Shown one piece after another: positions 1-61,038 of a DNA stretch of 61,038 nt (positions within the stretch are counted from its first letter, which is position 1; each line of letters starts with the position of its first letter). A program made the translations under genes and the position numbers. The DNA is from a virus. The notes beneath the pieces are model-generated. The model made no database searches. It worked only from the letters and a program-made list of their open reading frames with translations, and was not told where the DNA came from. The stretch is taken from IMG/VR virus record IMGVR_UViG_3300045988_047031, positions 1 through 61,038 of that record. One strand, written 5' to 3'.

Positions 1-55
1 AACACACCATACCGCTTCTTAAGAGTTTTTCGTGAGAACAAGTATGGCGAGATTA
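1..55. repeat. terminal direct repeat, copy 1 (circularisation/assembly overlap)
   Basis: nt 1-55 are identical to nt 60984-61038; unit length 60,983 bp. Confidence 0.95.
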
Positions 56-68
56 GAAGTATAAGGAA

Positions 69-311
69 TTGGTTGATAAGTATCCGAGAAAACCCAATCT
101 AAACTTATCTAGTTATCAGGCAAGCGTATATAGATATTTTGTTAAAGTATATAATCAATTAATCGATATTCCTATAGACACTCTATATCTACCATATCTA
201 TACTATAAATATGTAAGCGACGAACATAATATTAATCCAGAAGGGTCTACATTTATTTCCGATATTATTATTGGTATTGCTGAACTAAAAGAAAGAGGAG
301 AGCTGAAATGA
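69..311 (+). CDS. hypothetical protein (80 aa)
   Basis: ORF with TTG start and weak RBS; its stop overlaps the next start (AAATGA), suggesting coupling. Confidence 0.4.
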   Translation: MVDKYPRKPNLNLSSYQASVYRYFVKVYNQLIDIPIDTLYLPYLYYKYVSDEHNINPEGSTFISDIIIGIAELKERGELK

Positions 312-1126
312 GAAATGATATCATTAATTATGCAACTGGAAAACCTGTAAGTTGTATAGATGTTTATTATGACAAGTTGGTTAAAGAGGGCTGTCTTAAA
401 AATGTAAAAATATTAGAATGTCTCTGTTATATTCTGTGTGGTAAGGTTTATAATAGTTGTAATTTTACAAATAAGGAGGCTGTTTGTAAAATATTCCAGG
501 AAATCGCAGATACCTTATCTATCCCATTTCAAGATGTATTTGATTTATGGAATGGCGACCGGATATTGTTACGTACAAAGAAGACAACCCTTGTATTGGG
601 AGCCGTAACTAACAGCATCTTTAATCAATACGCCGATGGTAAGACTATCTACTTATATTTTGTTCATGAAGAGACCGAGACCCCGCTTCTTGGTTCTTTC
701 GTTTTTGAACCAGAACTTAAATATGGCGTTGCTACTCATCCATCGTGGCTAGCGTTTCTTAAACATATCGACAACGCCTGTAGTTTGATCAGTGCCGACT
801 TTGTTAATCGTCGTTCTTCTACTTATAATACTAAGATACTAGCTAAGAGTTTGCTAAATATTTCAAATAAACAATGGAAAGAAATTGTAAAAGGCCCGGT
901 ATATGTTCTGCTTCAGGATCTTCAAGACAACACTGTTAGTCGACTTACAGAGCTTATGAAGGCAATTCCTGACTATGAAATTGATATATGGCTGCTTGTA
1001 TGTATCGCACAGGATAAACCCCCATATACAAAAGACACAGATAAACTATTTGGTTGTATAGCGTATCATCTTGCTAAAGTGATAAATGAAGGTAAACTTC
1101 GTAAAGTTGTTAAAATTAAAAACTAA
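308..1126 (+). CDS. hypothetical protein (272 aa)
   Basis: long ORF, ATGA overlap with the upstream ORF; no motif recognised. Confidence 0.7.
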   Translation: MRNDIINYATGKPVSCIDVYYDKLVKEGCLKNVKILECLCYILCGKVYNSCNFTNKEAVCKIFQEIADTLSIPFQDVFDLWNGDRILLRTKKTTLVLGAVTNSIFNQYADGKTIYLYFVHEETETPLLGSFVFEPELKYGVATHPSWLAFLKHIDNACSLISADFVNRRSSTYNTKILAKSLLNISNKQWKEIVKGPVYVLLQDLQDNTVSRLTELMKAIPDYEIDIWLLVCIAQDKPPYTKDTDKLFGCIAYHLAKVINEGKLRKVVKIKN

Positions 1127-1140
1127 TAGGAGGAAATGAA

Positions 1141-1464
1141 ATGACAAACACTAATTCAGAAGGACGTGTATTCAAGGTACCTTATTCACCACGGGATTAT
1201 GTTCGCCGATTATGGAAATCCATTGGAGTACATATGATGCGACGTGGGGCTATTGATATCAAGGGTAACCCTATTTGGGATAAGTCCAGTTTAGCAGACC
1301 AAGTGACTAGCCACCGCTATCATGAACGTGCGCTCCGTATCAAGATTAATGAAATCCGTGTTAAGCATGGCCTGGAACCTATCGCTCTGGATTCGCTTAA
1401 ATGGTTCACTGAAGGTTATGTATTGGAAGGATTGGAGGATTATAAGTATGCTAAAATCATCTAA
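1141..1464 (+). CDS. hypothetical protein (107 aa)
   Basis: TAGGAGGA RBS 6 nt upstream of the ATG. Confidence 0.75.
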   Translation: MTNTNSEGRVFKVPYSPRDYVRRLWKSIGVHMMRRGAIDIKGNPIWDKSSLADQVTSHRYHERALRIKINEIRVKHGLEPIALDSLKWFTEGYVLEGLEDYKYAKII

Positions 1465-1945
1465 AGCGCTGCAATTCTTATTCATGGTAAGTCTTTGTAC
1501 TACCGTGATTGGTATTCCATCGCTTATCTTATTCGTTGTGGCCTTGAAATGGCTCTTCCTCATCTACCCAGCTGTATTCCTGTGTCTGGTTATGCTAGTT
1601 TCGTATATTACAGCTATCTGTATGGTATATGATGATATCTTTGGTAGCGGTCGAGATAGACGGTTTCTTGAGGCGAAGACTATACCTGTTACAGATAGGA
1701 AGGAGTTCGGCGAGGTGTATAGGGAGATCTCGAGATCACCGGTTTCAATCGTACCATTTTATGATAATTTTGCGCCAATTTGTAACTCACTTGGGATACA
1801 ACCACCACTAAATGAAAGTGAAGCATCTATACGATTTTCTGAAATGTTTGTAATATTGGCTGACTCGCTAAACGATATCTCAGAAAAACTAAAACCAATC
1901 GATCTTTACAATCTATGGGTACAGAATAAACTCTTAATTATCTAA
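1448..1945 (+). CDS. hypothetical membrane protein (165 aa)
   Basis: ATG 1448 preceded by GGAGGA (1433-1438); hydrophobic helices (FLFMVSLCTTVIGIPSLILFVVAL, IYPAVFLCLVMLVSYITAICMV). The ORF-track start at 1322 lies inside the previous gene. Confidence 0.65.
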   Translation: MLKSSKALQFLFMVSLCTTVIGIPSLILFVVALKWLFLIYPAVFLCLVMLVSYITAICMVYDDIFGSGRDRRFLEAKTIPVTDRKEFGEVYREISRSPVSIVPFYDNFAPICNSLGIQPPLNESEASIRFSEMFVILADSLNDISEKLKPIDLYNLWVQNKLLII

Positions 1946-1973
1946 TTAGATGAGGATTATAATATTGTTTATA

Positions 1974-2010
1974 ATTACGATATTATTACGATATTATTAC
2001 GATATTATTA
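1974..2010. repeat. 11-bp tandem repeat (ttacgatatta x3 plus partial copy)
   Basis: direct reading of 1974-2010 inside the AT-rich 1946-2145 intergenic region. Confidence 0.9.
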
Positions 2011-2145
2011 CATTCACAAGCCCTACATATAGAGACGATCAATGCCGAATCTATATTATAATAAATGATGGTAAAAATTGTTTTACTACAAAAGGAACGC
2101 GTGATGAACTTATTTATACATATAATTTAACGGAGGTAAAATAAT

Positions 2146-3348
2146 ATGATGTCAGAAAAATTAATAGGGCTTTTAGATGAGTTCCAGAAGTTTGCAGTTA
2201 AACTTAAGATCCAACAAATATTGGATACGCTGGTTAAAGATGATCGGGTGCATGAAGTAATCGATGCCGATAAAGTGTTTGATTACCACAATAAGATGCG
2301 TGAACATTTCACCAAGAACCCTCAGGACTTCACATTCTCAAATCGCGAATGGGTGCAGGAATCGCTTAAACGAATTAATGTGGATGTATCTGATATCTTT
2401 GATGCAGGTGCTAATGTAGACCATATTAAGCGTGAAGAGATTATTATTCTATTCATGCTGCTATGGATTCATATGAAGATACAAGACCCATCTAGTTCTT
2501 CGTCTATTGAAGATCCTTATATTCTATTCCACTATTGGATATATGACCGAGTTATCGTTACTAGACCGACAAAAGAAGCTTATTTGAGTCATGAAGATGA
2601 AAAAGTATTAGACCGCGCTTCAGACAAATACGGCTTATTTATAAACCTCCATCATTTTAGCATCAATGAAAAAGGAGAAGTTGATTATTGGTATACAGAT
2701 CCTTCTAATATTATAAACCTTGATTCTTGTGTAAAATGTGGCGCCGAAAGTTTTAGAAAAGTCAAAGACTTGGCTATGAGTAGACTCACAAAAGAACAGA
2801 ATAAACTTGCGGATGCTGATAAGAAGCATTGGACGGAAGCAGATGAGGTACGCGCTCGTTTTCAATCAAAGTTCAGATACATGAAAGGCGGTAGAATTAA
2901 ATTCGGTCATTCTGAAAAGAAAACACCAATTATCTGGCACCATAATATTGAGGAGGTATTGGTTAAAGTTCCTAAAGATATTCACGAGCGGATCCCTGAT
3001 ATAGACTTTGATAATTTCGAAGATACTATTGGTAAACTCACAAACGACCTACTTGCAGAAAAACAGCGTCATCATAACATCGCCCGGAATACTAAATTTG
3101 TAGTACGGAAAATGACGACCATGTCCAATAAAGACTATAAGGCGTTTCTGAAGAAATTCAAAGAAAGGGAAGTGATGCGTTGTTATGATTGGTTTCAATG
3201 CTTCGACGACATCTTGAAAATTAGCGATCTTGAGTTCGATAATGAGGTTATTCTAGAAGCCGCTGTTCAATATAACCGTAGTATTTATCATCTTAATAAA
3301 GCTCTACTTAAACTAAAGGAGAAATTAAATGAAGAAAAAGACCAGTAA
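2146..3348 (+). CDS. hypothetical protein (400 aa)
   Basis: ACGGAGG RBS before ATG 2146; long ORF; no motif recognised. Confidence 0.8.
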   Translation: MMSEKLIGLLDEFQKFAVKLKIQQILDTLVKDDRVHEVIDADKVFDYHNKMREHFTKNPQDFTFSNREWVQESLKRINVDVSDIFDAGANVDHIKREEIIILFMLLWIHMKIQDPSSSSSIEDPYILFHYWIYDRVIVTRPTKEAYLSHEDEKVLDRASDKYGLFINLHHFSINEKGEVDYWYTDPSNIINLDSCVKCGAESFRKVKDLAMSRLTKEQNKLADADKKHWTEADEVRARFQSKFRYMKGGRIKFGHSEKKTPIIWHHNIEEVLVKVPKDIHERIPDIDFDNFEDTIGKLTNDLLAEKQRHHNIARNTKFVVRKMTTMSNKDYKAFLKKFKEREVMRCYDWFQCFDDILKISDLEFDNEVILEAAVQYNRSIYHLNKALLKLKEKLNEEKDQ

Positions 3349-3562
3349 ACCTATTTTCTACGTTTCTACGTTTATCTTACTAGCTGCGGTGGCCTTATTC
3401 ACCTTTATCACTTACCTCTTTATCTCTTGGTTAATGAGTCTGGTTCCGCAAATTGGTATCTTTGGTTTACTGATATCTAACCTTGTCTTAGGTTTTGGTG
3501 CCTTTATTATATATAGTTTATATATGGCGGCTAAGGATGTGTATGAAAGGCAGGTAAAATGA
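3329..3562 (+). CDS. small membrane protein (77 aa)
   Basis: AAAGGAG RBS; two predicted TM helices. Confidence 0.7.
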   Translation: MKKKTSKPIFYVSTFILLAAVALFTFITYLFISWLMSLVPQIGIFGLLISNLVLGFGAFIIYSLYMAAKDVYERQVK

Positions 3563-3565
3563 TAG

Positions 3566-3748
3566 ATGAAACAAGAATTCTTAGATAAAATTGCAAAGAT
3601 TGAGAAAGCCCATGGGCCGTTGGAAGAACCCAAAAGACCTTATAACTCTTCTATCTATGATATTGAACCTGAAGATGAGGACGACATCTTTACTATTAAA
3701 GGTTGGCATCTATTGTCGGATGCTATTTTAGGGAGGTATGATAAATAA
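3566..3748 (+). CDS. hypothetical protein (60 aa)
   Basis: ORF packed tightly between neighbours; weak RBS. Confidence 0.5.
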   Translation: MKQEFLDKIAKIEKAHGPLEEPKRPYNSSIYDIEPEDEDDIFTIKGWHLLSDAILGRYDK

Positions 3749-3973
3749 ATGAAAAGAATGTCGAAAACATGTTTTATTCACAATCTTGCTAGTTGGTTAT
3801 TTATTACAGCATTACTAACGCTTGCAGCCATATGTACTTATGGCGTAATTTATTCTATAATTATTCAAAGCAAACTACCTGAGTTCTTTATTTATATCGG
3901 AGCCAGTGCGGTTTCTATGGGATATGTCGCACTTGTAGTCCTGGCCTTTATTAATTTCGTTATAGAAGGGTGA
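3749..3973 (+). CDS. small membrane protein (74 aa)
   Basis: GGGAGG upstream; two hydrophobic helices. Confidence 0.6.
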   Translation: MKRMSKTCFIHNLASWLFITALLTLAAICTYGVIYSIIIQSKLPEFFIYIGASAVSMGYVALVVLAFINFVIEG

Positions 3974-3977
3974 TGGT

Positions 3978-4268
3978 ATGAAACTGCTTGTATCTTGGGC
4001 GTATTACGTTAGTAATAGGGAAGAACTTGATAATTTAATTAGAGACCCTGATGATAATATTATTAAAGCACCGGATGATTTCTTTGACATGATACCTCGA
4101 GAATATCTTCTTATTGATGATGGGGCTCTTATCGCTACTAAAGAATGGTCTGATTCTTTCGATAAAATCATGGATAAGTCTCCGGTTACTTCTGAAGACC
4201 TTGATGGCGGTGGTATTATTTATAGAAAACAGTTCAATATCCCACCGTTACCTCATAATTTCCTATAA
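3978..4268 (+). CDS. hypothetical acidic protein (96 aa)
   Basis: ORF in tight tandem arrangement. Confidence 0.6.
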   Translation: MKLLVSWAYYVSNREELDNLIRDPDDNIIKAPDDFFDMIPREYLLIDDGALIATKEWSDSFDKIMDKSPVTSEDLDGGGIIYRKQFNIPPLPHNFL

Positions 4269-4293
4269 TATTAGTATAATAAATATGTAACTT

Positions 4294-4321
4294 ATTACAA
4301 AGCTCTTAATAGAAGGAGAGA
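4294..4321 (+). promoter_or_regulatory. phage promoter-like element, copy a (attacaaagctcttaatagaaggagaga)
   Basis: fits TTTACA-N10-TAGAA(A/G)GAGAG with the same fixed spacing as the 12 other copies; lies 105 nt upstream of the SSB-like gene. Confidence 0.5.
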
Positions 4322-4426
4322 GATGGAGAGTTTTGTTTTCCATCAATATTATAGTAGTCTTTTCTACTATTATATACCACTCTCCTCGACGTTTAACACA
4401 CTATTTGCTAGAAAAGGAGAAATAAA

Positions 4427-4918
4427 ATGGTAAATCAATCACAAATCACACTTGAAAACGTTCGCGTTATCTACCCTAACTTCGCTGGTCGTGAATCTGA
4501 GTACAATACAAAAGGTTCACGTGAGTTCGGCATCGCCTTGGATCCTGCTCTTGCTGAGGAACTTGCCGCTCAAGGACTAAATGTTAAGTTTCCTACTGAA
4601 GACAAACCAAACCGTCCTGCTTATTTGCCAGCCACTCTATCTAATGGCCCTGAAATTCAACCATGGATTAAGCTGGTTCTGGTAAACCAAGGTAAAGGTA
4701 CTATCCTTAATAATGCAGATACTAATCAACTTGCTATGCTGGACGAAGTTACAGCTGGCGCACTTGCTAATGTAATCATTAATCCTTACAACTGGACTGC
4801 CGCTGGTCGCTCTGGAATCAAGGCTTATGTGAATAAGCTATACGTCTATATTGATGATATTGACCCAAGCCTGGCTCCAGCTAAGGATAAGTTCGAACAG
4901 GATATTGAATTCATTTAA
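4427..4918 (+). CDS. ssDNA-binding protein-like (T7 gp2.5 / DUF2815-type)
   Basis: N-terminal ITLENVRVIYPNF and C-terminal NPYNWTAAGRSGIKAYVNKLYV pattern; acidic tail (DKFEQDIEFI); sits next to helicase and nucleases. Confidence 0.55.
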   Translation: MVNQSQITLENVRVIYPNFAGRESEYNTKGSREFGIALDPALAEELAAQGLNVKFPTEDKPNRPAYLPATLSNGPEIQPWIKLVLVNQGKGTILNNADTNQLAMLDEVTAGALANVIINPYNWTAAGRSGIKAYVNKLYVYIDDIDPSLAPAKDKFEQDIEFI

Positions 4919-4920
4919 TC

Positions 4921-6222
4921 ATGATACCCCATAAACTGGGTAGTATCGCACTAAAACCCAAGCAATTTGAAGCATGCGGGAAGTTAAAGAACGGCTCTAT
5001 ATTAATGGGAGGTGTTGGCTCAGGTAAGACATTTACGTCTATATTCTGGGCCGCCTCCCAATACGGAGCTTCTTTTTTTACAAAAGACAAGCCTCTTATT
5101 GTTATCACCACTGCCATGAAGCGTGACCTTATCGAGTTAGGTAAGGATAAACCGGATTGGCAAAGCTCTCTGGAGGCCTGCGGTATTACTAATTATATAG
5201 TAGACTCTTGGCAGAACATTGAGAAATACCAACATATAACCGACTCTGTCTTCATATTCGATGAGCAGAGGGTTGTTGGTTATGGTAAATGGGGTAAGGC
5301 TTTTATCCGCACATGTTGGAAGAATAACAAATGGATACTGTTATCTGCCACACCAGGCGATGTCTGGATGGATTATATGACAATATTCATAGCTAATAAA
5401 TTCTATAGGAATAAAACGGATTTCACATCTCGTCATGTTGTATGGGATCCTTATGTTAAATTCCCTAAGGTTAAGAAGTATATTGGTACCGCTGTTCTTG
5501 AGAAATACAGGAATCAAATCGTTGTACCTATGGATGATGATCGTGAGACTGTCCGCCATAGGGAATATCTATATGCTGAGTATGATGCTTTGATGTTGAA
5601 AGACTTGGCTGATACAAGATGGAACCCATTTACTGACGAACCTATATTGAATATTGCCGAATACACACAACTAGTTCGGCGCATCGTCAACACTTCCCCA
5701 GACAGAATTAGGTTGGCTGAGAAGTATATTAAAGAACATGATAAGGTTATTGTATTCTACAACTTCAATTACGAGTTGGAGATATTAAAAGATATCTGCG
5801 AACGTAACAACCTATTATATAAAGAATGGAACGGTAATAAACATGAGCACATTCCTCAAGAAGACTCTTGGGTATATCTTGTTCAATACACAGCAGGAGC
5901 CGAGGGATGGAATTGTATTACTACTGACAATATTCTATTCTATTCTGTTAATTATTCTTATCGTAAAATGGAACAAGCGGAAGGCCGAATAGACCGTTCT
6001 AACACGCCGTTCAAAGACCTTTACTATATATATCTGACGTCGTCTGCCAAAGTTGATAAGGATATTCTAAAGGCTGTTAAAGATAAGAAGAGATTTACAG
6101 AAGCCGCATGGGCGAAGAAACAAGGTTTTACACCTTATGATGATTATATTGATAATTTAGAGAAGGGATGGTTGTATGGCGTCGATACCTTTGGAGAAGG
6201 ATTACCAGGCAAGTCTTCTTAG
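4921..6222 (+). CDS. SF2 (SNF2/DEAD-like) helicase
   Basis: Walker A GGVGSGKT, DEQ box (IFDEQ), LLSATPG, motif VI QAEGRIDR. Confidence 0.8.
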   Translation: MIPHKLGSIALKPKQFEACGKLKNGSILMGGVGSGKTFTSIFWAASQYGASFFTKDKPLIVITTAMKRDLIELGKDKPDWQSSLEACGITNYIVDSWQNIEKYQHITDSVFIFDEQRVVGYGKWGKAFIRTCWKNNKWILLSATPGDVWMDYMTIFIANKFYRNKTDFTSRHVVWDPYVKFPKVKKYIGTAVLEKYRNQIVVPMDDDRETVRHREYLYAEYDALMLKDLADTRWNPFTDEPILNIAEYTQLVRRIVNTSPDRIRLAEKYIKEHDKVIVFYNFNYELEILKDICERNNLLYKEWNGNKHEHIPQEDSWVYLVQYTAGAEGWNCITTDNILFYSVNYSYRKMEQAEGRIDRSNTPFKDLYYIYLTSSAKVDKDILKAVKDKKRFTEAAWAKKQGFTPYDDYIDNLEKGWLYGVDTFGEGLPGKSS

Positions 6223-6508
6223 AAGGCTGCGTAAGGCTTATAGGAGCCGCATATTAGCGACTAAGACTGACCCTGGGTCGGTACAAGGGATACCTGATTT
6301 GATCGTTATATGCGATTCTAAATACGCTCTATTGGAAGTTAAACGCTCTGCCAACGCTTCTAAAAGACCTAATCAAGACTATTATATAGAGAAATTTGGA
6401 CAACATAGTTTTACATCATTCATTTATCCTGAGAATGAAACAGATGTTATATATGAAATGTGTGATTTCTTTGGTCTTGACTTCAATTTATTTCTGAAAG
6501 AAAAGTAG
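6176..6508 (+). CDS. VRR-NUC domain nuclease
   Basis: GIPDLIVICDSKYALLEVKR (D...E-x-K restriction-fold core); typical position after the SNF2 helicase. Confidence 0.7.
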   Translation: MASIPLEKDYQASLLRRLRKAYRSRILATKTDPGSVQGIPDLIVICDSKYALLEVKRSANASKRPNQDYYIEKFGQHSFTSFIYPENETDVIYEMCDFFGLDFNLFLKEK

Positions 6509-6544
6509 TTCTAATTGTAGTAGATATCTTTAAAGGAGCGATGA

Positions 6545-7153
6545 ATGGATTGGATACCACATTGGAACTTGGCTGGGAAACATGCATTCTTATCCCCGTC
6601 AGGTTATTCATGGCTTGGTTATGATGCTGAAAAAATGGCTAAATCCTATGAGAACAAACAGAACGTTGCTCGTGGGACAGCCTTGCATGAGATGGCATCG
6701 CAATTAATTAAGTCTAAAACAGAATTAGCGCCTAAAAAGAAGGCTCTTAACCTGTTTGTCAACGATTGTATTAGGGACGGCATGTCTTCTGAGGTACTTT
6801 TATACTACTCAGACCATTGTTTTGGTACTGCAGACGGTATTAAATGGGACTCAGACCAGCTTGAATTACGTATTTACGACCTAAAAACCGGCGTATCTAA
6901 GCCATCTTTCAAGCAATTAGATATCTATGCCGCTCTATTTTGCTTAGAATATGGGGTAAATCCTAAGAAAATTACCATTATTCAGCGCCTATATCAAGGG
7001 AATGGCTTCCAAGAACAGGTGACTGTCAAGGATAAAGCTCGTGTTGAGGGTGAAAATCCCGGTAATATCGCTTGGATTATGTCGCATATTAAGCAAATGA
7101 GTAAAATATTAGAGGAAAAAGAGGCTGAAATCAGGCCATTTAAGTTCTGGTAG
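6545..7153 (+). CDS. PD-(D/E)XK exonuclease (RecB/Cas4-like, DUF2800-type)
   Basis: GTADGI ... IYDLKTG ... QLDIYA motif series; AAAGGAG RBS 6 nt upstream of ATG 6545. Confidence 0.6.
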   Translation: MDWIPHWNLAGKHAFLSPSGYSWLGYDAEKMAKSYENKQNVARGTALHEMASQLIKSKTELAPKKKALNLFVNDCIRDGMSSEVLLYYSDHCFGTADGIKWDSDQLELRIYDLKTGVSKPSFKQLDIYAALFCLEYGVNPKKITIIQRLYQGNGFQEQVTVKDKARVEGENPGNIAWIMSHIKQMSKILEEKEAEIRPFKFW

Positions 7154-7361
7154 AGCTTGAATTGGTTGGATATTATAGGAAAAATTGGCTATTTTTGGTC
7201 GATTTTCATTCTACAATTGTCGTTTTCGGCTAATTTGCCCCTGACAAAAGTGGCTCAAAACCCTGGAATTTCCCCAAATTTCCCCAAATCAAACTTGGGG
7301 ATTTGCCAAAAAACGTGGGGAAAATGGGTGTTTTTGGGCCATTTCCCCAAATCAGGGGGTA

Positions 7362-7493
7362 TTTTGTGCCACGTTTTGAGCCACTTTTTTAGGCCTATTT
7401 TTGCTATAATGTTATAGTATTTTGGACTAGTTTTTGGCGTGATTTTTAGATGTTTTCAGACGTCGAAAAAGTGGCTCAAAACGTGGCACAAAA
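7362..7493. repeat. 28-bp perfect inverted repeat (arms 7362-7389 / 7466-7493)
   Basis: ttttgtgccacgttttgagccacttttt versus its exact reverse complement; the 76-bp spacer contains TGcTATAAT; partial third copy aaaagtggctcaaaac at 7246-7261. Confidence 0.95.
7402..7410 (+). promoter_or_regulatory. extended -10 box TGcTATAAT (candidate host sigma-A promoter)
   Basis: exact TGnTATAAT; part of the 22-nt direct repeat tatttttgctataatNttatag (7396-7417 and 7639-7660). Confidence 0.4.
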
Positions 7494-7644
7494 CTCTGGT
7501 AAGTTTGGGGAAATTGGTGTTTTCCCATGGTTTTCCCCAAGAAATTTCGCCAATCCCCAGATTAAAGTTGGGGAAAATGGTGAAGAGTTGTCAGGGGCAA
7601 ATTGAGCAAAAAGGGGTCTTTTTGGCCTGTTTTTGGGGTATTTT

Positions 7645-7653
7645 TGCTATAAT
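7645..7653 (+). promoter_or_regulatory. extended -10 box TGcTATAAT (candidate host sigma-A promoter)
   Basis: second copy of the 22-nt repeat. Confidence 0.4.
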
Positions 7654-7659
7654 TTTATA

Positions 7660-7911
7660 GTTTTCCCCAAAATCCCACGGTTTTTTCGGAAACTTTTTAA
7701 ATATATTAATTAGATTTTATATGACTTTTTATGGGTTATGTAGGGTTGTATGGTATTATGTTGTTTTATTATATATTTTATATTATTTTTAATAGTCTCG
7801 CGCGTACGGGAACTATAATCTTAAAAGTATAAAAAATGGTATAATAAACAAGGATTTTTAATCAATATATTTAAAAAGTTTCCGAAAAAACCGTGGGATT
7901 TTGGGGAAAAC
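7660..7911. repeat. 48-bp perfect inverted repeat (arms 7660-7707 / 7864-7911)
   Basis: gttttccccaaaatcccacggttttttcggaaactttttaaatatatt versus its exact reverse complement; 156-bp AT-rich spacer with a GC island (gtctcgcgcgtacggg). Confidence 0.95.
7847..7855 (+). promoter_or_regulatory. extended -10 box TGgTATAAT (candidate host sigma-A promoter)
   Basis: exact TGnTATAAT inside the spacer of the 48-bp inverted repeat. Confidence 0.35.
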
Positions 7912-8055
7912 CTATTTTTATATGGAAAATGGACATTTTTGATGATTTTTGTCTTGTTTTTCTGGTTTTGTGTTGTTTTAGTATAATTTAGGTAAAAATA
8001 CATATTTATTTTAGTATTCTGGTTGTATTTGGTATTTTCCAATGTTGCCGGATGT

Positions 8056-8495
8056 GAAACGATATATAAGCTTCAAACTGCTTAGGTTTGGGTTGAGTGT
8101 GAGTTAAGTTTTTACTTGTTTGGGTAAGCGTCATAACATAGGCATTGTTAAACCTCCTTACAAATGTTTCCTTTCTGAATTATTTACTCATATTCAAAAG
8201 TTGCAGTTTCTGTCATTTCCTGCAACAACCTCAAAAGTGTTCCTACTGGGTTTTCTTATTTTTCCCCAGTTGTTTATAAATCTCCTATTTCTATTTTTTG
8301 GTTAGGCATGTGGTACTAGCAGCAAACTACATGTTCGTGATAAAAGTGTGTTTCATAAACATGACGTAAATGGGTGGTGTGGTTGATGTTCCGATGTGTC
8401 CATACTACAGCCAATTTATCCAATCAAGTGTTGGTGAAGTTTGTACTTTCTCGCATATACCAAACCTAGGTGGTTTCAAGCTTATATATCATTTC
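8056..8495. repeat. 36-bp imperfect inverted repeat (arms 8056-8091 / 8460-8495, 31/36)
   Basis: gaaacgatatataagcttcaaactgcttaggtttgg versus ccaaacctaggtggtttcaagcttatatatcatttc. Confidence 0.8.
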
Positions 8496-8715
8496 GGTAT
8501 GTATTTTTATAGTTTTTATGGGTATTTCTCAGTTTTGGGAAGTTCGAGGCGCTATAATAGCCCTCAGAGGCCCATATTCGCCCTGTATCGCGTTTTATGT
8601 TGTAGTCCGGTAAATAGTTCATCTTTGGGCTAAAATGCTGTGATGGGCCTTATATGGCCTTATACGACGTGTTAGTATTTTGGGCATTTTTAAGATTTTT
8701 GAGGAGGATTACGCA

Positions 8716-11637
8716 TTGGATTTCGGAAATGTCTTCGGAAATGAAGAGGAAATCATGAATGATTTGAGCCAACTTTCGGATACCGGACGAGAAATTATCC
8801 TCAAACATATTGGGGTAAAACGGCGTTCCGGACGTTATCCTTGGGATCCATTTTTACATTTACCCAAGAATTATAAGTTCATCGAAGACCGTGATGAGCT
8901 TAAAAAACGGGGTCTAAGCGACAACGAAATCGCTAAAGAAATGGGTCTTTCAACAACAGTTTATCGTTCAAAAGTAACAATTGCCAAGGAAGAATTGAAA
9001 CAATATAACATGCAACGGATTGCAAAATTACAGTCTGAAGGTATGATTATTGACGATATTGCCAAGACAATTGGGACTACTGGACAGACTGTTCGTAACT
9101 ATTTGGAGGAAATTAAGAACCCAAATAAGAGTGCTCGGGCTAAAAGAGTGCAGACTGAAGCAGTCGCACAAACACTCGAAGACGCTGTAAAACGGTCAAA
9201 ATACATCGATGTTGGTAAGGGTGTGGAGATTCAGATGGGTATTTCCAAGGAAAAACTTAAGTCTGGACTCAATGCTTTGGTCGAATCTGGTGAATATGAG
9301 GTGCATAATCTACGTATTGCGCAGGTTACAGACAAGAATAATTCGACTCCAGTCAAGGTTTTGACGAAAAAAGGGGTAGAAAGAGCTGAAATCTATAAGA
9401 ATATGGATAAAGTTCGCCCTGTCGAAGAGTTTGCAATAAACGGCGATGCCCGTATGTTCCAACAAATGGAGCGCCCTAAGTCGATTGGATGGGATAGAGT
9501 GCATATTCGGTACGCAATTCCTGAAGGACAGAAGGGTCACGGGACAAATGACGATGGCGCAATGATGGACGGAGCCATGTTCTTACGTCCTGGTGTTAAA
9601 GATTTAAATCTTGGTAAAGCATCATATGCCCAAGTTCGTATTGCTGTAGGTGATACCCATTACCTTAAGGGTATGGCTTTATATGGTACCGAGGAAATGT
9701 TTAAAGGTATCCCTAAAGGTACCGATATTATCTTTAATACCAATAAGACAGCCAATAAGACGCCTCAGGAAGTCCTTAAAGAGCTTAAGAAGAACCCTGA
9801 AGGTGGGGCCCCTATCGAAGGCCCGAACCCGTTTGGAGCCACTGTAAAGCGCCAGAATACGCTTGTAGACAGTAACGGAAATCCTGTTTATAAACCTGGA
9901 GTTAAAGACCGGTTTGGAAATAAGGTTCCTCAAATTGGTTCTATCAATATCGTAAATGAGGAAGGCGATTGGGGTAGTTGGTCTAAAGCCTTATCTGCAC
10001 AGTTCCTTTCTAAACAACCTACGACTGTTGTGCATGAGCGATTGAAAGCAACTATGAAGCAGGTACAAGATGAGTATGAAAGTATTCAGAAAGTTACGAA
10101 TCCTGTTATCAAGAAACAATTGATGGAATCGTTTGTGTCTGACCTGGAATCTAAGCAGGTTCATATGAAAGCCGCAGCACCAAAAGGTTTCCAAGGACAT
10201 GTTATCTTACCGGTTCCTGATATGAAGGAGAATGAAGTATATGCTCCTAATTATAAGAATGGTGAGAAGGTTGTCCTTATCCGATATCCTCATGGTGGAC
10301 GATTTGAAATCCCTGAGCTGACTGTAAATAATAATAGTGTAGCTCGTAAGATGATATCTAAGGATAGCCCTGATGCTATTGGTATTCATCCGAAGGTTGC
10401 ATCTAAAATGTCTGGTGCCGACTTTGATGGGGATACTGCATATGTTATTCCAAATAATAAAGGGAAGTTTAAGAGTCGAGATAGTCTTAAAGAACTTAAG
10501 AACTTCGACCCTAACATGTATGCGGATAAGCCTGGTACATTTACACCAATTACTAAACGTTATCAACAAACTTTGATGGGTGTTGTATCAAACCTTATTA
10601 CTGATATGACATTACAAGGCGCCCCATCTAGTGAGATCGCGCGTGCTGTAAAACACTCAATGGTTGTTATTGATGCTGAGAAACATAAGCTTAATTATAG
10701 GCGCTCTGCTGAAGAGAATGGTATCGATGCATTAATGAAACGGTATATGACCCACGTTGATAGAGTTAACTATGGTGAGCTCGAGCGATATAATCCTAAG
10801 ACAAGACGGGTAGATAAAGTAATCGACCCTGAGAAATTAAAAAAGGATTTGACGCCGGGTAAAGAATATACCTCCGCCTCTACAATTATATCCCGCCATA
10901 AACAATCCGTTATTACTGACGGGTATCAAGTAGAAGTGCCCGATCCTAAATCTAAGTCGGGTGGTACTAAGATGGTATGGCGTAACAAGAAGGAAACTTA
11001 TCTTGTTAATATGGTTAAGGATGCCAATGTGTTCCTTGGCCCTAACGCAACCAAGACGGAGCATCATTATGCGGACTACATCAATGAACTCAAGGCCTTT
11101 AAGAATAAGGTCGACTCAGAAATGAGTGGTATCAAGATGCCGTCCCGTGATCCTAAAGCCGCTAAGATCTATGCAGAGGAAGTCCTGTCTATGAAGGACA
11201 AGGTCAACCAAGTAAAGATTAACCGTATCAAAGAACGCCAAGCGCAACGTATGGCTGAGGTATCAAGTAAAGCAGAGATTGCTCGTAGGTCAGAGGATGA
11301 AGTTCTGAAGAAGGATGAGATCTCTCGTATCAAACAACAAGCTTTGAACAAAGCAAGGTCTATGGTAGGTGCAGAAAGAACGCCCGTCACTATTACAGAT
11401 GACGAGTGGGATGCAGTACAATCTAATGCGGTATCGGGTACTCTACTGAAAGAACTGGTATCCTTTATGGATGATAGCCAGCTCAAGTCCCTTGCTACCC
11501 CAAGAGCTAACAAACAGATGACCGAAGCTCGTAAGAGTAAAGCTAAGGCCCTGCTTGCTAATGGCTATACAATAGCACAAGTAGCAGAAGCATTAGGTGT
11601 AAGTAGTTCTACTATTGGTAAGATCAAAGCTGAATAG
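8716..11637 (+). CDS. single-polypeptide two-barrel RNA polymerase candidate (YonO / RdRP-like) with HTH modules
   Basis: VVLIRYPHGG...IGIHPKVASKMSGADFDGDTAYVIP (DFDGD = nt 10420-10434) parallels the beta-prime NADFDGD barrel. Upstream YAQVRIAVGDTHYLKGMAL resembles the first barrel of RdRP/YonO-type enzymes. HTH-like segments lie near the N terminus (EIAKEMGLSTTVYRS, DIAKTIGTTGQTVRNYL) and the C terminus (IAQVAEALGVSSSTIGKI). Start uncertain: TTG 8680 (ORF track), TTG 8716 (GAGGAGGA RBS) or ATG 8755. Confidence 0.7.
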   Translation: MDFGNVFGNEEEIMNDLSQLSDTGREIILKHIGVKRRSGRYPWDPFLHLPKNYKFIEDRDELKKRGLSDNEIAKEMGLSTTVYRSKVTIAKEELKQYNMQRIAKLQSEGMIIDDIAKTIGTTGQTVRNYLEEIKNPNKSARAKRVQTEAVAQTLEDAVKRSKYIDVGKGVEIQMGISKEKLKSGLNALVESGEYEVHNLRIAQVTDKNNSTPVKVLTKKGVERAEIYKNMDKVRPVEEFAINGDARMFQQMERPKSIGWDRVHIRYAIPEGQKGHGTNDDGAMMDGAMFLRPGVKDLNLGKASYAQVRIAVGDTHYLKGMALYGTEEMFKGIPKGTDIIFNTNKTANKTPQEVLKELKKNPEGGAPIEGPNPFGATVKRQNTLVDSNGNPVYKPGVKDRFGNKVPQIGSINIVNEEGDWGSWSKALSAQFLSKQPTTVVHERLKATMKQVQDEYESIQKVTNPVIKKQLMESFVSDLESKQVHMKAAAPKGFQGHVILPVPDMKENEVYAPNYKNGEKVVLIRYPHGGRFEIPELTVNNNSVARKMISKDSPDAIGIHPKVASKMSGADFDGDTAYVIPNNKGKFKSRDSLKELKNFDPNMYADKPGTFTPITKRYQQTLMGVVSNLITDMTLQGAPSSEIARAVKHSMVVIDAEKHKLNYRRSAEENGIDALMKRYMTHVDRVNYGELERYNPKTRRVDKVIDPEKLKKDLTPGKEYTSASTIISRHKQSVITDGYQVEVPDPKSKSGGTKMVWRNKKETYLVNMVKDANVFLGPNATKTEHHYADYINELKAFKNKVDSEMSGIKMPSRDPKAAKIYAEEVLSMKDKVNQVKINRIKERQAQRMAEVSSKAEIARRSEDEVLKKDEISRIKQQALNKARSMVGAERTPVTITDDEWDAVQSNAVSGTLLKELVSFMDDSQLKSLATPRANKQMTEARKSKAKALLANGYTIAQVAEALGVSSSTIGKIKAE

Positions 11638-11719
11638 AAGTTAGTGGGTAGTCCACTACATGTATGATACATCATGTTGTACTATCGTGTGTACTACAAC
11701 ATAGAAAGGAGAGAAGCTC

Positions 11720-12001
11720 ATGCTAACAACTGAAGACAATCCGTTCAGTCCTTGGACACAGTACGAGTTATGGCGACGTTGGGACATCGATCATGGTTAC
11801 AACATCGAGTCTTACATCGCATCACTCATGCCAATGCTCAATGACAGTTCAATTGAAGACTATGAACACGCATGGTCGGTAGCAGTGTCTTCGATACTAG
11901 AACAGAACATCTTCGGAAACTTAAAACTTGTTCCAAAACCTGATGATTACGAAGAAGATCTTGAGTTTCTTAATGAAGATGAAGATGAAATAAAACTTTA
12001 G
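11720..12001 (+). CDS. small highly acidic protein (93 aa)
   Basis: AAAGGAGAG RBS; D/E-rich C terminus (DDYEEDLEFLNEDEDE). Confidence 0.65.
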   Translation: MLTTEDNPFSPWTQYELWRRWDIDHGYNIESYIASLMPMLNDSSIEDYEHAWSVAVSSILEQNIFGNLKLVPKPDDYEEDLEFLNEDEDEIKL

Positions 12002-12257
12002 ACCCCGGGGGGGTGCCTATTACAGGCCTTCCTCTTCAGCATCGGGGCTGGTATCAAAAATTCCCCCGTTGCGATTTTTTTCAAAATGGTTTTGGATTTC
12101 TACAGGCCGATTCTAGGATTGGTTTGTGCTAGAGGGGTACTTTGCTCCTTTCAACCCCTATAGTATATAGCGGGCGTTAGACAGGACTGATGGTCGTTGT
12201 TGAAAACTGACCTAAAGTCGGTCTATAGGAGTCCAAAACTTATGAAAAAGGGTTCTA
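12002..12257. other. non-coding region upstream of the packaging genes (candidate cos/pac region)
   Basis: 256 nt without an ORF; ccccggggggg tract at about 12004-12014; repeated tacaggcc (about 12020 and 12100); sits just before the HNH-TerL module. Confidence 0.35.
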
Positions 12258-12518
12258 ATGATAAAGAAAGAGAGGAGAACTATCGTGGCAGCAGCAAAAA
12301 CTACCTATAAAGTTGTAGCACCTGCCGGGGTATACATTCGTTCAACCCCTGAGCAATCAGAAGAAAACGTCGTACGACTTGCTAATCGTGATGAGCGTCT
12401 AGTCGTCGTGAATGTTGGTGACGAATGGCTTCAAACCGATGAAGGTTATGTCATGAACCAACCTTATATCGTTGAACCCGACACGGTCAAACCACGGAAG
12501 AAAGGAGAGGCTGAGTAA
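12258..12518 (+). CDS. small SH3-like domain protein
   Basis: YKVVAPAGVYIRSTPEQSEENVVRLANRDERLVVVNVGDEWLQTDEGYV pattern; alternative GTG start at 12285 has the better RBS (AGAGGAG). Confidence 0.55.
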   Translation: MIKKERRTIVAAAKTTYKVVAPAGVYIRSTPEQSEENVVRLANRDERLVVVNVGDEWLQTDEGYVMNQPYIVEPDTVKPRKKGEAE

Positions 12519-12520
12519 CT

Positions 12521-12871
12521 ATGACGAATGAAGTAGCTGAATTCGATAACCAGAGAGCCTACAGACCTGCACGTTCGCCTGAACAGCGTGAATTGCAAAT
12601 GATGGAACTCGCTATGGGTCTATCGGAAAAGCGTCTTCAGGAAGGAACCGCATCGGCCTCTGAGATTGTCTACTGGCTAAACCAAGCAAGTCCTAAGGCT
12701 CGTCTTGAACGTAAGCAGTTGGAATTACAAGCAGAGTTGTTACAAGCTCGTATCGATTTGATTCGTAGCGACCAACAATCAGACCTTGACTTCAAACAAG
12801 CATACAAGGCATTCCAAGGATATTCTGGTAAGCCGGCAGAAGTCATTGATGGTGAATTCTATGAGCAATAG
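12521..12871 (+). CDS. hypothetical protein (116 aa); small terminase possible by position only
   Basis: GGAGAGG RBS; coiled-coil-like; no motif recognised. Confidence 0.6.
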   Translation: MTNEVAEFDNQRAYRPARSPEQRELQMMELAMGLSEKRLQEGTASASEIVYWLNQASPKARLERKQLELQAELLQARIDLIRSDQQSDLDFKQAYKAFQGYSGKPAEVIDGEFYEQ

Positions 12872-13256
12872 GCTCACCTATACAGAAATGTCTAAACTTG
12901 AGTCATATACTGAGCGGTTGAATTATCTAAGACTTCGTGGCGTACATCATGAAGCGCCTAGAGAAATATCCAATCGGTTCTATAAATCTCATGCATGGCA
13001 ACAATGTCGTGCGGCTATTATACGGCGGGATTTGGCTCAAGACCTTGGTGTTAGGAAATTATATGTGGAAGGCCCGATTACGGTTCATCATATGAATCCA
13101 CTAACTAAGGAGGATATAGAAAACTTGACCGAGAACTGCTTCGATCCTGACGGACTGATCACGGTCTCTGACAGCACCCATAAACGTATCCACTATGATC
13201 AAAAGGAGTATCAAACATGGGTTGAACGTAAACCGGGTGACACGAAGTTATGGTAA
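12861..13256 (+). CDS. HNH endonuclease
   Basis: ITVHHMNPLTKEDIE ... VSDSTHKRIH (H-N-H core); ATG 12861 overlaps the previous stop; the ORF-track start at 12786 is inside the previous gene. Confidence 0.8.
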   Translation: MSNRLTYTEMSKLESYTERLNYLRLRGVHHEAPREISNRFYKSHAWQQCRAAIIRRDLAQDLGVRKLYVEGPITVHHMNPLTKEDIENLTENCFDPDGLITVSDSTHKRIHYDQKEYQTWVERKPGDTKLW

Positions 13257-13657
13257 GGATGAAGTTTATGACTAGTATCTATGAAGACGTACTCAACTTC
13301 GTCGGGGTGTTACATGATTCCGAACCGGATTCAAATCGTGTAGTTAAGACTCAACTAGGTGTAGCTATTGATGCGGCACTTGGTGTGCTTGTTCAGAATG
13401 GTGTCGGTCATAATGTTAGTGTTATCGCCGAACCTAATTTAACTTGGGCGGAGTTCTTCTACGGTCATATGGATCTGGCTGAAGGAATTAAGGAACGCCT
13501 TAGAAATAATACCTTTGCTAAGAACTATGTTTGTATCTCGGCGTTGATTTCATATGACCCACCACAAGCATCTGTTCTTACCGCATTGAAAGAGGCTCGG
13601 GATGAGAATCTCACTCGCGCTAGATGGGAGGTAGAACTTGTCAAACTTGACATCTGA
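13250..13657 (+). CDS. hypothetical protein (135 aa)
   Basis: ORF overlapping the HNH stop; function unknown (small terminase not excluded). Confidence 0.55.
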   Translation: MVRMKFMTSIYEDVLNFVGVLHDSEPDSNRVVKTQLGVAIDAALGVLVQNGVGHNVSVIAEPNLTWAEFFYGHMDLAEGIKERLRNNTFAKNYVCISALISYDPPQASVLTALKEARDENLTRARWEVELVKLDI

Positions 13658-15254
13658 TGAACTCCACCATGCCGGGCGTAAAGGTATGAAGTGGGGTATG
13701 CATATTTTCGGGAAGAGACGTAGTGGTGCTGGTGGTCGCTTTAGACGTGACAAGAATACCGATCCTAAAAACGTCAAAATCCCTAAGAAACTTCACAAAC
13801 ATGTGGATGAGCGGCTAAGGGAAGCTGAGTACCTCGAGATGTATCGCAGTCGTAGCAATATGTCGACTAAGGCGCTAAAGGCTAAGATTGCTCGCTTAGA
13901 AGCAGAAAGGAAGTTTAAAGAATTAGTAGAGGCTCCTGAGAAAGCTCGGAGAGAGACTCTACAGAAAAAGAGACAGGCTCGTGTTGCTTTTGCTGGTAAA
14001 GCAGTTTCTGCGGCATTGGACGTGTATAGTAAATTACCATCAGAGATCGCAGGTAGAGGTAAAACTGGAAACGCTGCAGCGGAAGCAATAAAGAAATTCA
14101 AAATGTCTCAAGATAAAGTACGAGCGTTTAAGGATGTGCCAATTACTATGACTAAAATTACACAGTCTATTAATGTGGGTGGCGTTGATGTATATATTCC
14201 AGAAACCATTCAGAACCGATTTATGATTCAGCACGCTGGTCGTAAGGGTATGAAATGGGGTATGAATATCTTTGGTAAACGCGATAGGTATGCTCGGAAT
14301 AATTTCTCTAAAGAACATTATCAAACATATAAATATGCACGTGAGCGTGTTAAAAAGGGCGGATCTGAATATAAGCTATCTAAGAAAATCCATAGATTAA
14401 CTAAGGATTTATATGATAGTCAACCGTCTGAGCAAAACCGACTTCTTACAAATGTAGCATATGATGCACGTAAAGATGCGAAGGCTACTCGTAAGAAATA
14501 TAAAGGATCCGTTAAAAAGATTTTTAATAAATATTCTGAGACTGACTTTGATTTAAAGGGAGGTCTCACACAATCAGGAGTACAAATGGGTGAATTTATA
14601 AATGGGGTATACATCCCGTCGCAAGATGACCTACTCTTACACTATGGTAAAAAGGGCATGAAGTGGAAGAAGGGTCGTCAAGGTATGACTCCGGCTCAAG
14701 CAGCTATGGCCGATGCTGAAGAACGCGAAGCTAATCGCGACTATGGTAAAGAGTCCGAGAAATATAAAAAAGAGGCTAAGTATTACTACGATAAGGTAAA
14801 GGGCGGTGTTGAAAAAGGTAAAGCTCGGAATAAGAAAGAGCAGAAATACCTTGACAAACACAACGACGCTATGGATAAATACATCGATGCTTTGGAACGT
14901 AAGAAAAATCAGAAGAATCTTCGTAAAAAGGTCAAACATTCTAGTGTTTCCGATGACGTTTTACTTCACTATGGTAAAAAGGGCATGAAGTGGAAGAAGA
15001 AGGGTGAAGGCGCTATTGGTATCGGTACTGTCGGCGCAGCACCTGCATTCCAGGATAAAGCTCTAGAGCGTCGGGCAATTATCGAACGTCTTATCGCTAA
15101 AGAACATGATAAAGCAGCTAAGAAAACGAACGATCCTAAGAAAAAGGAAATTCGTAAAGATCTTCGTGAAAAGGCGAAGAAGAATTCTAAAGAACTAGAA
15201 AAGAAACGTGAGAAAATGTATAACCCATATCGTGGAGACAAACTTCCTAAATAA
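13638..15254 (+). CDS. lysine-rich protein with four H(A/Y)G(R/K)KGMKW repeats (538 aa)
   Basis: TTG start 6 nt after GGGAGG; repeats at aa 8-27, 196-215, 331-346, 439-455; about 33 nt identical at DNA level at about 14640 and 14968. Confidence 0.75.
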   Translation: MSNLTSDELHHAGRKGMKWGMHIFGKRRSGAGGRFRRDKNTDPKNVKIPKKLHKHVDERLREAEYLEMYRSRSNMSTKALKAKIARLEAERKFKELVEAPEKARRETLQKKRQARVAFAGKAVSAALDVYSKLPSEIAGRGKTGNAAAEAIKKFKMSQDKVRAFKDVPITMTKITQSINVGGVDVYIPETIQNRFMIQHAGRKGMKWGMNIFGKRDRYARNNFSKEHYQTYKYARERVKKGGSEYKLSKKIHRLTKDLYDSQPSEQNRLLTNVAYDARKDAKATRKKYKGSVKKIFNKYSETDFDLKGGLTQSGVQMGEFINGVYIPSQDDLLLHYGKKGMKWKKGRQGMTPAQAAMADAEEREANRDYGKESEKYKKEAKYYYDKVKGGVEKGKARNKKEQKYLDKHNDAMDKYIDALERKKNQKNLRKKVKHSSVSDDVLLHYGKKGMKWKKKGEGAIGIGTVGAAPAFQDKALERRAIIERLIAKEHDKAAKKTNDPKKKEIRKDLREKAKKNSKELEKKREKMYNPYRGDKLPK

Positions 15255-15281
15255 TCTTTTCTAAGCAAAGGAGTCAAATAA

Positions 15282-17030
15282 GTGGTATTAAGTAATACTG
15301 CGGTTCCTGTCGAGTATGGCAGATTTCGGGACGCGGTATTGCGTGGTGAAATCCCTGTATGTCGTGAAGTCTCGATGCAAATGAACCGTATTGATAACGA
15401 TATCGCGAACCCGAATTATTATTACGACCCAGATGCGATACAAGGTTTTATCGATTTCTGTGAGAATGAGATGACCCTAGTCGATGGGCGTCCTTTAACA
15501 CTACTACCAACCTTTAGGTTATGGGCTGAGGATTTATTGGCATGGTTTGAATTTAAGGAAGAGAAGGTCTACGACCCCGAAACCGGAAATTTCAAAATAA
15601 TTAGACATAAGCGCAGACTACGGAACAAGCAATATCTCATTGTGGCTCGTGGTAATGCCAAGTCTTTATATGCCACGCTTCATCAGGCCTTTGGGCTTGT
15701 GATGGATACCAACTCAACCCAGCAAGTTACAACAGCCCCTACTATGGCACAAGCGGCAGAGGTTCTATATCCTTTTGCAACTGCTATAACTAGGGCAGGG
15801 AGCGCCGAGGAAGGATTTCCTTTGTTCCGTGTACTCACAAGAGGGCGGAATAAGGCTAGGACACAGAAGTCCCAGTCTCAGCTGGCTGTAACTAAGGACG
15901 GTATTGTTAATCGACTAACCAACTCTATTTTGGAAGTAAAACCAATGACCATTCCGAAACTCCAAGGTTCTCGTGCCAAATATGCAACGGTCGATGAATG
16001 GTTGTCAGGAGATATCAAGGAGAATGTAATCGGTGCACTTGAGCAATCTGCTTCTAAAGATGGTATCGATGATTACCTTATCCTAGCGGTATCTTCTGAG
16101 GGTACGGTTCGGGACTCTGTTGGTGACTCGATCAAACGCGAGCTTCTATCCATCTTGCGTGGTGAATACGAAGATCCGCATACATCTATTTGGTACTACC
16201 GTCTGGATGATGTTGCGGAAGTGGGTAATCCGGATATGTGGATGAAGGCTTGTCCTAATATTGGTATAACCGTCTCTTATGATGCATACCAGCGTGACGT
16301 TCGGCGTGCGGAATATTCACCAACGAATAGGAATGATATCCTAGCTAAAAGGTTTGGTATACCTGTCGAAGGTACGACATACTTCTTTACATTTGAAGAA
16401 ACGGAGCTTCATCGAAGGCAGAACTTCAGGCGTATGGAAGTATCTATGGGTATGGACGCCTCTCAAGGTGACGACTTCTGGGCATTTACATGGCTGGTTC
16501 CTTTAGGACGAGGTCGATATGGTGTTCAGACAAGGTCGTATGTTTCAGAGGTTAAATATCTACGTTTAAACTCGGCCACACAAGCTAAGTATGACCAGCT
16601 CGTAGCTGAGGGTACTCTAATAATCATGCCGGGCAACTATCTCGATTGGGAAATGGTCTATGATGATGTAGAACGTTATATCGAAGAGATGGAATGGACT
16701 ATCGTATCTTTTGGTTATGACCCATATAACGCGGCCGAATTTATTGACCGCTGGACTATGGAGAATGGCGATGTCGGTGTTGAAGTGGTACGACAAGGTG
16801 TAAGAACTGAGTCAGTACCTTTAGGCGAGATTAAGAATATGGCAACTTCTAGAGATCTTATATTCTTTGAGGAACTTATGAAGTATGCTATGGGTAACGC
16901 TGTTGTTATCCAAGATAATAATGGTAACTATAAATTATCCAAGATGCGTAGTGATGAAAAGATCGATAACGTCGCCGCATTAATGGATGCTTGGGTTGCC
17001 TATAAACGAAATAAGGAGGCATTCTTGTAG
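15282..17030 (+). CDS. terL: terminase large subunit
   Basis: GTG start after AAAGGAG; ATPase motifs (VARGNAKS, ATVDEW) and nuclease-type MGMDASQGDD; followed by the portal gene. Confidence 0.88.
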   Translation: MVLSNTAVPVEYGRFRDAVLRGEIPVCREVSMQMNRIDNDIANPNYYYDPDAIQGFIDFCENEMTLVDGRPLTLLPTFRLWAEDLLAWFEFKEEKVYDPETGNFKIIRHKRRLRNKQYLIVARGNAKSLYATLHQAFGLVMDTNSTQQVTTAPTMAQAAEVLYPFATAITRAGSAEEGFPLFRVLTRGRNKARTQKSQSQLAVTKDGIVNRLTNSILEVKPMTIPKLQGSRAKYATVDEWLSGDIKENVIGALEQSASKDGIDDYLILAVSSEGTVRDSVGDSIKRELLSILRGEYEDPHTSIWYYRLDDVAEVGNPDMWMKACPNIGITVSYDAYQRDVRRAEYSPTNRNDILAKRFGIPVEGTTYFFTFEETELHRRQNFRRMEVSMGMDASQGDDFWAFTWLVPLGRGRYGVQTRSYVSEVKYLRLNSATQAKYDQLVAEGTLIIMPGNYLDWEMVYDDVERYIEEMEWTIVSFGYDPYNAAEFIDRWTMENGDVGVEVVRQGVRTESVPLGEIKNMATSRDLIFFEELMKYAMGNAVVIQDNNGNYKLSKMRSDEKIDNVAALMDAWVAYKRNKEAFL

Positions 17031-17031
17031 G

Positions 17032-18348
17032 ATGGTAAATAACCCTCTAGGGTCATGGAACGCATTCATGTCAACCAACAATGGTATTGATTATGACCCT
17101 GACTTGGTTTCCGGCTCAGGTATTGGCCGGCCATCAGGTGCGCTCCGTGGTTATACTTTCAAGCATCAAGACCTAATCAATAGTATTATCTCTATGATTT
17201 CTCTTGATGTCGCTATGGTTGACTTTAAACATTTAAAGATCAACGAAGAAGACGGTAATCAGACTTCTGTTGACTCAGGTCTGATCAATTGTTTGACAAC
17301 ATCTGCTAATATCGACCAAACAGGTCGCGCATTTATCTATGATGTAGCCTGGTCTCTTTTAGAAGAAGGTGTTGTTGCAATTGTCCCCGTCGACACAACG
17401 TCAAAACCCAACGATGACGGTTCCTATGATATATTATCGATGCGTGTTGGTAAGATCACCCAATGGTATCCTCGTGCTGTTCGGGTTAAAGTCTATAATG
17501 ATCAAAATGGATTAGAACAAGATTTGACGCTGTCCAAACAGTCGATTGTTATCTTAGAGTCTCCTCTTATTGGTCTGCTTAAAGACCGTAACTCAACGCT
17601 TAAACTGCTTGAGCAAAAGATGGATTTAATGTACTCTCAAGATAAGGCAGTGGCGGCTGGTAAACTTAACGGGTTTATCCAAATTCCATATGCCACAAAG
17701 AGTAGCTTACGTCAGGAACAGGCTAAGAGTCGTAAGACTCAGCTTGAGAAGGAATTGGCAGATAGTCAGTTTGGTATAGCGACCCTTGATGCTAACGAGA
17801 AGTTTATCCATACAGGTGGTAACATCAATAACAACCTCGTGGACGACATTCGTAAGCTTCAACAGGATTACTACAACCAAGTTGGTATTTCTTCCAAAGT
17901 CTTAGATGGTACTGCGAGTCAGGCCGAACTAAATCTCTATTACCATAGAGCAGTCGACCCTGTACTTCAGACTATTGTTGACGGTATTAACCGTATCTTC
18001 CTAACTAAGACAGCTCGAACTCAAGGGCAGGTAATCCAGTATTACCGCGACCCATTCCGTATGCTACCAGTTGAACAACTAGGTACTGCGGCAGACCTAT
18101 TTGCTCGTAATGCAATCTTCACATCGAATGAAATTCGTGCAATGCTAGGTCGTGCACCTCACCCAAGTCGTATCGGTGATATGCTCTTTAATAAGAATAT
18201 ATCAACAGGTACCGATTTGATGGGTCTAGGTGGTTATGATGGTACAACCCAAGAAGGTTATCCTGAAATCTATGATGATGGACAAGGCGGATATGTTGAC
18301 GCTGAAGGAAATCCTATAGATGAATACGGCAACCCATTGGATGTATAA
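17032..18348 (+). CDS. portal protein
   Basis: 438 aa directly after TerL; AAGGAGG RBS 12 nt upstream of ATG 17032 (ORF-track start 16987 lies inside terL). Confidence 0.8.
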   Translation: MVNNPLGSWNAFMSTNNGIDYDPDLVSGSGIGRPSGALRGYTFKHQDLINSIISMISLDVAMVDFKHLKINEEDGNQTSVDSGLINCLTTSANIDQTGRAFIYDVAWSLLEEGVVAIVPVDTTSKPNDDGSYDILSMRVGKITQWYPRAVRVKVYNDQNGLEQDLTLSKQSIVILESPLIGLLKDRNSTLKLLEQKMDLMYSQDKAVAAGKLNGFIQIPYATKSSLRQEQAKSRKTQLEKELADSQFGIATLDANEKFIHTGGNINNNLVDDIRKLQQDYYNQVGISSKVLDGTASQAELNLYYHRAVDPVLQTIVDGINRIFLTKTARTQGQVIQYYRDPFRMLPVEQLGTAADLFARNAIFTSNEIRAMLGRAPHPSRIGDMLFNKNISTGTDLMGLGGYDGTTQEGYPEIYDDGQGGYVDAEGNPIDEYGNPLDV

Positions 18349-18369
18349 AAATTTATGGAGGAAAAGTAG

Positions 18370-20469
18370 TTGCGAAAAAAGGCTGATTTCGCCGGATGGG
18401 TAACTAAGAATGACATTCGTTGTTCGGACGGTGTGACAATTCGTCACGATGCTTTCCGACAAAGTAATGGCGCTCAAGTACCTATCGTATGGCAACACGA
18501 TTACTCCAGTCCCTCAAACGTATTGGGGTATATGATTCTTCAGCACCGCGATGAGGGTGTCTATGGCTATGGATATCTTAATGATACAGACCATGCCCAA
18601 GATACTCGTACGCTTCTTAAACATGGTGATTTAAATGCTATGTCTATCGGCGCTCGTGGTATCCGTAAGAACGGTAATGACGTAATCCATGGAGAAATCT
18701 ATGAAGTAAGTCTAGTTCTTAAGGGCGCAAACCCTGGTGCTGTTATTGAACATGTTATGATCCATAGCGCATACGGGACTGAAGAGTATGAAGGTGATCG
18801 TGCGACCATTTTTACTGGTATCACGCAGGAACTTCTTCACTCAGATGATTCTGACGAAGAGGTCAACGAAGAAAAGGAGGGACAGATGTCTCGTTCATAC
18901 GAAGAACTTTTAGAAGGGCTTACTGACGAAGAACTAGCAACATTGGTCAACGGTGTTGTAGAAGACATTGCCGAAGCTATCGATGCTGAGGACGAAGAAG
19001 CTCAAAATGAATTAGAAATCCGCGGTCTTGAAGAAGAAGACGCTGATTACGATGAAGAAGAAGACGATTCAGATTATGATTCCGAAGAAGATGGATTTGA
19101 GTCTGAAGACGGTTATTCCGAAGGTGATGATTCTGCAGATGCAGGAGAGTCAGTGTCACACTCAATTTTTGAAGGAGAAGATATTTTGAAACATAACCAA
19201 TTCCAAGGCGCTACAGCAAGTGTAGATCAAAAGGAACTTGATACTCTATTACATAGTGCTATTTCTGGCAATGCTTCTACACTTGCAGGTGTATTGCGTG
19301 CTAACGGTGTATTGGGTGAAGATTCTATCCAACATGGTTTGGTTGGTATGGAAACTCTATTCCCACAACCAGCTACTAATGGTGGACTGAATGTTTATAA
19401 CCCAAGTGGACTGAATATCGATAAGATCATGGGTCAATTCGGTAAATCACCACTTCCGCGCGTTAAGAATTTGTTCGCTAACTTGACTGAAGACGAAGCT
19501 CGTGCTCGCGGTTACATCAAAGGTAACCAAACTCTGGATTCTATCGAAGAAGTTTACTTCCGTGAAACTACTCCAGGTTCTATTCACCGTCGCGAAACAA
19601 TCGACCATGATGACTTGATTGACTTGCAAGATGGTGGATTTGCGGCTGTAAACTTTATCCAACAAGTTCAAACTGCTAAATTCAAAGAAGAAATTGTTAA
19701 AGCTGCTTTCCTTTCAGATGGCCGTGACTTGACTCTTTCTACTGGTAAACGTAACCCTGAAAAGATTAGCGAACTTCATATTCGCCCAATCCTTAAGGAT
19801 CACCCATTGTTTACAATCAAGGTAACGTCTGCTACATTCAAGACTGCAGTTGATGATGTTATCAAGAAAGCATTCCCTGCATACCAAGGTTCAGGCAAAC
19901 CATCACTTTACATCAATCCGTTTGACTTGGCTAAGTTGAAGACATTGAAAGACGGTAATGGTCGCTACCTGTATGCTCCATCTATGGACAACAACCAAGT
20001 ACCAGGAAATGCCAACATTGCAGCTTACTTCATGTGTGACGAAGTCGTTGAATATCGCGCACTTCCTCAAGGAACTTTCGTAATCGGTAACTTGGCTGAC
20101 TATCAATTCGGTATGTCTCCAAACGGACAAATCGCTACATTTGACAGCTTCGACATCGACTTCATGCAACATAAATATTTGATGCATGCCCGTCTGTCTG
20201 GTGCAATTGTTACTCCTAAATCATTTATCGTGGTTACAGTAACTGATCCAGAAGCAACTGAGGAAACTGCTGTGAACTTTGATTCTACTGGTCTTAAGAC
20301 TAAACCAACTTGGACAGTTCAAACTGACCCAACTGAAGTGAAGGGTATTGGCGCTAAGGCTGTAGACTATGACGAAACTGTCAACGGCGCAGCTATGACT
20401 GAAGAAGAGAAGAAACTCGGAACAGTTGAAACAGCTCCGAAACCAAAGAAACCAAAGAAAGCTGAATAA
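18370..20469 (+). CDS. prohead protease - acidic scaffold/linker - HK97-fold major capsid protein fusion
   Basis: N-terminal HK97-type protease pattern (VPIVWQHD...GYL...MSIGAR...EVSLVLKGANPGA); 110-aa D/E-rich linker; capsid-like C-terminal 420 aa. TTG start; internal in-frame ATG 18886 with AAGGAGG RBS. Confidence 0.75.
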   Translation: MRKKADFAGWVTKNDIRCSDGVTIRHDAFRQSNGAQVPIVWQHDYSSPSNVLGYMILQHRDEGVYGYGYLNDTDHAQDTRTLLKHGDLNAMSIGARGIRKNGNDVIHGEIYEVSLVLKGANPGAVIEHVMIHSAYGTEEYEGDRATIFTGITQELLHSDDSDEEVNEEKEGQMSRSYEELLEGLTDEELATLVNGVVEDIAEAIDAEDEEAQNELEIRGLEEEDADYDEEEDDSDYDSEEDGFESEDGYSEGDDSADAGESVSHSIFEGEDILKHNQFQGATASVDQKELDTLLHSAISGNASTLAGVLRANGVLGEDSIQHGLVGMETLFPQPATNGGLNVYNPSGLNIDKIMGQFGKSPLPRVKNLFANLTEDEARARGYIKGNQTLDSIEEVYFRETTPGSIHRRETIDHDDLIDLQDGGFAAVNFIQQVQTAKFKEEIVKAAFLSDGRDLTLSTGKRNPEKISELHIRPILKDHPLFTIKVTSATFKTAVDDVIKKAFPAYQGSGKPSLYINPFDLAKLKTLKDGNGRYLYAPSMDNNQVPGNANIAAYFMCDEVVEYRALPQGTFVIGNLADYQFGMSPNGQIATFDSFDIDFMQHKYLMHARLSGAIVTPKSFIVVTVTDPEATEETAVNFDSTGLKTKPTWTVQTDPTEVKGIGAKAVDYDETVNGAAMTEEEKKLGTVETAPKPKKPKKAE

Positions 20470-20498
20470 GCATGGCTGGTAGATAGGAAGGTAATACA

Positions 20499-21053
20499 AT
20501 GACAAAAGCTGGAATTCGACTTATCTTCCGTTCTAAAGAGCCTGAAGAAATTAGCGTAGGGGTGCATGAGTATAAATATACTGTATCGCCCCTTATAACC
20601 GCTAAGATTTCTTCTAAATCTTTTAACGTAGAAGACCGAAGCTCAATCAACCAAAACACTAAGACTGAGTTGAAGTTTGATGTTTCGCTAATGAATGACT
20701 CGACCGATCGCGTGAATAGAATTTCTCATATCTTGTATATGGGTTCATATTACAAAGTCGGAAGTATTCGTCCATACCCGCCTCGGGTGGTTTTGACTAT
20801 TGAGGACATGGAAATCTCCGAACTCAAAGAACGTTTAGCTGAAGTCGTAACGAACGCTACTCAGAAAAGTCAAAATGAATTAAAACTTGAAGCACTAACT
20901 AAGATTGGATTGCAGGATTACCAAGAAGGGTTGGAAAACTCTCTAAGTAAATACGCTCTAGTTTTTAAAGATGGCGACGTTCAAGTTTGGACGGGCACCG
21001 AGTTCAAGGACTTTAAGTCTTTCTATGAAGAATTGGTTAAGGTGAAAGAATGA
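20499..21053 (+). CDS. head closure / head-tail joining protein-like
   Basis: position after the capsid gene; ILYMGSYYKVGSIRPYPPRVVLTIE resembles the head-tail joining family core. Confidence 0.45.
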   Translation: MTKAGIRLIFRSKEPEEISVGVHEYKYTVSPLITAKISSKSFNVEDRSSINQNTKTELKFDVSLMNDSTDRVNRISHILYMGSYYKVGSIRPYPPRVVLTIEDMEISELKERLAEVVTNATQKSQNELKLEALTKIGLQDYQEGLENSLSKYALVFKDGDVQVWTGTEFKDFKSFYEELVKVKE

Positions 21054-21355
21054 AAACAAGAGAACAAGTACTTCTTAAGATAAAAGATGAGATTTGTCCT
21101 AATGTTTACTTTACACCACCAGAAAATATTCAGTTGAAATATCCGGCATGTATTGTAACACGGGAAGATATTGATACTCAGAAAGCTAACAATAAGAACT
21201 ATATCACACGGGTTAATTATAAACTCGTCTATATTTCTAAAAGCGAAGCTGATGACGTCTTTATCAAAATCCCTAATGCTTTCATGTATTCGGATTTCAG
21301 AACTGAGTATAAAGTAAACGGTCTCTATCACAAGGTATTTGTGATCTACGAATAG
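21050..21355 (+). CDS. head-tail connector / tail completion protein (by position)
   Basis: 101 aa; ATGA overlap with the upstream gene. Confidence 0.45.
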   Translation: MKTREQVLLKIKDEICPNVYFTPPENIQLKYPACIVTREDIDTQKANNKNYITRVNYKLVYISKSEADDVFIKIPNAFMYSDFRTEYKVNGLYHKVFVIYE

Positions 21356-21370
21356 AAAGGAAGATATAAT

Positions 21371-22117
21371 TTGGCAACAGTTGATGAAGTAATTCAATAT
21401 GCTCGCGGTTTAGCAGATCAAGGTATTGGTACCGATGCCGATGGTTCATGGGGCACACAATGTGTAGACCTACCAAACAGTATTTCCCAAATTTACTTCG
21501 GTAAAATTCTTTGGGGTAACGCTATTGATTTGTTGGATTCTGCGGCTAGTCTTGGGTATGAAGTAGTATATGATGCTATTGGGGTTAATCCTCGTCGTGG
21601 TGCTATCTTTGTTATGGCGGTAGCAGAACATGGTTATGGACATACAGGTCTTGTTATTGAAGACTCTGACGGTTATACTATGTCTACTATTGAACAAAAC
21701 ATTGATGGTAACTGGGATGCTCTCTATGTAGGTGCTCCAGCACGCTACAATACCCGCGACTTTACCGGTATCGTTGGATGGTTCTATCCACCATATTCAG
21801 ATACACCTCAGCCAGAACCTGTTATCGCACCTCAACCAATCACACCTGCCGACGAAGTCGTTACTCATGACGAAGTTGGTAAGTTTACGGTTAAGGTCGC
21901 AGGTCTGAATGTACGTAAAACTCCAAGTCTCTCAGGAGATATTGTTGCTTTGTATACCCCTGATATGTCATTTGTTTATGATTCTTGGATGGACGCTGAC
22001 GGATATCGTTGGCTATCGTATGTTGGAGCAGAAAGCGGCGAACGTCGCTATGTTGCATGTGGTAATGTTGAGAACGGTGAACGTATCAATGCGTTTGGCG
22101 AATTCTCAGAAGCTTAA
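21371..22117 (+). CDS. CHAP-domain peptidoglycan hydrolase with C-terminal SH3-like domain
   Basis: GTQCVDLPN (catalytic Cys), GYGHTGLV (His), EQN; paralogue of the endolysin at 39616. TTG start supported by alignment (M)ATVDEVIQYAR versus MATKAEVINWAR. Confidence 0.8.
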   Translation: MATVDEVIQYARGLADQGIGTDADGSWGTQCVDLPNSISQIYFGKILWGNAIDLLDSAASLGYEVVYDAIGVNPRRGAIFVMAVAEHGYGHTGLVIEDSDGYTMSTIEQNIDGNWDALYVGAPARYNTRDFTGIVGWFYPPYSDTPQPEPVIAPQPITPADEVVTHDEVGKFTVKVAGLNVRKTPSLSGDIVALYTPDMSFVYDSWMDADGYRWLSYVGAESGERRYVACGNVENGERINAFGEFSEA

Positions 22118-22139
22118 TTTTATTGGAGGAAATTACTAG

Positions 22140-22829
22140 ATGGTAATGCTTAAATGGGATGAGGATACTAAACGCTTATTTGAAAATGGTGTGGATCAAG
22201 GTGTCCTCTATCTGAAAAAATCTGACGGTACTTATGACAAAGGTGTTGCATGGAATGGTCTGACTAAAGTATCAGAATCACCAGAAGGCGCTGAGTCTAC
22301 TGCGAAATACGCTAACAACAAGAAGTACCTTAACCTGCGTTCAGAAGAACGTTTCAAAGGTCAAATCTCTGCTTACACTTATCCACAAGAGTGGAATGCA
22401 TGTCAAGGTAAACGTTCACCTATGTCAACTGGTGGAACACCTAAAGCACTTGCTGGTGTAACTGTATCAGGACAAGCTCGTTCAGACTTCGGTCTTTCTT
22501 ACCGTACTCGTATTGGTAACGATACTGAAGGCCTTGACCATGGTTATATCCTTCACTTGGTTTACTCTGCATCTGCTGGTGTATCAAGTAAGGAATACCA
22601 AACAATCAATGAATCACCAGATGCGCTGGAATTCTCATGGGACTTCGACACAGTACCAACTACTGTAGCTGGTATGAAACCAACTGCCCATATCGAAATC
22701 AACAGCACACTTGTTGACAAGACTAAACTTGCAGATCTTGAGAAGAAACTTTATGGTGACGAAAGTGGCGAAGCTACTCTTCCAAAACCAGAAGAAGTAT
22801 TCACAATCCTGGGTCTTACTGCAGGGTAA
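22140..22829 (+). CDS. major tail protein (phi13-family-like)
   Basis: FENGVDQGVLYLK...GVAWNGLTKVSESPEGAE...YANNK pattern; position before the chaperones and TMP. Confidence 0.7.
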   Translation: MVMLKWDEDTKRLFENGVDQGVLYLKKSDGTYDKGVAWNGLTKVSESPEGAESTAKYANNKKYLNLRSEERFKGQISAYTYPQEWNACQGKRSPMSTGGTPKALAGVTVSGQARSDFGLSYRTRIGNDTEGLDHGYILHLVYSASAGVSSKEYQTINESPDALEFSWDFDTVPTTVAGMKPTAHIEINSTLVDKTKLADLEKKLYGDESGEATLPKPEEVFTILGLTAG

Positions 22830-22921
22830 CTAGCTAATTAATCAGTACGGGATAGGGGTTGGACGACTAAGGTCATGTCGGTACTGAAAATTTCAAAATG
22901 AATTCAAAAGGAGTATAGATA

Positions 22922-23344
22922 ATGATTTCAAGAACAGTAACTTATGCAAACTTGCTTGATGGCAAAGAAACAAAAGAAGAACTTTGGTTCCACTTACGTA
23001 AAGATGAGATCTTGCGTATTATGGGACGTGCTAAAAAGGATTGGGACGAGTATGTTAAAGAGATGACAGCCCGTGAAGACGTGGATGAAATCTTTGACTT
23101 CATTGAGTCCGTTCTTAAATTGGCTTATGGTGAGCGTCCATCAGAAGACGGTCGTGCCTTTATTAAGGATAAGAAACTTCAAGAGAAGTTTATTAATTCA
23201 GAAGCATACTCTGAGTTGATGGTTAGTATGATGGTCGACGTAGCCGAAGGCGGAAAAGAAACTCAAAAATTCTTTGGTGCATTGGTTGGCGATCAAAGTA
23301 AAGGAACTGTTCCTGAGAAAGTTTCTAAGCTCAAGAAGAAATAA
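22922..23344 (+). CDS. tail assembly chaperone-like protein
   Basis: acidic 140-aa protein between the major tail protein and TMP. Confidence 0.45.
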   Translation: MISRTVTYANLLDGKETKEELWFHLRKDEILRIMGRAKKDWDEYVKEMTAREDVDEIFDFIESVLKLAYGERPSEDGRAFIKDKKLQEKFINSEAYSELMVSMMVDVAEGGKETQKFFGALVGDQSKGTVPEKVSKLKKK

Positions 23345-23350
23345 AGGTTT

Positions 23351-23382
23351 GGCGTAAAAAATTACGCCTCTCTTTTGTTTTT
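23351..23382 (+). terminator. intrinsic terminator-like hairpin
   Basis: ggcgtaa-aaaa-ttacgcc followed by tctcttttgttttt. Confidence 0.55.
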
Positions 23383-23402
23383 ATCTCGATGGAGGTATAT
23401 TT

Positions 23403-23981
23403 ATGTTGATTATAGATACTCCGGATCGGGAGTTCTTTAACGAAGAGACTAGTAGGTTTATTGTTAAGCCAGGTAAAACCTTACACTTCGAACACAGTCT
23501 AAAAACACTAACCGAATGGGAGTCGATTTATCGCAAGCCTTTTCTAACTCGAGAAGAAAAGACCACTGGGGAGCTTTTCGACTACTTTATTCTAATGTGT
23601 GAAGAGGATATTGATTATTCAGACTTGACTGAGGATGTTGTAATCCAACTTTCCATGTATTTGAATGATAACCCAACAGCAACAACCATTAAGCAGAACG
23701 ACCAAGGTAATAAACAAGGTATGGTTATGACCTCGGAAGTAATATATGCTTATATGGCAAATGCTAGAATACCGTTTGAATGTGAGACTTGGAACCTACA
23801 TAGACTACTAACTCTTCTTAATGTTATAGGTGAGCTAAACTCTCCTAAGAAGAAACAAACAGAGGCGCAGACCTTGGCTGAATATGACCGTATTAACCAA
23901 GAACGTCTAGCCAAACTACAACAAATGAAGGAGGCTAGATTAAATGCGAATCAAGGTAACTTCCGTCCGCCGAAAATCTAA
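23403..23981 (+). CDS. hypothetical tail-module protein (192 aa)
   Basis: GGAGG RBS; position upstream of TMP. Confidence 0.55.
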   Translation: MLIIDTPDREFFNEETSRFIVKPGKTLHFEHSLKTLTEWESIYRKPFLTREEKTTGELFDYFILMCEEDIDYSDLTEDVVIQLSMYLNDNPTATTIKQNDQGNKQGMVMTSEVIYAYMANARIPFECETWNLHRLLTLLNVIGELNSPKKKQTEAQTLAEYDRINQERLAKLQQMKEARLNANQGNFRPPKI

Positions 23982-24324
23982 CCTTAAGTCTTCCCTGTCT
24001 AATGCTGAGACTATGCATAAAACTAAGGCAAGAGTAGATGGGATAGGTGCTAGGGGACTTAGCCGGCTAATATCTGCGACACCTAAGCGATCCGGTTCCA
24101 CTGCTTCTTCATGGGATATGGAAGTCGAAAAAACTCAAAATGGTTTAAATTTATACTATTCTAATTCCAAGAAAGTATCTGATGGGACACCATTAGTTGT
24201 CTTGATTGTTAATGGGCATGGTACCGGTACTGGTGGATATGTTCCTGCTAACAATTTTGTAGGCCCAATCGTGGACTCCATAGCTAATGAAATAATGAGG
24301 GAGGTGGAAAAAATAGTTGAGTAG
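23944..24324 (+). CDS. HK97 gp10-like tail component (tentative)
   Basis: AAGGAGG RBS; ATPKRSGSTASSW and VNGHGTGTGGYVPANNFVGPI resemble the gp10-family pattern. Confidence 0.4.
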   Translation: MRIKVTSVRRKSNLKSSLSNAETMHKTKARVDGIGARGLSRLISATPKRSGSTASSWDMEVEKTQNGLNLYYSNSKKVSDGTPLVVLIVNGHGTGTGGYVPANNFVGPIVDSIANEIMREVEKIVE

Positions 24325-27300
24325 ACAAGTAATTGAAGAACGTCTTATCAAACTCGGTATTGATAATGAACAGTTCAAGAAAGGCCTAAAGGAGTCTTTG
24401 AGTTCTCTTGAAGCTTTGGATAAAGGTCTAAGTAAGTCTGATGGTAAATCTAGTTTTACCAATATCGAGAAATCTGCCAAGAACCTCTCTAAATCTCTGA
24501 TTGACTTGATGGATAAAGCGCCTAAGATCGGTAATGTATTTCTTGGAGCTTTTGATAAAGTGACCGGTTCTTTATCTAGAACTACTGGTAGTTTCGGTAG
24601 CTTCGCGTCTAGTGTACTCGGGTTTATTTCCCCTGTATCGAGCGGCACTCAAGAGGCGGCCCAATCTATCGAGGATATGGGTTCTCGTGTAGAGCAATCC
24701 AGTCAAGGGTTTAGTTTCTTACAATCTATCGCTACCGTTGCACTGGGTAATATCGCAGCATCTGCTGTTCAAGCTGGTCTATCTATTACCATGAATTTAG
24801 GACGTAATATCTTAAATGCTGTTGCTCCGGTTAAACAAGGCTTCGGTCAGTTTGAAGACAAAATCAACTCGGTAAATATGTTGGTCGCGGCCCTTGGTAA
24901 ATCTGAGATGGGTAATATAACGGACTCTCTTGACGACTTGCAACAATATGCGGAAACAACCAAATACTCCGTTAAGCAGATGCATGGGTCTTTGGCTCAG
25001 TTCGTAAATGCCGGTGTTGGACTCAAAGAGTCAACAACCGCCCTGAAGGGCTGGGGTAACTTGGCCGCTTCTGCAGGTGCGTCGACTGATGGTTTTAACC
25101 GTTCATTGCAGTTCGGTGTACAACAAGCTCTACAAATGGGTAAGATGAATACTCAGAACTGGGTATCTGTTGAAAATGCCGGAATGGCAACCCAACGTTT
25201 TAAAGATATCTTGCTTGAAACTGCAGCCGCTATGGGCCAAGAAGTCGATATGTCAGAAGGCTTCCGGAACTCACTCCAACAAGGCTGGTTAACAAATGAC
25301 ATCCTTATTAAGTCTTTGGAAACACTGGCTAATGATGAGACCCTATCTAAGATGGCTGAAGAGTTCCATACTCTCGGTGAAGTATCTGAAGCCGTTGCTG
25401 ACCAGGTAACAAGTGTATGGGCTCGTTTCTGGGAAACCCTTATTGGTCAAGCTGGTAGCGACGAAGTTACTGCTTTCTGGACTAAATGGGGTAATATAGC
25501 GGCCAATGCTTTATCTAAGGTTGGTGCTCAGGCAGTCGGGTTTGCTAAAGCTTTTGTAGACCTTGGTGGTCGTCAGAAGATTATACAGCTAATGGAGACT
25601 GCGTTTAACTCACTTAGTCTTATTCTTAAACCAATAGGTGATGCGTTTCGTAAAGTATTTGGTGATAGTCATACTATAAGTTTGGGTCAGAGACTAGTAA
25701 ACCTTATTCAAGGGCTAACCGATAAACTTAAGATTGGTAAAGCTGAGTCTCAAGCCTTTGGTCAAATTTTCCAAACTATATTTGGTATTATCAAGTGGGT
25801 TTTGGCTGAGTTAGGCGCTAAACTTAAGATTGTTGAATTACTTATTCCCGACCATTTATTTAAGAACTTTGTCTTGTTCTTAGGTATGTTGTCTAGTGTC
25901 GTGAGTTCGGTTATCCGTACGATTGAAACTATTGTCGGTAAATTTATTGACTTCAAGAAAGCCGGCGAAATATTGGACCTTGTGTCCGAGAAAGTCCATA
26001 ACTTCTGGAATAAAGTCAATGAATATCTGGGCAAGTTCGCACAAAATTGGATGACCGCATTTGATAATCTTCCGAATGGTGTCGGTAAGGTTATCGACTG
26101 GCTTAAGAAGTTCTGGGAAGTTATTAAACTTCTAACCCCAGCTATTGGTGAGTTTAAACAGAATATTCGTACAATGTTCTCATACTTTACTAATCCATTC
26201 AAGACTCTTAATGATGTTCTTGGTAAGAACTATAAAGGGTTTAATGATTGGTCGTTTGGCGTTGGTAATGCGATGAAACGATTCCCAGTATTCGGTAAGA
26301 CGCTGGGCGATTTTATTATCGGTTTCTCCCATTTCAATACCGCTACCTATGATATGAATAGTGCAGCCGGTAAGTTCGGAGACAAACTTCGTCGTAACTT
26401 AAGTAAGATTAGTCATGACTGGGATGCGTTCTCAGGAAACATGAAGTTTAACTACAAAGCTTTCTGGACTCAGTTCAATTCGAATATGGATAAGGTTCTG
26501 AATGGACAAATCCGTAGCTGGAAAGACTTTAACAAGAACCTTAACTGGGGTTCTCTAATCCCATCTAACATTTCTGGCATATTTAAAGGACTTAAGTTCG
26601 ATATGCCCGATACTAGTAAGATTAAATCGGGTCTTGCTAGTTTTGCATCCAACCCATTTGGTTCTATTACCAAAGGAAGTGCGGGATTGTCAAAATGGTT
26701 GGAAAGTTCGACATTCTCATTCAAATCATTAGGTGATGTTGTTAGAAAAACATGGCCGTCTCTTGGTGAGTATGCCGATAAACTTGATAAAGTCCAATTC
26801 TCATTCGCCTTTTTATCACCAGTAGTAGATGCTGTCGGTAAGGCCTTTGATTGGCTATCTCAGAAACTAGCTGGGTTTAGTATTGGTAATTTCAAGTTCT
26901 CTGATTTAGCAGATGGGTTTAAACAAATCCAGCAAACGCTGAGCGCTAACTTTGCAGACGGGTTCATCCCAGGTTTGGTTAAGTCTATTGACGGTTTCCG
27001 TAAATGGGCTAGCGAGCTGGGTGCTGTTAAATTGGCAGTAGAAGGCTTCAATACTAGTAAAAATCTTGTCGGCGAGTTGACCGATAATATTAAGAAACGT
27101 TTGTCGCAATCAAAAGGTGATTTTACTAACTATAAGACCACACTGAAGACATTCGGCGGATGGTTTAAATCTTTCTGGCAGGGTATTGGTGATACCGCTA
27201 AAGGCCCTACGATGACTAAGATATTTGATGGTTTCAAGGACACGTTCTCTGGAATTATCAATTGGTTTAAATCTACCTTTGGCCCTTGGTTTAAACAGTT

Positions 27301-30300
27301 CTTCGGTAGTCTACCTGAAGATATACAAAAGGTACTTATTGATATATGGTCTGCAGTAAAAAAATTCGCAAGTGACTTCGGAGCTAACTTTAAAGGTGTA
27401 GATTTCTCATTCAATAATTTTGGTGAGACGATTAAACAAATCGGAGACGGTATCAGTAAGACCTTTGGCAAGATTATCGAATCTGTTAAAGATGTATGGG
27501 ACGCTATGGTTAAGCTATTTGGTGTATCTAAAGCCCATGCGAATGATTTAACGCCTATGGACTTTGGGCAAAGCCAAATGAAGGGCGCGAAAGCTGGTAT
27601 TGACGAACTTAGTAACGACGTTGATCATGTCCATAATAAAACCCAAGGTATCTTTTCTACAATTGGCGACATGGCGAAACTCATGACCAACATGTTTAGC
27701 GAAGCACTTAAACCATTTACCAAAGAGAACTCTGAGTCTATCGGTCGTATCCTAACTCTAGCAGCGGCTATCGCAGTTCTTTGGAATACTCGTAAGAAAG
27801 TTATCGGACTAAAAGATGTATTTGGCGACTTTGTTAAAAATCTAACACATGGGCCTAAAACTGTAGTAGGGTCTTTAGTTGGCATGTTCTCAACAATTAG
27901 TGGATTCTTTAAAGCCAAAACAAGGGTTGAAAACATTAAAGCCTTTGCTATCGCTATTGGCGTATTAGTTGCATCTCTATGGCTGCTCTCTACAATCCCG
28001 GGAGATAAACTCCTTGTCGGATTAGGCGGTTTAGCTGGGGTTCTAGTGGTATTCGAGGTATTCTATCTTACCCTATCCCGAACTACTAAGAAATTCAATC
28101 CTGCTAAGGTACGAAACATGCAACAAGCCATGCTTGGTATGCTGGGTATCGCTGGCTCAATCCTCTTACTTACAGCTTCTGTTGCCTTACTCGGTAATAT
28201 GGACTGGAAGAAGGGTCTTCAGGGTATTATTGGTGTAAGTCTCCTGCTCGGAGCCATCTTTACATCAATGGCTATCATGAACAAACTCCAAGGTAACACC
28301 GTTCGTGGTACTCAGAAGATTGCGGTAACATTCTTGACGTTTGTTGGCATCGCGTATGCGATTAGAAATATCGTTCCGTCTATTGCGGCTCTTGGTGAAA
28401 TGAACTTCTGGAAGCTACAACAAGGCCTATTTGGTATGGTTGCTATTGTGACCGGTATTACAGCCGTTATTCTAGCAACATCTAAGATGCAAGGGACTAA
28501 GTTTGCTTCCGTATTCGCCTTTAGTGCTATGGCGTCTGCTATTAAGAAGATGTCTGCCACTATACAGACTCTTGGTGAGATGAAAACTGACGTCTTAATC
28601 AAGGGTGGTGCGGCGGTACTAGCCATGCTAGGTGTTATGGCGGCCATGACCTTTGCGTTTGGCCAACTAGACAACACCAAACAATCCTTTGCTAAGAACG
28701 CTCTTGTGATGTTCGGCGGAATGATCCTTTTGTTCAAAATGATGTCAGAACTTGCAGGAGAATTAGGCAAGATGCCAAATCCCGACACGTTTATGAATGC
28801 TTTGGGTGGTATCACAATCGTTGTGGGACTATTCTCACTTCTTGCGGCTAAACTCGGAGACGGTGCGGTTGCTGGTGATGGAATGTCACATGGTATCAAG
28901 CGCCTTGGTGTTATTGCCGCAGAAGTTGTAGTGGCTGCTTCTGGTCTATTTATCTTAAGTCAGATGAATACCGATTTAGGACATGTTGCTACTGCAGTTA
29001 TAGCCTTGGGTGCAGTTATGTTAGGGTTTGTTGGTCTCGCTAAGCTTGGTGAGAAAATCAAAACTCAAGGTTTAATTGCCATTGGCGTAGCAGCAGGTGC
29101 TGTTGTCGTAGCCGCTCTTGGTATGCAAATGCTGACACAAATTCCAGTTGATGATATCTGGACTAAGGTTGGTGTTCTTGCGGCTATTGTTGGTGGCCTA
29201 GCTGTTATCGGCGGAATTCTTGGAAACTCTACAATGGGTATGGTTGGTGTAGCCGTGTTGGCCGGAAGTTTCTTGCTTCTTGGGCTCGGCGTCAAAGTGG
29301 CGGCCGATGCTTTAGCCGGCTTCTTAAATGCCGCTACCGGTTTCATTCAAGCAATGAATGATATGATAACCACCACCTCTAAGTTAGGAGCCGAGGGCGG
29401 CCAGAATGTTGCTAAATTCTTCAAAGAAGCAGCTAAGGGTGCTGACGATATGGGTCGTGTTGCGGCAGGTGTTGTAACCGGTATCGTAGTAGGCTTTATC
29501 GAAGGTGTGGAACAAAACATTGGTAGAATTATCCAAGTGGGTATCCGTCTGATGTCAGGTTTTATACAAGGTATCCTAACAATGGCTGGGCAAATCGCGG
29601 AAACTCTTGTAACTATCGCAGGCGAAGCAGTTATTAAATTAACTGAAGCTATGCCTGGTTGGTTTACTAAGTTCTGTGATGCATTCCTACAAGGCCTCCT
29701 ACAAACGGCTCAATGGATTAGAAACAATAAGAATGTTCTAGTCATGGCGGGTCTTGAAATGGTCGAGGCTTTGACCGAGGTTATCTTGGAAGGTCTCCGT
29801 ATCATGACAGTACTTATGCTTAAGTCTATGGAGAATATTCCATTCATTGGCGATAAGGTTAAGGAGATGACCCCTCAAGTTGATGCCGCATTTAAGGCAT
29901 TTGCTGAGTCTGGTCGTAAGGCTCTCGATGAACTTAAAGATTATCCATCAATCGCAACTGAAGACGGTATCAAGAAAGCCATTGAAACTATGGATGCTCT
30001 TGGCCCAGAAGAGGCTGAGGCTGCTCGACGTTTTGCCGCATCAGGTAAAGACGGTTTAGATGTATTTCGTATCTACTGTTCGCAACTTGGTATCCAGGGG
30101 CCTGAAGAGTTCATTAAAGGAATTCAAAATGGTTCAATTTCTGCACAAGAAGCCGGTAAGTTCTTAGCTAAGATGGTAGAACTGGGTATGTCTGAGAACC
30201 AAATCAAGCAAATCGCGGAAGCCGCAGGCTTTGATTACGCTAATGGTGTATTGACCGCTAAGGAAAAAGCTAAAGCTAGCGGTGATGAAGTTAAGAAATC

Positions 30301-31624
30301 TGTTGAAGAAGGTCTATCTGGTAATGGACAAGGCTTTGATACAGGTCTTATAACTCAAGCGTTCACTAAACTCAATGAGCACATGGGTGGTCAACTCGAT
30401 ATAACTAAGGCCATGGCTGGGGTTAAGACTGGTGAAATCAATCAAGAGATGCTGGATAAACTGGCTTCTGGTGATTTCGCAGGCGTCTCTCAAGAAAACA
30501 TGGATGAGTATGCTAAACCTATTGAGGGTATGGGCGATAAGGCAGCGGCCGCTGTTGATGATGCCAATGCTAAGGTTGGTGCATCTATGGACAAGATGTC
30601 TGGAGATGTAAACGCGAAAGCAACTACAACTCAACAAAACCTTAATACTACATTAGGTAACTTTGCTCCAGGTGTAAACTTGGCAGGCGTCGGTATGAAC
30701 AACTATAGCACTACTATCGGTAACGGTAAGACTACTGCCGAAAGTTCAGCTAAGACAGTTGCTGATACTGCTCAGAAAGCGATGAAGTTCGACGGTAAAG
30801 ATTCGGCCGATAAATCGATTGACTCATATGCCAACAATCTTAAGTCTGACGGCAATAAGAGTAAAGCTTCTAAGGCGGCAGGCGAAGTTAATAAGTCAGC
30901 ACAAAACGGACTTAAAGGTACTGGTACTGCGGCCAACTCTGGTGAGGCTATCACTAAGGCCTTTGCTGGAGGTCTCGCTTCTAGCGCTGCGCTTAGGGCA
31001 GTTGATGAGGCTATGGCTAAAGTTAACTCTAAGGTTAAACATCATCAACCACAATCTCCAGCCAAAGAAGGGGTCTTCTCTGGTGATGGATGGCGTGGTG
31101 TATTCCGTTCAGGTCTTGCTATTGTTAAGGAATTTGCTGGAGGTTTAGGTTCAACTAAATCTATGGATGCTATTTCCTCAAATATGGATAAGGTCAACGC
31201 ATTCGTGCAATCTTCTATGGAGACTATGACCAGATATCTGGATGAGAATATGGATATGAACCCTACCATTACACCAGTTCTAGATACGTCAAATCTTGAC
31301 GGATATAGCTGGAATGGCCTCGGTTCTCTTAACCTCTCAGGTAATGTAAATTACTCTGCTCTAAACCCTGCTACAAGGGCACAAGCAAGTAATAGATATT
31401 CTATTGATGAAGTGGTTAAAGGTCTTAATGCTCTTGATCGTAAGCTTGAGACTCTTGCTGAAGTTGGAACTGTTGGTAATGAGCTTCTGGCTCAAGACCG
31501 TGTCAGTCCTGTATTTATGGATAAAGACCTCGTTAATCGGGCTCTTGCTCCAGGTATGGCTGATGCACAACGTTCCTATAACGATCGACTAAATATGTTA
31601 GATGGAGTATTACCAACGATATGA
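24317..31624 (+). CDS. tape measure protein (2,435 aa)
   Basis: largest gene, located before Dit/Tal; helical N-terminal part; a roughly 550-aa central block of many hydrophobic helices. Confidence 0.9.
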   Translation: MSRQVIEERLIKLGIDNEQFKKGLKESLSSLEALDKGLSKSDGKSSFTNIEKSAKNLSKSLIDLMDKAPKIGNVFLGAFDKVTGSLSRTTGSFGSFASSVLGFISPVSSGTQEAAQSIEDMGSRVEQSSQGFSFLQSIATVALGNIAASAVQAGLSITMNLGRNILNAVAPVKQGFGQFEDKINSVNMLVAALGKSEMGNITDSLDDLQQYAETTKYSVKQMHGSLAQFVNAGVGLKESTTALKGWGNLAASAGASTDGFNRSLQFGVQQALQMGKMNTQNWVSVENAGMATQRFKDILLETAAAMGQEVDMSEGFRNSLQQGWLTNDILIKSLETLANDETLSKMAEEFHTLGEVSEAVADQVTSVWARFWETLIGQAGSDEVTAFWTKWGNIAANALSKVGAQAVGFAKAFVDLGGRQKIIQLMETAFNSLSLILKPIGDAFRKVFGDSHTISLGQRLVNLIQGLTDKLKIGKAESQAFGQIFQTIFGIIKWVLAELGAKLKIVELLIPDHLFKNFVLFLGMLSSVVSSVIRTIETIVGKFIDFKKAGEILDLVSEKVHNFWNKVNEYLGKFAQNWMTAFDNLPNGVGKVIDWLKKFWEVIKLLTPAIGEFKQNIRTMFSYFTNPFKTLNDVLGKNYKGFNDWSFGVGNAMKRFPVFGKTLGDFIIGFSHFNTATYDMNSAAGKFGDKLRRNLSKISHDWDAFSGNMKFNYKAFWTQFNSNMDKVLNGQIRSWKDFNKNLNWGSLIPSNISGIFKGLKFDMPDTSKIKSGLASFASNPFGSITKGSAGLSKWLESSTFSFKSLGDVVRKTWPSLGEYADKLDKVQFSFAFLSPVVDAVGKAFDWLSQKLAGFSIGNFKFSDLADGFKQIQQTLSANFADGFIPGLVKSIDGFRKWASELGAVKLAVEGFNTSKNLVGELTDNIKKRLSQSKGDFTNYKTTLKTFGGWFKSFWQGIGDTAKGPTMTKIFDGFKDTFSGIINWFKSTFGPWFKQFFGSLPEDIQKVLIDIWSAVKKFASDFGANFKGVDFSFNNFGETIKQIGDGISKTFGKIIESVKDVWDAMVKLFGVSKAHANDLTPMDFGQSQMKGAKAGIDELSNDVDHVHNKTQGIFSTIGDMAKLMTNMFSEALKPFTKENSESIGRILTLAAAIAVLWNTRKKVIGLKDVFGDFVKNLTHGPKTVVGSLVGMFSTISGFFKAKTRVENIKAFAIAIGVLVASLWLLSTIPGDKLLVGLGGLAGVLVVFEVFYLTLSRTTKKFNPAKVRNMQQAMLGMLGIAGSILLLTASVALLGNMDWKKGLQGIIGVSLLLGAIFTSMAIMNKLQGNTVRGTQKIAVTFLTFVGIAYAIRNIVPSIAALGEMNFWKLQQGLFGMVAIVTGITAVILATSKMQGTKFASVFAFSAMASAIKKMSATIQTLGEMKTDVLIKGGAAVLAMLGVMAAMTFAFGQLDNTKQSFAKNALVMFGGMILLFKMMSELAGELGKMPNPDTFMNALGGITIVVGLFSLLAAKLGDGAVAGDGMSHGIKRLGVIAAEVVVAASGLFILSQMNTDLGHVATAVIALGAVMLGFVGLAKLGEKIKTQGLIAIGVAAGAVVVAALGMQMLTQIPVDDIWTKVGVLAAIVGGLAVIGGILGNSTMGMVGVAVLAGSFLLLGLGVKVAADALAGFLNAATGFIQAMNDMITTTSKLGAEGGQNVAKFFKEAAKGADDMGRVAAGVVTGIVVGFIEGVEQNIGRIIQVGIRLMSGFIQGILTMAGQIAETLVTIAGEAVIKLTEAMPGWFTKFCDAFLQGLLQTAQWIRNNKNVLVMAGLEMVEALTEVILEGLRIMTVLMLKSMENIPFIGDKVKEMTPQVDAAFKAFAESGRKALDELKDYPSIATEDGIKKAIETMDALGPEEAEAARRFAASGKDGLDVFRIYCSQLGIQGPEEFIKGIQNGSISAQEAGKFLAKMVELGMSENQIKQIAEAAGFDYANGVLTAKEKAKASGDEVKKSVEEGLSGNGQGFDTGLITQAFTKLNEHMGGQLDITKAMAGVKTGEINQEMLDKLASGDFAGVSQENMDEYAKPIEGMGDKAAAAVDDANAKVGASMDKMSGDVNAKATTTQQNLNTTLGNFAPGVNLAGVGMNNYSTTIGNGKTTAESSAKTVADTAQKAMKFDGKDSADKSIDSYANNLKSDGNKSKASKAAGEVNKSAQNGLKGTGTAANSGEAITKAFAGGLASSAALRAVDEAMAKVNSKVKHHQPQSPAKEGVFSGDGWRGVFRSGLAIVKEFAGGLGSTKSMDAISSNMDKVNAFVQSSMETMTRYLDENMDMNPTITPVLDTSNLDGYSWNGLGSLNLSGNVNYSALNPATRAQASNRYSIDEVVKGLNALDRKLETLAEVGTVGNELLAQDRVSPVFMDKDLVNRALAPGMADAQRSYNDRLNMLDGVLPTI

Positions 31625-33297
31625 GAGATGAAAGATATTTCTCCATAATCTTTGGTGAGGGAGCTGAAGCTGTTGATATCGGTAAACTCTTTGATGCGGT
31701 AACTAAGGTAGAACGTAACGCTGGTGCCGGTTTGGAACATTCGTATTCCGCCGGCGTCGGTCGTTTTGGTAAGACCTGGATATCGGCTCATAGAGGTACA
31801 TATCCTATCAATATTGAAGCTACTCTACATGGTGGCCCTGTTGATTTCTTAGCCCTTAGAACTAAGCTAGCCAAAGTGCTGGACTGTCCTGATGGGCCTA
31901 AGAAGTTGCAGTTTGATGACCAAGATGGTAAATACTATATGGCGGTAGCTACTGGCGTAACTAAGTTCGCAGAAGACCCGCTTCATGGTAAAGTTACTGT
32001 CTCAATAGCATTTGATGTACCTGATGGTCTACTTCATTCAGAAGTCACCAAGGTGCTGGATGGGTCAACAAGAAGCGCCGACATTGGAACTCTCACTAAA
32101 GAAGGGAAAACTGTCAAAATAACTCTAAACAATACAGGGTCTGCTCCGGCTTACCCTAAGATTAGGGTTCGTAACAATTCAGATAATGGTTGGATTGGGC
32201 TTGTAAACCAGAACGGTATGATGGAAATCGGCACAAGTCTAGCCGATGTCACGGGTACTCGGGTTGCCTCAGGTCAGTTCAACCAATCACATACTTTAAT
32301 AGACATCAAACCCGAAGATAAGGCCGAATGGGCTAAGTTTACAGAAGTCTCAAACCGCTACCAGAATATTTCACCTTTACCTTTTGCTAGTCATGCGGAG
32401 ATTGGTGGACTTAAACTGGGATGGCGAGAGAAAGGATTCGGTGGCGTAGCATATCCTGCTCCTGGTCTACATTGGAATGGTCAAGGTAGCAAGGGTGTCG
32501 GTCGTGACTGGGGTTGCGGTATTTATGAATACGTACTCCCTAATGATAAGACTGGTGTAAAGGGTGCTAAAGACTGGCGTTGTGATTTCAACATGAAAGT
32601 CTGGGCTTCCAAGTTTGGCCAATCAGGTTCCCTATCAATCATATTTGTTACAGATGATAATCGCGTTATTTGTGCGTATACTATTGAGAAGCCAGATACG
32701 TCAGGCGAGATTACCTGGCAGTCATTCTCATTGGGCGATATACACTCAGGTGCTACCTACCAACGTGAGATGAACAGCTTTGGTTCTAACAACAATGAAC
32801 CCGGGACACCTAGACCGAACGTAGCCTTTAACAGTCGTACAGGAGATGCTTATATTATCAAGGAAGGCCCTAAACTGACCTTTTCTTATAATGGTATCCC
32901 TAAGACGCTTAATGACCCGTCTAAAGAGTACTTGACTTGTACTAAGATTTGGGTTATGGCCGGGCGATACAAGGGCGAAAGAGACGGTATTGGGTCATTA
33001 GATACTCTATGTATTCAATCAATTCGCTTCGTCAAGAATAACGCTGAGCGATACGACCTAGTCCCTAACAAGTATGCTAAGGGTAGCGAAGTTGTAGTAG
33101 ATATGGAGCAAGGTAAAGTCTCGTTTGTAGCTAATCCATCAGCCTCTAAGATTGGTGTATCGGCTGCAGGAGACCTTATTAATGGTTCCCGCTACTTCTC
33201 AATACCTCCGGGTGAGTCTAAACTAGAAGTCCATTCATCTGACTTCTGTGAACAAGCGCCTGATGTTACTGTTGAATGGGATGAAGCCTGGTTGTAA
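31621..33297 (+). CDS. distal tail protein (Dit), extended form
   Basis: immediately after TMP (ATGA overlap); 558 aa, larger than a minimal Dit. Confidence 0.65.
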   Translation: MRDERYFSIIFGEGAEAVDIGKLFDAVTKVERNAGAGLEHSYSAGVGRFGKTWISAHRGTYPINIEATLHGGPVDFLALRTKLAKVLDCPDGPKKLQFDDQDGKYYMAVATGVTKFAEDPLHGKVTVSIAFDVPDGLLHSEVTKVLDGSTRSADIGTLTKEGKTVKITLNNTGSAPAYPKIRVRNNSDNGWIGLVNQNGMMEIGTSLADVTGTRVASGQFNQSHTLIDIKPEDKAEWAKFTEVSNRYQNISPLPFASHAEIGGLKLGWREKGFGGVAYPAPGLHWNGQGSKGVGRDWGCGIYEYVLPNDKTGVKGAKDWRCDFNMKVWASKFGQSGSLSIIFVTDDNRVICAYTIEKPDTSGEITWQSFSLGDIHSGATYQREMNSFGSNNNEPGTPRPNVAFNSRTGDAYIIKEGPKLTFSYNGIPKTLNDPSKEYLTCTKIWVMAGRYKGERDGIGSLDTLCIQSIRFVKNNAERYDLVPNKYAKGSEVVVDMEQGKVSFVANPSASKIGVSAAGDLINGSRYFSIPPGESKLEVHSSDFCEQAPDVTVEWDEAWL

Positions 33298-33320
33298 GAA
33301 AGGAGGGCCAAAACTTCAAA

Positions 33321-35111
33321 ATGATTGCAAAACCTGCATGGCAGTTGACTGTTCATGACAATGCTATGAACATCATCGATCATATAAATAATGATGTGCC
33401 TGGTTCTCTTAAGTATTACAACGAAGAGTTCCACGAGTACTGTGGTAAAGGCTCTTCGATCTTTAACTTTACGGTAGACAAGTACCTGAACGGTAAACTC
33501 AATCCTAGAGTTGAAGAACTTACATCTGATTGTTATATTTCTTTCAGAGATAATGATCGAGATTATGTATTCAGTATTATAAACCGTAAAGAAACCAACA
33601 CGACTATTGAGTTTGAATGTAACTCAGCCAACCTTGAATTGCTTAATGAGAAGGTTCAAGCATATGAGGCCAAAGAGGCGCATACGTTTCTTGAGTATGC
33701 TGATATTATGGGTCTATTCAGGTTTACTAAGATTGACCTTGGTCGTTGCGATGTCCGTGACACCAAGCTCACTCTTAAGTTTGAGTCTGATGATGACACC
33801 TGTCTAGCCCGTATTATTAAGCTAGTTGAAGCTTTCGACTGTGAGATGGACATTCGAACCTACCTTAATCAAGGTGGACAAATCGATAAATACGAGCTCA
33901 ATGTCTACAAGTCTCGCGCTCTGTCTGATGACCGTGAAGATGGTCTAGGTCGGGTGCGTACCGATATCCGCCTTGAGATGGGTCGGGATATTGTATCGGT
34001 GGTGAAGAAAGAGGATAAAACCAACCTCTTCTCCGCTATCCGTATCCGGGACAAAGATGGTAACTACATCAAACAACCCAAGGCCAGAGAAGTTAAAGCG
34101 GCCGATGGTGTACATAACGAGATTTACTGTACTCGTAACGCTACAACCATCTATGCCCCTATATCTGCCAGGCTATACCCCTCACTTAATAAACGTGAGA
34201 ACTGTGATAACTGGATTGTTCGTGATGTAAAAACCGAATTCACCGACTACAAACAAGCCTGGGCTTATGCGGTTAAGATGCTTAAGAACTACATGTATCC
34301 CGTGACAACATGGGAGATTGAGTTGAACTCTGCGGTAGTTCTACAACGTCACGACATTCGTATTGGCGATGTTATCTTCTTGACTGACGAACACTTTGCT
34401 GGTGGGTTATTGATAAGGGCTCGTGTTACTGAAATGGTGCGATGCTCAACAGACCAAACCAAAACTAAGGTTATTCTATCAAACGTTATTGCTACTCGAC
34501 CTACGAATAATTCTATTCTAAGTAAAGCGATGGCGCAGATGGTGGCTGATGCTCAACCTTTCAAAATGAATGTAAAAGTGACAGGCCCTACCATGTTCCG
34601 GGAAGTTTCTGATACTTGTGATGTTATTCCTACCTTATATAAAGGTTCTACTGAGTTTACTGAGGCCGAATATATATATTATATCGACAACCAAGTAGCT
34701 GGTAGAGGGGATAAATTCACGGTATCTAAGGCTAACATTGGGACTAGTGGTCGTGCGCTTATTACAGTTCAAGCTCTAGTCAAGGGTGAAGTCGTCGAGT
34801 TCCAAGATATCACATTCTCAACTGTAAGTGATGGCGTTTCGCCAATCTTGACGGTCGTTCATTCTAGTAATGGCGACACCTTTAAGAACGGTATTATCGA
34901 TACTCGTATTACGGCAAAGTTATATCGTAATGATGAAGAGATCGATACTGAAGGCGAAGGCTTCTCTTACAAGTGGACTAAGGTTTTAGCTAATGGTGTG
35001 GCCGATGAAGAATGGGCCAAGAAACCTCAGGCTAGAATGAAAGGCTTTAACTTAACTAACGCTGATGTTTTAAACCGTGCTACATTTTCTGTAGCCATTG
35101 AGACGAAATAG
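33321..35111 (+). CDS. tail-associated protein (Tal) / minor structural protein
   Basis: synteny TMP-Dit-Tal; 596 aa. Confidence 0.6.
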   Translation: MIAKPAWQLTVHDNAMNIIDHINNDVPGSLKYYNEEFHEYCGKGSSIFNFTVDKYLNGKLNPRVEELTSDCYISFRDNDRDYVFSIINRKETNTTIEFECNSANLELLNEKVQAYEAKEAHTFLEYADIMGLFRFTKIDLGRCDVRDTKLTLKFESDDDTCLARIIKLVEAFDCEMDIRTYLNQGGQIDKYELNVYKSRALSDDREDGLGRVRTDIRLEMGRDIVSVVKKEDKTNLFSAIRIRDKDGNYIKQPKAREVKAADGVHNEIYCTRNATTIYAPISARLYPSLNKRENCDNWIVRDVKTEFTDYKQAWAYAVKMLKNYMYPVTTWEIELNSAVVLQRHDIRIGDVIFLTDEHFAGGLLIRARVTEMVRCSTDQTKTKVILSNVIATRPTNNSILSKAMAQMVADAQPFKMNVKVTGPTMFREVSDTCDVIPTLYKGSTEFTEAEYIYYIDNQVAGRGDKFTVSKANIGTSGRALITVQALVKGEVVEFQDITFSTVSDGVSPILTVVHSSNGDTFKNGIIDTRITAKLYRNDEEIDTEGEGFSYKWTKVLANGVADEEWAKKPQARMKGFNLTNADVLNRATFSVAIETK

Positions 35112-35122
35112 AAAGGAAACAA

Positions 35123-36277
35123 ATGGTTGTTGTATCTAGTGGTCAGATCACGATCACCGACGTAGAAGATGGGAAACCAGGGCGTGATGGCCAGGTCGGT
35201 GAAAACTTGCTCTTAGACACTAACGCTATGTCTGTATCTAAGAACTACGCAAATCAAGACCGATATTATTCGCATTCAGAAAACCATGCATTATTTGATT
35301 TCGGGTATGTTCAAATCCAAGACCCTCCAGTTGCTTCTATTTCTACTGGTGTCCGGTTTAAAAATAAAGAAGGTTCTTCCGGTAAGAATATCGGGATCTG
35401 CTGGTATGGCGGAGATTATAAAGGTGTTCCACTCAAAGCTGGAACAAAGTATACAATTTCGTGCTATGCGAGGAAGATTAGCGGTGCGTCAACTGCTAAG
35501 ATGTACATTTACCCAATGCTTAAGGATTGGTCTATCTATGGTAATTTCTTAACGGATTATATTACAACTAATGAATGGGTACAGTTATCTAAGACCTTCG
35601 AATTTGACCCTACTAAAATGGGCGATAACGACCCTAAAGCAGCCCGTATCTACTTCACGGTTCTTGCGACAAATACTGAGTTATTTGAGGTTCAGGTGTG
35701 TGGTTTCAAGCTTGAAGAAGGCGAAGTCGCTACACCATACAAACCTAGTCCAGTTGAGACAACTATCGAACTTGGACGTAAGGCCGACTCAGAGTCTGTA
35801 TTAGAACAGCAACGTCTTCTTAAAGAAGCTCAGGATCAAGCACTAAAATCCCTAAATGATGATATTATGCGAAGAGTGTCTACAGACTGGGCGGATTTAA
35901 TTAAACGTATTCGTGATACAGATGAGGCTGGTAGAAAAGCGGCTGAGGAGTCTTTGCGTGTAATGTCTGCTCGTTTAAGGTCTGAGGTATCTAAGCAGTT
36001 CGGTGAGTATGCCTATATTCGGGAATTCATAACCACTCAGGTCGTTGAGAGTGAAGAAGGGCTCTCTATCGGTAAGCAGGACAATAGTGAACGGTTGGTA
36101 TTTACTCCAAACCGTATTTCGTTTATGTCTGCCGGTAAGGAAATTGCCTCAATCGCTCAAGGGCGACTGAACATCGACTCCGGTGCGTTCACCTTAAGCT
36201 TACAAATCGGTCACTTTATTACATTCCAGGATCCGTCTGATCCTACACGGAATATTACAAAATATATAGAAGGGTAG
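35123..36277 (+). CDS. tail fibre / baseplate protein with carbohydrate-binding-like domain
   Basis: N-terminal SGQITITDVEDGKPGRDGQ motif typical of tail fibre joints; coiled-coil C-terminal half. Confidence 0.5.
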   Translation: MVVVSSGQITITDVEDGKPGRDGQVGENLLLDTNAMSVSKNYANQDRYYSHSENHALFDFGYVQIQDPPVASISTGVRFKNKEGSSGKNIGICWYGGDYKGVPLKAGTKYTISCYARKISGASTAKMYIYPMLKDWSIYGNFLTDYITTNEWVQLSKTFEFDPTKMGDNDPKAARIYFTVLATNTELFEVQVCGFKLEEGEVATPYKPSPVETTIELGRKADSESVLEQQRLLKEAQDQALKSLNDDIMRRVSTDWADLIKRIRDTDEAGRKAAEESLRVMSARLRSEVSKQFGEYAYIREFITTQVVESEEGLSIGKQDNSERLVFTPNRISFMSAGKEIASIAQGRLNIDSGAFTLSLQIGHFITFQDPSDPTRNITKYIEG

Positions 36278-36283
36278 GATAAT

Positions 36284-38368
36284 ATGGGAACTTGGACTTC
36301 GGGAGTTAATAATGGTTACTCCCTAAGAATGAACGCGTATGAGATTGGTGTCAATCATGCCGCCAACTCTTCTACCGTTCGTATAGACTTATGGCTTAAA
36401 GTAGGTACTCAGTCGTTTTACGGCCCAATGTTCGTAGAAGCTCGGTGTGGCGGACAGAGACAAAACAAGACTGTTCAAATCAACGGGCCTGGGTTTAACT
36501 CAGAGGTTTATCTTGGAACATGGGATTTCAACTACCCGCATGGTTCTGATGGTAAACAAATAGCCAATGTTGATGCCTTTGTTAATGCCTACAATACGGC
36601 CTTTGCCTTTACTGGTGAGCTTGTTGTAGGGAATAGACAGTTCGCCTTAACCGATATCCCTCGTGCTTCAGATCCAATGGGCGACTATCAAGGTGTTCTC
36701 GGACAGCCGATTACCTTTACCGCAAGACGTAAATCAGACCAGATGTACAACACTGTCTGGTTACGCTTCGGTGATGTCGATACAAAGATAATCGACTCGA
36801 TGAGAGATACCGCGACATGGACACCCCCTCTGGAGCTCGCATCTAAATTCCCACAAGCTAGTGAAGGTGTCGGTACTCTAACGCTAATCACATATCGTAA
36901 TGGGACAACTATCGAAACTGGTAGGTCTGCTTCCCAGATAAGGTTGAGAATACCCGATACAGAAAAGCCTGTTATCAAGGGTATTAATACGGAGGAACAA
37001 CATCCTAAGTGTAAAGCGCTTCTTAAGAACTTGAAATATGTTCGGATATTGTCCGAGATACAAGTCGCGCTTGGCGATTTTGAAACTAAGTATGGCGCAA
37101 CAATCCCAGATGATGGTATGACGGTTCGTCTCATGCAAGATGCGAAAGTTCTAAGAGAAGTTGTAGGTAAGACTGTAGTTCTTAATAACATCAATACCAG
37201 CGGTAAGCACGTTCTTAATGTCACAATTCGTGACTCTCGTGGTTTGACATCAGCAGCCTTTGAGAAGGTGATTCAAATCGACAATTACGCTCCTCCAGTT
37301 TGTAGTGCTCGTGTTGACCGCCGTAATGATGATGAGAAGAAACTCCGTCTATATCTCAACGGTAGGACTTTCCCGTTATTTGACGACCAGAATAGGAACG
37401 TCAATTTTGGTAAGCGTACCGTTACTATAAAGAATACCACGACTAATACTGTTGTTAATGATACGTCCGGTAATCTCGTAAGTCTTTTTGGTATAAACGA
37501 CAATGATAGAATAGTCGACTTAACTGGTGATTATTCTACGGGCAACTCATTCTCTGTAACTATCTTATATGAAGACGCTTTTGGAAATAAGGCCGACCAG
37601 AGCTTAGTTATTGGTACTATAAAGGTTCATCGTACCGATGATCCATTCGGTATCGGTATCAATAAGGTTCGGGAGCGTGGTGCTCTGGATATTGCTGGAG
37701 ATCTCTTTGTGAATAACAAGAAGATTTCTACCCACGCTTTAACTGGTGACGACGGTTATGGTACCTGGTTGCCCGATAATCATGATATCAACAACGTATA
37801 TCTTGCTGGCTTCTACCGAGCCCGTAATGCTAAGAGTGTACCACCGGGCATCGACTCTCTTATTTACTTAAGGGTCATGGGCAATAACTCAAACTATATC
37901 GTCCAAGAACTATTCACATTTGGCGGTGCTTATCTAGGATACCGTCAGAAAATCGGTGTGAACAAATGGACGCCATGGTTTAGTATCGATAATGACAATA
38001 CACCGATATATACTCTAACCGATGTTCCAATTGGTTGGAATATTAAGGCTACTTTCCAGAAGCGTGGTCGTATTGTTACTGTTGATGTTTTTGCTATCGC
38101 TAATCCAAACGTAAATGTTGAGAATGCCAAGCTTGGAGAACGTATACCAAACGGGTTTAAACCTATGGTAAACACCCAAGTTGTCTTATATCGTAACTCT
38201 GGCTCGACTATCATAAACCCTGCCCTCTGGTCATTTAACGCTGATGGGACTATCGCTCATACGGAGTCTTCCTCTGGTGGTAACCGTGTGTATCGTGGTC
38301 ATGCTAGCTGGTTTGCAGAGTCTACACAACCTGCAACTGGCGGAGCTAACTTTCAAATAAGGAGATAG
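36284..38368 (+). CDS. receptor-binding / tail fibre protein (DUF859-like N terminus)
   Basis: 694 aa in the distal tail module; N-terminal region resembles the siphovirus DUF859 family. Confidence 0.45.
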   Translation: MGTWTSGVNNGYSLRMNAYEIGVNHAANSSTVRIDLWLKVGTQSFYGPMFVEARCGGQRQNKTVQINGPGFNSEVYLGTWDFNYPHGSDGKQIANVDAFVNAYNTAFAFTGELVVGNRQFALTDIPRASDPMGDYQGVLGQPITFTARRKSDQMYNTVWLRFGDVDTKIIDSMRDTATWTPPLELASKFPQASEGVGTLTLITYRNGTTIETGRSASQIRLRIPDTEKPVIKGINTEEQHPKCKALLKNLKYVRILSEIQVALGDFETKYGATIPDDGMTVRLMQDAKVLREVVGKTVVLNNINTSGKHVLNVTIRDSRGLTSAAFEKVIQIDNYAPPVCSARVDRRNDDEKKLRLYLNGRTFPLFDDQNRNVNFGKRTVTIKNTTTNTVVNDTSGNLVSLFGINDNDRIVDLTGDYSTGNSFSVTILYEDAFGNKADQSLVIGTIKVHRTDDPFGIGINKVRERGALDIAGDLFVNNKKISTHALTGDDGYGTWLPDNHDINNVYLAGFYRARNAKSVPPGIDSLIYLRVMGNNSNYIVQELFTFGGAYLGYRQKIGVNKWTPWFSIDNDNTPIYTLTDVPIGWNIKATFQKRGRIVTVDVFAIANPNVNVENAKLGERIPNGFKPMVNTQVVLYRNSGSTIINPALWSFNADGTIAHTESSSGGNRVYRGHASWFAESTQPATGGANFQIRR

Positions 38369-38369
38369 A

Positions 38370-38930
38370 ATGAAATTAGAATTTCAATCAAAATCGCTCA
38401 CATATAGTGCTGATAACAAACCCTTAGCAACTCGTGTTGTATTAGGGAATGCTGAAGGCGCTTTCCATCCAATTAACTTGCCACCAACATCAATCGATAA
38501 ATCTAACGATGAATTGTTTGATGATGCGCTGGCTATCTTATTCTCTGAGAACTTTACAGACCGTAAAATCAAAGAGACTGATGAGAAGGTCGACCGCTTA
38601 CAAGCTCTTATTGACGTGTTTACTATTTACGCCGTTACTAAGGACTATACTGGCGATGACCCAATCGACCCTGTATTGTACGGCGCATTGCTTAAGCTTG
38701 TACCAGACGCTGTTGTAGGTAAGACCTATAAAGCTAACGATGTCGTTGCTATTGAAGATCCTACTATCAACAACTCCTTTGGTACAGGCAACAGGGTACT
38801 TGTTCAGTTTATTCGTGAACATACATATGCGGCCGCTGATACAATCCAAACATTCTACAAGAACGGTAAGAATGAACAAAACGGCGTTGGGGCGGCATGG
38901 CCTTGGCCTAACCCTCGCGCTAATCACTAA
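38370..38930 (+). CDS. hypothetical tail-module protein (186 aa)
   Basis: AAGGAGA RBS; last gene before the holin. Confidence 0.55.
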   Translation: MKLEFQSKSLTYSADNKPLATRVVLGNAEGAFHPINLPPTSIDKSNDELFDDALAILFSENFTDRKIKETDEKVDRLQALIDVFTIYAVTKDYTGDDPIDPVLYGALLKLVPDAVVGKTYKANDVVAIEDPTINNSFGTGNRVLVQFIREHTYAAADTIQTFYKNGKNEQNGVGAAWPWPNPRANH

Positions 38931-38964
38931 AATTTCAAAATAAAGAAAAAGAGGTATATAACTT

Positions 38965-39201
38965 ATGAAACTTAATCTTAAACTTCGTCTTCAAAACCGC
39001 GCTACTCTTATTGCTCTTATCTCAGCAGTATTCTTGATGCTTCAACAGTTCGGACTTACAATCCCTACTAACATCAAAGACGGCGTGAATACTTTCGTGC
39101 TTATCTTGGTTATCTTGGGTGTTGTAACAGACCCTACAACTAAAGGTATCGGTGACTCAGCTCAAGCTTTGGGGTATGATACGCCAAAGGAAAAAGAATA
39201 A
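38965..39201 (+). CDS. holin (phi LC3 / Phage_holin_1 family-like)
   Basis: KLRLQNRATLIALISAVFLMLQQFG ... VILGVVTDPTTKGIGDSAQALGY pattern; two TM helices; upstream of the endolysin. Confidence 0.8.
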   Translation: MKLNLKLRLQNRATLIALISAVFLMLQQFGLTIPTNIKDGVNTFVLILVILGVVTDPTTKGIGDSAQALGYDTPKEKE

Positions 39202-39227
39202 CCTAATTTAGGAAGCGTACATAGATA

Positions 39228-39632
39228 ATGCAGAGATTATTGATGGATGAGAAGGTCTTAACAGGCCTTTCTCTTTTTATTATTGCCCTGATCAGTTTAC
39301 TAACTAGAAGTGTTAATATGTATATTGATAAGGTCAAAAAGGAAAAGGAAGAAGATGTCGCACGTCAGCAACGTTATGCCGATGAGCAAAATGATAAGTT
39401 GAATTCGATTAAGCGGTCTATGTTACGTTCGGAATATCTCGCTATATACAATTCTACGGAATTCACCTATAACGAAAAATATATTATGACCCGACATATT
39501 ATCGCTGATTATCAGAAGCTTCGAGGCAACACCTATATTAAGGAACTCGATGCGAAACTTGCTTCAAAAGTTATAATGTCTGACCGAGAAGGAATTCTAT
39601 ACAACGGAGACTATAATGGCGACCAAAGCTGA
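39228..39632 (+). CDS. membrane-anchored protein in the lysis cassette (134 aa)
   Basis: N-terminal TM (LTGLSLFIIALISLLT); between holin and endolysin. Confidence 0.5.
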   Translation: MQRLLMDEKVLTGLSLFIIALISLLTRSVNMYIDKVKKEKEEDVARQQRYADEQNDKLNSIKRSMLRSEYLAIYNSTEFTYNEKYIMTRHIIADYQKLRGNTYIKELDAKLASKVIMSDREGILYNGDYNGDQS

Positions 39633-40395
39633 AGTAATTAACTGGGCTAGAAATATTGCCGATAGAGGAATTGGGGTTGATGCAGACGGTGCCTTTGGTG
39701 CTCAATGTGTTGACTTACCTAATATGATTGCCCAGAAATTCTTTGGGCGGTCGATGCGTGGGAACGGTATAGATATGCTTAACGCTGGTAGAGGGAATGG
39801 TTGGCTTACCACTGGTGCCGAATCCCCTCGTGCTGGCGCTATATTCTGTATGCGAGTATCTTATCATGGATATGGACATACGGGACTTGTTATATCCAAC
39901 CCTGACGGTGCTGGGCGATTCCAAACTATTGAGCAAAACGTAGACGGAGGACTGGGCGGAGGGCCTGCTCGCTATCGTACACGGACATTAGGTGGTGGTG
40001 CTGAGACCATTATTGGTTTCACATATCCTCCTTATTCTGATGGTATTGATGGCGCAGTTGGTAGCGGAGGCCCTGCTCCTGAAGCCCCTCAACCGAACGG
40101 AGAGACAATGGACTTTACATTTGATATCAAAGGCGACCCGAACTGGAGTGCCGGTACCGTGTATTATTACAACGGTGCTGTCAATGAAATTCAGCCAGTT
40201 CACAACACCGAAGAATTGAAATACCTAAGGTCTATCTACAAGGATACGACAGGTAGAGACTTGAAGGACTATCACTGGGATAATAATGTTCCTGTGTATA
40301 TTCGTATCTTTGGAGCGCTTAGACCAACAACATCTGATAATAACATCAAGGCTACTCTTGACAAGATTATCAAACAACTGGAGAACGCCACTTAA
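39616..40395 (+). CDS. endolysin: CHAP domain plus C-terminal binding domain
   Basis: GAQCVDLPN, GYGHTGLV, EQN CHAP triad context; proline/glycine linker; C-terminal domain (aa about 165-259) is paralogous to the N terminus of the next ORF. Confidence 0.85.
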   Translation: MATKAEVINWARNIADRGIGVDADGAFGAQCVDLPNMIAQKFFGRSMRGNGIDMLNAGRGNGWLTTGAESPRAGAIFCMRVSYHGYGHTGLVISNPDGAGRFQTIEQNVDGGLGGGPARYRTRTLGGGAETIIGFTYPPYSDGIDGAVGSGGPAPEAPQPNGETMDFTFDIKGDPNWSAGTVYYYNGAVNEIQPVHNTEELKYLRSIYKDTTGRDLKDYHWDNNVPVYIRIFGALRPTTSDNNIKATLDKIIKQLENAT

Positions 40396-40943
40396 TGGCT
40401 ATCCATTTTACCTTTAGGATTGAAGGTGGTGACCCAAAACTTGATTATCTTCAAGGTTGGCATAAGGACAAAATCTATTACTATAACGGTGATGAGAATG
40501 AAGTCGCTTATGTCGGTCACCCTGAAGATCTTAAATATCTTAAACAAATCTTTAAAGAAACCCACGGTAGAGACCTTAAGCATTATGATTGGAATGTAGC
40601 GGTGCCAGTATTTATTCGGATATTTGGTGTACTACAACCTTGGACGGGAGCTGGCGGTATGCGTCAAGCTCTGGAGACGCTTAAGAAGAAGATTAAAGAG
40701 TATGAGGATATTTACTGGGAGCCCAAGTTCGTGGTTCCTCGTATGTCTATCCATATTCGCCGTGAACCGACTCGAGTAGCTGAGTCCATAGGTATCTGTG
40801 AGATTGACAAGAAATATGAAGTACTTGACCTAACCACAAGATGCGATTGGCACTGGGCTAAAGTCCGACACAACGGTGTTGAAGGCTGGATGGCTCTAGG
40901 CGATATTACCGGTGAGTGGTATGTCGAGAAACTTCGTGAATGA
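40395..40943 (+). CDS. stand-alone cell-wall-binding-domain paralogue plus SH3-like domain
   Basis: aa 1-100 align with the endolysin C-terminal domain (FTF.I.G.P...YYYNG..NE......E.LKYL..I.K.T.GRDLK.Y.W....PV.IRIFG.L.P); TAATG overlap with the endolysin stop. Confidence 0.65.
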   Translation: MAIHFTFRIEGGDPKLDYLQGWHKDKIYYYNGDENEVAYVGHPEDLKYLKQIFKETHGRDLKHYDWNVAVPVFIRIFGVLQPWTGAGGMRQALETLKKKIKEYEDIYWEPKFVVPRMSIHIRREPTRVAESIGICEIDKKYEVLDLTTRCDWHWAKVRHNGVEGWMALGDITGEWYVEKLRE

Positions 40944-40950
40944 TGTAAGG

Positions 40951-40996
40951 GCGTTGTGTGAGTGAAATCTACAACGCTTATTTTTTTTTATTTTTT
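40951..40996 (+). terminator. intrinsic terminator after the lysis cassette
   Basis: gcgttgt-13 nt-acaacgc followed by a long T tract. Confidence 0.6.
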
Positions 40997-41021
40997 ACAG
41001 CTCTCTATATAGAAAGAGAGG
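40994..41021 (+). promoter_or_regulatory. phage promoter-like element, copy b (tttacagctctctatatagaaagagagg)
   Basis: consensus copy; ATG 41030 is 8 nt after GAGAGG. Confidence 0.6.
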
Positions 41022-41029
41022 TATATGAT

Positions 41030-41377
41030 ATGCAAAAACTTGTTGAAAATTATAATTCTTGTAGGGAGAGATACCTTAACGCACCTACTTTTGGAAATGA
41101 CTTTATATATATTTGTTATTACGATATGTATATTGACGCATGTTCTAAGATATTGGACTGTTTAAATAACCTTAGGGTTGTTTATGATTGTGATCGAGAA
41201 TTGGGTCTCGAAGAAGCAATCCTTAAAGCAAAACTATTGAAATTTAAATGGTTTCATATGGATGGACGTATGTTCAATAAAATAAGAAGACAAATACTTA
41301 TAAAGCAAACCAAAAAGCAGATGCTGGAAGTAGACACCCTTACGATGTTCATAATCAAAGCATATTTGGAGCAATAA
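41030..41377 (+). CDS. hypothetical protein (115 aa)
   Basis: ATG 41030 after GAGAGGTA; the ORF-track N-terminal extension (from 40958) is a translation of the terminator/promoter. Confidence 0.7.
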   Translation: MQKLVENYNSCRERYLNAPTFGNDFIYICYYDMYIDACSKILDCLNNLRVVYDCDRELGLEEAILKAKLLKFKWFHMDGRMFNKIRRQILIKQTKKQMLEVDTLTMFIIKAYLEQ

Positions 41378-41396
41378 ACATTGCTCTTTTTCTTTT
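41369..41396 (+). terminator. intrinsic terminator
   Basis: gagcaa-taaaca-ttgctc plus tttttctttt. Confidence 0.65.
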
Positions 41397-41402
41397 AAAT
41401 TT

Positions 41403-41430
41403 TTTACACGTATCTATATAGAATACTAAT
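41403..41430 (+). promoter_or_regulatory. phage promoter-like element, copy c (tttacacgtatctatatagaatactaat)
   Basis: same TTTACA-N10-TAGAA geometry. Confidence 0.55.
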
Positions 41431-41454
41431 GGATATTTTAAAGGAGGAATTAAT

Positions 41455-41565
41455 ATGCAATATGTTATTGGGACATTGATTGTGTTGTGGATCCTAAGTT
41501 ACGGATTCACTAGTATTTTGAAAGGGATCGGTGGATTTCTATTAAGACTGTTTGGTCGATATTAG
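41455..41565 (+). CDS. micro-ORF, 36-aa hydrophobic peptide
   Basis: AAAGGAGG RBS 7 nt upstream; MQYVIGTLIVLWILSYGFTSILKGIGGFLLRLFGRY; bracketed by promoter element and terminator; below the ORF-track cutoff. Confidence 0.6.
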   Translation: MQYVIGTLIVLWILSYGFTSILKGIGGFLLRLFGRY

Positions 41566-41591
41566 AGATTTCACCAATCTCTTTTCTTTTT
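41564..41591 (+). terminator. intrinsic terminator
   Basis: agagatt-tcacc-aatctct plus tttctttttc. Confidence 0.65.
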
Positions 41592-41597
41592 CAAAAC

Positions 41598-41625
41598 TTT
41601 ACATCTATCTATATAGAATAAAGAA
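41598..41625 (+). promoter_or_regulatory. phage promoter-like element, copy d (tttacatctatctatatagaataaagaa)
   Basis: same geometry. Confidence 0.55.
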
Positions 41626-41639
41626 ATGAGGTAGTTCAA

Positions 41640-41927
41640 ATGAAGAACAAATTATTTATGTTGAAGTTGGAAGATCGCAATACAGTTCGCGATAACTTGG
41701 ACGCAATATTGAGTCGTATCCATGACTATATTGCAGACAAATACTTGGAAGGTGAAGTTGATATTGAAATCACGAATATTACAATCGTGAATTTCGGTAT
41801 TCAGGGGATCGATTTCCGAGCACTGTCTGGTAATCTAGATTTGGTTTATGGCAAACTATTGGAGTCCGGATATCATGCTGAACTATTTAGCGACGAAGAC
41901 ACTACATGGATTAAAGTGAGTGTTTAA
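41640..41927 (+). CDS. hypothetical protein (95 aa)
   Basis: GAGGTAG RBS; cassette bounded by terminators. Confidence 0.7.
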   Translation: MKNKLFMLKLEDRNTVRDNLDAILSRIHDYIADKYLEGEVDIEITNITIVNFGIQGIDFRALSGNLDLVYGKLLESGYHAELFSDEDTTWIKVSV

Positions 41928-41946
41928 TACACTCATTTCTTTTTTC
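41918..41946 (+). terminator. intrinsic terminator
   Basis: gagtgt-ttaat-acactc plus atttcttttttc. Confidence 0.6.
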
Positions 41947-41952
41947 AAAACA

Positions 41953-41980
41953 TTTACAGTTCTCTATATAGAAAGAGAGG
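41953..41980 (+). promoter_or_regulatory. phage promoter-like element, copy e (tttacagttctctatatagaaagagagg)
   Basis: consensus copy; ATG 41989 is 8 nt downstream. Confidence 0.6.
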
Positions 41981-41988
41981 TAGTCGAT

Positions 41989-42072
41989 ATGAACAAAAAG
42001 AATGAAGAAACCAAGGATATGACTTGGTGGCAATTTCTATTGGGTCTATGGTTTTTAGACCTATTTTTCTAA
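41989..42072 (+). CDS. micro-ORF, 27-aa peptide with hydrophobic C terminus
   Basis: MNKKNEETKDMTWWQFLLGLWFLDLFF; consensus promoter/RBS upstream, terminator downstream. Confidence 0.55.
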   Translation: MNKKNEETKDMTWWQFLLGLWFLDLFF

Positions 42073-42074
42073 AC

Positions 42075-42103
42075 GGAGACTACAAAGGTCTCCTATTTTT
42101 TTT
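42075..42103 (+). terminator. intrinsic terminator
   Basis: ggagac-tacaaag-gtctcc plus tattttttttt. Confidence 0.7.
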
Positions 42104-42118
42104 AAGAAAGGATATGTA

Positions 42119-42309
42119 ATGGAACAAACAAGGATACCGGATGCTAAAGAAATGGCAATAAAAAAGGGCTGTATGACGCATATAATGGAAGTAAATATGC
42201 TCTAAATGATAAACAGTTAATTAAATATCTAGAGGACGAACTTGGATATGAAGTAAGCGCCGGATATGAATACAACCTTAGATTATATGGGATTACACTA
42301 AAATGGTAA
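42119..42309 (+). CDS. small gene requiring a -1 frameshift at A_AAA_AAG (42160-42166)
   Basis: the 0-frame ORF (42119-42205) and a start-less 54-codon -1-frame ORF (42148-42309) overlap at the heptamer. The -1 ORF ends right at the next RBS. Fused product is about 63 aa. Confidence 0.5.
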
Positions 42310-42319
42310 AGGAGAATGT

Positions 42320-42634
42320 ATGACAACCAGATGGAAAGAACTAACGACGGTTATTGTCTCGGCCCTGATTTTTGTTACGATCTGCATTGCTCTAATTGAG
42401 ATTAATACAGCTAACAAGATCAATGAGCTGGAAAAAAAACATCAGAGAGAGGTTAAGACTCTAACTGAGGAACGCGACATGTATAAGAAGCGATGGGAAT
42501 TTCGAGATGACGTTGCTACTTATTACTACGATGAATATCTCGATTTGAAGGAAAAATACGAAAATCTTAAACTTGCATTAGGAAAAACGGAGGATGAAGA
42601 AAATGATAAAACTCAAAACAGCAGCGGAAATTAG
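42320..42634 (+). CDS. membrane-anchored coiled-coil protein (104 aa)
   Basis: AAAGGAG RBS; N-terminal TM (VIVSALIFVTICIALI). Confidence 0.7.
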   Translation: MTTRWKELTTVIVSALIFVTICIALIEINTANKINELEKKHQREVKTLTEERDMYKKRWEFRDDVATYYYDEYLDLKEKYENLKLALGKTEDEENDKTQNSSGN

Positions 42635-42971
42635 ACAGATGATTGCGGATAAACGGAGCGCAGTAAGGTCGGGAATTGACTTAACTAAGGTTTATGAAAA
42701 GGTAAACAATAGGTTAGAGAACCTTGAACTCGGCGCAACTAGTATTCTACTTTTAGCAAAATCAATTAGACCTGATGTCAATGTTCCAGATGAAGAATGG
42801 AAAGATTCTTTACAATTCATTTTTGATGAAATCCAAATCAAACTTGAAGATAACGGATATACTGTCCGCCCACATTATGGTTTAGGTTTTGGTAGTACAC
42901 CTCCTCGCATTGGATTGATTATTTACTGGGATCCAAAAGACCTGCCGGATGACGGCGAAAGGGAAGAATAA
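42603..42971 (+). CDS. hypothetical protein (about 122 aa)
   Basis: ACGGAGG RBS 9 nt before ATG 42603 (ATG 42594 also possible). Confidence 0.65.
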   Translation: MIKLKTAAEIRQMIADKRSAVRSGIDLTKVYEKVNNRLENLELGATSILLLAKSIRPDVNVPDEEWKDSLQFIFDEIQIKLEDNGYTVRPHYGLGFGSTPPRIGLIIYWDPKDLPDDGEREE

Positions 42972-42974
42972 ATA

Positions 42975-43002
42975 TTTACAACCCTCCTAATAGAAAGAGA
43001 GG
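42975..43002 (+). promoter_or_regulatory. phage promoter-like element, copy f (tttacaaccctcctaatagaaagagagg)
   Basis: same geometry; ATG 43011 is 8 nt downstream. Confidence 0.55.
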
Positions 43003-43010
43003 ACATTATT

Positions 43011-43187
43011 ATGCGTAAATTTTTAAGATTTGTTGGTTTTCGTTGTCTTGCTGCATACGCTGTTATGGAGGAAGCTTATATTGATAGGCTTGTGAAAAAC
43101 GGTTATGTTGAACAAGATGCTGCGAAACACAACGAACGTCTTGAGGTTACAAGATACGTTCTAACTAAATTGAAGAAAGAGTATTAA
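43011..43187 (+). CDS. hypothetical protein (58 aa)
   Basis: just below the ORF-track cutoff; promoter/RBS element upstream, terminator hairpin overlapping the stop. Confidence 0.6.
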   Translation: MRKFLRFVGFRCLAAYAVMEEAYIDRLVKNGYVEQDAAKHNERLEVTRYVLTKLKKEY

Positions 43188-43210
43188 TACAATACTCTTT
43201 TAATTTTTTA
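43177..43210 (+). terminator. intrinsic terminator
   Basis: 9-bp stem aagagtatt / aatactctt, loop aatac, then tttaatttttt. Confidence 0.6.
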
Positions 43211-43234
43211 CAACTGTCTATATAGAAAGGAAGG
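43207..43234 (+). promoter_or_regulatory. phage promoter-like element, copy g (tttacaactgtctatatagaaaggaagg)
   Basis: same geometry; ATG 43242 is 7 nt downstream. Confidence 0.55.
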
Positions 43235-43241
43235 AAACGTT

Positions 43242-43583
43242 ATGAAACTTTTTAAGAAAAAACACGTTGCTAAAATTGAAGAAACTATCGAGGCTAAACT
43301 CGATGAACTGAATACCCAACTGGCTGAAGTACCAACGGGTAGTGAGGAAGAAGTCAAAATCTTGGACGATATTGATTTTCTTACCAAAACATTGACGGAT
43401 ATTAAAGTCCGCCATATGCAAGGTAAAGAAAAGAAGCTCGAACCACAGGTTAAGGCGGCTATCATCACTACTGTTGGTGGTGCTATTGCTAGTATTGCAG
43501 GTATCCTAATCATCAGGGATTATGAAGCGGAAGACGGTCTCTTCACTTCTAGCGCAAAGAATTTTATTAAGAAGCTGTACTAA
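43242..43583 (+). CDS. hypothetical protein with C-terminal TM (113 aa)
   Basis: ORF after promoter element g; AAIITTVGGAIASIAGILII helix. Confidence 0.7.
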   Translation: MKLFKKKHVAKIEETIEAKLDELNTQLAEVPTGSEEEVKILDDIDFLTKTLTDIKVRHMQGKEKKLEPQVKAAIITTVGGAIASIAGILIIRDYEAEDGLFTSSAKNFIKKLY

Positions 43584-43609
43584 TGTACACTTCTTTCTTT
43601 TTTTTTTTT
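43576..43609 (+). terminator. short hairpin plus tacacttctttc-T12 element
   Basis: tgtac-taat-gtaca; 24 nt (43586-43609) are identical to 45609-45632. Confidence 0.45.
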
Positions 43610-43617
43610 GGTATAAT
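43609..43617 (+). promoter_or_regulatory. extended -10 box TGgTATAAT
   Basis: exact TGnTATAAT directly after the T tract, 19 nt before ATG 43636. Confidence 0.35.
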
Positions 43618-43635
43618 ATAAAAGGAGCAATATTT

Positions 43636-44142
43636 ATGGAGTATGTTGATAAGACAGAGCACCCAACGATTTACAGCCTAATGGAGTATGATGTAGGTTT
43701 TAGAAAGCTGTTTTATCCTTATATCTTTGGGATTATGGCGGATAACCATCTTGAATGTAATGATTATGATTTTGAGATGTTCAAGGTCATCTTTATTTCA
43801 ACTATGGTTATTATCCAAAATTATTATACTTCTGACCTTATCAAGAAGTATGAGGAAGATATCAGAGGTTTGTATTTCGCATATTTCAAGGTTCGAACAA
43901 TAACCAATGTTGGGCAGGACGGTATCGATAAGATTACGACTCGTATTCGTACTAAGATTACAGACTTTGATTTATCACCAACTGATGCAGACTTTGAAAA
44001 TTGTATCGAAATGGTAAAAACAGATATGCCTCGAGTCAATAACTACGAAACATGGGATGTTATTGTATACAAAATGGAATATTTCCGTGATTGCTACTAT
44101 AACATAATTCGTATATTGCATCAAGCTAAAGGAGGGAATTGA
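43636..44142 (+). CDS. hypothetical protein (168 aa)
   Basis: AAAGGAG RBS before ATG 43636; the ORF-track extension from 43522 overlaps the previous gene and terminator. Confidence 0.7.
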   Translation: MEYVDKTEHPTIYSLMEYDVGFRKLFYPYIFGIMADNHLECNDYDFEMFKVIFISTMVIIQNYYTSDLIKKYEEDIRGLYFAYFKVRTITNVGQDGIDKITTRIRTKITDFDLSPTDADFENCIEMVKTDMPRVNNYETWDVIVYKMEYFRDCYYNIIRILHQAKGGN

Positions 44143-44462
44143 TGTCAGAAAGTACGGCACGTATCGCCCAAACCAAGAACCGTGAGTTGCGTCTTAAAAA
44201 GATGAACGACCTATCTTTTATTCATTTCATCACAACCGAAGCTGTTGTTTTGCTATATTTAACACAATATATGATGGAAACAGCTGAAGAATGGGTTGAC
44301 TGGTGTACTGAGGAGTATGGCGGTAATTGGTATTGTGGCCATAACTTTGCCCAACTAGGCGCAGACCATAAATCTTATATTGAAGAGTCAATCAAAAACG
44401 CAAATAAAATTCTTGATGAATTCATTATCGAAGGAGGATATGAACATGAAATTCAACCTTAA
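44142..44462 (+). CDS. hypothetical protein (106 aa)
   Basis: AAAGGAGGG RBS; ATG overlaps the previous stop. Confidence 0.7.
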   Translation: MSESTARIAQTKNRELRLKKMNDLSFIHFITTEAVVLLYLTQYMMETAEEWVDWCTEEYGGNWYCGHNFAQLGADHKSYIEESIKNANKILDEFIIEGGYEHEIQP

Positions 44463-44889
44463 AATCAAAAACCAAAATAAACTATTGTTGATTGTTGCTG
44501 CTATTGCTACTATTGGTGCCATTGCGTGTGGTGTATGGTATTTTATCCCTCACCCACCGCATGCAGATATTGTAACCTTGGAAGATGCTAAAGATTTCAA
44601 GAAAGCCGAAGACTGGTATAAGGTCACACGCTGGGAAGTTGTATCTGTTGATATGTCAGCTTATGATAAAAGTAAAGACGAATACGGCTTCTTCGGAAAG
44701 GTAACGCTTAAAGGGGCAGGAGACCCTGTATATGCCGCGCTTACCAAGAAAGATGGCGGCGAAGACTATTCTATAGAGGAAGGCGATGTTGTATATGCTA
44801 AAACCTCTAACCTCGAAAAGAATTTCCTATTCGGAAACATGGTTACAGGTGATATCTTATATATTGAAAAAGGAGGAGCGAAGAAATGA
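44446..44889 (+). CDS. N-terminally anchored/secreted protein (147 aa)
   Basis: GAAGGAGG 8 nt before ATG 44446; TM/signal LLLIVAAIATIGAIACGVWYF. Confidence 0.65.
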   Translation: MKFNLKIKNQNKLLLIVAAIATIGAIACGVWYFIPHPPHADIVTLEDAKDFKKAEDWYKVTRWEVVSVDMSAYDKSKDEYGFFGKVTLKGAGDPVYAALTKKDGGEDYSIEEGDVVYAKTSNLEKNFLFGNMVTGDILYIEKGGAKK

Positions 44890-45173
44890 GTAACGAAATT
44901 CTATTATTCCCTAACAATGTAATTCTGGTCAATGCTTTATACCATACAAGTATCGGCTACAACAGACAAGACGATACTGGTATCGCGCTTAATCTCACGC
45001 CTATCAGCGCTAATGACCATATCGAAGATGATTTGGATATCATGGAAGATATTGCAGAATATCTATTCCAACTATATTTGAAAGATCCTAAGATTGCAGC
45101 TAAAATCAAGCGACCACGTTATTACTATAACGACATGTATAAACGCTGGATTATCACATTTGAGTTTAAATAA
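44886..45173 (+). CDS. hypothetical protein (95 aa)
   Basis: ATGA overlap with the upstream gene; GGAGGAG RBS. Confidence 0.7.
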   Translation: MSNEILLFPNNVILVNALYHTSIGYNRQDDTGIALNLTPISANDHIEDDLDIMEDIAEYLFQLYLKDPKIAAKIKRPRYYYNDMYKRWIITFEFK

Positions 45174-45178
45174 AAATT

Positions 45179-45206
45179 TTTACATACCACTATATAGAAC
45201 AAATAA
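45179..45206 (+). promoter_or_regulatory. phage promoter-like element, copy h (tttacataccactatatagaacaaataa)
   Basis: same geometry. Confidence 0.55.
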
Positions 45207-45222
45207 AAAGGAGGACATTAAT

Positions 45223-45606
45223 ATGTCAAAAGTAAAACAATTGAAAGAAGCAGAAACTACTGAAGTTATTGAAAATGCAGAGGCTGTTGCCGGTAGCGTA
45301 TTTGAAAACTTGTCAGATGAAGAGAAGGCTAAGCTTCTTGCGATGGTTGACCAACAACCAGTTGTTGAAGAGAAACAAGGAAAAGCTAAACAAGCTTGGA
45401 ATTGGGTCAAATCTAACAAATGGAAAATTGGTGGAGCTATTGCAGGAGCTGCCCTTATCGGATTCCTTGGCAAGAAAGCGTACGATGCTGGTATGCCTGC
45501 AGAATTCGATGCTGATGTAATTGACGGCGACTATGAAATTGCTGAACTTGAAGAGTATGAAAATACTCCTGAAGTTGTTGAAGAGACGGAAGAGGTTGTA
45601 GAGTAA
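45223..45606 (+). CDS. acidic protein with central TM helix (127 aa)
   Basis: AAAAGGAGG RBS before ATG 45223; WKIGGAIAGAALIGFLG helix. Confidence 0.7.
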   Translation: MSKVKQLKEAETTEVIENAEAVAGSVFENLSDEEKAKLLAMVDQQPVVEEKQGKAKQAWNWVKSNKWKIGGAIAGAALIGFLGKKAYDAGMPAEFDADVIDGDYEIAELEEYENTPEVVEETEEVVE

Positions 45607-45632
45607 TCTACACTTCTTTCTTTTTTTTTTTT
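45597..45632 (+). terminator. short hairpin plus tacacttctttc-T12 element
   Basis: tgtaga-gtaa-tctaca; 24 nt identical to 43586-43609. Confidence 0.45.
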
Positions 45633-45645
45633 GAAGGAGAACTTG

Positions 45646-45888
45646 ATGAAGAAAACATATTTGGATAAATACCCATACGAATTGAAAAACATTGATGATA
45701 CGCATTGGTCTATTCTGATTGACCCACTTGACCACCAAGCCGCTACCGACTTGGTTCTGAATTTTGGGCGTACAGATAACCGCGTTTCTATTGAAGGCAT
45801 GGCACTTAAAGTCAAGAGCCACAAGACGGTTCTTTCTAAATACGAAGATGGGATGCAAGCTATTCTTATCTCTGCCTATATTCTTTAA
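45646..45888 (+). CDS. hypothetical protein (80 aa)
   Basis: GAAGGAG RBS before ATG 45646. Confidence 0.65.
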   Translation: MKKTYLDKYPYELKNIDDTHWSILIDPLDHQAATDLVLNFGRTDNRVSIEGMALKVKSHKTVLSKYEDGMQAILISAYIL

Positions 45889-45892
45889 AATT

Positions 45893-45920
45893 TTTACCAT
45901 GCACTATATAGAAAGGAGAC
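45893..45920 (+). promoter_or_regulatory. phage promoter-like element, copy i (tttaccatgcactatatagaaaggagac)
   Basis: same geometry, but not followed by an ORF. Confidence 0.5.
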
Positions 45921-46024
45921 TCCTTGGAGTACTTGGTGTACGATGAGAGCACATGAGTAATTGCAAGGCGCCGGTTTGATTCCGGCAGGAAACAAGGAAA
46001 GTCTACTTTCATTTTTTTTTTTTT
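45909..46024 (+). ncRNA. candidate small structured RNA (about 100-115 nt)
   Basis: promoter element i upstream and T13 tract downstream, with no ORF longer than 5 codons. A 15-bp closing helix (45911-45926 with 45993-46010) and a T-arm-like hairpin gccgg-tttgatt-ccggc (45970-45986). Confidence 0.3.
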
Positions 46025-46038
46025 GAAAAGGAGAACAT

Positions 46039-46716
46039 ATGACCGAAACTAACTACAACGACATTCAAGCTACGAATGTTGCTAAGCCTCAAGAAGCTGC
46101 ACCCAACGATGGAAAAGTTGATGTGGCTCAGCGTCAACCGAAGAAAGCGCTTGTTAGCTCTTCTACCGAACCACTCAAGCCAAGCCTGATGACTCGATTG
46201 GTTAAAGGTATTATTGGTCCTAATGGTATACGTGCTATTTTCGGATATCTTGGTCGTGAGGTTATTGTGCCTGCGATTAAGGATACGGTTGTAAACTCAA
46301 TCACAACAGGTGTGAACATGGCTGCTTATGGCGAAGACCGTGGTCGATATAACAACTCGCCTGGTTGGAATAACTCTATGCGTAGTAGTGGCGTTCAAGG
46401 TAGTCGTACCTACACAAACTACTCAAGTGCATATCATCCAACAAGCGTTATTGAACCACAACCTGTAAACAATCCTGGCCGTGTCAAGGAAATCTACCTG
46501 TTCACCCACAATGACGCTAAGGTCGTCTTAGATAGCCTTAATAGCGATATTATGAACTATGGTTATGCCCGTCTTGCTGACTACTATGATTATGCAGGTC
46601 AGCCTAGCACAAATTACACGGACAACTCATATGGTTGGAGAAACCTAAATAGTGTCCGTATCATTCCTGTCCGCGGTAAATACACACTTGCTTTGCCGCC
46701 TGTAGAAGTTATTTAA
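46039..46716 (+). CDS. hypothetical protein (225 aa)
   Basis: AAAAGGAGA RBS. Confidence 0.75.
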   Translation: MTETNYNDIQATNVAKPQEAAPNDGKVDVAQRQPKKALVSSSTEPLKPSLMTRLVKGIIGPNGIRAIFGYLGREVIVPAIKDTVVNSITTGVNMAAYGEDRGRYNNSPGWNNSMRSSGVQGSRTYTNYSSAYHPTSVIEPQPVNNPGRVKEIYLFTHNDAKVVLDSLNSDIMNYGYARLADYYDYAGQPSTNYTDNSYGWRNLNSVRIIPVRGKYTLALPPVEVI

Positions 46717-46732
46717 GAAAAGGAGAAATATA

Positions 46733-46864
46733 ATGAACAAGAAATTTTTACTTAATGCTGTTAAAATCGTTGCTTTTGGTGTAGTGCCATTTATGGTTGA
46801 AAACGGAAAGAAAGCTCTAGACAAAGCACTTGAAGCTACTGAAAAGGCGGCTAAGGAGGACTAA
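46733..46864 (+). CDS. micro-ORF, 43 aa
   Basis: AAAAGGAGA RBS; MNKKFLLNAVKIVAFGVVPFMVENGKKALDKALEATEKAAKED. Confidence 0.55.
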   Translation: MNKKFLLNAVKIVAFGVVPFMVENGKKALDKALEATEKAAKED

Positions 46865-46865
46865 T

Positions 46866-46997
46866 ATGTTAAGTCTTATTTTAACTATTTTATTCTTTGC
46901 CTTACTTGGCTTCATCGCGTATCTTATTATTAAGTTCGCGTTTGTTATTGGTTTATTCAGTATTGCATGCTGGATTGCGGATAAGTTATTTAAATAA
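46866..46997 (+). CDS. micro-ORF, 43-aa double-TM peptide
   Basis: AAGGAGGA 5 nt before the ATG; MLSLILTILFFALLGFIAYLIIKFAFVIGLFSIACWIADKLFK. Confidence 0.55.
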   Translation: MLSLILTILFFALLGFIAYLIIKFAFVIGLFSIACWIADKLFK

Positions 46998-47016
46998 AAA
47001 AGGAGTATTTTACACT

Positions 47017-47883
47017 ATGGCTAAATGGAATTTGGAAACATTTAAAGAAAACATGGAAGTTCTTGCATTTAATTACAAGAAGAAAGAACCGCTTATTATG
47101 GTCGCTGCTGGGCTCTTCGGTTTCGGCGTTACTGCTGTCCTTGCATATAAGGCGAAAGACAAGATCAACACCATTGTTGAAGATGTTGAATATCTGCGTG
47201 AAAATGATATGCCGGTACCTGTTGGTGATACAATTCTGCGTACTACAAAGGCGCTAGCACCAGCTATCACTGTTGGCGCATTGTCTACCGCCGCTATCCT
47301 ACGTTCTTACCATGTCCTAACAGGACGTAATGCACTGCTCGCTTCTGCCCTTGCAACTGCTACTCAGGCCAACCATCGTCTACGTAAGCAAATCCGGGAA
47401 CAATATCCCGATGACCCTAATGCGCAATTTATCGGCGAACGTCAAGAAACGCTAGCTGGCCCAGAAGAAGAAGGTAAGGAAAATCCTAAGAAAGTTACCA
47501 CTGTTACTGCTGACGAAGCCCAATGGATGGAGTACACACTATTCAACAAATCCGCTGAGTTTGCGAAAGACGACTTGAACTACAACCAAATGTTCATCGC
47601 ATCAATCGACAACGCGTTAAGTGAAAAGCTGCGCCGCCAAGGCTTCCTGACCTTGACAACCGTGTATGACGCACTGAAAATCCCACTCACTCGTCCACAA
47701 CGCCGTGCTGGATCTGAGCTTGGCTGGACTGACCATGACTTATTTGCACTTGACACTCATGTGGTTATGGTGCGTGATGAAAATGGCTACGCATATCCTG
47801 TACCTGTAGTCGAATTTGAACCTGTCCGTGATATCACATCAAGCGTAGACTATGCTAGTGATATTTCTGACTACTTTATCTAA
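47017..47883 (+). CDS. N-terminally membrane-anchored protein (288 aa)
   Basis: AAAAAGGAG RBS before ATG 47017; the ORF-track extension from 46897 overlaps the micro-ORF; TM LIMVAAGLFGFGVTAVLAY. Confidence 0.7.
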   Translation: MAKWNLETFKENMEVLAFNYKKKEPLIMVAAGLFGFGVTAVLAYKAKDKINTIVEDVEYLRENDMPVPVGDTILRTTKALAPAITVGALSTAAILRSYHVLTGRNALLASALATATQANHRLRKQIREQYPDDPNAQFIGERQETLAGPEEEGKENPKKVTTVTADEAQWMEYTLFNKSAEFAKDDLNYNQMFIASIDNALSEKLRRQGFLTLTTVYDALKIPLTRPQRRAGSELGWTDHDLFALDTHVVMVRDENGYAYPVPVVEFEPVRDITSSVDYASDISDYFI

Positions 47884-47897
47884 AAAGGAGAACAAAT

Positions 47898-48545
47898 ATG
47901 AAAACATCTGACGCTATCAAAATCGGAGCTGGCATTTTCGGGGTTATTAACCTCGTTTATGTCGGTTATTCTTTGGTTAAGAACTACAAGGATTACAAGA
48001 ACCAAGAAGGCATCTACGCTCCTGAAGAAGAGCCTGTAACCGCTCAAATCGACTTGTTTGACGGAATGGAAGCTGGGCTTGAAGAAGTTGAGCCTGAAAT
48101 CGTTGTTGAAAAGAAACCTAAACGCAAAATCAAGAAATCTGTATGGATTGGTGTAGGTCTCTTCTCTGCTGTTGTTATTGGTGGATATTGCTATGGATTT
48201 AAATCTGGTTACCGCAACCATAAGAAATATGCTGATGAATTAATCAAAACATATGATGAAGTTGCTGAAGGTAAGGATGCTCTTGTATCCAAACTAGAAG
48301 AACGTCTTGAAAATGCAGAAGTTGCAACCGAGCGCATTACATCTAACGCCCTTGATATGCTATTACCAGATCATATGGAAACTCGCTGGGTAACATTTGA
48401 CAACGAACATATGCGTGCTCATTCCCACTACACTCCTAAGGTAACTGACGACTTGTCTGCAGAGGATATCGATACCGCGGTTAAGTCTATGTGGGAAAAG
48501 CTCTACGAGCCTGTAGTAGTCGTACCTGCTGTAGAAGAAGCTTAA
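47898..48545 (+). CDS. membrane protein (215 aa, two TM)
   Basis: AAAAGGAGA RBS. Confidence 0.75.
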   Translation: MKTSDAIKIGAGIFGVINLVYVGYSLVKNYKDYKNQEGIYAPEEEPVTAQIDLFDGMEAGLEEVEPEIVVEKKPKRKIKKSVWIGVGLFSAVVIGGYCYGFKSGYRNHKKYADELIKTYDEVAEGKDALVSKLEERLENAEVATERITSNALDMLLPDHMETRWVTFDNEHMRAHSHYTPKVTDDLSAEDIDTAVKSMWEKLYEPVVVVPAVEEA

Positions 48546-48630
48546 TCTTATTTAGGATATAGAGAGTAAAGGACTAGGCCGGACAACTTCGAGATTCCCG
48601 GTCTTCCACTGTATCCTCAGGAGGTATAAC

Positions 48631-48813
48631 ATGAGCGATATCACAATCGGGCTACAAAGCCAAGAAAAAGTCGTACTTAATTACGATGAAGATAATGGTA
48701 AATTCTCAGTCGCTGTTGAGGATAATTATGACTCAACAATGAGTGTAGAATTAACTGAAGAAGAACTTAACATGGTTAAAGGTTGTATCCAAGCCATTCT
48801 TGAAAGGAAGTAA
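48631..48813 (+). CDS. hypothetical protein (60 aa)
   Basis: CAGGAGG RBS. Confidence 0.65.
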   Translation: MSDITIGLQSQEKVVLNYDEDNGKFSVAVEDNYDSTMSVELTEEELNMVKGCIQAILERK

Positions 48814-48814
48814 T

Positions 48815-49996
48815 ATGAATAAGGAAAAAGCACTTATCGGTATTGGTATCGGTACTGCGCTTGTTGGTTTGGGTTTCTTTGCGTACAAGTTTATCAAAGA
48901 AACTAAACGACAAATCGCCGAAATCAAAGAAGAAGCCGAACGCGAAAAAGACGAACTTAGGGATATTATTGCTAATAAGGACGTCCAACTTGAACTTATG
49001 GATGAAAACTTGTCCCAACTAACCTCAGGGACTATTGACGAAAACTGGGCGATTAATGAAGCGACGATGGCTCAAGAAAACGCAGAGCTTGAAGAAATGC
49101 GTGCTCGTCAACAACGCAATATTTTCACGGACAATCCGGAGGCTGCCGATATCCACTCTCCCAGTGAGGAAGAAGATTATCATGCAGGCGCTCAACAAAC
49201 AGCAGAAGAAGAAGTTGTCCACCATAATGTCTGGCAAGAAAACGAATACTTTAATACAGGAGAAGCTGATATCCCGTATTTCATCATCGAATCAGCTAAA
49301 GAATTGAAAGGAAATGAAGGACAATCAATGCGACACGACACAGACCCTAACAGTGTAGCGGCCTGGGAACAATACAAAGCCGTAATGATTAGCGAGCTTT
49401 ATGATGACGGCCCTACAGTAGCAAACGATACTTCCAACCGGTATAATTTAGGTATCCTTGTTACAACATCAAACCTCGATGCAATTATCGACCGCTTCTC
49501 ACAACTACTTGAAGTGAACGACACTAAGGTGGTGCAACCTTATAATGCGTTTGACAACAATATCTTTGAGGAAGTTTACGAACGCCGTGAAGACTTCTTT
49601 GGCCCAGACGCATATTACTCAACCACACAATTCCCAGTATCCTTTGGTGAAATCCTTTACGAATTCGCTCAGAAATTTGTAGGTGATACTGAAGCAGGAA
49701 CTCCGCTCGCATTTATTACTTATATGATGCATGAGTCTGGTATCCTTGACTGCGAAAATATCGAACAACAACTTCTCGTAATCTCTAAGATTATGGAACA
49801 CCGTAACGTTCAGAATATCGGTAACGGTATGAAGAAACTCGGTATGTTCGGTATGGTTGTAGACAGTGGAGTTGCAGAACTTACAGGACACGACATTCGC
49901 TTATTCACAGAATACAATGAATTCATTGGCCGCGCTTCAACATTTGAAGAAGTATGGAAGGAGCAAAACGGCTTCGACGATGACGACGAATATTAA
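48815..49996 (+). CDS. N-terminally membrane-anchored acidic protein (393 aa)
   Basis: ATG 48815 after AAAGGAAG; TM ALIGIGIGTALVGLGFFAY. Confidence 0.75.
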   Translation: MNKEKALIGIGIGTALVGLGFFAYKFIKETKRQIAEIKEEAEREKDELRDIIANKDVQLELMDENLSQLTSGTIDENWAINEATMAQENAELEEMRARQQRNIFTDNPEAADIHSPSEEEDYHAGAQQTAEEEVVHHNVWQENEYFNTGEADIPYFIIESAKELKGNEGQSMRHDTDPNSVAAWEQYKAVMISELYDDGPTVANDTSNRYNLGILVTTSNLDAIIDRFSQLLEVNDTKVVQPYNAFDNNIFEEVYERREDFFGPDAYYSTTQFPVSFGEILYEFAQKFVGDTEAGTPLAFITYMMHESGILDCENIEQQLLVISKIMEHRNVQNIGNGMKKLGMFGMVVDSGVAELTGHDIRLFTEYNEFIGRASTFEEVWKEQNGFDDDDEY

Positions 49997-50007
49997 GGCG
50001 GTGTCGT

Positions 50008-50220
50008 ATGGAAAAGGAGTATATTGAAGTAACATATTCCTTTACCGGTGATGATTATGTTAAGGAAGTCATCCCTGCTGAGCAGTACAAGGCATTCAAG
50101 GAAGCATTTCTTAACAATGGCGTATTTATATTTGAGTACGACCGTAAATCACCAACTCATCGCTCAGGCTTGAATATGAAAATGATTGATATGTCCAAGG
50201 TTGTTTGGATAGGATATTAG
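50008..50220 (+). CDS. hypothetical protein (70 aa)
   Basis: ORF between two well-supported genes. Confidence 0.6.
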   Translation: MEKEYIEVTYSFTGDDYVKEVIPAEQYKAFKEAFLNNGVFIFEYDRKSPTHRSGLNMKMIDMSKVVWIGY

Positions 50221-50231
50221 AGGAGTATTAT

Positions 50232-53200
50232 ATGACGGACAGAAAACCGGATTTCTTCAATATTACAGTTGAGGAATTATCTGGCCCAAATCGTAAAGCC
50301 GATGCCGTTATTTCCGCTGATTTCACATATCTAGATAACCAAGGAGGAGACGTTAAGGATATTGTTGTAAAAGGTGGTAGCTTTTATGCTATGTGGACTG
50401 GAGAGAACTGGTCAATGGAAAAGAACGATGTTGTTCGTGTTGTTGACCAATATATCTCACACAAGTTCCACGAGCTTAAAGCGCAAGGTTATGAACGAGT
50501 ATCTGTTAAATTTATGCAAAACGCAGGCTCAGGTCTTATGCGTAATTTCGTCAAGTATTGTGAAGACGCACCCGAGTCCATGCAGGTATTTAATAGTAAA
50601 ATCTTATTCCAAAACCACAACGTTGTCAGAGAAGATTATTCTACTTTCCAACTACCTTATACACCAACTCCTCAACCAACTCCTGCATTTGACGAGCTTT
50701 CTTCTGTCTTATATGCGCCAGACCAACTCGATAAAATCTTGTGGTGTTTGGGTGCCTTATTTACAGGAGAGATTGTTAATATTGAGAAATTCTTATTCTT
50801 ATATGGCCCAGCGGGAACCGGTAAAGGAACAATAATTAAAATCATCGAGATGCTGCTTGGGCAATATATCGGTGGTATCGACTTGAAACAACTTACGAGC
50901 GGTTCCGAGTATGCAACAGGGACTCTACAAGAGCTACCTTTGTTGATTGACTCGGATACAGACTTGAGTCGTATTAAGAACGATACCCCATTGCTTAAGG
51001 TTACATCTCATGAAGAAGTATTTGTACGTAAGTTATATCAAAGACCATATCCCGTGACGTTTAAAGGTCTTATCATCACTGCATCAAACCAACGTGCACA
51101 ATTCCGTGATTCAGACTCTGGTATTGTCAGACGTCTACTTAAGGCGGTACCAACAGGTCATCTTATCGCTGGCCCAAGGTATAAAGAACTGATGAATAAC
51201 ATCCAGTTTGAGTTAGCTGGAATTGCACAAAAATCTATTGATGTATTTTCTCGTCTAGGAGCATTCCATTACGCCAACGACGTCGATATTGAGATGCTTG
51301 AATACGGAGACTCTATATTTGAGTTTGTCCGTGAGAATGTGTTGATGATGAAAGACGACCCAACCTTATCTGAAGTAGAACTACTCTATAAGGCTATGCT
51401 CGAAGATAGGGGCTGGGAGACTAACGGATATAAGAACCGTCTGCGACTAGGCTTACAGCGATTTTTCGAAACATATACCAAAGACACTAAAGATAGCGAA
51501 GGAAATCGAAAACGTGATTGGTATAGAGGTTTCAAATACGAAGAGGCATTTCCTGAAACAAAAGCTAAACCTGTTAGTGAGGATAAACCTAAGATTGACT
51601 TGACAATGGGTCGAGAAACATCTAGGTTTGATATTGAGGGTCGTGATTGGCCTGCTCAATATACTAACAAGGACGGGAACCCTCTGAAGAAGTGGGACTC
51701 GGTAACAACGACGTTAAAAGATATCGACCCCACTCAATTACACTTTGTCCGTGTTCCAACCGAACATATTATAATTGACTTCGATGCTAAGAACGAGAAC
51801 GGCGAGAAAGACCTTGCTAAGAACCTCGAACTGGCATCCGGATATCCTCCAACTTATACAGAAGTATCTAAGTCTGGTGGTGGCGTCCATCTACATTATT
51901 GGTATGATGGCGACCCTACTAAGCTAGCTACACGTATTTCTGACGACATTGAAATTAAGGTGTTTAATGGCGGGGCTTCCTTGCGTAGAAAACTCATATC
52001 TGCCAACGACCTACCAGTTGCTCATATTTCAAGCGGTCTACCACTCAAGGAGGAGAAGAAGTCAATGTATAAAGATGTTGAACACATTATGTGGACAGAG
52101 AAAAAACTTCTTGATTTCATTGACGCATGTCTCCGAAAAGAACACCATGGGGCAACGGCGCCTGAAGTATCATTTATAGCAAAGGTACTAGATGATGCAT
52201 ATGAAGCTGGTGTTATTTATGATTTGCGACATAAACAACAAGAAGTATTACGGTTTGCACTCAAGTCAACCAACCAAGCGCAACAATGTTTGAAGATGGT
52301 TTCTGAGATGCATTTCCATAGAGTTCCTGATGATGAGAACGAATCTTATTCTGAAGGCCTCATTCTACCTGATGAAGATATCGTATTCTTTGACTCGGAA
52401 GTATTCTGCAACCTGTATATGTTAGGTTGGAAGAAATACGGTTTGGACGTCCCCGAATCAATCTACAAAGGTCTCGAAGATTGTACTACTCTAACTGAGA
52501 TTGAGACCATCTTGGTTAATGAGTGGTGGGCAACACACGAGAAAGAAATCGGTATTGAAATCAACCCTACACCTAAACGCGTATGTCATTTATTTGACAC
52601 ATATCCTATGGTCGGCTTCAACAACCTTGGATATGATAACCATATTGCTTATGGTCGTATGCAGGGTGATGATGAAATGGAATGTTATAAACGTTCTCAA
52701 GGCATTATCGAGAAGCGTGATAAACGTGCTAAAATCTGGGCGGCTAACGATATCTCATATGCGGATATCTACGAGTTCCTAGACACTAAGATGTCATTGA
52801 AGAAATGGCAGATTAAACTAGGGCTCCGCCACGATGAGTTCGAATATGACTGGACTAAACCTCTCCCTGAGCATGCATGGGGTCGTTGTGCGGCATATAT
52901 GCTTAACGACGTAACTTCAGAGGAAGAACTGTTCAAATCTAAAGACGGACAAGATGCATGGGCCGCTCGTAAAGTCTTGGCTGAAATCAACGGTCTTTCA
53001 CCTAATGTTAAGACTCAGACGCAAGCTGAGAAATTCTTATTTGGAGATGACCCGAACCCTCAAGATAAGTTCAACTGGTATGATTTGTCTAAGGAATTCC
53101 CAGGTTATACATTTGATAAATTCAAGAAGAAATCTGAATATCTTGGAGAAGACCCATCTGAAGGTGGTTATGTCCATGCCGAACCTGGTGTATATAAGAA

Positions 53201-54350
53201 CGTTATCGTATTGGATATCGCGTCTATGCATCCACACAGCCTGATTGCCATGAATTACTTTGGCCCGTATACACCGAAGTTTGCGGCCCTGGTTAAATGT
53301 CGTATGGCGATTAAGCACGGTAAGATTGATGAAGCATCTCATGCCTTTGATGAGGTAGACCCTGAACTAGCAGATAAACTCCGTCCATATTTGGAAGGTG
53401 GTTCTGTCAAAGGTTTGGCTCATGCGCTTAAGATTATCATAAATATTGTATATGGTATGACTTCCGCACCATGGCCTAATAAATTTAAAGACCCTCGTAA
53501 TGTCGATAACTGTATCGCAAAACGTGGAGCTTTATTTATGATTATGCTGAAGAAGGAAGTTCAAGAACGCGGCTATCAAGTAGCACATATTAAGACGGAC
53601 TCAATTAAGATTATCAACGGCGATCAATCTATTATTGACTACTGTATGAAACGTGCGAATGATTTCAAATACGAGTTCGAACACGAGCATACATATTCCC
53701 GTATGGCCTTACTCAACCGCGCTACCGTTATTGCCGAAATCGGTTGGCCTGAAAAAGAGAAAGGTAATTGGGAAGCGATTGGTGCTCAATTCGGTAAGAA
53801 GACCAATCCGTATGTTTACAAGACTCTGTTAAGTCAAGAAGAAGTAAACGAGAAAGATTTCTTTATTACTAAGGAAGTTAAGACCGCTATTTATCTTGAC
53901 GACCAATATGTTGGTAAGAACGCTCAAATCTACGCTTCTCTCACAGGTCGTGAAATCTCTAGAACTCAACCCAGCAATGTAGCTCAGATGATTCAATCGA
54001 GATGGATTAAACCGAACTATATGCTTAAACGCGAGTCTGCAGGTCTAGACGCATTCCAACTTGAAGAAGCTAAGAAACATAAGATTGCCAATGAACTAGG
54101 CATCGATATCTATGAAGTTAAACAAATTATCGATAACGGGTTCCCTGATACTATTGTCGACAAGAATGTATCTGTAACAGGTACTTCTGGGTATAAGTGG
54201 GAACTAGCTACTCGATATAAAGGCTTCGAAGATATTGATATGACATATTACCATACTCTAGTTAAGGACGCTGTTAAAGACGTCTATGCTGTTGGTGATG
54301 GTGATATTATTTTCGGCGGAACTAAATTTGCCAAATATGCAAAGGAGTAA
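50232..54350 (+). CDS. fusion replicase: SF3 helicase/NTPase - AEP primase-polymerase - family B DNA polymerase
   Basis: Walker A GPAGTGKGT (nt 50805-), Walker B LLIDSD, motif C ITASN. AEP DxD IIIDFDAK plus SGGGVHLHY. PolB ExoI FFDSE, ExoII NLGYD, ExoIII YMLND, motif A LDIASMHPHS, motif B KIIINIVYG, motif C IKTDS. AGAGGAG RBS before ATG 50232. Confidence 0.8.
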   Translation: MTDRKPDFFNITVEELSGPNRKADAVISADFTYLDNQGGDVKDIVVKGGSFYAMWTGENWSMEKNDVVRVVDQYISHKFHELKAQGYERVSVKFMQNAGSGLMRNFVKYCEDAPESMQVFNSKILFQNHNVVREDYSTFQLPYTPTPQPTPAFDELSSVLYAPDQLDKILWCLGALFTGEIVNIEKFLFLYGPAGTGKGTIIKIIEMLLGQYIGGIDLKQLTSGSEYATGTLQELPLLIDSDTDLSRIKNDTPLLKVTSHEEVFVRKLYQRPYPVTFKGLIITASNQRAQFRDSDSGIVRRLLKAVPTGHLIAGPRYKELMNNIQFELAGIAQKSIDVFSRLGAFHYANDVDIEMLEYGDSIFEFVRENVLMMKDDPTLSEVELLYKAMLEDRGWETNGYKNRLRLGLQRFFETYTKDTKDSEGNRKRDWYRGFKYEEAFPETKAKPVSEDKPKIDLTMGRETSRFDIEGRDWPAQYTNKDGNPLKKWDSVTTTLKDIDPTQLHFVRVPTEHIIIDFDAKNENGEKDLAKNLELASGYPPTYTEVSKSGGGVHLHYWYDGDPTKLATRISDDIEIKVFNGGASLRRKLISANDLPVAHISSGLPLKEEKKSMYKDVEHIMWTEKKLLDFIDACLRKEHHGATAPEVSFIAKVLDDAYEAGVIYDLRHKQQEVLRFALKSTNQAQQCLKMVSEMHFHRVPDDENESYSEGLILPDEDIVFFDSEVFCNLYMLGWKKYGLDVPESIYKGLEDCTTLTEIETILVNEWWATHEKEIGIEINPTPKRVCHLFDTYPMVGFNNLGYDNHIAYGRMQGDDEMECYKRSQGIIEKRDKRAKIWAANDISYADIYEFLDTKMSLKKWQIKLGLRHDEFEYDWTKPLPEHAWGRCAAYMLNDVTSEEELFKSKDGQDAWAARKVLAEINGLSPNVKTQTQAEKFLFGDDPNPQDKFNWYDLSKEFPGYTFDKFKKKSEYLGEDPSEGGYVHAEPGVYKNVIVLDIASMHPHSLIAMNYFGPYTPKFAALVKCRMAIKHGKIDEASHAFDEVDPELADKLRPYLEGGSVKGLAHALKIIINIVYGMTSAPWPNKFKDPRNVDNCIAKRGALFMIMLKKEVQERGYQVAHIKTDSIKIINGDQSIIDYCMKRANDFKYEFEHEHTYSRMALLNRATVIAEIGWPEKEKGNWEAIGAQFGKKTNPYVYKTLLSQEEVNEKDFFITKEVKTAIYLDDQYVGKNAQIYASLTGREISRTQPSNVAQMIQSRWIKPNYMLKRESAGLDAFQLEEAKKHKIANELGIDIYEVKQIIDNGFPDTIVDKNVSVTGTSGYKWELATRYKGFEDIDMTYYHTLVKDAVKDVYAVGDGDIIFGGTKFAKYAKE

Positions 54351-54352
54351 AG

Positions 54353-54703
54353 ATGTTTAAGAAACTATTTTCATGGTTTTCTAAAAAAGAAGTAGATGAC
54401 GATCCTCGCCCAATGGGGTTTGTCGCTACTGTAAATGGTTATAAGGATAAGGAGTTGTTTGAACCTAAAACCGATATCCTTATTATCCCTGAAGACCAGG
54501 AGACTGTTGTTGGTAGTATTCCGAATAGTAAAGTGAATATTCGCATCACACTACTTGACAATAATATTATCTACTACAATCCTCCTGGTGAACCTAATAT
54601 TCTACTAATGCCTTTCTATGACCGCGAGGAACTTAAGAATATTCTAGTTACCATGCGTGAACAAGGCATCCGTGGTGTCTTAGGTTGGAATATGCCGGTT
54701 TAG
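54353..54703 (+). CDS. hypothetical protein (116 aa)
   Basis: AAAGGAG RBS. Confidence 0.7.
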   Translation: MFKKLFSWFSKKEVDDDPRPMGFVATVNGYKDKELFEPKTDILIIPEDQETVVGSIPNSKVNIRITLLDNNIIYYNPPGEPNILLMPFYDREELKNILVTMREQGIRGVLGWNMPV

Positions 54704-54716
54704 GAGGGGCTGGGAG

Positions 54717-55274
54717 ATGTTGTATTTAATAGACTCTACTGTACAAAGTTCAAATCGTGTCATGTTTAAGGCGGTTGATTTTTTTGAGCGATATGGCGTT
54801 GAATATAAGATACTATCCACCTATAAGAAAACTCGAATGGGTGGTGGTGAATACACACCTAAACTTCCTCGTGAGCTGGCGGCTAAGATTGTGCGATATT
54901 TCGATTATAACATTAAGGGTATCTGCAAGCTACCAAACTCCTCATATGTTCGAGCCATGCATAAGATATCGCCTCAAGCTAAACGGGATTTGAAGTCTGG
55001 ACGTATTTACGATATGACCTGCTCACAGTTTATTGACTGGATTGCAGAGAATCCATGTATGTTAAAAATCACTGTTCTATATGATGATAAACGAGATATT
55101 ATCATATCGCATTTCAAAGAAGAGGACTTGCGCGTGTTTGTCCCTAAGGAATATCGTTCGGTTAGACGTAACCAAATACAATATACTGTCCTTAGTGAAC
55201 TCGGTCTGGCTTCACCTCTAGAAGAAGACCAACCTGGCGTAAAGACGCGCAAAAAATTACCGTCCTCTATATAG
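54717..55274 (+). CDS. Spx/ArsC-family-like protein lacking the CXXC motif
   Basis: N terminus MLYLIDSTVQSSNR..AVDFFERYGVEY versus Spx [27 protein letters not shown]. C terminus WIAENPCMLKITVLYDDKRDIIISHFKEEDLRVFVPKEYRS versus Spx [39 protein letters not shown]. Confidence 0.6.
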   Translation: MLYLIDSTVQSSNRVMFKAVDFFERYGVEYKILSTYKKTRMGGGEYTPKLPRELAAKIVRYFDYNIKGICKLPNSSYVRAMHKISPQAKRDLKSGRIYDMTCSQFIDWIAENPCMLKITVLYDDKRDIIISHFKEEDLRVFVPKEYRSVRRNQIQYTVLSELGLASPLEEDQPGVKTRKKLPSSI

Positions 55275-55283
55275 AAAGAGAGG
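55256..55283 (+). promoter_or_regulatory. phage promoter-like element, copy j (attaccgtcctctatatagaaagagagg)
   Basis: overlaps the 3' end and stop codon of the Spx-like gene; ATG 55292 is 8 nt downstream. Confidence 0.55.
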
Positions 55284-55291
55284 TATTAATT

Positions 55292-55438
55292 ATGGACAAA
55301 TTATCAAAAGGTTTTTCTGTTGCTATCTTGGGGGCATACGCTGTTATTGGCGTAACGCTTGCTTATGATATCTATGACAGAAGCGAATTGAAAGATAAGG
55401 TCGATGATTTTATCAAAAAGCTAAAGAAGGCTGAGTAA
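55292..55438 (+). CDS. micro-ORF, 48-aa TM peptide
   Basis: MDKLSKGFSVAILGAYAVIGVTLAYDIYDRSELKDKVDDFIKKLKKAE; consensus promoter/RBS; its 3' end plus terminator are duplicated at 60598-60636. Confidence 0.6.
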   Translation: MDKLSKGFSVAILGAYAVIGVTLAYDIYDRSELKDKVDDFIKKLKKAE

Positions 55439-55462
55439 ATTACTCGGCTTTTCTTTTTTTTT
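55430..55462 (+). terminator. intrinsic terminator (duplicated module)
   Basis: gctgagta-aat-tactcggc plus ttttcttttttttt. Confidence 0.7.
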
Positions 55463-55464
55463 GT

Positions 55465-55905
55465 TTGGTTTATGTCGCAAGTGGAAACGACCGATATAAA
55501 CGAGACTTATGGAGGTATGAAACGAAACTAATTGATGAAAAGGAACTCAAAGAACGTTCGCTCTACAAACGAATCGTCAAATTCGAAGAAGATAAACTAT
55601 ATCTAGATGATGGAACTATTGTTTCTGTCGAAGAGACGGATTCTGACTGTTGCGCTTGTGCTTTTGGTGAATTCAAAAATGTTAAACTTGAAGCCCTTAT
55701 TACCGATGTTAAGGTCGGTGAATATAAGGATAATGGCGAGGATGCGGATGAAGAGTACTCGAACGAGAATACGGTAACTATCTACAGTAACCAAAACCCT
55801 GTCGCTCAGGCCGAATGTTACGCCGATGCCGGTAATGGCGGATTTTATTTCAGCATCTGCTCGCTTGTAATTGGGGATGCTTACTTCCCTGTTGTCGAAG
55901 CCTAA
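55465..55905 (+). CDS. hypothetical Cys-containing protein (146 aa; start uncertain)
   Basis: ORF with TTG start and no clear RBS; SDCCACAFGEF ... ECYADAGNGGFYF. Confidence 0.5.
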   Translation: MVYVASGNDRYKRDLWRYETKLIDEKELKERSLYKRIVKFEEDKLYLDDGTIVSVEETDSDCCACAFGEFKNVKLEALITDVKVGEYKDNGEDADEEYSNENTVTIYSNQNPVAQAECYADAGNGGFYFSICSLVIGDAYFPVVEA

Positions 55906-55934
55906 TTTACATTGAAAACTAAAGGAGAATTAAA

Positions 55935-57365
55935 ATGAAAAAACAAACTACACTTAAAATTGCTGCCATGGGTATCGCTCTCTTTGGTTCTGCTGTTGTT
56001 ACGGAGTCTGCATTTGCTGATGTGACAAAAGCCGAAGGGTCTACCGAACTTATTGCTACCGATCCTGCGGTGACTATCAGTAAAAATGAAGAGGACTCCA
56101 TTTGGTCGGATGTCAACGTAAACATCAAGACCGATATTCCTGATGAAGTTCCTATTAACGAAGGCGATAAGATGACTTTCAATATCCCAGAGGAGCTTAA
56201 TCTCGAAACCAGCTACGATTTCCCTGTATATAATGAAACAGGAGAAACTGAAGTTGGTACTGCTGATGTCAAGGCTAATGAACGTACTGTAACTACAACG
56301 TTCAATAATTATTTTACCGAGCATCCGCTGGATAAATCTATCAGCTTGAATTTTACCACTAAGATCAACCGTGAAGTTATGCAGGAAAACACCAAGCGTA
56401 ATGTTTCATTCAATGGTACTATTGTGGAAATCAACGCAGGTTCTAAAGGTACAATCAACCCTAATGAGGAATTGTACAAATACGGTTACCAAGACCGTGA
56501 CGATAAAGATCTTATCCACTGGGTTGCTCGTTTGAATTACAAGCGCCAAACAATGGAAGATGTAAACATCTCTGATACATGGTCTGATGATCAAGACTAT
56601 GTTGAGGGTAGCCTTATTTACAGCTACGTTAAAGATGTGGATCCATGGGTATATGACTCACCTGCTACTCAAGCTCGGGCGAATACTAAATTCAACAAGA
56701 ACGGTTTTACCACACACATCGATAAGATTGAAAACAAAATCTTGATGGTTGAGTATAAGACACGCTTGCGTACACCAGTTCTTTATAACCCAACTAACTT
56801 ATTCACAGCTAGCTGGAACGGAGGGTTTGTATCACACGAAGCTGAAACTAAACTTTATGATGGTAATGGTAAAGCAACTGGTAAATCCCGTCCAAAATGG
56901 GACAAACCAAATGATGCGCCTAAGTATGAGCTTCCTGAGTTTGAAGGAGGCGTTGTTCCTAACGATCCTCCAGTTTACAAAAACCCATCTATTGACTTAG
57001 CCGATATCCCATTGATGCCACCAGCGCCTACATTGGATTTGCCAGAATGGAAAGGCGGAACTGTACCATTTGACGCTCCTAAACACGACAAACCAGAATT
57101 CAACGGTGGTGTTATTCCTAATGATGCACCTATCGTAGACCTTCCAGAGTTGGTTATTCCTGAAATGCCAGCTCCTAAGGAAGATAAACCTAAAGTTGAA
57201 ATCAAAGAAAAACCAGTTAAACCAGCTAAGCAACAACCTCTTGGCCGACCTACCTTACCAGCAACAGGTAGTGATGAAACTACATATCTTGCCATTGGCG
57301 GTGTTGTAATTGGTGTACTCGCATTGGGCATGGCTGGAATGAAAAAGAAAGATGAGGAAAAATAA
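55935..57365 (+). CDS. LPXTG-anchored surface adhesin (collagen-binding/MSCRAMM-like A domain plus proline-rich repeats)
   Basis: signal peptide MKKQTTLKIAAMGIALFGSAVVTESAFA; GDKMTFNIPEELNLETSYDFPVYN...VTTTFNNYF resembles the Collagen_bind domain core; three PE(F/W)xGG(V/T)(V/I)P(N/F)D(A/P)P repeats; LPATG plus TM plus KKKDEEK. Confidence 0.8.
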   Translation: MKKQTTLKIAAMGIALFGSAVVTESAFADVTKAEGSTELIATDPAVTISKNEEDSIWSDVNVNIKTDIPDEVPINEGDKMTFNIPEELNLETSYDFPVYNETGETEVGTADVKANERTVTTTFNNYFTEHPLDKSISLNFTTKINREVMQENTKRNVSFNGTIVEINAGSKGTINPNEELYKYGYQDRDDKDLIHWVARLNYKRQTMEDVNISDTWSDDQDYVEGSLIYSYVKDVDPWVYDSPATQARANTKFNKNGFTTHIDKIENKILMVEYKTRLRTPVLYNPTNLFTASWNGGFVSHEAETKLYDGNGKATGKSRPKWDKPNDAPKYELPEFEGGVVPNDPPVYKNPSIDLADIPLMPPAPTLDLPEWKGGTVPFDAPKHDKPEFNGGVIPNDAPIVDLPELVIPEMPAPKEDKPKVEIKEKPVKPAKQQPLGRPTLPATGSDETTYLAIGGVVIGVLALGMAGMKKKDEEK

Positions 57366-57619
57366 TGAAACGCGGAAAGAATAATAAAGCTGTTTTAATA
57401 AACCAAAGTATTAAATGCATGGAAGCTTATGCCGACAGAAGACAACCCGCTAATCCAATTGGTATCTTTTGGAGAAACAAAGCCGAAAAATTCAAATCGC
57501 TCAACCCATCAAAACTTAAAAAGGCATATCTAAAAGCGTTTATTAGGGCTGTAGTGGTAAGATTGCCTGAGGAGAATGTGTATTACATGGAGGAATTAAA
57601 TGAAAGTAAACCCAACTAA
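57365..57619 (+). CDS. basic hypothetical protein (84 aa)
   Basis: ATG overlaps the preceding stop (TAATG). Confidence 0.6.
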   Translation: MKRGKNNKAVLINQSIKCMEAYADRRQPANPIGIFWRNKAEKFKSLNPSKLKKAYLKAFIRAVVVRLPEENVYYMEELNESKPN

Positions 57620-58178
57620 TATGTTAAAGGCTCATGATGAGCTTCTCGCCATTTTTGAAAAGAAGAATTCCGACTACGGAAATTCGTTCGAAGAGTCCTT
57701 GGAAAAACACGGTCTGATCGCCGCTATCGTGCGTATGGAAGATAAGATGGGACGATTAAATAGTCTTACTAAAGCTGGGTCGAAGCAGAAAGTGTCTGAT
57801 GAATCTTTGGTTGACACGCTCAAAGACCTGTCTAACTATGCACTCATGACCGCGGTTTGGCTGGAAGAGGAAAAGGCGTTTCATGATAGACCAGCACAAC
57901 CACCCCTTAGCGAATGGGACGAACTAATTCCTAATGGCTCTAATCTCAAATCAATTATTGTAGATTTGATGAAGGACTTGCCTGATATATTTACGGTTAA
58001 ACATCTCACTCTTGATGACTGCGAGAAACCTAAATCTGTATTTTTTGTAGTAAAGGATGAAGACAAATTCCGTAAGTGGTCTATTTCTTATATTGATAAG
58101 CATCCTGGGTATGATGCTACGTATCGTTCGCTTAACGAAAAACTCACCCAAGTCCAAGTCTTCTCATACACGGAGTAG
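57600..58178 (+). CDS. DUF1599 / MazG-like all-alpha nucleotide-pyrophosphohydrolase-fold protein (tentative)
   Basis: LAIFEKKNSDYGNSFEES...IVRMEDKMGRL pattern; GGAGGA RBS. Confidence 0.45.
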   Translation: MKVNPTNMLKAHDELLAIFEKKNSDYGNSFEESLEKHGLIAAIVRMEDKMGRLNSLTKAGSKQKVSDESLVDTLKDLSNYALMTAVWLEEEKAFHDRPAQPPLSEWDELIPNGSNLKSIIVDLMKDLPDIFTVKHLTLDDCEKPKSVFFVVKDEDKFRKWSISYIDKHPGYDATYRSLNEKLTQVQVFSYTE

Positions 58179-58181
58179 CCT

Positions 58182-58487
58182 ATGCTTGAAAATGGTCTAG
58201 ATATTGTCCGGGCTTTATCTCAAGTCAGACCTCCTGGACGACCTCGCAAATATGTTAGCGATGAAGATATTATCCTATATAAAGAGGCAGGCTGGTCAAA
58301 TCGAACCATTGCGGTCTCTATGGGTATATCTCGCGCAACAATCAATCGCCGGGTGAACGACTTAATCGAGCAAGGTAAGATAAAGCCTGAGGACTACAAA
58401 TACAATTTCAATAACCCTAGTGCCGCTGCTCAACCTAGACGTACTGATAAGGAGCGATGGGAGTATTGGCATGGGCCTGGAGTATAA
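58182..58487 (+). CDS. helix-turn-helix DNA-binding protein (Hin/sigma region 4-like)
   Basis: PPGRPRKY ... AGWSNRTIAVSMGISRATINRRVNDL. Confidence 0.65.
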   Translation: MLENGLDIVRALSQVRPPGRPRKYVSDEDIILYKEAGWSNRTIAVSMGISRATINRRVNDLIEQGKIKPEDYKYNFNNPSAAAQPRRTDKERWEYWHGPGV

Positions 58488-58491
58488 AAAA

Positions 58492-58519
58492 AATACATGC
58501 CTCATAATAGAAAGAGAGG
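58492..58519 (+). promoter_or_regulatory. phage promoter-like element, copy k (aatacatgcctcataatagaaagagagg)
   Basis: same geometry; ATG 58529 is 9 nt downstream. Confidence 0.5.
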
Positions 58520-58528
58520 TAACTTAAT

Positions 58529-58750
58529 ATGGAAAATCTTAATCCTAATGATCTATTTTATCACGGCTGGATTCCTGCTAGAGATGAAGATGCCGATGTA
58601 GCATATGCTTGGTTTACAACTAAAGATGATGATACACAAACATTTATTGTCCCTATGACTAAGGATCAGGCACGTGATTTAAAGGAAACTTTTGGAGACC
58701 CGATTTTACCAGAAGAAGCTGGTATTTTTCTAAATAATGATGGAGAATAG
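58529..58750 (+). CDS. hypothetical protein (73 aa), paralogue of the N terminus of 60271-60612
   Basis: shared pattern Y..GW.P..D.D....A.F ... PM.K...D.K. Confidence 0.65.
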   Translation: MENLNPNDLFYHGWIPARDEDADVAYAWFTTKDDDTQTFIVPMTKDQARDLKETFGDPILPEEAGIFLNNDGE

Positions 58751-58775
58751 TTTATACTATTCTCTTCAATTTTTT
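58743..58775 (+). terminator. hairpin terminator
   Basis: 9-bp stem gagaatagt / actattctc, loop ttat, then ttcaattttt. Confidence 0.55.
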
Positions 58776-58800
58776 ACATATCTCTCTATAGAAAGAGAGG
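58773..58800 (+). promoter_or_regulatory. phage promoter-like element, copy l (tttacatatctctctatagaaagagagg)
   Basis: same geometry; ATG 58809 is 8 nt downstream. Confidence 0.6.
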
Positions 58801-58808
58801 TATACATT

Positions 58809-59180
58809 ATGATGAATTTTGAATACAAAGGAAAAATGATTAATGTGGAGGCTGCATCAATCTTCTATAAGATTGCTATGCTTACGAAATACGAAACTAT
58901 GGCTATTCTGAAAGACAAATATAAAGAGTCTTGGACAGAAAAGGCAGAGAGTCTGTTTCATCAAGAATACGATCATATGGAGGCATTTATTGAGCAACCA
59001 GATAAATCACAATTCCTGAAAGTCATTTATTATGGTGAAATGCTAAAAATGGAAATTGGAATGACCCCTGAGGAGGAACAGCATTTGGCTTCGTTTAGCG
59101 GTGAAATATATTCTAAACTCGGAGACGAGAAGCAGAATGTGCTTGCTGAACTAACAAGACAATTGATGGAAATCGACTAA
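58809..59180 (+). CDS. hypothetical protein (123 aa)
   Basis: ATG 58809 after GAGAGGTA; the ORF-track extension from 58737 translates the terminator/promoter. Confidence 0.7.
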   Translation: MMNFEYKGKMINVEAASIFYKIAMLTKYETMAILKDKYKESWTEKAESLFHQEYDHMEAFIEQPDKSQFLKVIYYGEMLKMEIGMTPEEEQHLASFSGEIYSKLGDEKQNVLAELTRQLMEID

Positions 59181-59207
59181 GAGGATACATGCCTCTTTCT
59201 TTTTTTT
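59179..59207 (+). terminator. intrinsic terminator
   Basis: aagagg-atacatg-cctctt plus tcttttttt. Confidence 0.6.
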
Positions 59208-59236
59208 AACTTTTATATTATACTAGGAGGTGTATA

Positions 59237-59455
59237 ATGGAACTACGAGATATCGTGGAAGGGTTATTTATATTATATCCCGGTATTGATGATGTTACTC
59301 GTGTAAACTATACCGGAAATTCCGCTGCATTCTATACTAGTCATATCGACGCGGTTAAAGAATATTTCAATCATGTTGAGGGTATTATCTTCAAGACAAT
59401 TAAACTTCCACATAAGGAGAAGTGGGATATCTACGTATGGAAGGAGGTCAAGTAA
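59237..59455 (+). CDS. hypothetical protein (72 aa)
   Basis: TAGGAGG RBS. Confidence 0.7.
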   Translation: MELRDIVEGLFILYPGIDDVTRVNYTGNSAAFYTSHIDAVKEYFNHVEGIIFKTIKLPHKEKWDIYVWKEVK

Positions 59456-59940
59456 TGGAGCTATTTGTTAGTGATGATATGAAAGAAAAACATTATGGTC
59501 TATTTGATTTAATCAAAGAACGCCCCTATGTCTTGCACGGTATTCTTAAAACGACTTCCACTATGTGTGGAGAACTTCCTAGCCAAGCTACAGAAGAAAG
59601 TTTGGATCATGAAATAAACACTCTCGATTACAACCTTAGACGTATCTTTGGTAGAATAGAGGTATATCTTTTCCCAGCATATCCTACTGTTGAGTCTTTA
59701 ATAACTTCGGAACATAAGGGTTCTACGCTTATCGGCCAACATATTAAGGTTACACAGGCTGTTATGCAGGTATATAAGGAGTCTAAGAATTTATGCTGGT
59801 ATATATCAGACCGGCCGCTGGAAGATAATACCCTACGTCGAATTACCATTGATAATAAAGGCTCGGGGTATTTCACATACTTCGGCCCTGATGCACCTAA
59901 TGGTTCAGACTACTATATTGACCAATTCAAGGAGTGGTGA
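59455..59940 (+). CDS. hypothetical protein (161 aa)
   Basis: AAGGAGG RBS; TAATG overlap; the ORF-track start 59422 lies inside the previous gene. Confidence 0.7.
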   Translation: MELFVSDDMKEKHYGLFDLIKERPYVLHGILKTTSTMCGELPSQATEESLDHEINTLDYNLRRIFGRIEVYLFPAYPTVESLITSEHKGSTLIGQHIKVTQAVMQVYKESKNLCWYISDRPLEDNTLRRITIDNKGSGYFTYFGPDAPNGSDYYIDQFKEW

Positions 59941-59941
59941 T

Positions 59942-60232
59942 ATGGATGAATTTCAATTAACGGATTTTCCTAAATTATATTCAACTAATAAGAAAGAAGT
60001 TGAACGATTCACTGATCAGGTCTACAATTATGCTAAATACTACAGCTATATTACTGTTCGAGACTTCGTTCGTCTTTGGTTTAATCTAAAGGAGAACCAG
60101 TCTAATAGCTACGTCCAGTCAGCTTCAGTTCAATGGTGTGTTGAATACAAGGATTTACCTAAGCGCCGTGACATTAAAAAGGACAAGACCAAAGGCTGGT
60201 ATTTGGAAATGCCGGCTGCATATATGTTCTAA
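59942..60232 (+). CDS. hypothetical protein (96 aa)
   Basis: AAGGAGTGG RBS before ATG 59942. Confidence 0.7.
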   Translation: MDEFQLTDFPKLYSTNKKEVERFTDQVYNYAKYYSYITVRDFVRLWFNLKENQSNSYVQSASVQWCVEYKDLPKRRDIKKDKTKGWYLEMPAAYMF

Positions 60233-60234
60233 TA

Positions 60235-60262
60235 TTTACACGTGTCTATATAGAAAGAGAGG
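60235..60262 (+). promoter_or_regulatory. phage promoter-like element, copy m (tttacacgtgtctatatagaaagagagg)
   Basis: consensus copy; ATG 60271 is 8 nt downstream. Confidence 0.6.
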
Positions 60263-60270
60263 TAAATATC

Positions 60271-60612
60271 ATGAAAGAAACATATAAATATGATGGTTGG
60301 TATCCTGGAGACGATAACGATGAAACACGATATGCGTTATTTATAGATGAGGTAACTAAACTAGCTTTGATAAAACCAATGTCTAAATCTGAACTTAAGG
60401 ATTTCGAAATGTTTAACTATTGCGAACCTGCAACATGGGACGCGTATGATAAACAAATGAAAGACGTAAATAAAGGTAAGACATTAGGATTATTATTGTT
60501 GGGAACAGTTGTCCCATTTACAGTAATTGCTATCTATCTAGGTCTCAAGAAAACTGGCCATATTAATAAGTTTAAAATGTGGTGTAAATCTAAATTCAAG
60601 AAGGCTGAGTAA
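60271..60612 (+). CDS. hypothetical protein with C-terminal TM (113 aa)
   Basis: N terminus is paralogous to 58529-58750; the C-terminal ...KKAE plus terminator are identical to the 55292 cassette. Confidence 0.7.
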   Translation: MKETYKYDGWYPGDDNDETRYALFIDEVTKLALIKPMSKSELKDFEMFNYCEPATWDAYDKQMKDVNKGKTLGLLLLGTVVPFTVIAIYLGLKKTGHINKFKMWCKSKFKKAE

Positions 60613-60636
60613 ATTACTCGGCTTTTCTTTTTTTTT
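60604..60636 (+). terminator. intrinsic terminator (duplicated module)
   Basis: same hairpin/T tract as 55430-55462. Confidence 0.7.
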
Positions 60637-60653
60637 CTAAGGAGGTAAATAAA

Positions 60654-60893
60654 ATGACAGATAAAGATTTCCTAAAATGGATGACTTCGAAATTAACTTT
60701 AAATCAATATCGTATGCTGGTAAAAATCGTTTATTCTTTTAAAAAATATACCATGATCGATGAACCAAAAACAGCAGCGTATTGTAATTTTAAAGATATT
60801 CAAGGTCGTTTTGTCGCAAGTGATATACCTAAATTCTTTGATGAAATGGGCAACCTCGTAAGTGACGAATATTTTAGACTCTTTGATTGCTAG
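60654..60893 (+). CDS. hypothetical protein (79 aa)
   Basis: AAGGAGG RBS. Confidence 0.7.
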   Translation: MTDKDFLKWMTSKLTLNQYRMLVKIVYSFKKYTMIDEPKTAAYCNFKDIQGRFVASDIPKFFDEMGNLVSDEYFRLFDC

Positions 60894-60983
60894 TATAATG
60901 ATAATGCTATTTTCTGGCCATATAATGAGACTCCCGAACAAGTAAAAGCTCGTAAACGCCTTATGAAGAAATGTGAAAATCAC

Positions 60984-61038
60984 AACACACCATACCGCTT
61001 CTTAAGAGTTTTTCGTGAGAACAAGTATGGCGAGATTA
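60984..61038. repeat. terminal direct repeat, copy 2
   Basis: identical to nt 1-55. Confidence 0.95.

Follow-up and report, generated by a model that had tools for sequence, protein, structure and literature searches.

A GP55-type helicase-primase-polymerase-exonuclease gene in an uncultivated 1706-like phage

Does the gene at positions 50232..54350 of the window (the whole 61,038-nucleotide stretch of DNA analysed here; all features below lie on its + strand) really encode an SF3 helicase, an AEP primase and a DNA polymerase of family B (PolB) in one chain, and is such a chain new? A sequence-only reading had proposed both. Our translation of 50232-54350 gives 1,372 residues followed by one terminal stop, with no internal stops; across the same interval there are 52 and 172 stops in the two remaining forward frames. 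Direct reading of the sequence places a GAGGAG ribosome-binding site (50221..50226) 5 nt 5' of the ATG at 50232 (an alternative TTG start at 50205, taken by the mechanical ORF call, is still inside the upstream gene, whose end is at 50220). Each of the 11 motifs quoted in that reading is found exactly once in the translation, and the key residues of all of them occupy invariant columns in an alignment of 30 family members that extends down to 45% identity. The single polypeptide and its order of helicase, primase and PolB with exonuclease thus stand as first read, and each module is backed by tests that are independent of the others; the domain list was incomplete, however, since a four-helix accessory domain (aHD) between primase and polymerase had been missed.

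The second part of the proposal, that no helicase-primase-PolB chain had been characterised, does not hold. GP55 of Lactococcus phage 1706 (Fremauxvirus) was described as an SF3-AEP-PolB fusion by Kazlauskas et al. in 2016 (PMC4889955), and in 2025 Zhang et al. showed this "four-in-one replicase" to be a helicase, an RNA primase, a polymerase and a 3'-5' exonuclease (PMC12205980). The window protein aligns with it collinearly, in the same order of SF3 helicase, PriS-like AEP, aHD and PolB with exonuclease, and is 53% identical to it from end to end over 1,309 aligned columns (50.6% identity, 99% coverage and E 0 by tblastn); the whole protein also matches PHROG 4210 with 1454 bits. Seven GP55 residues that mutagenesis found essential, K189, D509, Y655, F667, D712, E714 and D949 (PMC12205980), correspond to K198, D518, Y663, F675, D721, E723 and D995 here, with identity at 7/7, and K198, D518, D721, E723 and D995 are invariant in the 30-sequence alignment. 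The differences are minor: relative to GP55 the window protein, which comes from an uncultivated phage, is 55 aa longer and carries a 31-aa insertion of two helices (aa 740-770) as well as a larger variable insertion (aa 1249-1309). We conclude that this gene very probably specifies the replicative enzyme of a 1706-like siphophage and is the orthologue of GP55.

The helicase part occupies aa 1-447. Its core (aa 137-340; 50640..51251) contains the Walker A motif GPAGTGKGT (aa 192-200, with K198), the Walker B motif LLIDSD (aa 237-242), motif C/sensor 1 ITASN (aa 282-286, with N286) and an arginine finger at R300/R301, and the residues of all four are invariant in the family alignment. Pfam DUF5906 matches the helicase segment above its gathering score (E 6e-8), PHROG primase-helicase families match the core at about 1e-19, and TIGR01613, the P4-family primase C-terminal domain, gives E 1.6e-16, which is under its curated cutoff; among PDB entries the helicase matches 7ola, a "DNA primase", at E 4.8e-5 and ASFV C962R at 0.06. 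Judged by these motifs and profile matches, aa 137-340 are a D5/P4-type SF3 helicase. The region ahead of the core (aa 1-136; 50232..50639) has invariant residues F8, D43, G48, W55 and W60, and the phrog_1156 ("DNA primase") alignment, in which aa 45-339 match profile positions 383-720 of 855, reaches into it; it probably corresponds to the domain found ahead of the SF3 core in primase-helicases of the D5/P4 type. The helicase C-terminal region and linker (aa 341-447; 51252..51572) align inside the published GP55 "helicase domain" (aa 1-439), through which that enzyme dimerises (PMC12205980).

The primase catalytic domain (aa 448-612; 51573..52067) carries AEP motif I, IIIDFDAK (aa 513-520, with D516/D518), and the segment SGGGVHLHY (aa 548-556) with motif II, S548-G549-x-G551-x-H553-x-H555; D516, D518, S548, G549, G551, H553 and H555 are all invariant in the 30 sequences. 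An AF2 model of aa 440-700 (pLDDT 87.6) was searched with Foldseek, and every one of its ten best matches is a prim-pol, either pRN1 ORF904 or that of NrS-1 (E 2e-5 to 5e-4, probability >=0.98), with a drop to E 0.37 at rank 11, which supports a PriS-like AEP fold of the Prim-Pol type in the model. Pfam Prim-Pol (PF09250) aligns aa 509-575 with profile positions 55-123 below threshold (E 0.078; 13.9 bits, where the gathering score is 22.8), and a family-profile sequence search of PDB found no AEP. An invariant glutamate, E574 in DIEIKV, sits at the end of the sub-threshold Prim-Pol alignment, and from that position alone it is likely to be the motif III acidic residue. After the AEP domain the model has helices at aa 623-635, 642-658, 666-677 and 683-692 (block pLDDT 80-93), which make up the aHD (aa ~620-696; 52089..52319). 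In GP55 the aHD consists of four helices in two pairs, is essential for priming, and loses priming when Y655 or F667 is mutated (PMC12205980); the aligned Y663 and F675 are kept in at least 90% of the family.

The sub-threshold Prim-Pol score, together with a putative motif III residue (if correctly assigned) that is Glu in place of the usual Asp, could be taken to mean that the fusion is real but one of its modules catalytically dead, the AEP for example serving as a structural bridge while a host primase does the priming. We regard this as quite unlikely, since the motif I DxD and the motif II histidines are invariant, both GP55-essential aHD residues are conserved, and GP55, which shares the DIEIKV segment and the other AEP motifs with the window protein, is an active primase.

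The remainder of the chain (aa ~697-1372) is PolB. Its 3'-5' exonuclease subdomain (aa ~697-930; 52320..53021) has ExoI FFDSE (aa 719-723, with D721 and E723), ExoII NLGYD (aa 798-802) and ExoIII YMLND (aa 889-893), and phrog_1252, "DNA polymerase", matches aa 686-944 at E 8e-31. The 31-aa insertion (52449..52541), which lies between ExoI and ExoII and is common to a subclade of the homologues, is modelled by AF2 as two helices (model residues 53-60 and 67-79, pLDDT about 86-97). Palm, fingers, thumb and C-terminal region follow (aa ~931-1372; 53022..54347), with motif A LDIASMHPHS (aa 994-1003, with D995), motif B KIIINIVYG (aa 1067-1075), motif C IKTDS (aa 1120-1124, with D1123), a KxY-like K1197, and the variable insertion of ~60 aa in the C-terminal region; in motif C, as in GP55, Lys replaces the first Asp of the usual DTD. 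E. coli Pol II is matched at E 1.8e-5 by the single sequence, at 4.7e-6 by the family profile and at 4e-10 by the NCBIfam model. An AF2 model of aa 690-1372 (pLDDT 90.1, pTM 0.81) has 243 Foldseek matches in PDB at E<=1e-3, of which the 50 listed are all PolBs and the best are the 9N/KOD/Tgo PolBs (E 1.7e-13). Both the AEP and the PolB fold searches give modest TM-scores (0.3-0.43), since a multidomain model cannot be superposed as a rigid body. Motifs, sequence matches and fold thus support the assignment of aa ~697-1372 as a family B polymerase with 3'-5' exonuclease. Pfam itself returned no PolB family (DNA_pol_B or DNA_pol_B_exo) even at E<=1. The sequence-only reading had named failure of profile searches as a result that would count against its AEP and PolB assignments; in Pfam that outcome was formally touched for these two and DUF5906 held for the helicase, but the AEP and PolB domains were both recovered by the fold and other sequence tests.

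With its ~61 kb the window comprises the complete genome of a phage from the 1706-like lineage, in a metagenome-style assembly whose ends overlap by 55 nt. Homologues of phage 1706 orf43, orf51 and orf53 lie upstream of the replicase in conserved gene order. The genome also codes for an ssDNA-binding/annealing protein, a second helicase and an exonuclease, so the replicase is unlikely to be the complete replication apparatus in vivo. Damage tolerance is the role of many stand-alone PrimPols, and since this genome has a separate recombination module, one might suppose that the chain has an accessory part in repair, translesion synthesis or anti-defence and is not the replicative polymerase. That is very unlikely, as a scan of 30 ORFs from the neighbourhood and the early region detected no further DNA polymerase or primase, the whole lineage has the gene as part of its signature core, and GP55 takes no longer than 0.2 min to replicate a 7.2-kb ssDNA circle (PMC12205980).

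The KTDS form of motif C, in place of DTDS, and the alignment of the GP55 PolB motifs with phi29 polymerase in the published work (PMC12205980) might suggest instead that the PolB is protein-primed or primer-independent (phi29-like or piPolB-like), which would make the AEP irrelevant to initiation. This reading is highly improbable. The best structural matches are RNA/DNA-primed enzymes (Thermococcus/Pyrococcus PolB, Pol alpha and ASFV polymerase) with no phi29-type polymerase among the 50 Foldseek matches listed, the best sequence matches are to E. coli Pol II, the overlap of the window ends stems from assembly and is not an inverted terminal repeat, and de novo synthesis by GP55 depends on that enzyme's primase domain and on NTPs (PMC12205980).

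Finally, the chance that the single chain is an artefact, in which two or three adjacent genes of this metagenome-style, end-overlapping assembly were joined through an overlooked stop codon, a frameshift or contig chimerism, is practically negligible, since a 95%-identical, unbroken 1,372-aa ORF with the same gene neighbours occurs in 2 independent metagenome assemblies, the same unbroken architecture recurs in at least 120 database clusters (1248-1414 aa) and, by tblastn, as full-length homologues in 252 deposited isolate phage genomes (mostly annotated "DNA primase/polymerase"), the purified, cloned GP55 has it too, and the junctions at ~51.6 and ~52.3 kb, where the sequence-only reading had advised a check for stops or frameshifts, are continuous and gap-free in alignment with GP55.

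Those "DNA primase/polymerase" proteins include full-length homologues (35-39% identity, 85-99% coverage) in phages of high-GC Actinobacteria (Arthrobacter, Gordonia, Streptomyces BI cluster, Curtobacterium and Rhodococcus phages), which belong to the same phage lineage, one that also has a YonO-like putative RNA polymerase in common; some lack the last ~150 alignment residues, with coverage stopping near aa 1223-1229. No biochemical characterisation of these actinobacteriophage homologues was found in the literature searched. The nearest to a "split" version that was found, which the earlier reading had suggested seeking in related phages, is the stand-alone PolB of the Enterococcus Efquatrovirus phages (for example PMBT2 gp23, 763 aa). 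It is encoded by a separate gene, and its homology extends over the entire PolB module, C-terminal region included (hhalign probability 99%, E 5e-18, 24% identity, through the C-terminus). A small PMBT2 gene, gp35, called "DNA polymerase/primase", lies 5.5 kb from the PolB gene, and its match to the AEP domain of the window protein has a probability of 2.9%.

Other chains of this general kind are built differently. Pas55 of Actinoplanes phage phiAsp2, the other reported helicase, primase and polymerase chain, has by its description an SF3 helicase with a primase of the DnaG type and a polymerase of family A, as against AEP and PolB here (PMC4889955). The D5/P4 gp-alpha type primase-helicases (vaccinia D5, ASFV C962R, PDB 7ola) share the SF3 core type and fuse an AEP to it, but in the opposite order and with neither a polymerase module nor an aHD; among viral fusions, 94% have the primase at the N-terminal side (PMC4889955). 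The pRN1 ORF904 and phage NrS-1 prim-pols, which head the structural matches to the AEP catalytic domain, prime through a helix-bundle domain (HBD), whereas GP55-type enzymes use the unrelated aHD (PMC12205980); a single AEP active site primes and extends in the former, whereas the window protein would leave extension to PolB.

How the chain might work is best seen from GP55, and we infer every enzymatic property of the window protein from its homology to that enzyme. The SF3 helicase, through the Walker A K198, would unwind duplex DNA; in GP55, which is a dimer, unwinding runs on UTP/dTTP rather than ATP and the helicase brings about dimerisation and supplies strand displacement (PMC12205980). 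The AEP domain (D516/D518, H553) and the aHD (Y663, F675) would together synthesise short RNA primers on a single-stranded template, which in GP55 begin with GTP at sites such as 5'-CCAAC-3' (PMC12205980). The family B polymerase (D995, D1123) would then elongate these RNA primers, and the 3'-5' exonuclease (D721, E723) would proofread. A primer could be passed in trans between subunits, and since such a hand-off is possible the dimer may act as a compact two-subunit replisome. The self-contained replisome suggested by the sequence-only reading is not a new idea; it is the model already put forward for GP55 (PMC12205980). At 53% identity the UTP/dTTP dependence, primer site and oligomeric state may diverge from those of GP55. 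The two insertions absent from GP55 (aa 740-770 and aa 1249-1309) are confidently modelled and conserved in a subclade, and it is possible that they dock a host or phage partner (such as an ssDNA-binding protein or clamp) or change the coupling of exonuclease, primase and polymerase, although we think it doubtful that they confer a property beyond those of GP55.

Earlier publications thus already contain the architecture, the unusual order of its domains and the notion of a "compact replisome", and with the enzyme type known since 2016 and characterised in 2025 the window gene is an ordinary member of a known family. Its value is modest: the protein is a naturally occurring, divergent variant (53% identical) of an enzyme type of biotechnological interest, which can synthesise DNA de novo and primer-free while it proofreads and displaces strands, and the family conservation map, with its invariant residues and two variable insertion sites, could steer engineering or structural work. 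The gene also places an uncultivated ~61-kb phage in the 1706-like lineage, whose hosts range across Firmicutes and Actinobacteria.

In the translation of the window, the replicase gene at 50232–54350 (+) reads as one frame through 1,372 codons to its stop, and the remaining two forward frames carry 52 and 172 stops across the same interval. Its start is most reasonably placed at the ATG at 50232 rather than at the TTG at 50205 of a mechanical ORF list, because the upstream gene ends at 50220; a ribosome-binding site, GAGGAG, can be read from the sequence 5 nt 5' of this ATG on the + strand. Each of the eleven motif strings quoted in the sequence-only reading occurs exactly once in the protein (at amino acids 192–200, 237–242, 282–286, 513–520, 548–556, 719–723, 798–802, 889–893, 994–1003, 1067–1075 and 1120–1124), and their functional residues are all invariant across 30 aligned members of the family with identity down to 45%. 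It is unlikely that the fusion is an artefact, and a misassembled or frameshifted junction is excluded for practical purposes, because independent assemblies, database clusters and deposited phages show the same fusion. The exact protein sequence is absent from the assembly collection by exact-sequence look-up, and a 95% identical relative, P0001, stood in for it in the assembly comparison; two independent metagenome assemblies contain an uninterrupted 1,372-aa ORF that is 95% identical and has the same neighbours. In the database, at least 120 clusters (1,248–1,414 aa) span 88–100% of the query, and 252 deposited phage genomes have a match over at least 80% of the protein.

With the whole protein as query, only DUF5906 (aa 190–300) exceeds its Pfam gathering score; Prim-Pol falls below its own (E 0.078), and none of the PolB (family B DNA polymerase) models is reported. 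Failure of profile searches had been named beforehand as grounds for rejecting the domain assignments, and Pfam alone, on its face, gives that result, but the fold searches, together with the remaining sequence searches, show otherwise. Since Pfam alone was weak, the modules were tested one by one. A family-profile hmmsearch of PDB sequences recovered PolBs and neither an archaeo-eukaryotic primase (AEP) nor a helicase; the helicase was matched in PDB sequences only with its segment as the sole query (7ola, E 4.8e-5; ASFV C962R, 0.06). It also matches the C-terminal domain of TIGR01613 ("phage/plasmid primase, P4 family"; E 1.6e-16, under the curated cutoff) and PHROG primase-helicase families at about 1e-19, and its Walker A, Walker B, sensor 1 N286 and R300/R301 residues are invariant in the family alignment. 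For the primase, an AlphaFold2 model of aa 440–700 built on a 41-sequence alignment (mean pLDDT 87.6) has a β-rich core followed by four helices. The ten best Foldseek matches to it in the PDB are without exception archaeo-eukaryotic primase-polymerases, namely pRN1 ORF904 and the enzyme of phage NrS-1 (E 2e-5 to 5e-4, probability at least 0.98), and the next match has an E of 0.37. The polymerase model (aa 690–1372; pLDDT 90.1, pTM 0.81) has 243 PDB matches at E ≤ 1e-3, the best at 1.7e-13. A protein-primed polymerase is unlikely here; all 50 of the matches listed are primer-extending family B enzymes (Thermococcus/Pyrococcus PolB, Pol α and the ASFV polymerase). E. coli Pol II is matched at E 1.8e-5 by the single sequence, 4.7e-6 by the family profile and 4e-10 by the NCBIfam model. 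The helicase, primase and PolB assignments and their order are thus correct.

The architecture, of which the sequence-only reading knew no characterised example, had in fact already been described in 2016 (PMC4889955), and its biochemistry in 2025 (PMC12205980). The protein matches PHROG 4210 ("DNA polymerase", a 1,304-position profile) end to end with 1,454 bits, and its best deposited relative is the orf55 product of Lactococcus phage 1706 (50.6% identity, 99% coverage). Kazlauskas et al. (2016) listed this gp55 as one of two known helicase-primase-polymerase single chains (PMC4889955). Zhang et al. (2025) purified the 1,317-aa protein, GP55, which acts as a DNA polymerase and a 3'-5' exonuclease, displaces strands by means of a UTP/dTTP-dependent helicase, and has an RNA primase that prefers GTP at 5'-CCAAC-3'; it carries a new and essential four-helix domain (aHD) between its PriS-like domain and PolB, dimerises via the helicase domain, replicates ssM13 completely de novo, and has more than 1,000 homologues in nr (PMC12205980). 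In a pairwise alignment the two proteins are 53% identical over 1,309 columns (helicase 48%, PriS 58%, aHD 51%, PolB 56%). The essential GP55 residues K189, D509, Y655, F667, D712, E714 and D949 are identical in the window protein, as K198, D518, Y663, F675, D721, E723 and D995, respectively, and its four modelled helices at aa 623–692 correspond to the GP55 aHD. Synteny is also conserved, with homologues of phage 1706 orf43, orf51 and orf53 upstream of the replicase. Like GP55, the protein has KTDS rather than DTDS as polymerase motif C; unlike GP55, it has an extra 31 aa between ExoI and ExoII (aa 740–770; two modelled helices, common to a subclade) and a variable insertion of about 60 aa at 1249–1309.

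The search for split versions found none within the family; the nearest stand-alone PolB relative is gp23 of Enterococcus phage PMBT2. Partial matches among deposited phages are only distant stand-alone PolBs (from Enterococcus and Listeria phages and Lactococcus phage P087). By hhalign (99%, E 5e-18), PMBT2 gp23 is a true homologue of the PolB module, and the alignment reaches the C-terminus, so the last ~170 residues of the window protein are part of the polymerase module. The small "DNA polymerase/primase" gp35 of PMBT2 aligned with the AEP domain only over the DxD-to-SGxHLHY stretch and without statistical support. When the primase module alone was searched exhaustively against 1.84 billion representatives, 394 matches were obtained at E ≤ 1e-3. 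Among the best 150 of these, 116 are 1,202–1,520 aa long with the module near residues 430–760; the other 34 are shorter than 1,200 aa and look like contig-end fragments, because their lengths vary continuously, although genuine splits may be among them.

The first and last 55 nt of the window are an exact direct repeat (1–55 and 60984–61038), and so it is the genome of a phage in full, with 60,983 unique bases; the simplest account of the repeat is overlap in a circular or circularly permuted assembly. Nearly all of its genes lie on the + strand. A scan of 30 ORFs from the early and replication regions turned up no further DNA polymerase or primase, nor was a clamp, ligase or classical SSB recognised; that the protein is a repair enzyme is unlikely. 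A recombination-type module lies at 4427–7153 (+), with an ssDNA-binding/annealing protein (4427–4918; PF24083, E 2.4e-25; phrog_4787), an SF2-like second helicase (4921–6222; phrog_62, E 2e-52) and a PD-(D/E)XK exonuclease (6545–7153; phrog_3953, E 4e-60), all on the + strand. The replicase, which the sequence-only reading proposed may be a self-contained minimal replisome, is therefore the core of replication, but since the genome also encodes these three proteins it is probably not the whole apparatus in vivo. GC skew stays positive throughout and shows no switch that would mark a replication origin, and there is no iteron array near the replicase gene. The GP55 priming site CCAAC occurs about once per 0.9 kb per strand, with 69 and 71 copies on the two strands versus 36 and 54 expected from base composition only, which is not a proper null model, and the excess is suggestive at most. 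An 11-nt tandem repeat, TATTATTACGA (3.8 copies at 1970–2011), lies between an ORF ending at 1945 and one starting at 2146, and could be an iteron-like or regulatory element.

The 985-aa protein encoded at 8680–11637 (+) is likely a YonO-like single-subunit RNA polymerase, given its match to phrog_4291 ("RNA-dependent RNA polymerase", 1037 bits), a weak Pfam RdRP match and the two-barrel RNA polymerase metal-binding motif GADFDGDT at aa 578–585; it has HTH domains at both ends. It is found in 250 deposited phage records, with the same host breakdown as the replicase, mostly annotated as "hypothetical" or "HTH DNA-binding protein"; a YonO-like RNA polymerase has already been described as a signature gene of the lineage (bioRxiv 10.1101/842583). 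A strand-specific motif, TTTACA-N6-CTATATAGAAAG-AGAGGT-N6-8-ATG, is repeated directly 5' of small early-region genes (40975–45915, 55240–55300, 58754–58817 and 60216–60279, +). Its core CTATATAGAA has nine copies, all on the + strand, versus 0.32 expected, and a variant core, CTCTATAGAA, has one. Because the motif's 6-nt spacing does not match that of a sigma-70 -35/-10 pair, it may serve the phage's own RNA polymerase as a promoter; the 22 kb of phage 1706 that were examined contain no copy.

Downstream of the replicase by 1.6 kb, a 476-aa protein (55935–57365, +) has Big_8, Collagen_bind and an LPXTG cell-wall anchor, by which it is predicted to be an MSCRAMM-like surface adhesin; 95%-identical relatives have a 497-aa counterpart in the same place. 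This gene, possibly a moron altering the host surface, is a pointer to a Gram-positive host. In the protein encoded at 57600–58178 (+), DUF1599 ("nucleotide modification associated domain 1") is a hint that DNA bases may be modified in the phage. A 59-nt direct repeat (14625–14683 and 14952–15010; 81% identity, 327 nt apart) lies inside a 538-aa ORF (13638–15254) and indicates an internal duplication in that protein.

The replicase is one continuous chain with three recognisable catalytic folds and an aHD, in which the catalytic and experimentally essential residues are all intact, and a protein in which one of these domains is dead is unlikely. By analogy with GP55, it is very probably a functional orthologue that works in a similar manner. 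The helicase would unwind and would mediate dimerisation, the AEP domain and aHD would place short RNA primers onto the exposed strand, and PolB would extend and proofread, with primer hand-off possibly in trans between the dimer subunits. At 53% identity, it may depart from GP55 in nucleotide preference, priming site and oligomeric state. The protein adds a further member, encoded by an uncultivated phage, to a kind of enzyme that is known and has been characterised biochemically.

Follow-up and report, generated by a model that had tools for sequence, protein, structure and literature searches.

A divergent phage-encoded Spx-fold protein without the Spx hallmark motifs, from relatives of Lactococcus phage 1706

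Spx grips the alpha-CTD of RNA polymerase by three elements, alpha2, the alpha2-alpha3 loop and alpha5, with T53 and D54 hydrogen-bonding to the alpha-CTD, and three motifs are conserved in the Spx family, namely CXXC, G52 and RPI (PMC8501982). Gly52 has been called indispensable for binding to the alpha-CTD (PMC8501982, PMC5371413). In Lactobacillales, anti-activation by Spx is an established idea and competition of Spx paralogues for RpoA an accepted one (PMC7476776, PMC5371413). Some members of the family lack the redox switch: a 146-aa Listeria paralogue has no CXXC and is still Spx-like, and the same has been reported for some of the seven L. lactis paralogues. Spx-family genes have also been annotated in phages, among them Psychrobacillus phage Perkons (ORF36), Bacillus phage vB_BceM_WH1 (gp202), Bacillus phage G (gp564) and Lysinibacillus phage LC76P1, and the Perkons and WH1 proteins lack CXXC, as does the family described below. 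We found no experimentally characterised phage Spx-like protein in the literature.

Here we analyse a further case, a 185-aa protein encoded in a window of 61,038 nucleotides (the whole of IMG/VR virus record IMGVR_UViG_3300045988_047031), whose features are listed in Table 1. The protein is a genuine, full-length, very divergent derivative of Lactobacillales-type Spx, and a divergent family of Spx-fold phage proteins is founded on its ORF. Spx-like genes had already been annotated in phages, and one homologue belonging to the present family is labelled 'ArsC-like protein' in a GenBank metagenomic record. What is new here is a strongly derived variant, for which working 'like Spx' is only hypothetical.

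Table 1. Coordinates of the Spx-like gene, its parts and related features in the window
Feature	Position	Strand	Basis or remark
Putative phage RNA polymerase, YonO/RdRP-like, 985 aa	8680..11637	+	phrog_4291, 1037 bits; GADFDGD
Primase-helicase/DNA polymerase fusion, 1381 aa	50205..54350	+	Synteny anchor; phrog_4210, DUF5906
Upstream ORF, 116 aa	54353..54703	+	Always directly 5' of the Spx-like gene
Shine-Dalgarno sequence GGAGG	54703..54707	+	9 nt 5' of the ATG; overlaps the upstream gene's stop codon
Spx-like CDS, 185 aa and stop	54717..55274	+	ORF list, Spx homology, predicted Spx/ArsC fold, dN/dS 0.04-0.06
Residues 1-34, beta1-alpha1-beta2, corresponding to the N-terminal thioredoxin-like part of Spx	54717..54818	+	AF2, hhalign
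Residues 35-46, between beta2 and alpha2: insertion 1, absent from Spx	54819..54854	+	hhalign gap, lower pLDDT
Residues 51-65, alpha2 and D63-Y64-[D/N]65 loop, corresponding to Spx alpha2 and E50-D51-G52 loop	54867..54911	+	Mapping, residue counts
Residues ~72-89, insertion 2, remodelled alpha3-alpha4 region	54930..54983	+	hhalign gaps, low alignment confidence
Residues 97-158, alpha5-beta3-beta4-alpha6-alpha7	55005..55190	+	Direct sequence similarity to Spx 71-130
Residues ~160-185, tail, first acidic and then basic, predicted disordered; nothing equivalent in Spx	55194..55271	+	pLDDT <50 at 170-185
Promoter-like repeat TTACCGTCCTCTATATAGAAAGAGAGGTA	55257..55285	+	Overlaps the last codons, LPSSI*; precedes the next ORF
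Downstream ORF, 48 aa, one hydrophobic helix	55292..55438	+	Homologue in L020
Intrinsic-terminator-like hairpin and T-run closing the gene block	55424..55462	+	Identical copy at 60598-60636

Homology to Spx and predicted fold

The Spx-like gene is real and under strong purifying selection, with a dN/dS of 0.04-0.06 as computed within two lineages. The ATG at 54717 is the true start, because every homologue has the N terminus M[LI]Y[LIV]IDS; the database gene call for this contig (P0001) begins at Met16, and its 170-aa product is hence truncated. On the minus strand, the interval 54717-55274 holds only short ORFs, without support. No Pfam model, PF03960 (ArsC) included, matches the 185-aa protein even at E<=10, and the one match found in PHROGs is meaningless. 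The Pfam blank and the different start of the database gene call are what a spurious ORF with a chance resemblance to Spx might show. This reading is refuted by the low dN/dS in both lineages, by synteny in about 40 contigs, by profile E-values of 1e-8 to 2e-9 and by a confident predicted fold, and we put its probability at practically nil.

The original prediction had aligned both ends of the protein with B. subtilis Spx. At the C-terminal end the likeness is well beyond chance. BLASTP placed residues 109-155 on residues 83-127 of B. subtilis Spx (E 2e-5); three NCBIfam Spx models matched at E 8e-8, 7e-6 and 8e-5, and TIGR01617 also matched, these matches covering residues ~79-156, that is, the C-terminal half. 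Among PDB sequences, phmmer found the S. mutans Spx 3l78 (E 1.8e-4), and a profile built from 10 family sequences retrieved Spx chains only from the whole PDB sequence set, with E-values from 1.3e-8 for 3l78 to 2e-5 (7e-6 for B. subtilis Spx). The claimed likeness of the N-terminal half is too weak for pairwise methods, whereas profile-profile alignment supports it: hhalign aligned family residues 1-164 with Spx 1-131 in global mode (probability 96.2%, E 1.5e-9) and its local MAC mode paired residues 1-158 with Spx 1-130 (probability 96.3%, E 2e-9). The Spx side of these alignments consisted of 15 sequences, made up of B. subtilis-group proteins and of Spx genes that tblastn located in records labelled as phage, several of which are plainly bacterial (e.g. 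'Streptococcus phage MissG2', with Mg-ATPase, Spx and RuvX); the homologues retrieved with B. subtilis Spx as query were all at least 85% identical, and thus too uniform for a diverse profile. All curated Spx/ArsC model cut-offs are missed (32.3 bits against a cut-off of 152 for NF009885, 26 against 123 for NF002459 and 18.4 against 75 for TIGR01617), yet the homology is significant (E 8e-8; hhalign 96%).

The homology is specifically to Spx, not to ArsC or glutaredoxin. On a small Spx panel, the family HMM scored S. mitis Spx highest (29 bits) and gave no score to an ArsC-like paralogue. This bears on the reading of the protein as a redox enzyme or carrier, either an ArsC arsenate reductase or a glutaredoxin/NrdH-like protein, which could appeal to the fold superfamily shared with ArsC and to the label of the GenBank homologue. 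The sequence matches are with Spx only and never with ArsC, residues 1-69 are free of Cys (the first being C70), no Cys is conserved in the family, and the equivalent of the cis-Pro of the thioredoxin fold is absent. Such a sequence effectively refutes a redox function, which we consider very improbable.

Structure prediction extends the comparison to the whole protein. An AF2 model from an alignment of 6 sequences was too weak (pLDDT 59), and the final model, for which 29 sequences were used, reached a pLDDT of 78.8 and a pTM of 0.70. Its elements follow the order beta1-alpha1-beta2-helical subdomain-beta3-beta4-alpha6-long alpha7, and both the fold and this order are common to the phage protein and to bacterial Spx, including SpxA1-SpxA2 (B. 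subtilis PDB entries 1Z3E, 3GFK and 7F75; streptococcal SpxA 3L78). Of the 20 best matches that Foldseek gave in the PDB, 19 were Spx/ArsC-family structures, among them all of the first 18. The best was 3gfk_A, the Spx chain of an Spx-alphaCTD complex (probability 1.0, target-normalised TM 0.64). The only good matches in a viral structure library were an uncharacterised member of the same family and, second-best, the Spx-like gp564 of Bacillus phage G. The model predicts an ArsC/Spx fold, in which a helical subdomain is inserted into a thioredoxin-like sheet of four strands. The fold had been named in advance as a point on which the original prediction could fail; as AF2 and Foldseek give an Spx/ArsC-like one, that reading is not refuted. 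Its central claim, an Spx/ArsC-family protein without the redox switch, agrees with the Spx-only matches, with hhalign and Foldseek and with the family-wide absence of CXXC.

Lost motifs and retained contact elements

CXXC occurs in 0/64 family sequences. By hhalign, C10 and C13 of Spx map to N13 and M16 of the phage protein, a placement that involves a 3-residue insertion. It had been predicted that TVQS replaces the redox-active motif; the motif is indeed absent, but TVQS is the wrong position, the counterpart being Q10..N13 when aligned without gaps and N13..M16 by hhalign. Spx G52 maps to N65, a position held by Asp in 47 and Asn in 17 of the 64 sequences, and no Gly is conserved at residues 62-68, the alignment posterior being moderate here. 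The third motif, R92-P93-I94, maps to I118-T119-V120, and in the family V, T, I or A occupies the first of these positions, T, G or F the second and I or V the third. None of the three Spx hallmarks is therefore left, since CXXC, G52 and RPI are the motifs named for the family (PMC8501982), and on sequence criteria the protein is a homologue that fails the defining-motif tests of Spx. Bacterial Spx differs from it in all three, and even the CXXC-less host paralogues keep the TENG/TEDG glycine and an RPI-type motif, whereas the phage family keeps neither. The counterparts of T53 and D54 are I/L and S/K.

The phage protein further differs from bacterial Spx in two insertions, some 25 extra C-terminal residues and a different C-terminal end. 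A single middle insertion had been predicted; an insertion does exist, but there are two of them, at residues ~35-46 (~12 aa relative to Spx) and ~72-89 (~12-18 aa). The C-terminal tail had been put at ~40 aa, which is too long: because residues 144-158 align with the C-terminal helix of Spx, the part beyond the Spx end (~160-185) measures only ~25 aa. The tail differs between lineages in length and sequence, with C-termini such as ..SSI, ..KWEL and ..EED, all unlike Spx, and an Spx-like C-terminal end for ClpXP-dependent turnover is absent.

Control of Spx by ClpXP, and in Bacillales also by YjbH, acts through its C-terminal region. One might thus imagine the phage protein as a decoy for Spx turnover, soaking up ClpXP or an adaptor and so stabilising host Spx paralogues or protecting phage proteins, and it fits this idea that the resemblance to Spx is strongest in the C-terminal half, up to and including the C-terminal helix (residues 97-158, aligned with Spx 71-130). 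The same half, however, is also simply the structural core of the fold, and the extreme C-terminus is un-Spx-like, variable among lineages and, in the window, dictated by an overlapping DNA motif. To our knowledge, moreover, YjbH is not a feature of streptococci. We regard a decoy role as unlikely.

All three alpha-CTD-contacting elements are retained in the hhalign alignment, and both insertions lie outside them. The most conserved residues of the family, D63-Y64-[D/N]65 and L102-S103, fall in these elements. Of the 64 sequences, 56 have D63, 63 have Y64, all have D or N at 65, 49 have L102 and all have S103. The first group stands where Spx has E50-D51-G52, the alignment posterior around the loop being only moderate, and the second replaces L76-Q77. 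The counterparts of Spx L46, V71, L76 and L79 are hydrophobic throughout the 64 sequences. At the position of M74 there is M in 33, K in 28 and L in 3, i.e. a hydrophobic residue in 36/64, and at that of R47 a basic residue in 52/64. From this pattern, binding of the phage protein to the alpha-CTD of host RNA polymerase appears plausible. The loss of Gly52 counts against a canonical alpha-CTD interface, and the loss of the T53/D54 contacts, together with scores far below the cut-offs, counts against docking on the alpha-CTD.

These losses may instead reflect an Spx scaffold that was repurposed, the fold being kept and a different partner being bound by the remodelled helical subdomain, with the alpha-CTD no longer the target. 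The disappearance of all three hallmark motifs, the remodelling of the helical subdomain by two insertions, the changed chemistry of the loop (from E-D-G to D-Y-D/N) and the higher pI (9.5, against 7.8 for Spx) would all be consistent with a new partner. Another host protein, the phage RNA polymerase and the co-varying 116-aa neighbour, which always adjoins the gene and diverges in parallel with it, are candidates. On the other hand, the nearest similarity is to the RNA polymerase-binding Spx and not to other members of the superfamily, the insertions avoid the elements that contact the alpha-CTD, and no result points to an alternative partner. We take repurposing to be a serious possibility, if on balance an improbable one.

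The family and the phages that carry it

When 1.84 billion representative proteins were searched exhaustively with HMMER, only ~8 clusters of relatives of 165-190 aa emerged, with identities down to 28%; a profile search for the family returned 31 proteins, and a scan of IMG/VR returned 40 contigs with a family member, mostly of 55-62 kb. The 64 distinct family sequences make up eight subfamilies that are <60% identical to each other. Two further candidates (P0015 and P0016) were rejected as artefacts of long repeat proteins, and a third (P0017) as a fragment or chimera containing a streptococcal Spx C-terminus. A scan of a genome collection gave one contig only; its 'Saccharibacteria' bin is almost certainly an error, the contig being that of a phage. 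The family is confined to ~40 uncultured phages of ~60 kb related to Lactococcus phage 1706, their nearest cultured relative. No match to the Spx-like gene was found by tblastn over isolated GenBank phages, 1706 included, nor by a family-HMM scan of twelve right-arm ORFs of 1706 (ten of them between the polymerase and orf65). The Spx proteins of large Bacillales phages retain Gly52 and an xPI/xPL motif, unlike this family, and score 4-22 bits with the family HMM, against 29 for S. mitis Spx. As they are no closer to the family than bacterial Spx is, these scores point to an independent capture.

The whole region is on the plus strand, with the polymerase fusion followed by the 116-aa ORF, the Spx-like gene, the 48-aa ORF and the hairpin. 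This gene order is maintained in divergent relatives, and the Spx-like gene always comes after the primase-polymerase, in ~40 contigs. The 116-aa ORF had no match in Pfam, PHROGs or the PDB. When lineages are compared, identity amounts to 85-86% for the polymerase but only to 35-43% for the 116-aa ORF and 31-33% for the Spx-like protein, so that the upstream ORF diverges as fast as the Spx-like gene. Strong constraint within lineages combined with a sharp difference between them fits either allele exchange or adaptation to different targets.

The two ends of the window share an overlap of 54 nt, so that it is probably a complete genome; its G+C content is 40.4%. Scans of the window for tRNA genes and against Rfam gave no match, and there was no integrase among the ORFs scanned. 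The CHAP endolysin is closest to the lysins of Streptococcus prophages, and the host is probably Streptococcus, as judged from the relatives of the endolysin, the G+C content of 40% and the best-scoring Spx.

The original prediction had also supposed that the phage brings its own RNA polymerase, and a putative one is present. The 985-aa ORF matches phrog_4291, which bears the label 'RNA-dependent RNA polymerase', and carries HTH domains at both ends (Pfam) as well as the catalytic-loop motif GADFDGD. Its family is that of the YonO/crAss-like putative RNA polymerases with a DxDGD loop (bioRxiv 10.1101/842583). Homologues occur in the 1706-like Lactococcus phages and in many actinophages. Since the 1706 group has this polymerase and no detected match to the Spx-like gene, the two genes are not obligately linked. 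A polymerase of its own, if it is one, would make interference with host RNA polymerase affordable for the phage.

Possible action on host transcription

T7 Gp2 and gp67 of S. aureus phage G1 are inhibitors or modifiers of host RNA polymerase that let the phage polymerase take over. The likeness to the present case lies in the proposed logic only, a small protein of the early or middle phase of infection that would bind the host enzyme and cripple part of host transcription, there being no sequence or fold relationship. The explanation that we think best, while putting its chances somewhat below even, is that the phage protein docks on host RNA polymerase by the Spx face and acts as a constitutive competitor or anti-activator. 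The protein would be made along with the replication genes and would dock by the face that Spx uses, i.e. alpha2, the alpha2-alpha3 loop and alpha5. Lacking the residues with which Spx reads the -44 promoter element, it would be a redox-blind competitor or anti-activator and not an activator, and, as it has neither a CXXC-controlled alpha4 nor an R92-type base contact, its action would be constitutive. With the alpha-CTD occupied, host Spx paralogues and activators would be displaced and activator- and UP-element-dependent host transcription blunted, while the phage genes would be transcribed by the YonO-like polymerase of the phage. The simple 'constitutively active Spx mimic' of the original prediction is less easily upheld: the replacement of Gly52 by Asp or Asn in 64/64 sequences and the loss of RPI speak against it, as do the 1706-like phages, which have the same polymerase and no match to the Spx-like gene.

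One might go further and speculate that a captured host Spx, stripped of its redox control, its promoter-reading residues and its degradation signal, has become a stable and dominant 'anti-alpha' factor, a more specific proposal that we find rather doubtful. Such a factor would silence host transcription that depends on activators, UP elements or Spx paralogues, including the envelope and oxidative stress responses, and the HTH-flanked YonO-like RNA polymerase would transcribe the phage genes from TTTACA-N4-5-CTATATAGAAAG elements. On this view, lineages would differ so sharply because each is tuned to a different host RpoA or Spx set.

Should the phage protein bind to host RNA polymerase, it would provide the first characterised example of the host Spx fold being used by a phage against the host transcription machinery, and a natural, redox-independent minimal Spx that separates the parts needed for alpha-CTD docking from those needed for promoter activation. 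Binding to another partner would demonstrate that re-targeting of the Spx scaffold is possible. In either event, a 'hypothetical' gene that is conserved in a widespread group of human-associated phages gains a name and a testable hypothesis, and attention is drawn to the putative RNA polymerase of these phages and to its candidate promoters.

The candidate promoters are copies of a repeat with the consensus TTTACA-N4-5-(C/T)(T/A)CTATATAGAAAG, followed by a purine-rich ribosome-binding site. At least 7 copies lie within 41-60 kb of the window, on the plus strand only and always 15-25 nt 5' of an ATG; 0.03 chance matches to the 16-mer core would be expected. A sigma-A promoter was rejected, the spacing from TTTACA to TATA being only ~8-10 nt, and the repeat is a candidate promoter for the phage polymerase. 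The conserved ..SSI ending of the protein is explained by this overlapping DNA motif, which sets the last codons; a degron or interaction motif was accordingly rejected. In divergent relatives, the repeat stands directly after the stop codon of the Spx-like gene.

A repeated element and the putative phage RNA polymerase

A conserved element, TTTTTACA-N4-5-(C/T)(T/A)CTATATAGAAAG, roughly 25 nt long, recurs in the window and is also found in the database loci L017-L038; it is followed by a purine-rich SD, with the ATG lying 15-25 nt downstream. Within the window, the element is confined to the + strand and to the non-structural arm; Lactococcus phage 1706 lacks it in its right arm. Its spacing does not fit a sigma-A promoter; its design is reminiscent of single-subunit phage RNAP promoters. 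We consider the element a candidate promoter for the phage's own YonO-like polymerase, a 985-aa protein. Its homologues in the 1706-like and P092-like phages of Lactococcus are 48-51% identical. Those in phages of Streptomyces, Gordonia and Arthrobacter share about 39-40% identity, and a large number of these carry only the label "HTH DNA-binding protein". Two terminator-like hairpins with T-runs, identical to each other, lie 5.2 kb apart.

Coordinates and strand of features in the window
Feature	Position	Strand	Remarks
Element of ~25 nt	40995, 41954, 43208, 45894, 55257, 58487 (weaker), 58774, 60236	+	
Terminator-like hairpins (39 nt)	55424-55462, 60598-60636	+	AAGAAGGCTGAGTAAATTACTCGGCTTTTCTTTTTTTTT
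985-aa protein	8680-11637	+	phrog_4291 match; GADFDGD loop; HTH domains at N- and C-terminal ends
116-aa ORF	54353-54703	+	always directly upstream of the Spx-like gene
LPXTG cell-wall-anchored protein	55935-57365	+	Big_8 and collagen-binding domains; Pro-rich repeat region

Neighbours of the Spx-like gene

The 116-aa ORF, for which no relatives were detectable in Pfam, PHROGs or PDB, shows only 35-43% identity between lineages, versus 86% for the adjacent polymerase (the primase-helicase/DNA polymerase fusion), and diverges as fast as the Spx-like gene, of which it is possibly a functional partner. The public gene call for the Spx-like gene (P0001) begins at Met16, leaving out window positions 54717-54761 and thereby cutting off the conserved beta1 strand (MLYLIDS...). 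Further downstream, the phage encodes an LPXTG protein. Some related phages have a conserved version (52-56% identity), and it is missing from others (L020, L034). Such a protein is an unusual cargo for a phage that is apparently virulent.

Origin of the records and genome ends

Several GenBank "phage" records with a canonical Spx (among them L043-L048 and L052, labelled UNVERIFIED_ORG) resemble bacterial chromosomal DNA; L047, for instance (OL774866.1, "Streptococcus phage MissG2"), carries Mg-ATPase, Spx and RuvX. Collections of this kind therefore give inflated counts of "phage-encoded Spx". An 11-kb contig with the polymerase and Spx-like block of this phage (L002, CAUUCV010000011.1) was assigned to a "Candidatus Saccharibacteria" MAG, most likely through a binning error; the assignment hints at an oral-type sample. 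As for the window itself, nt 1-54 are repeated at 60985-61038, a sign that the genome either was assembled as a circle and is probably complete or has a terminal redundancy.
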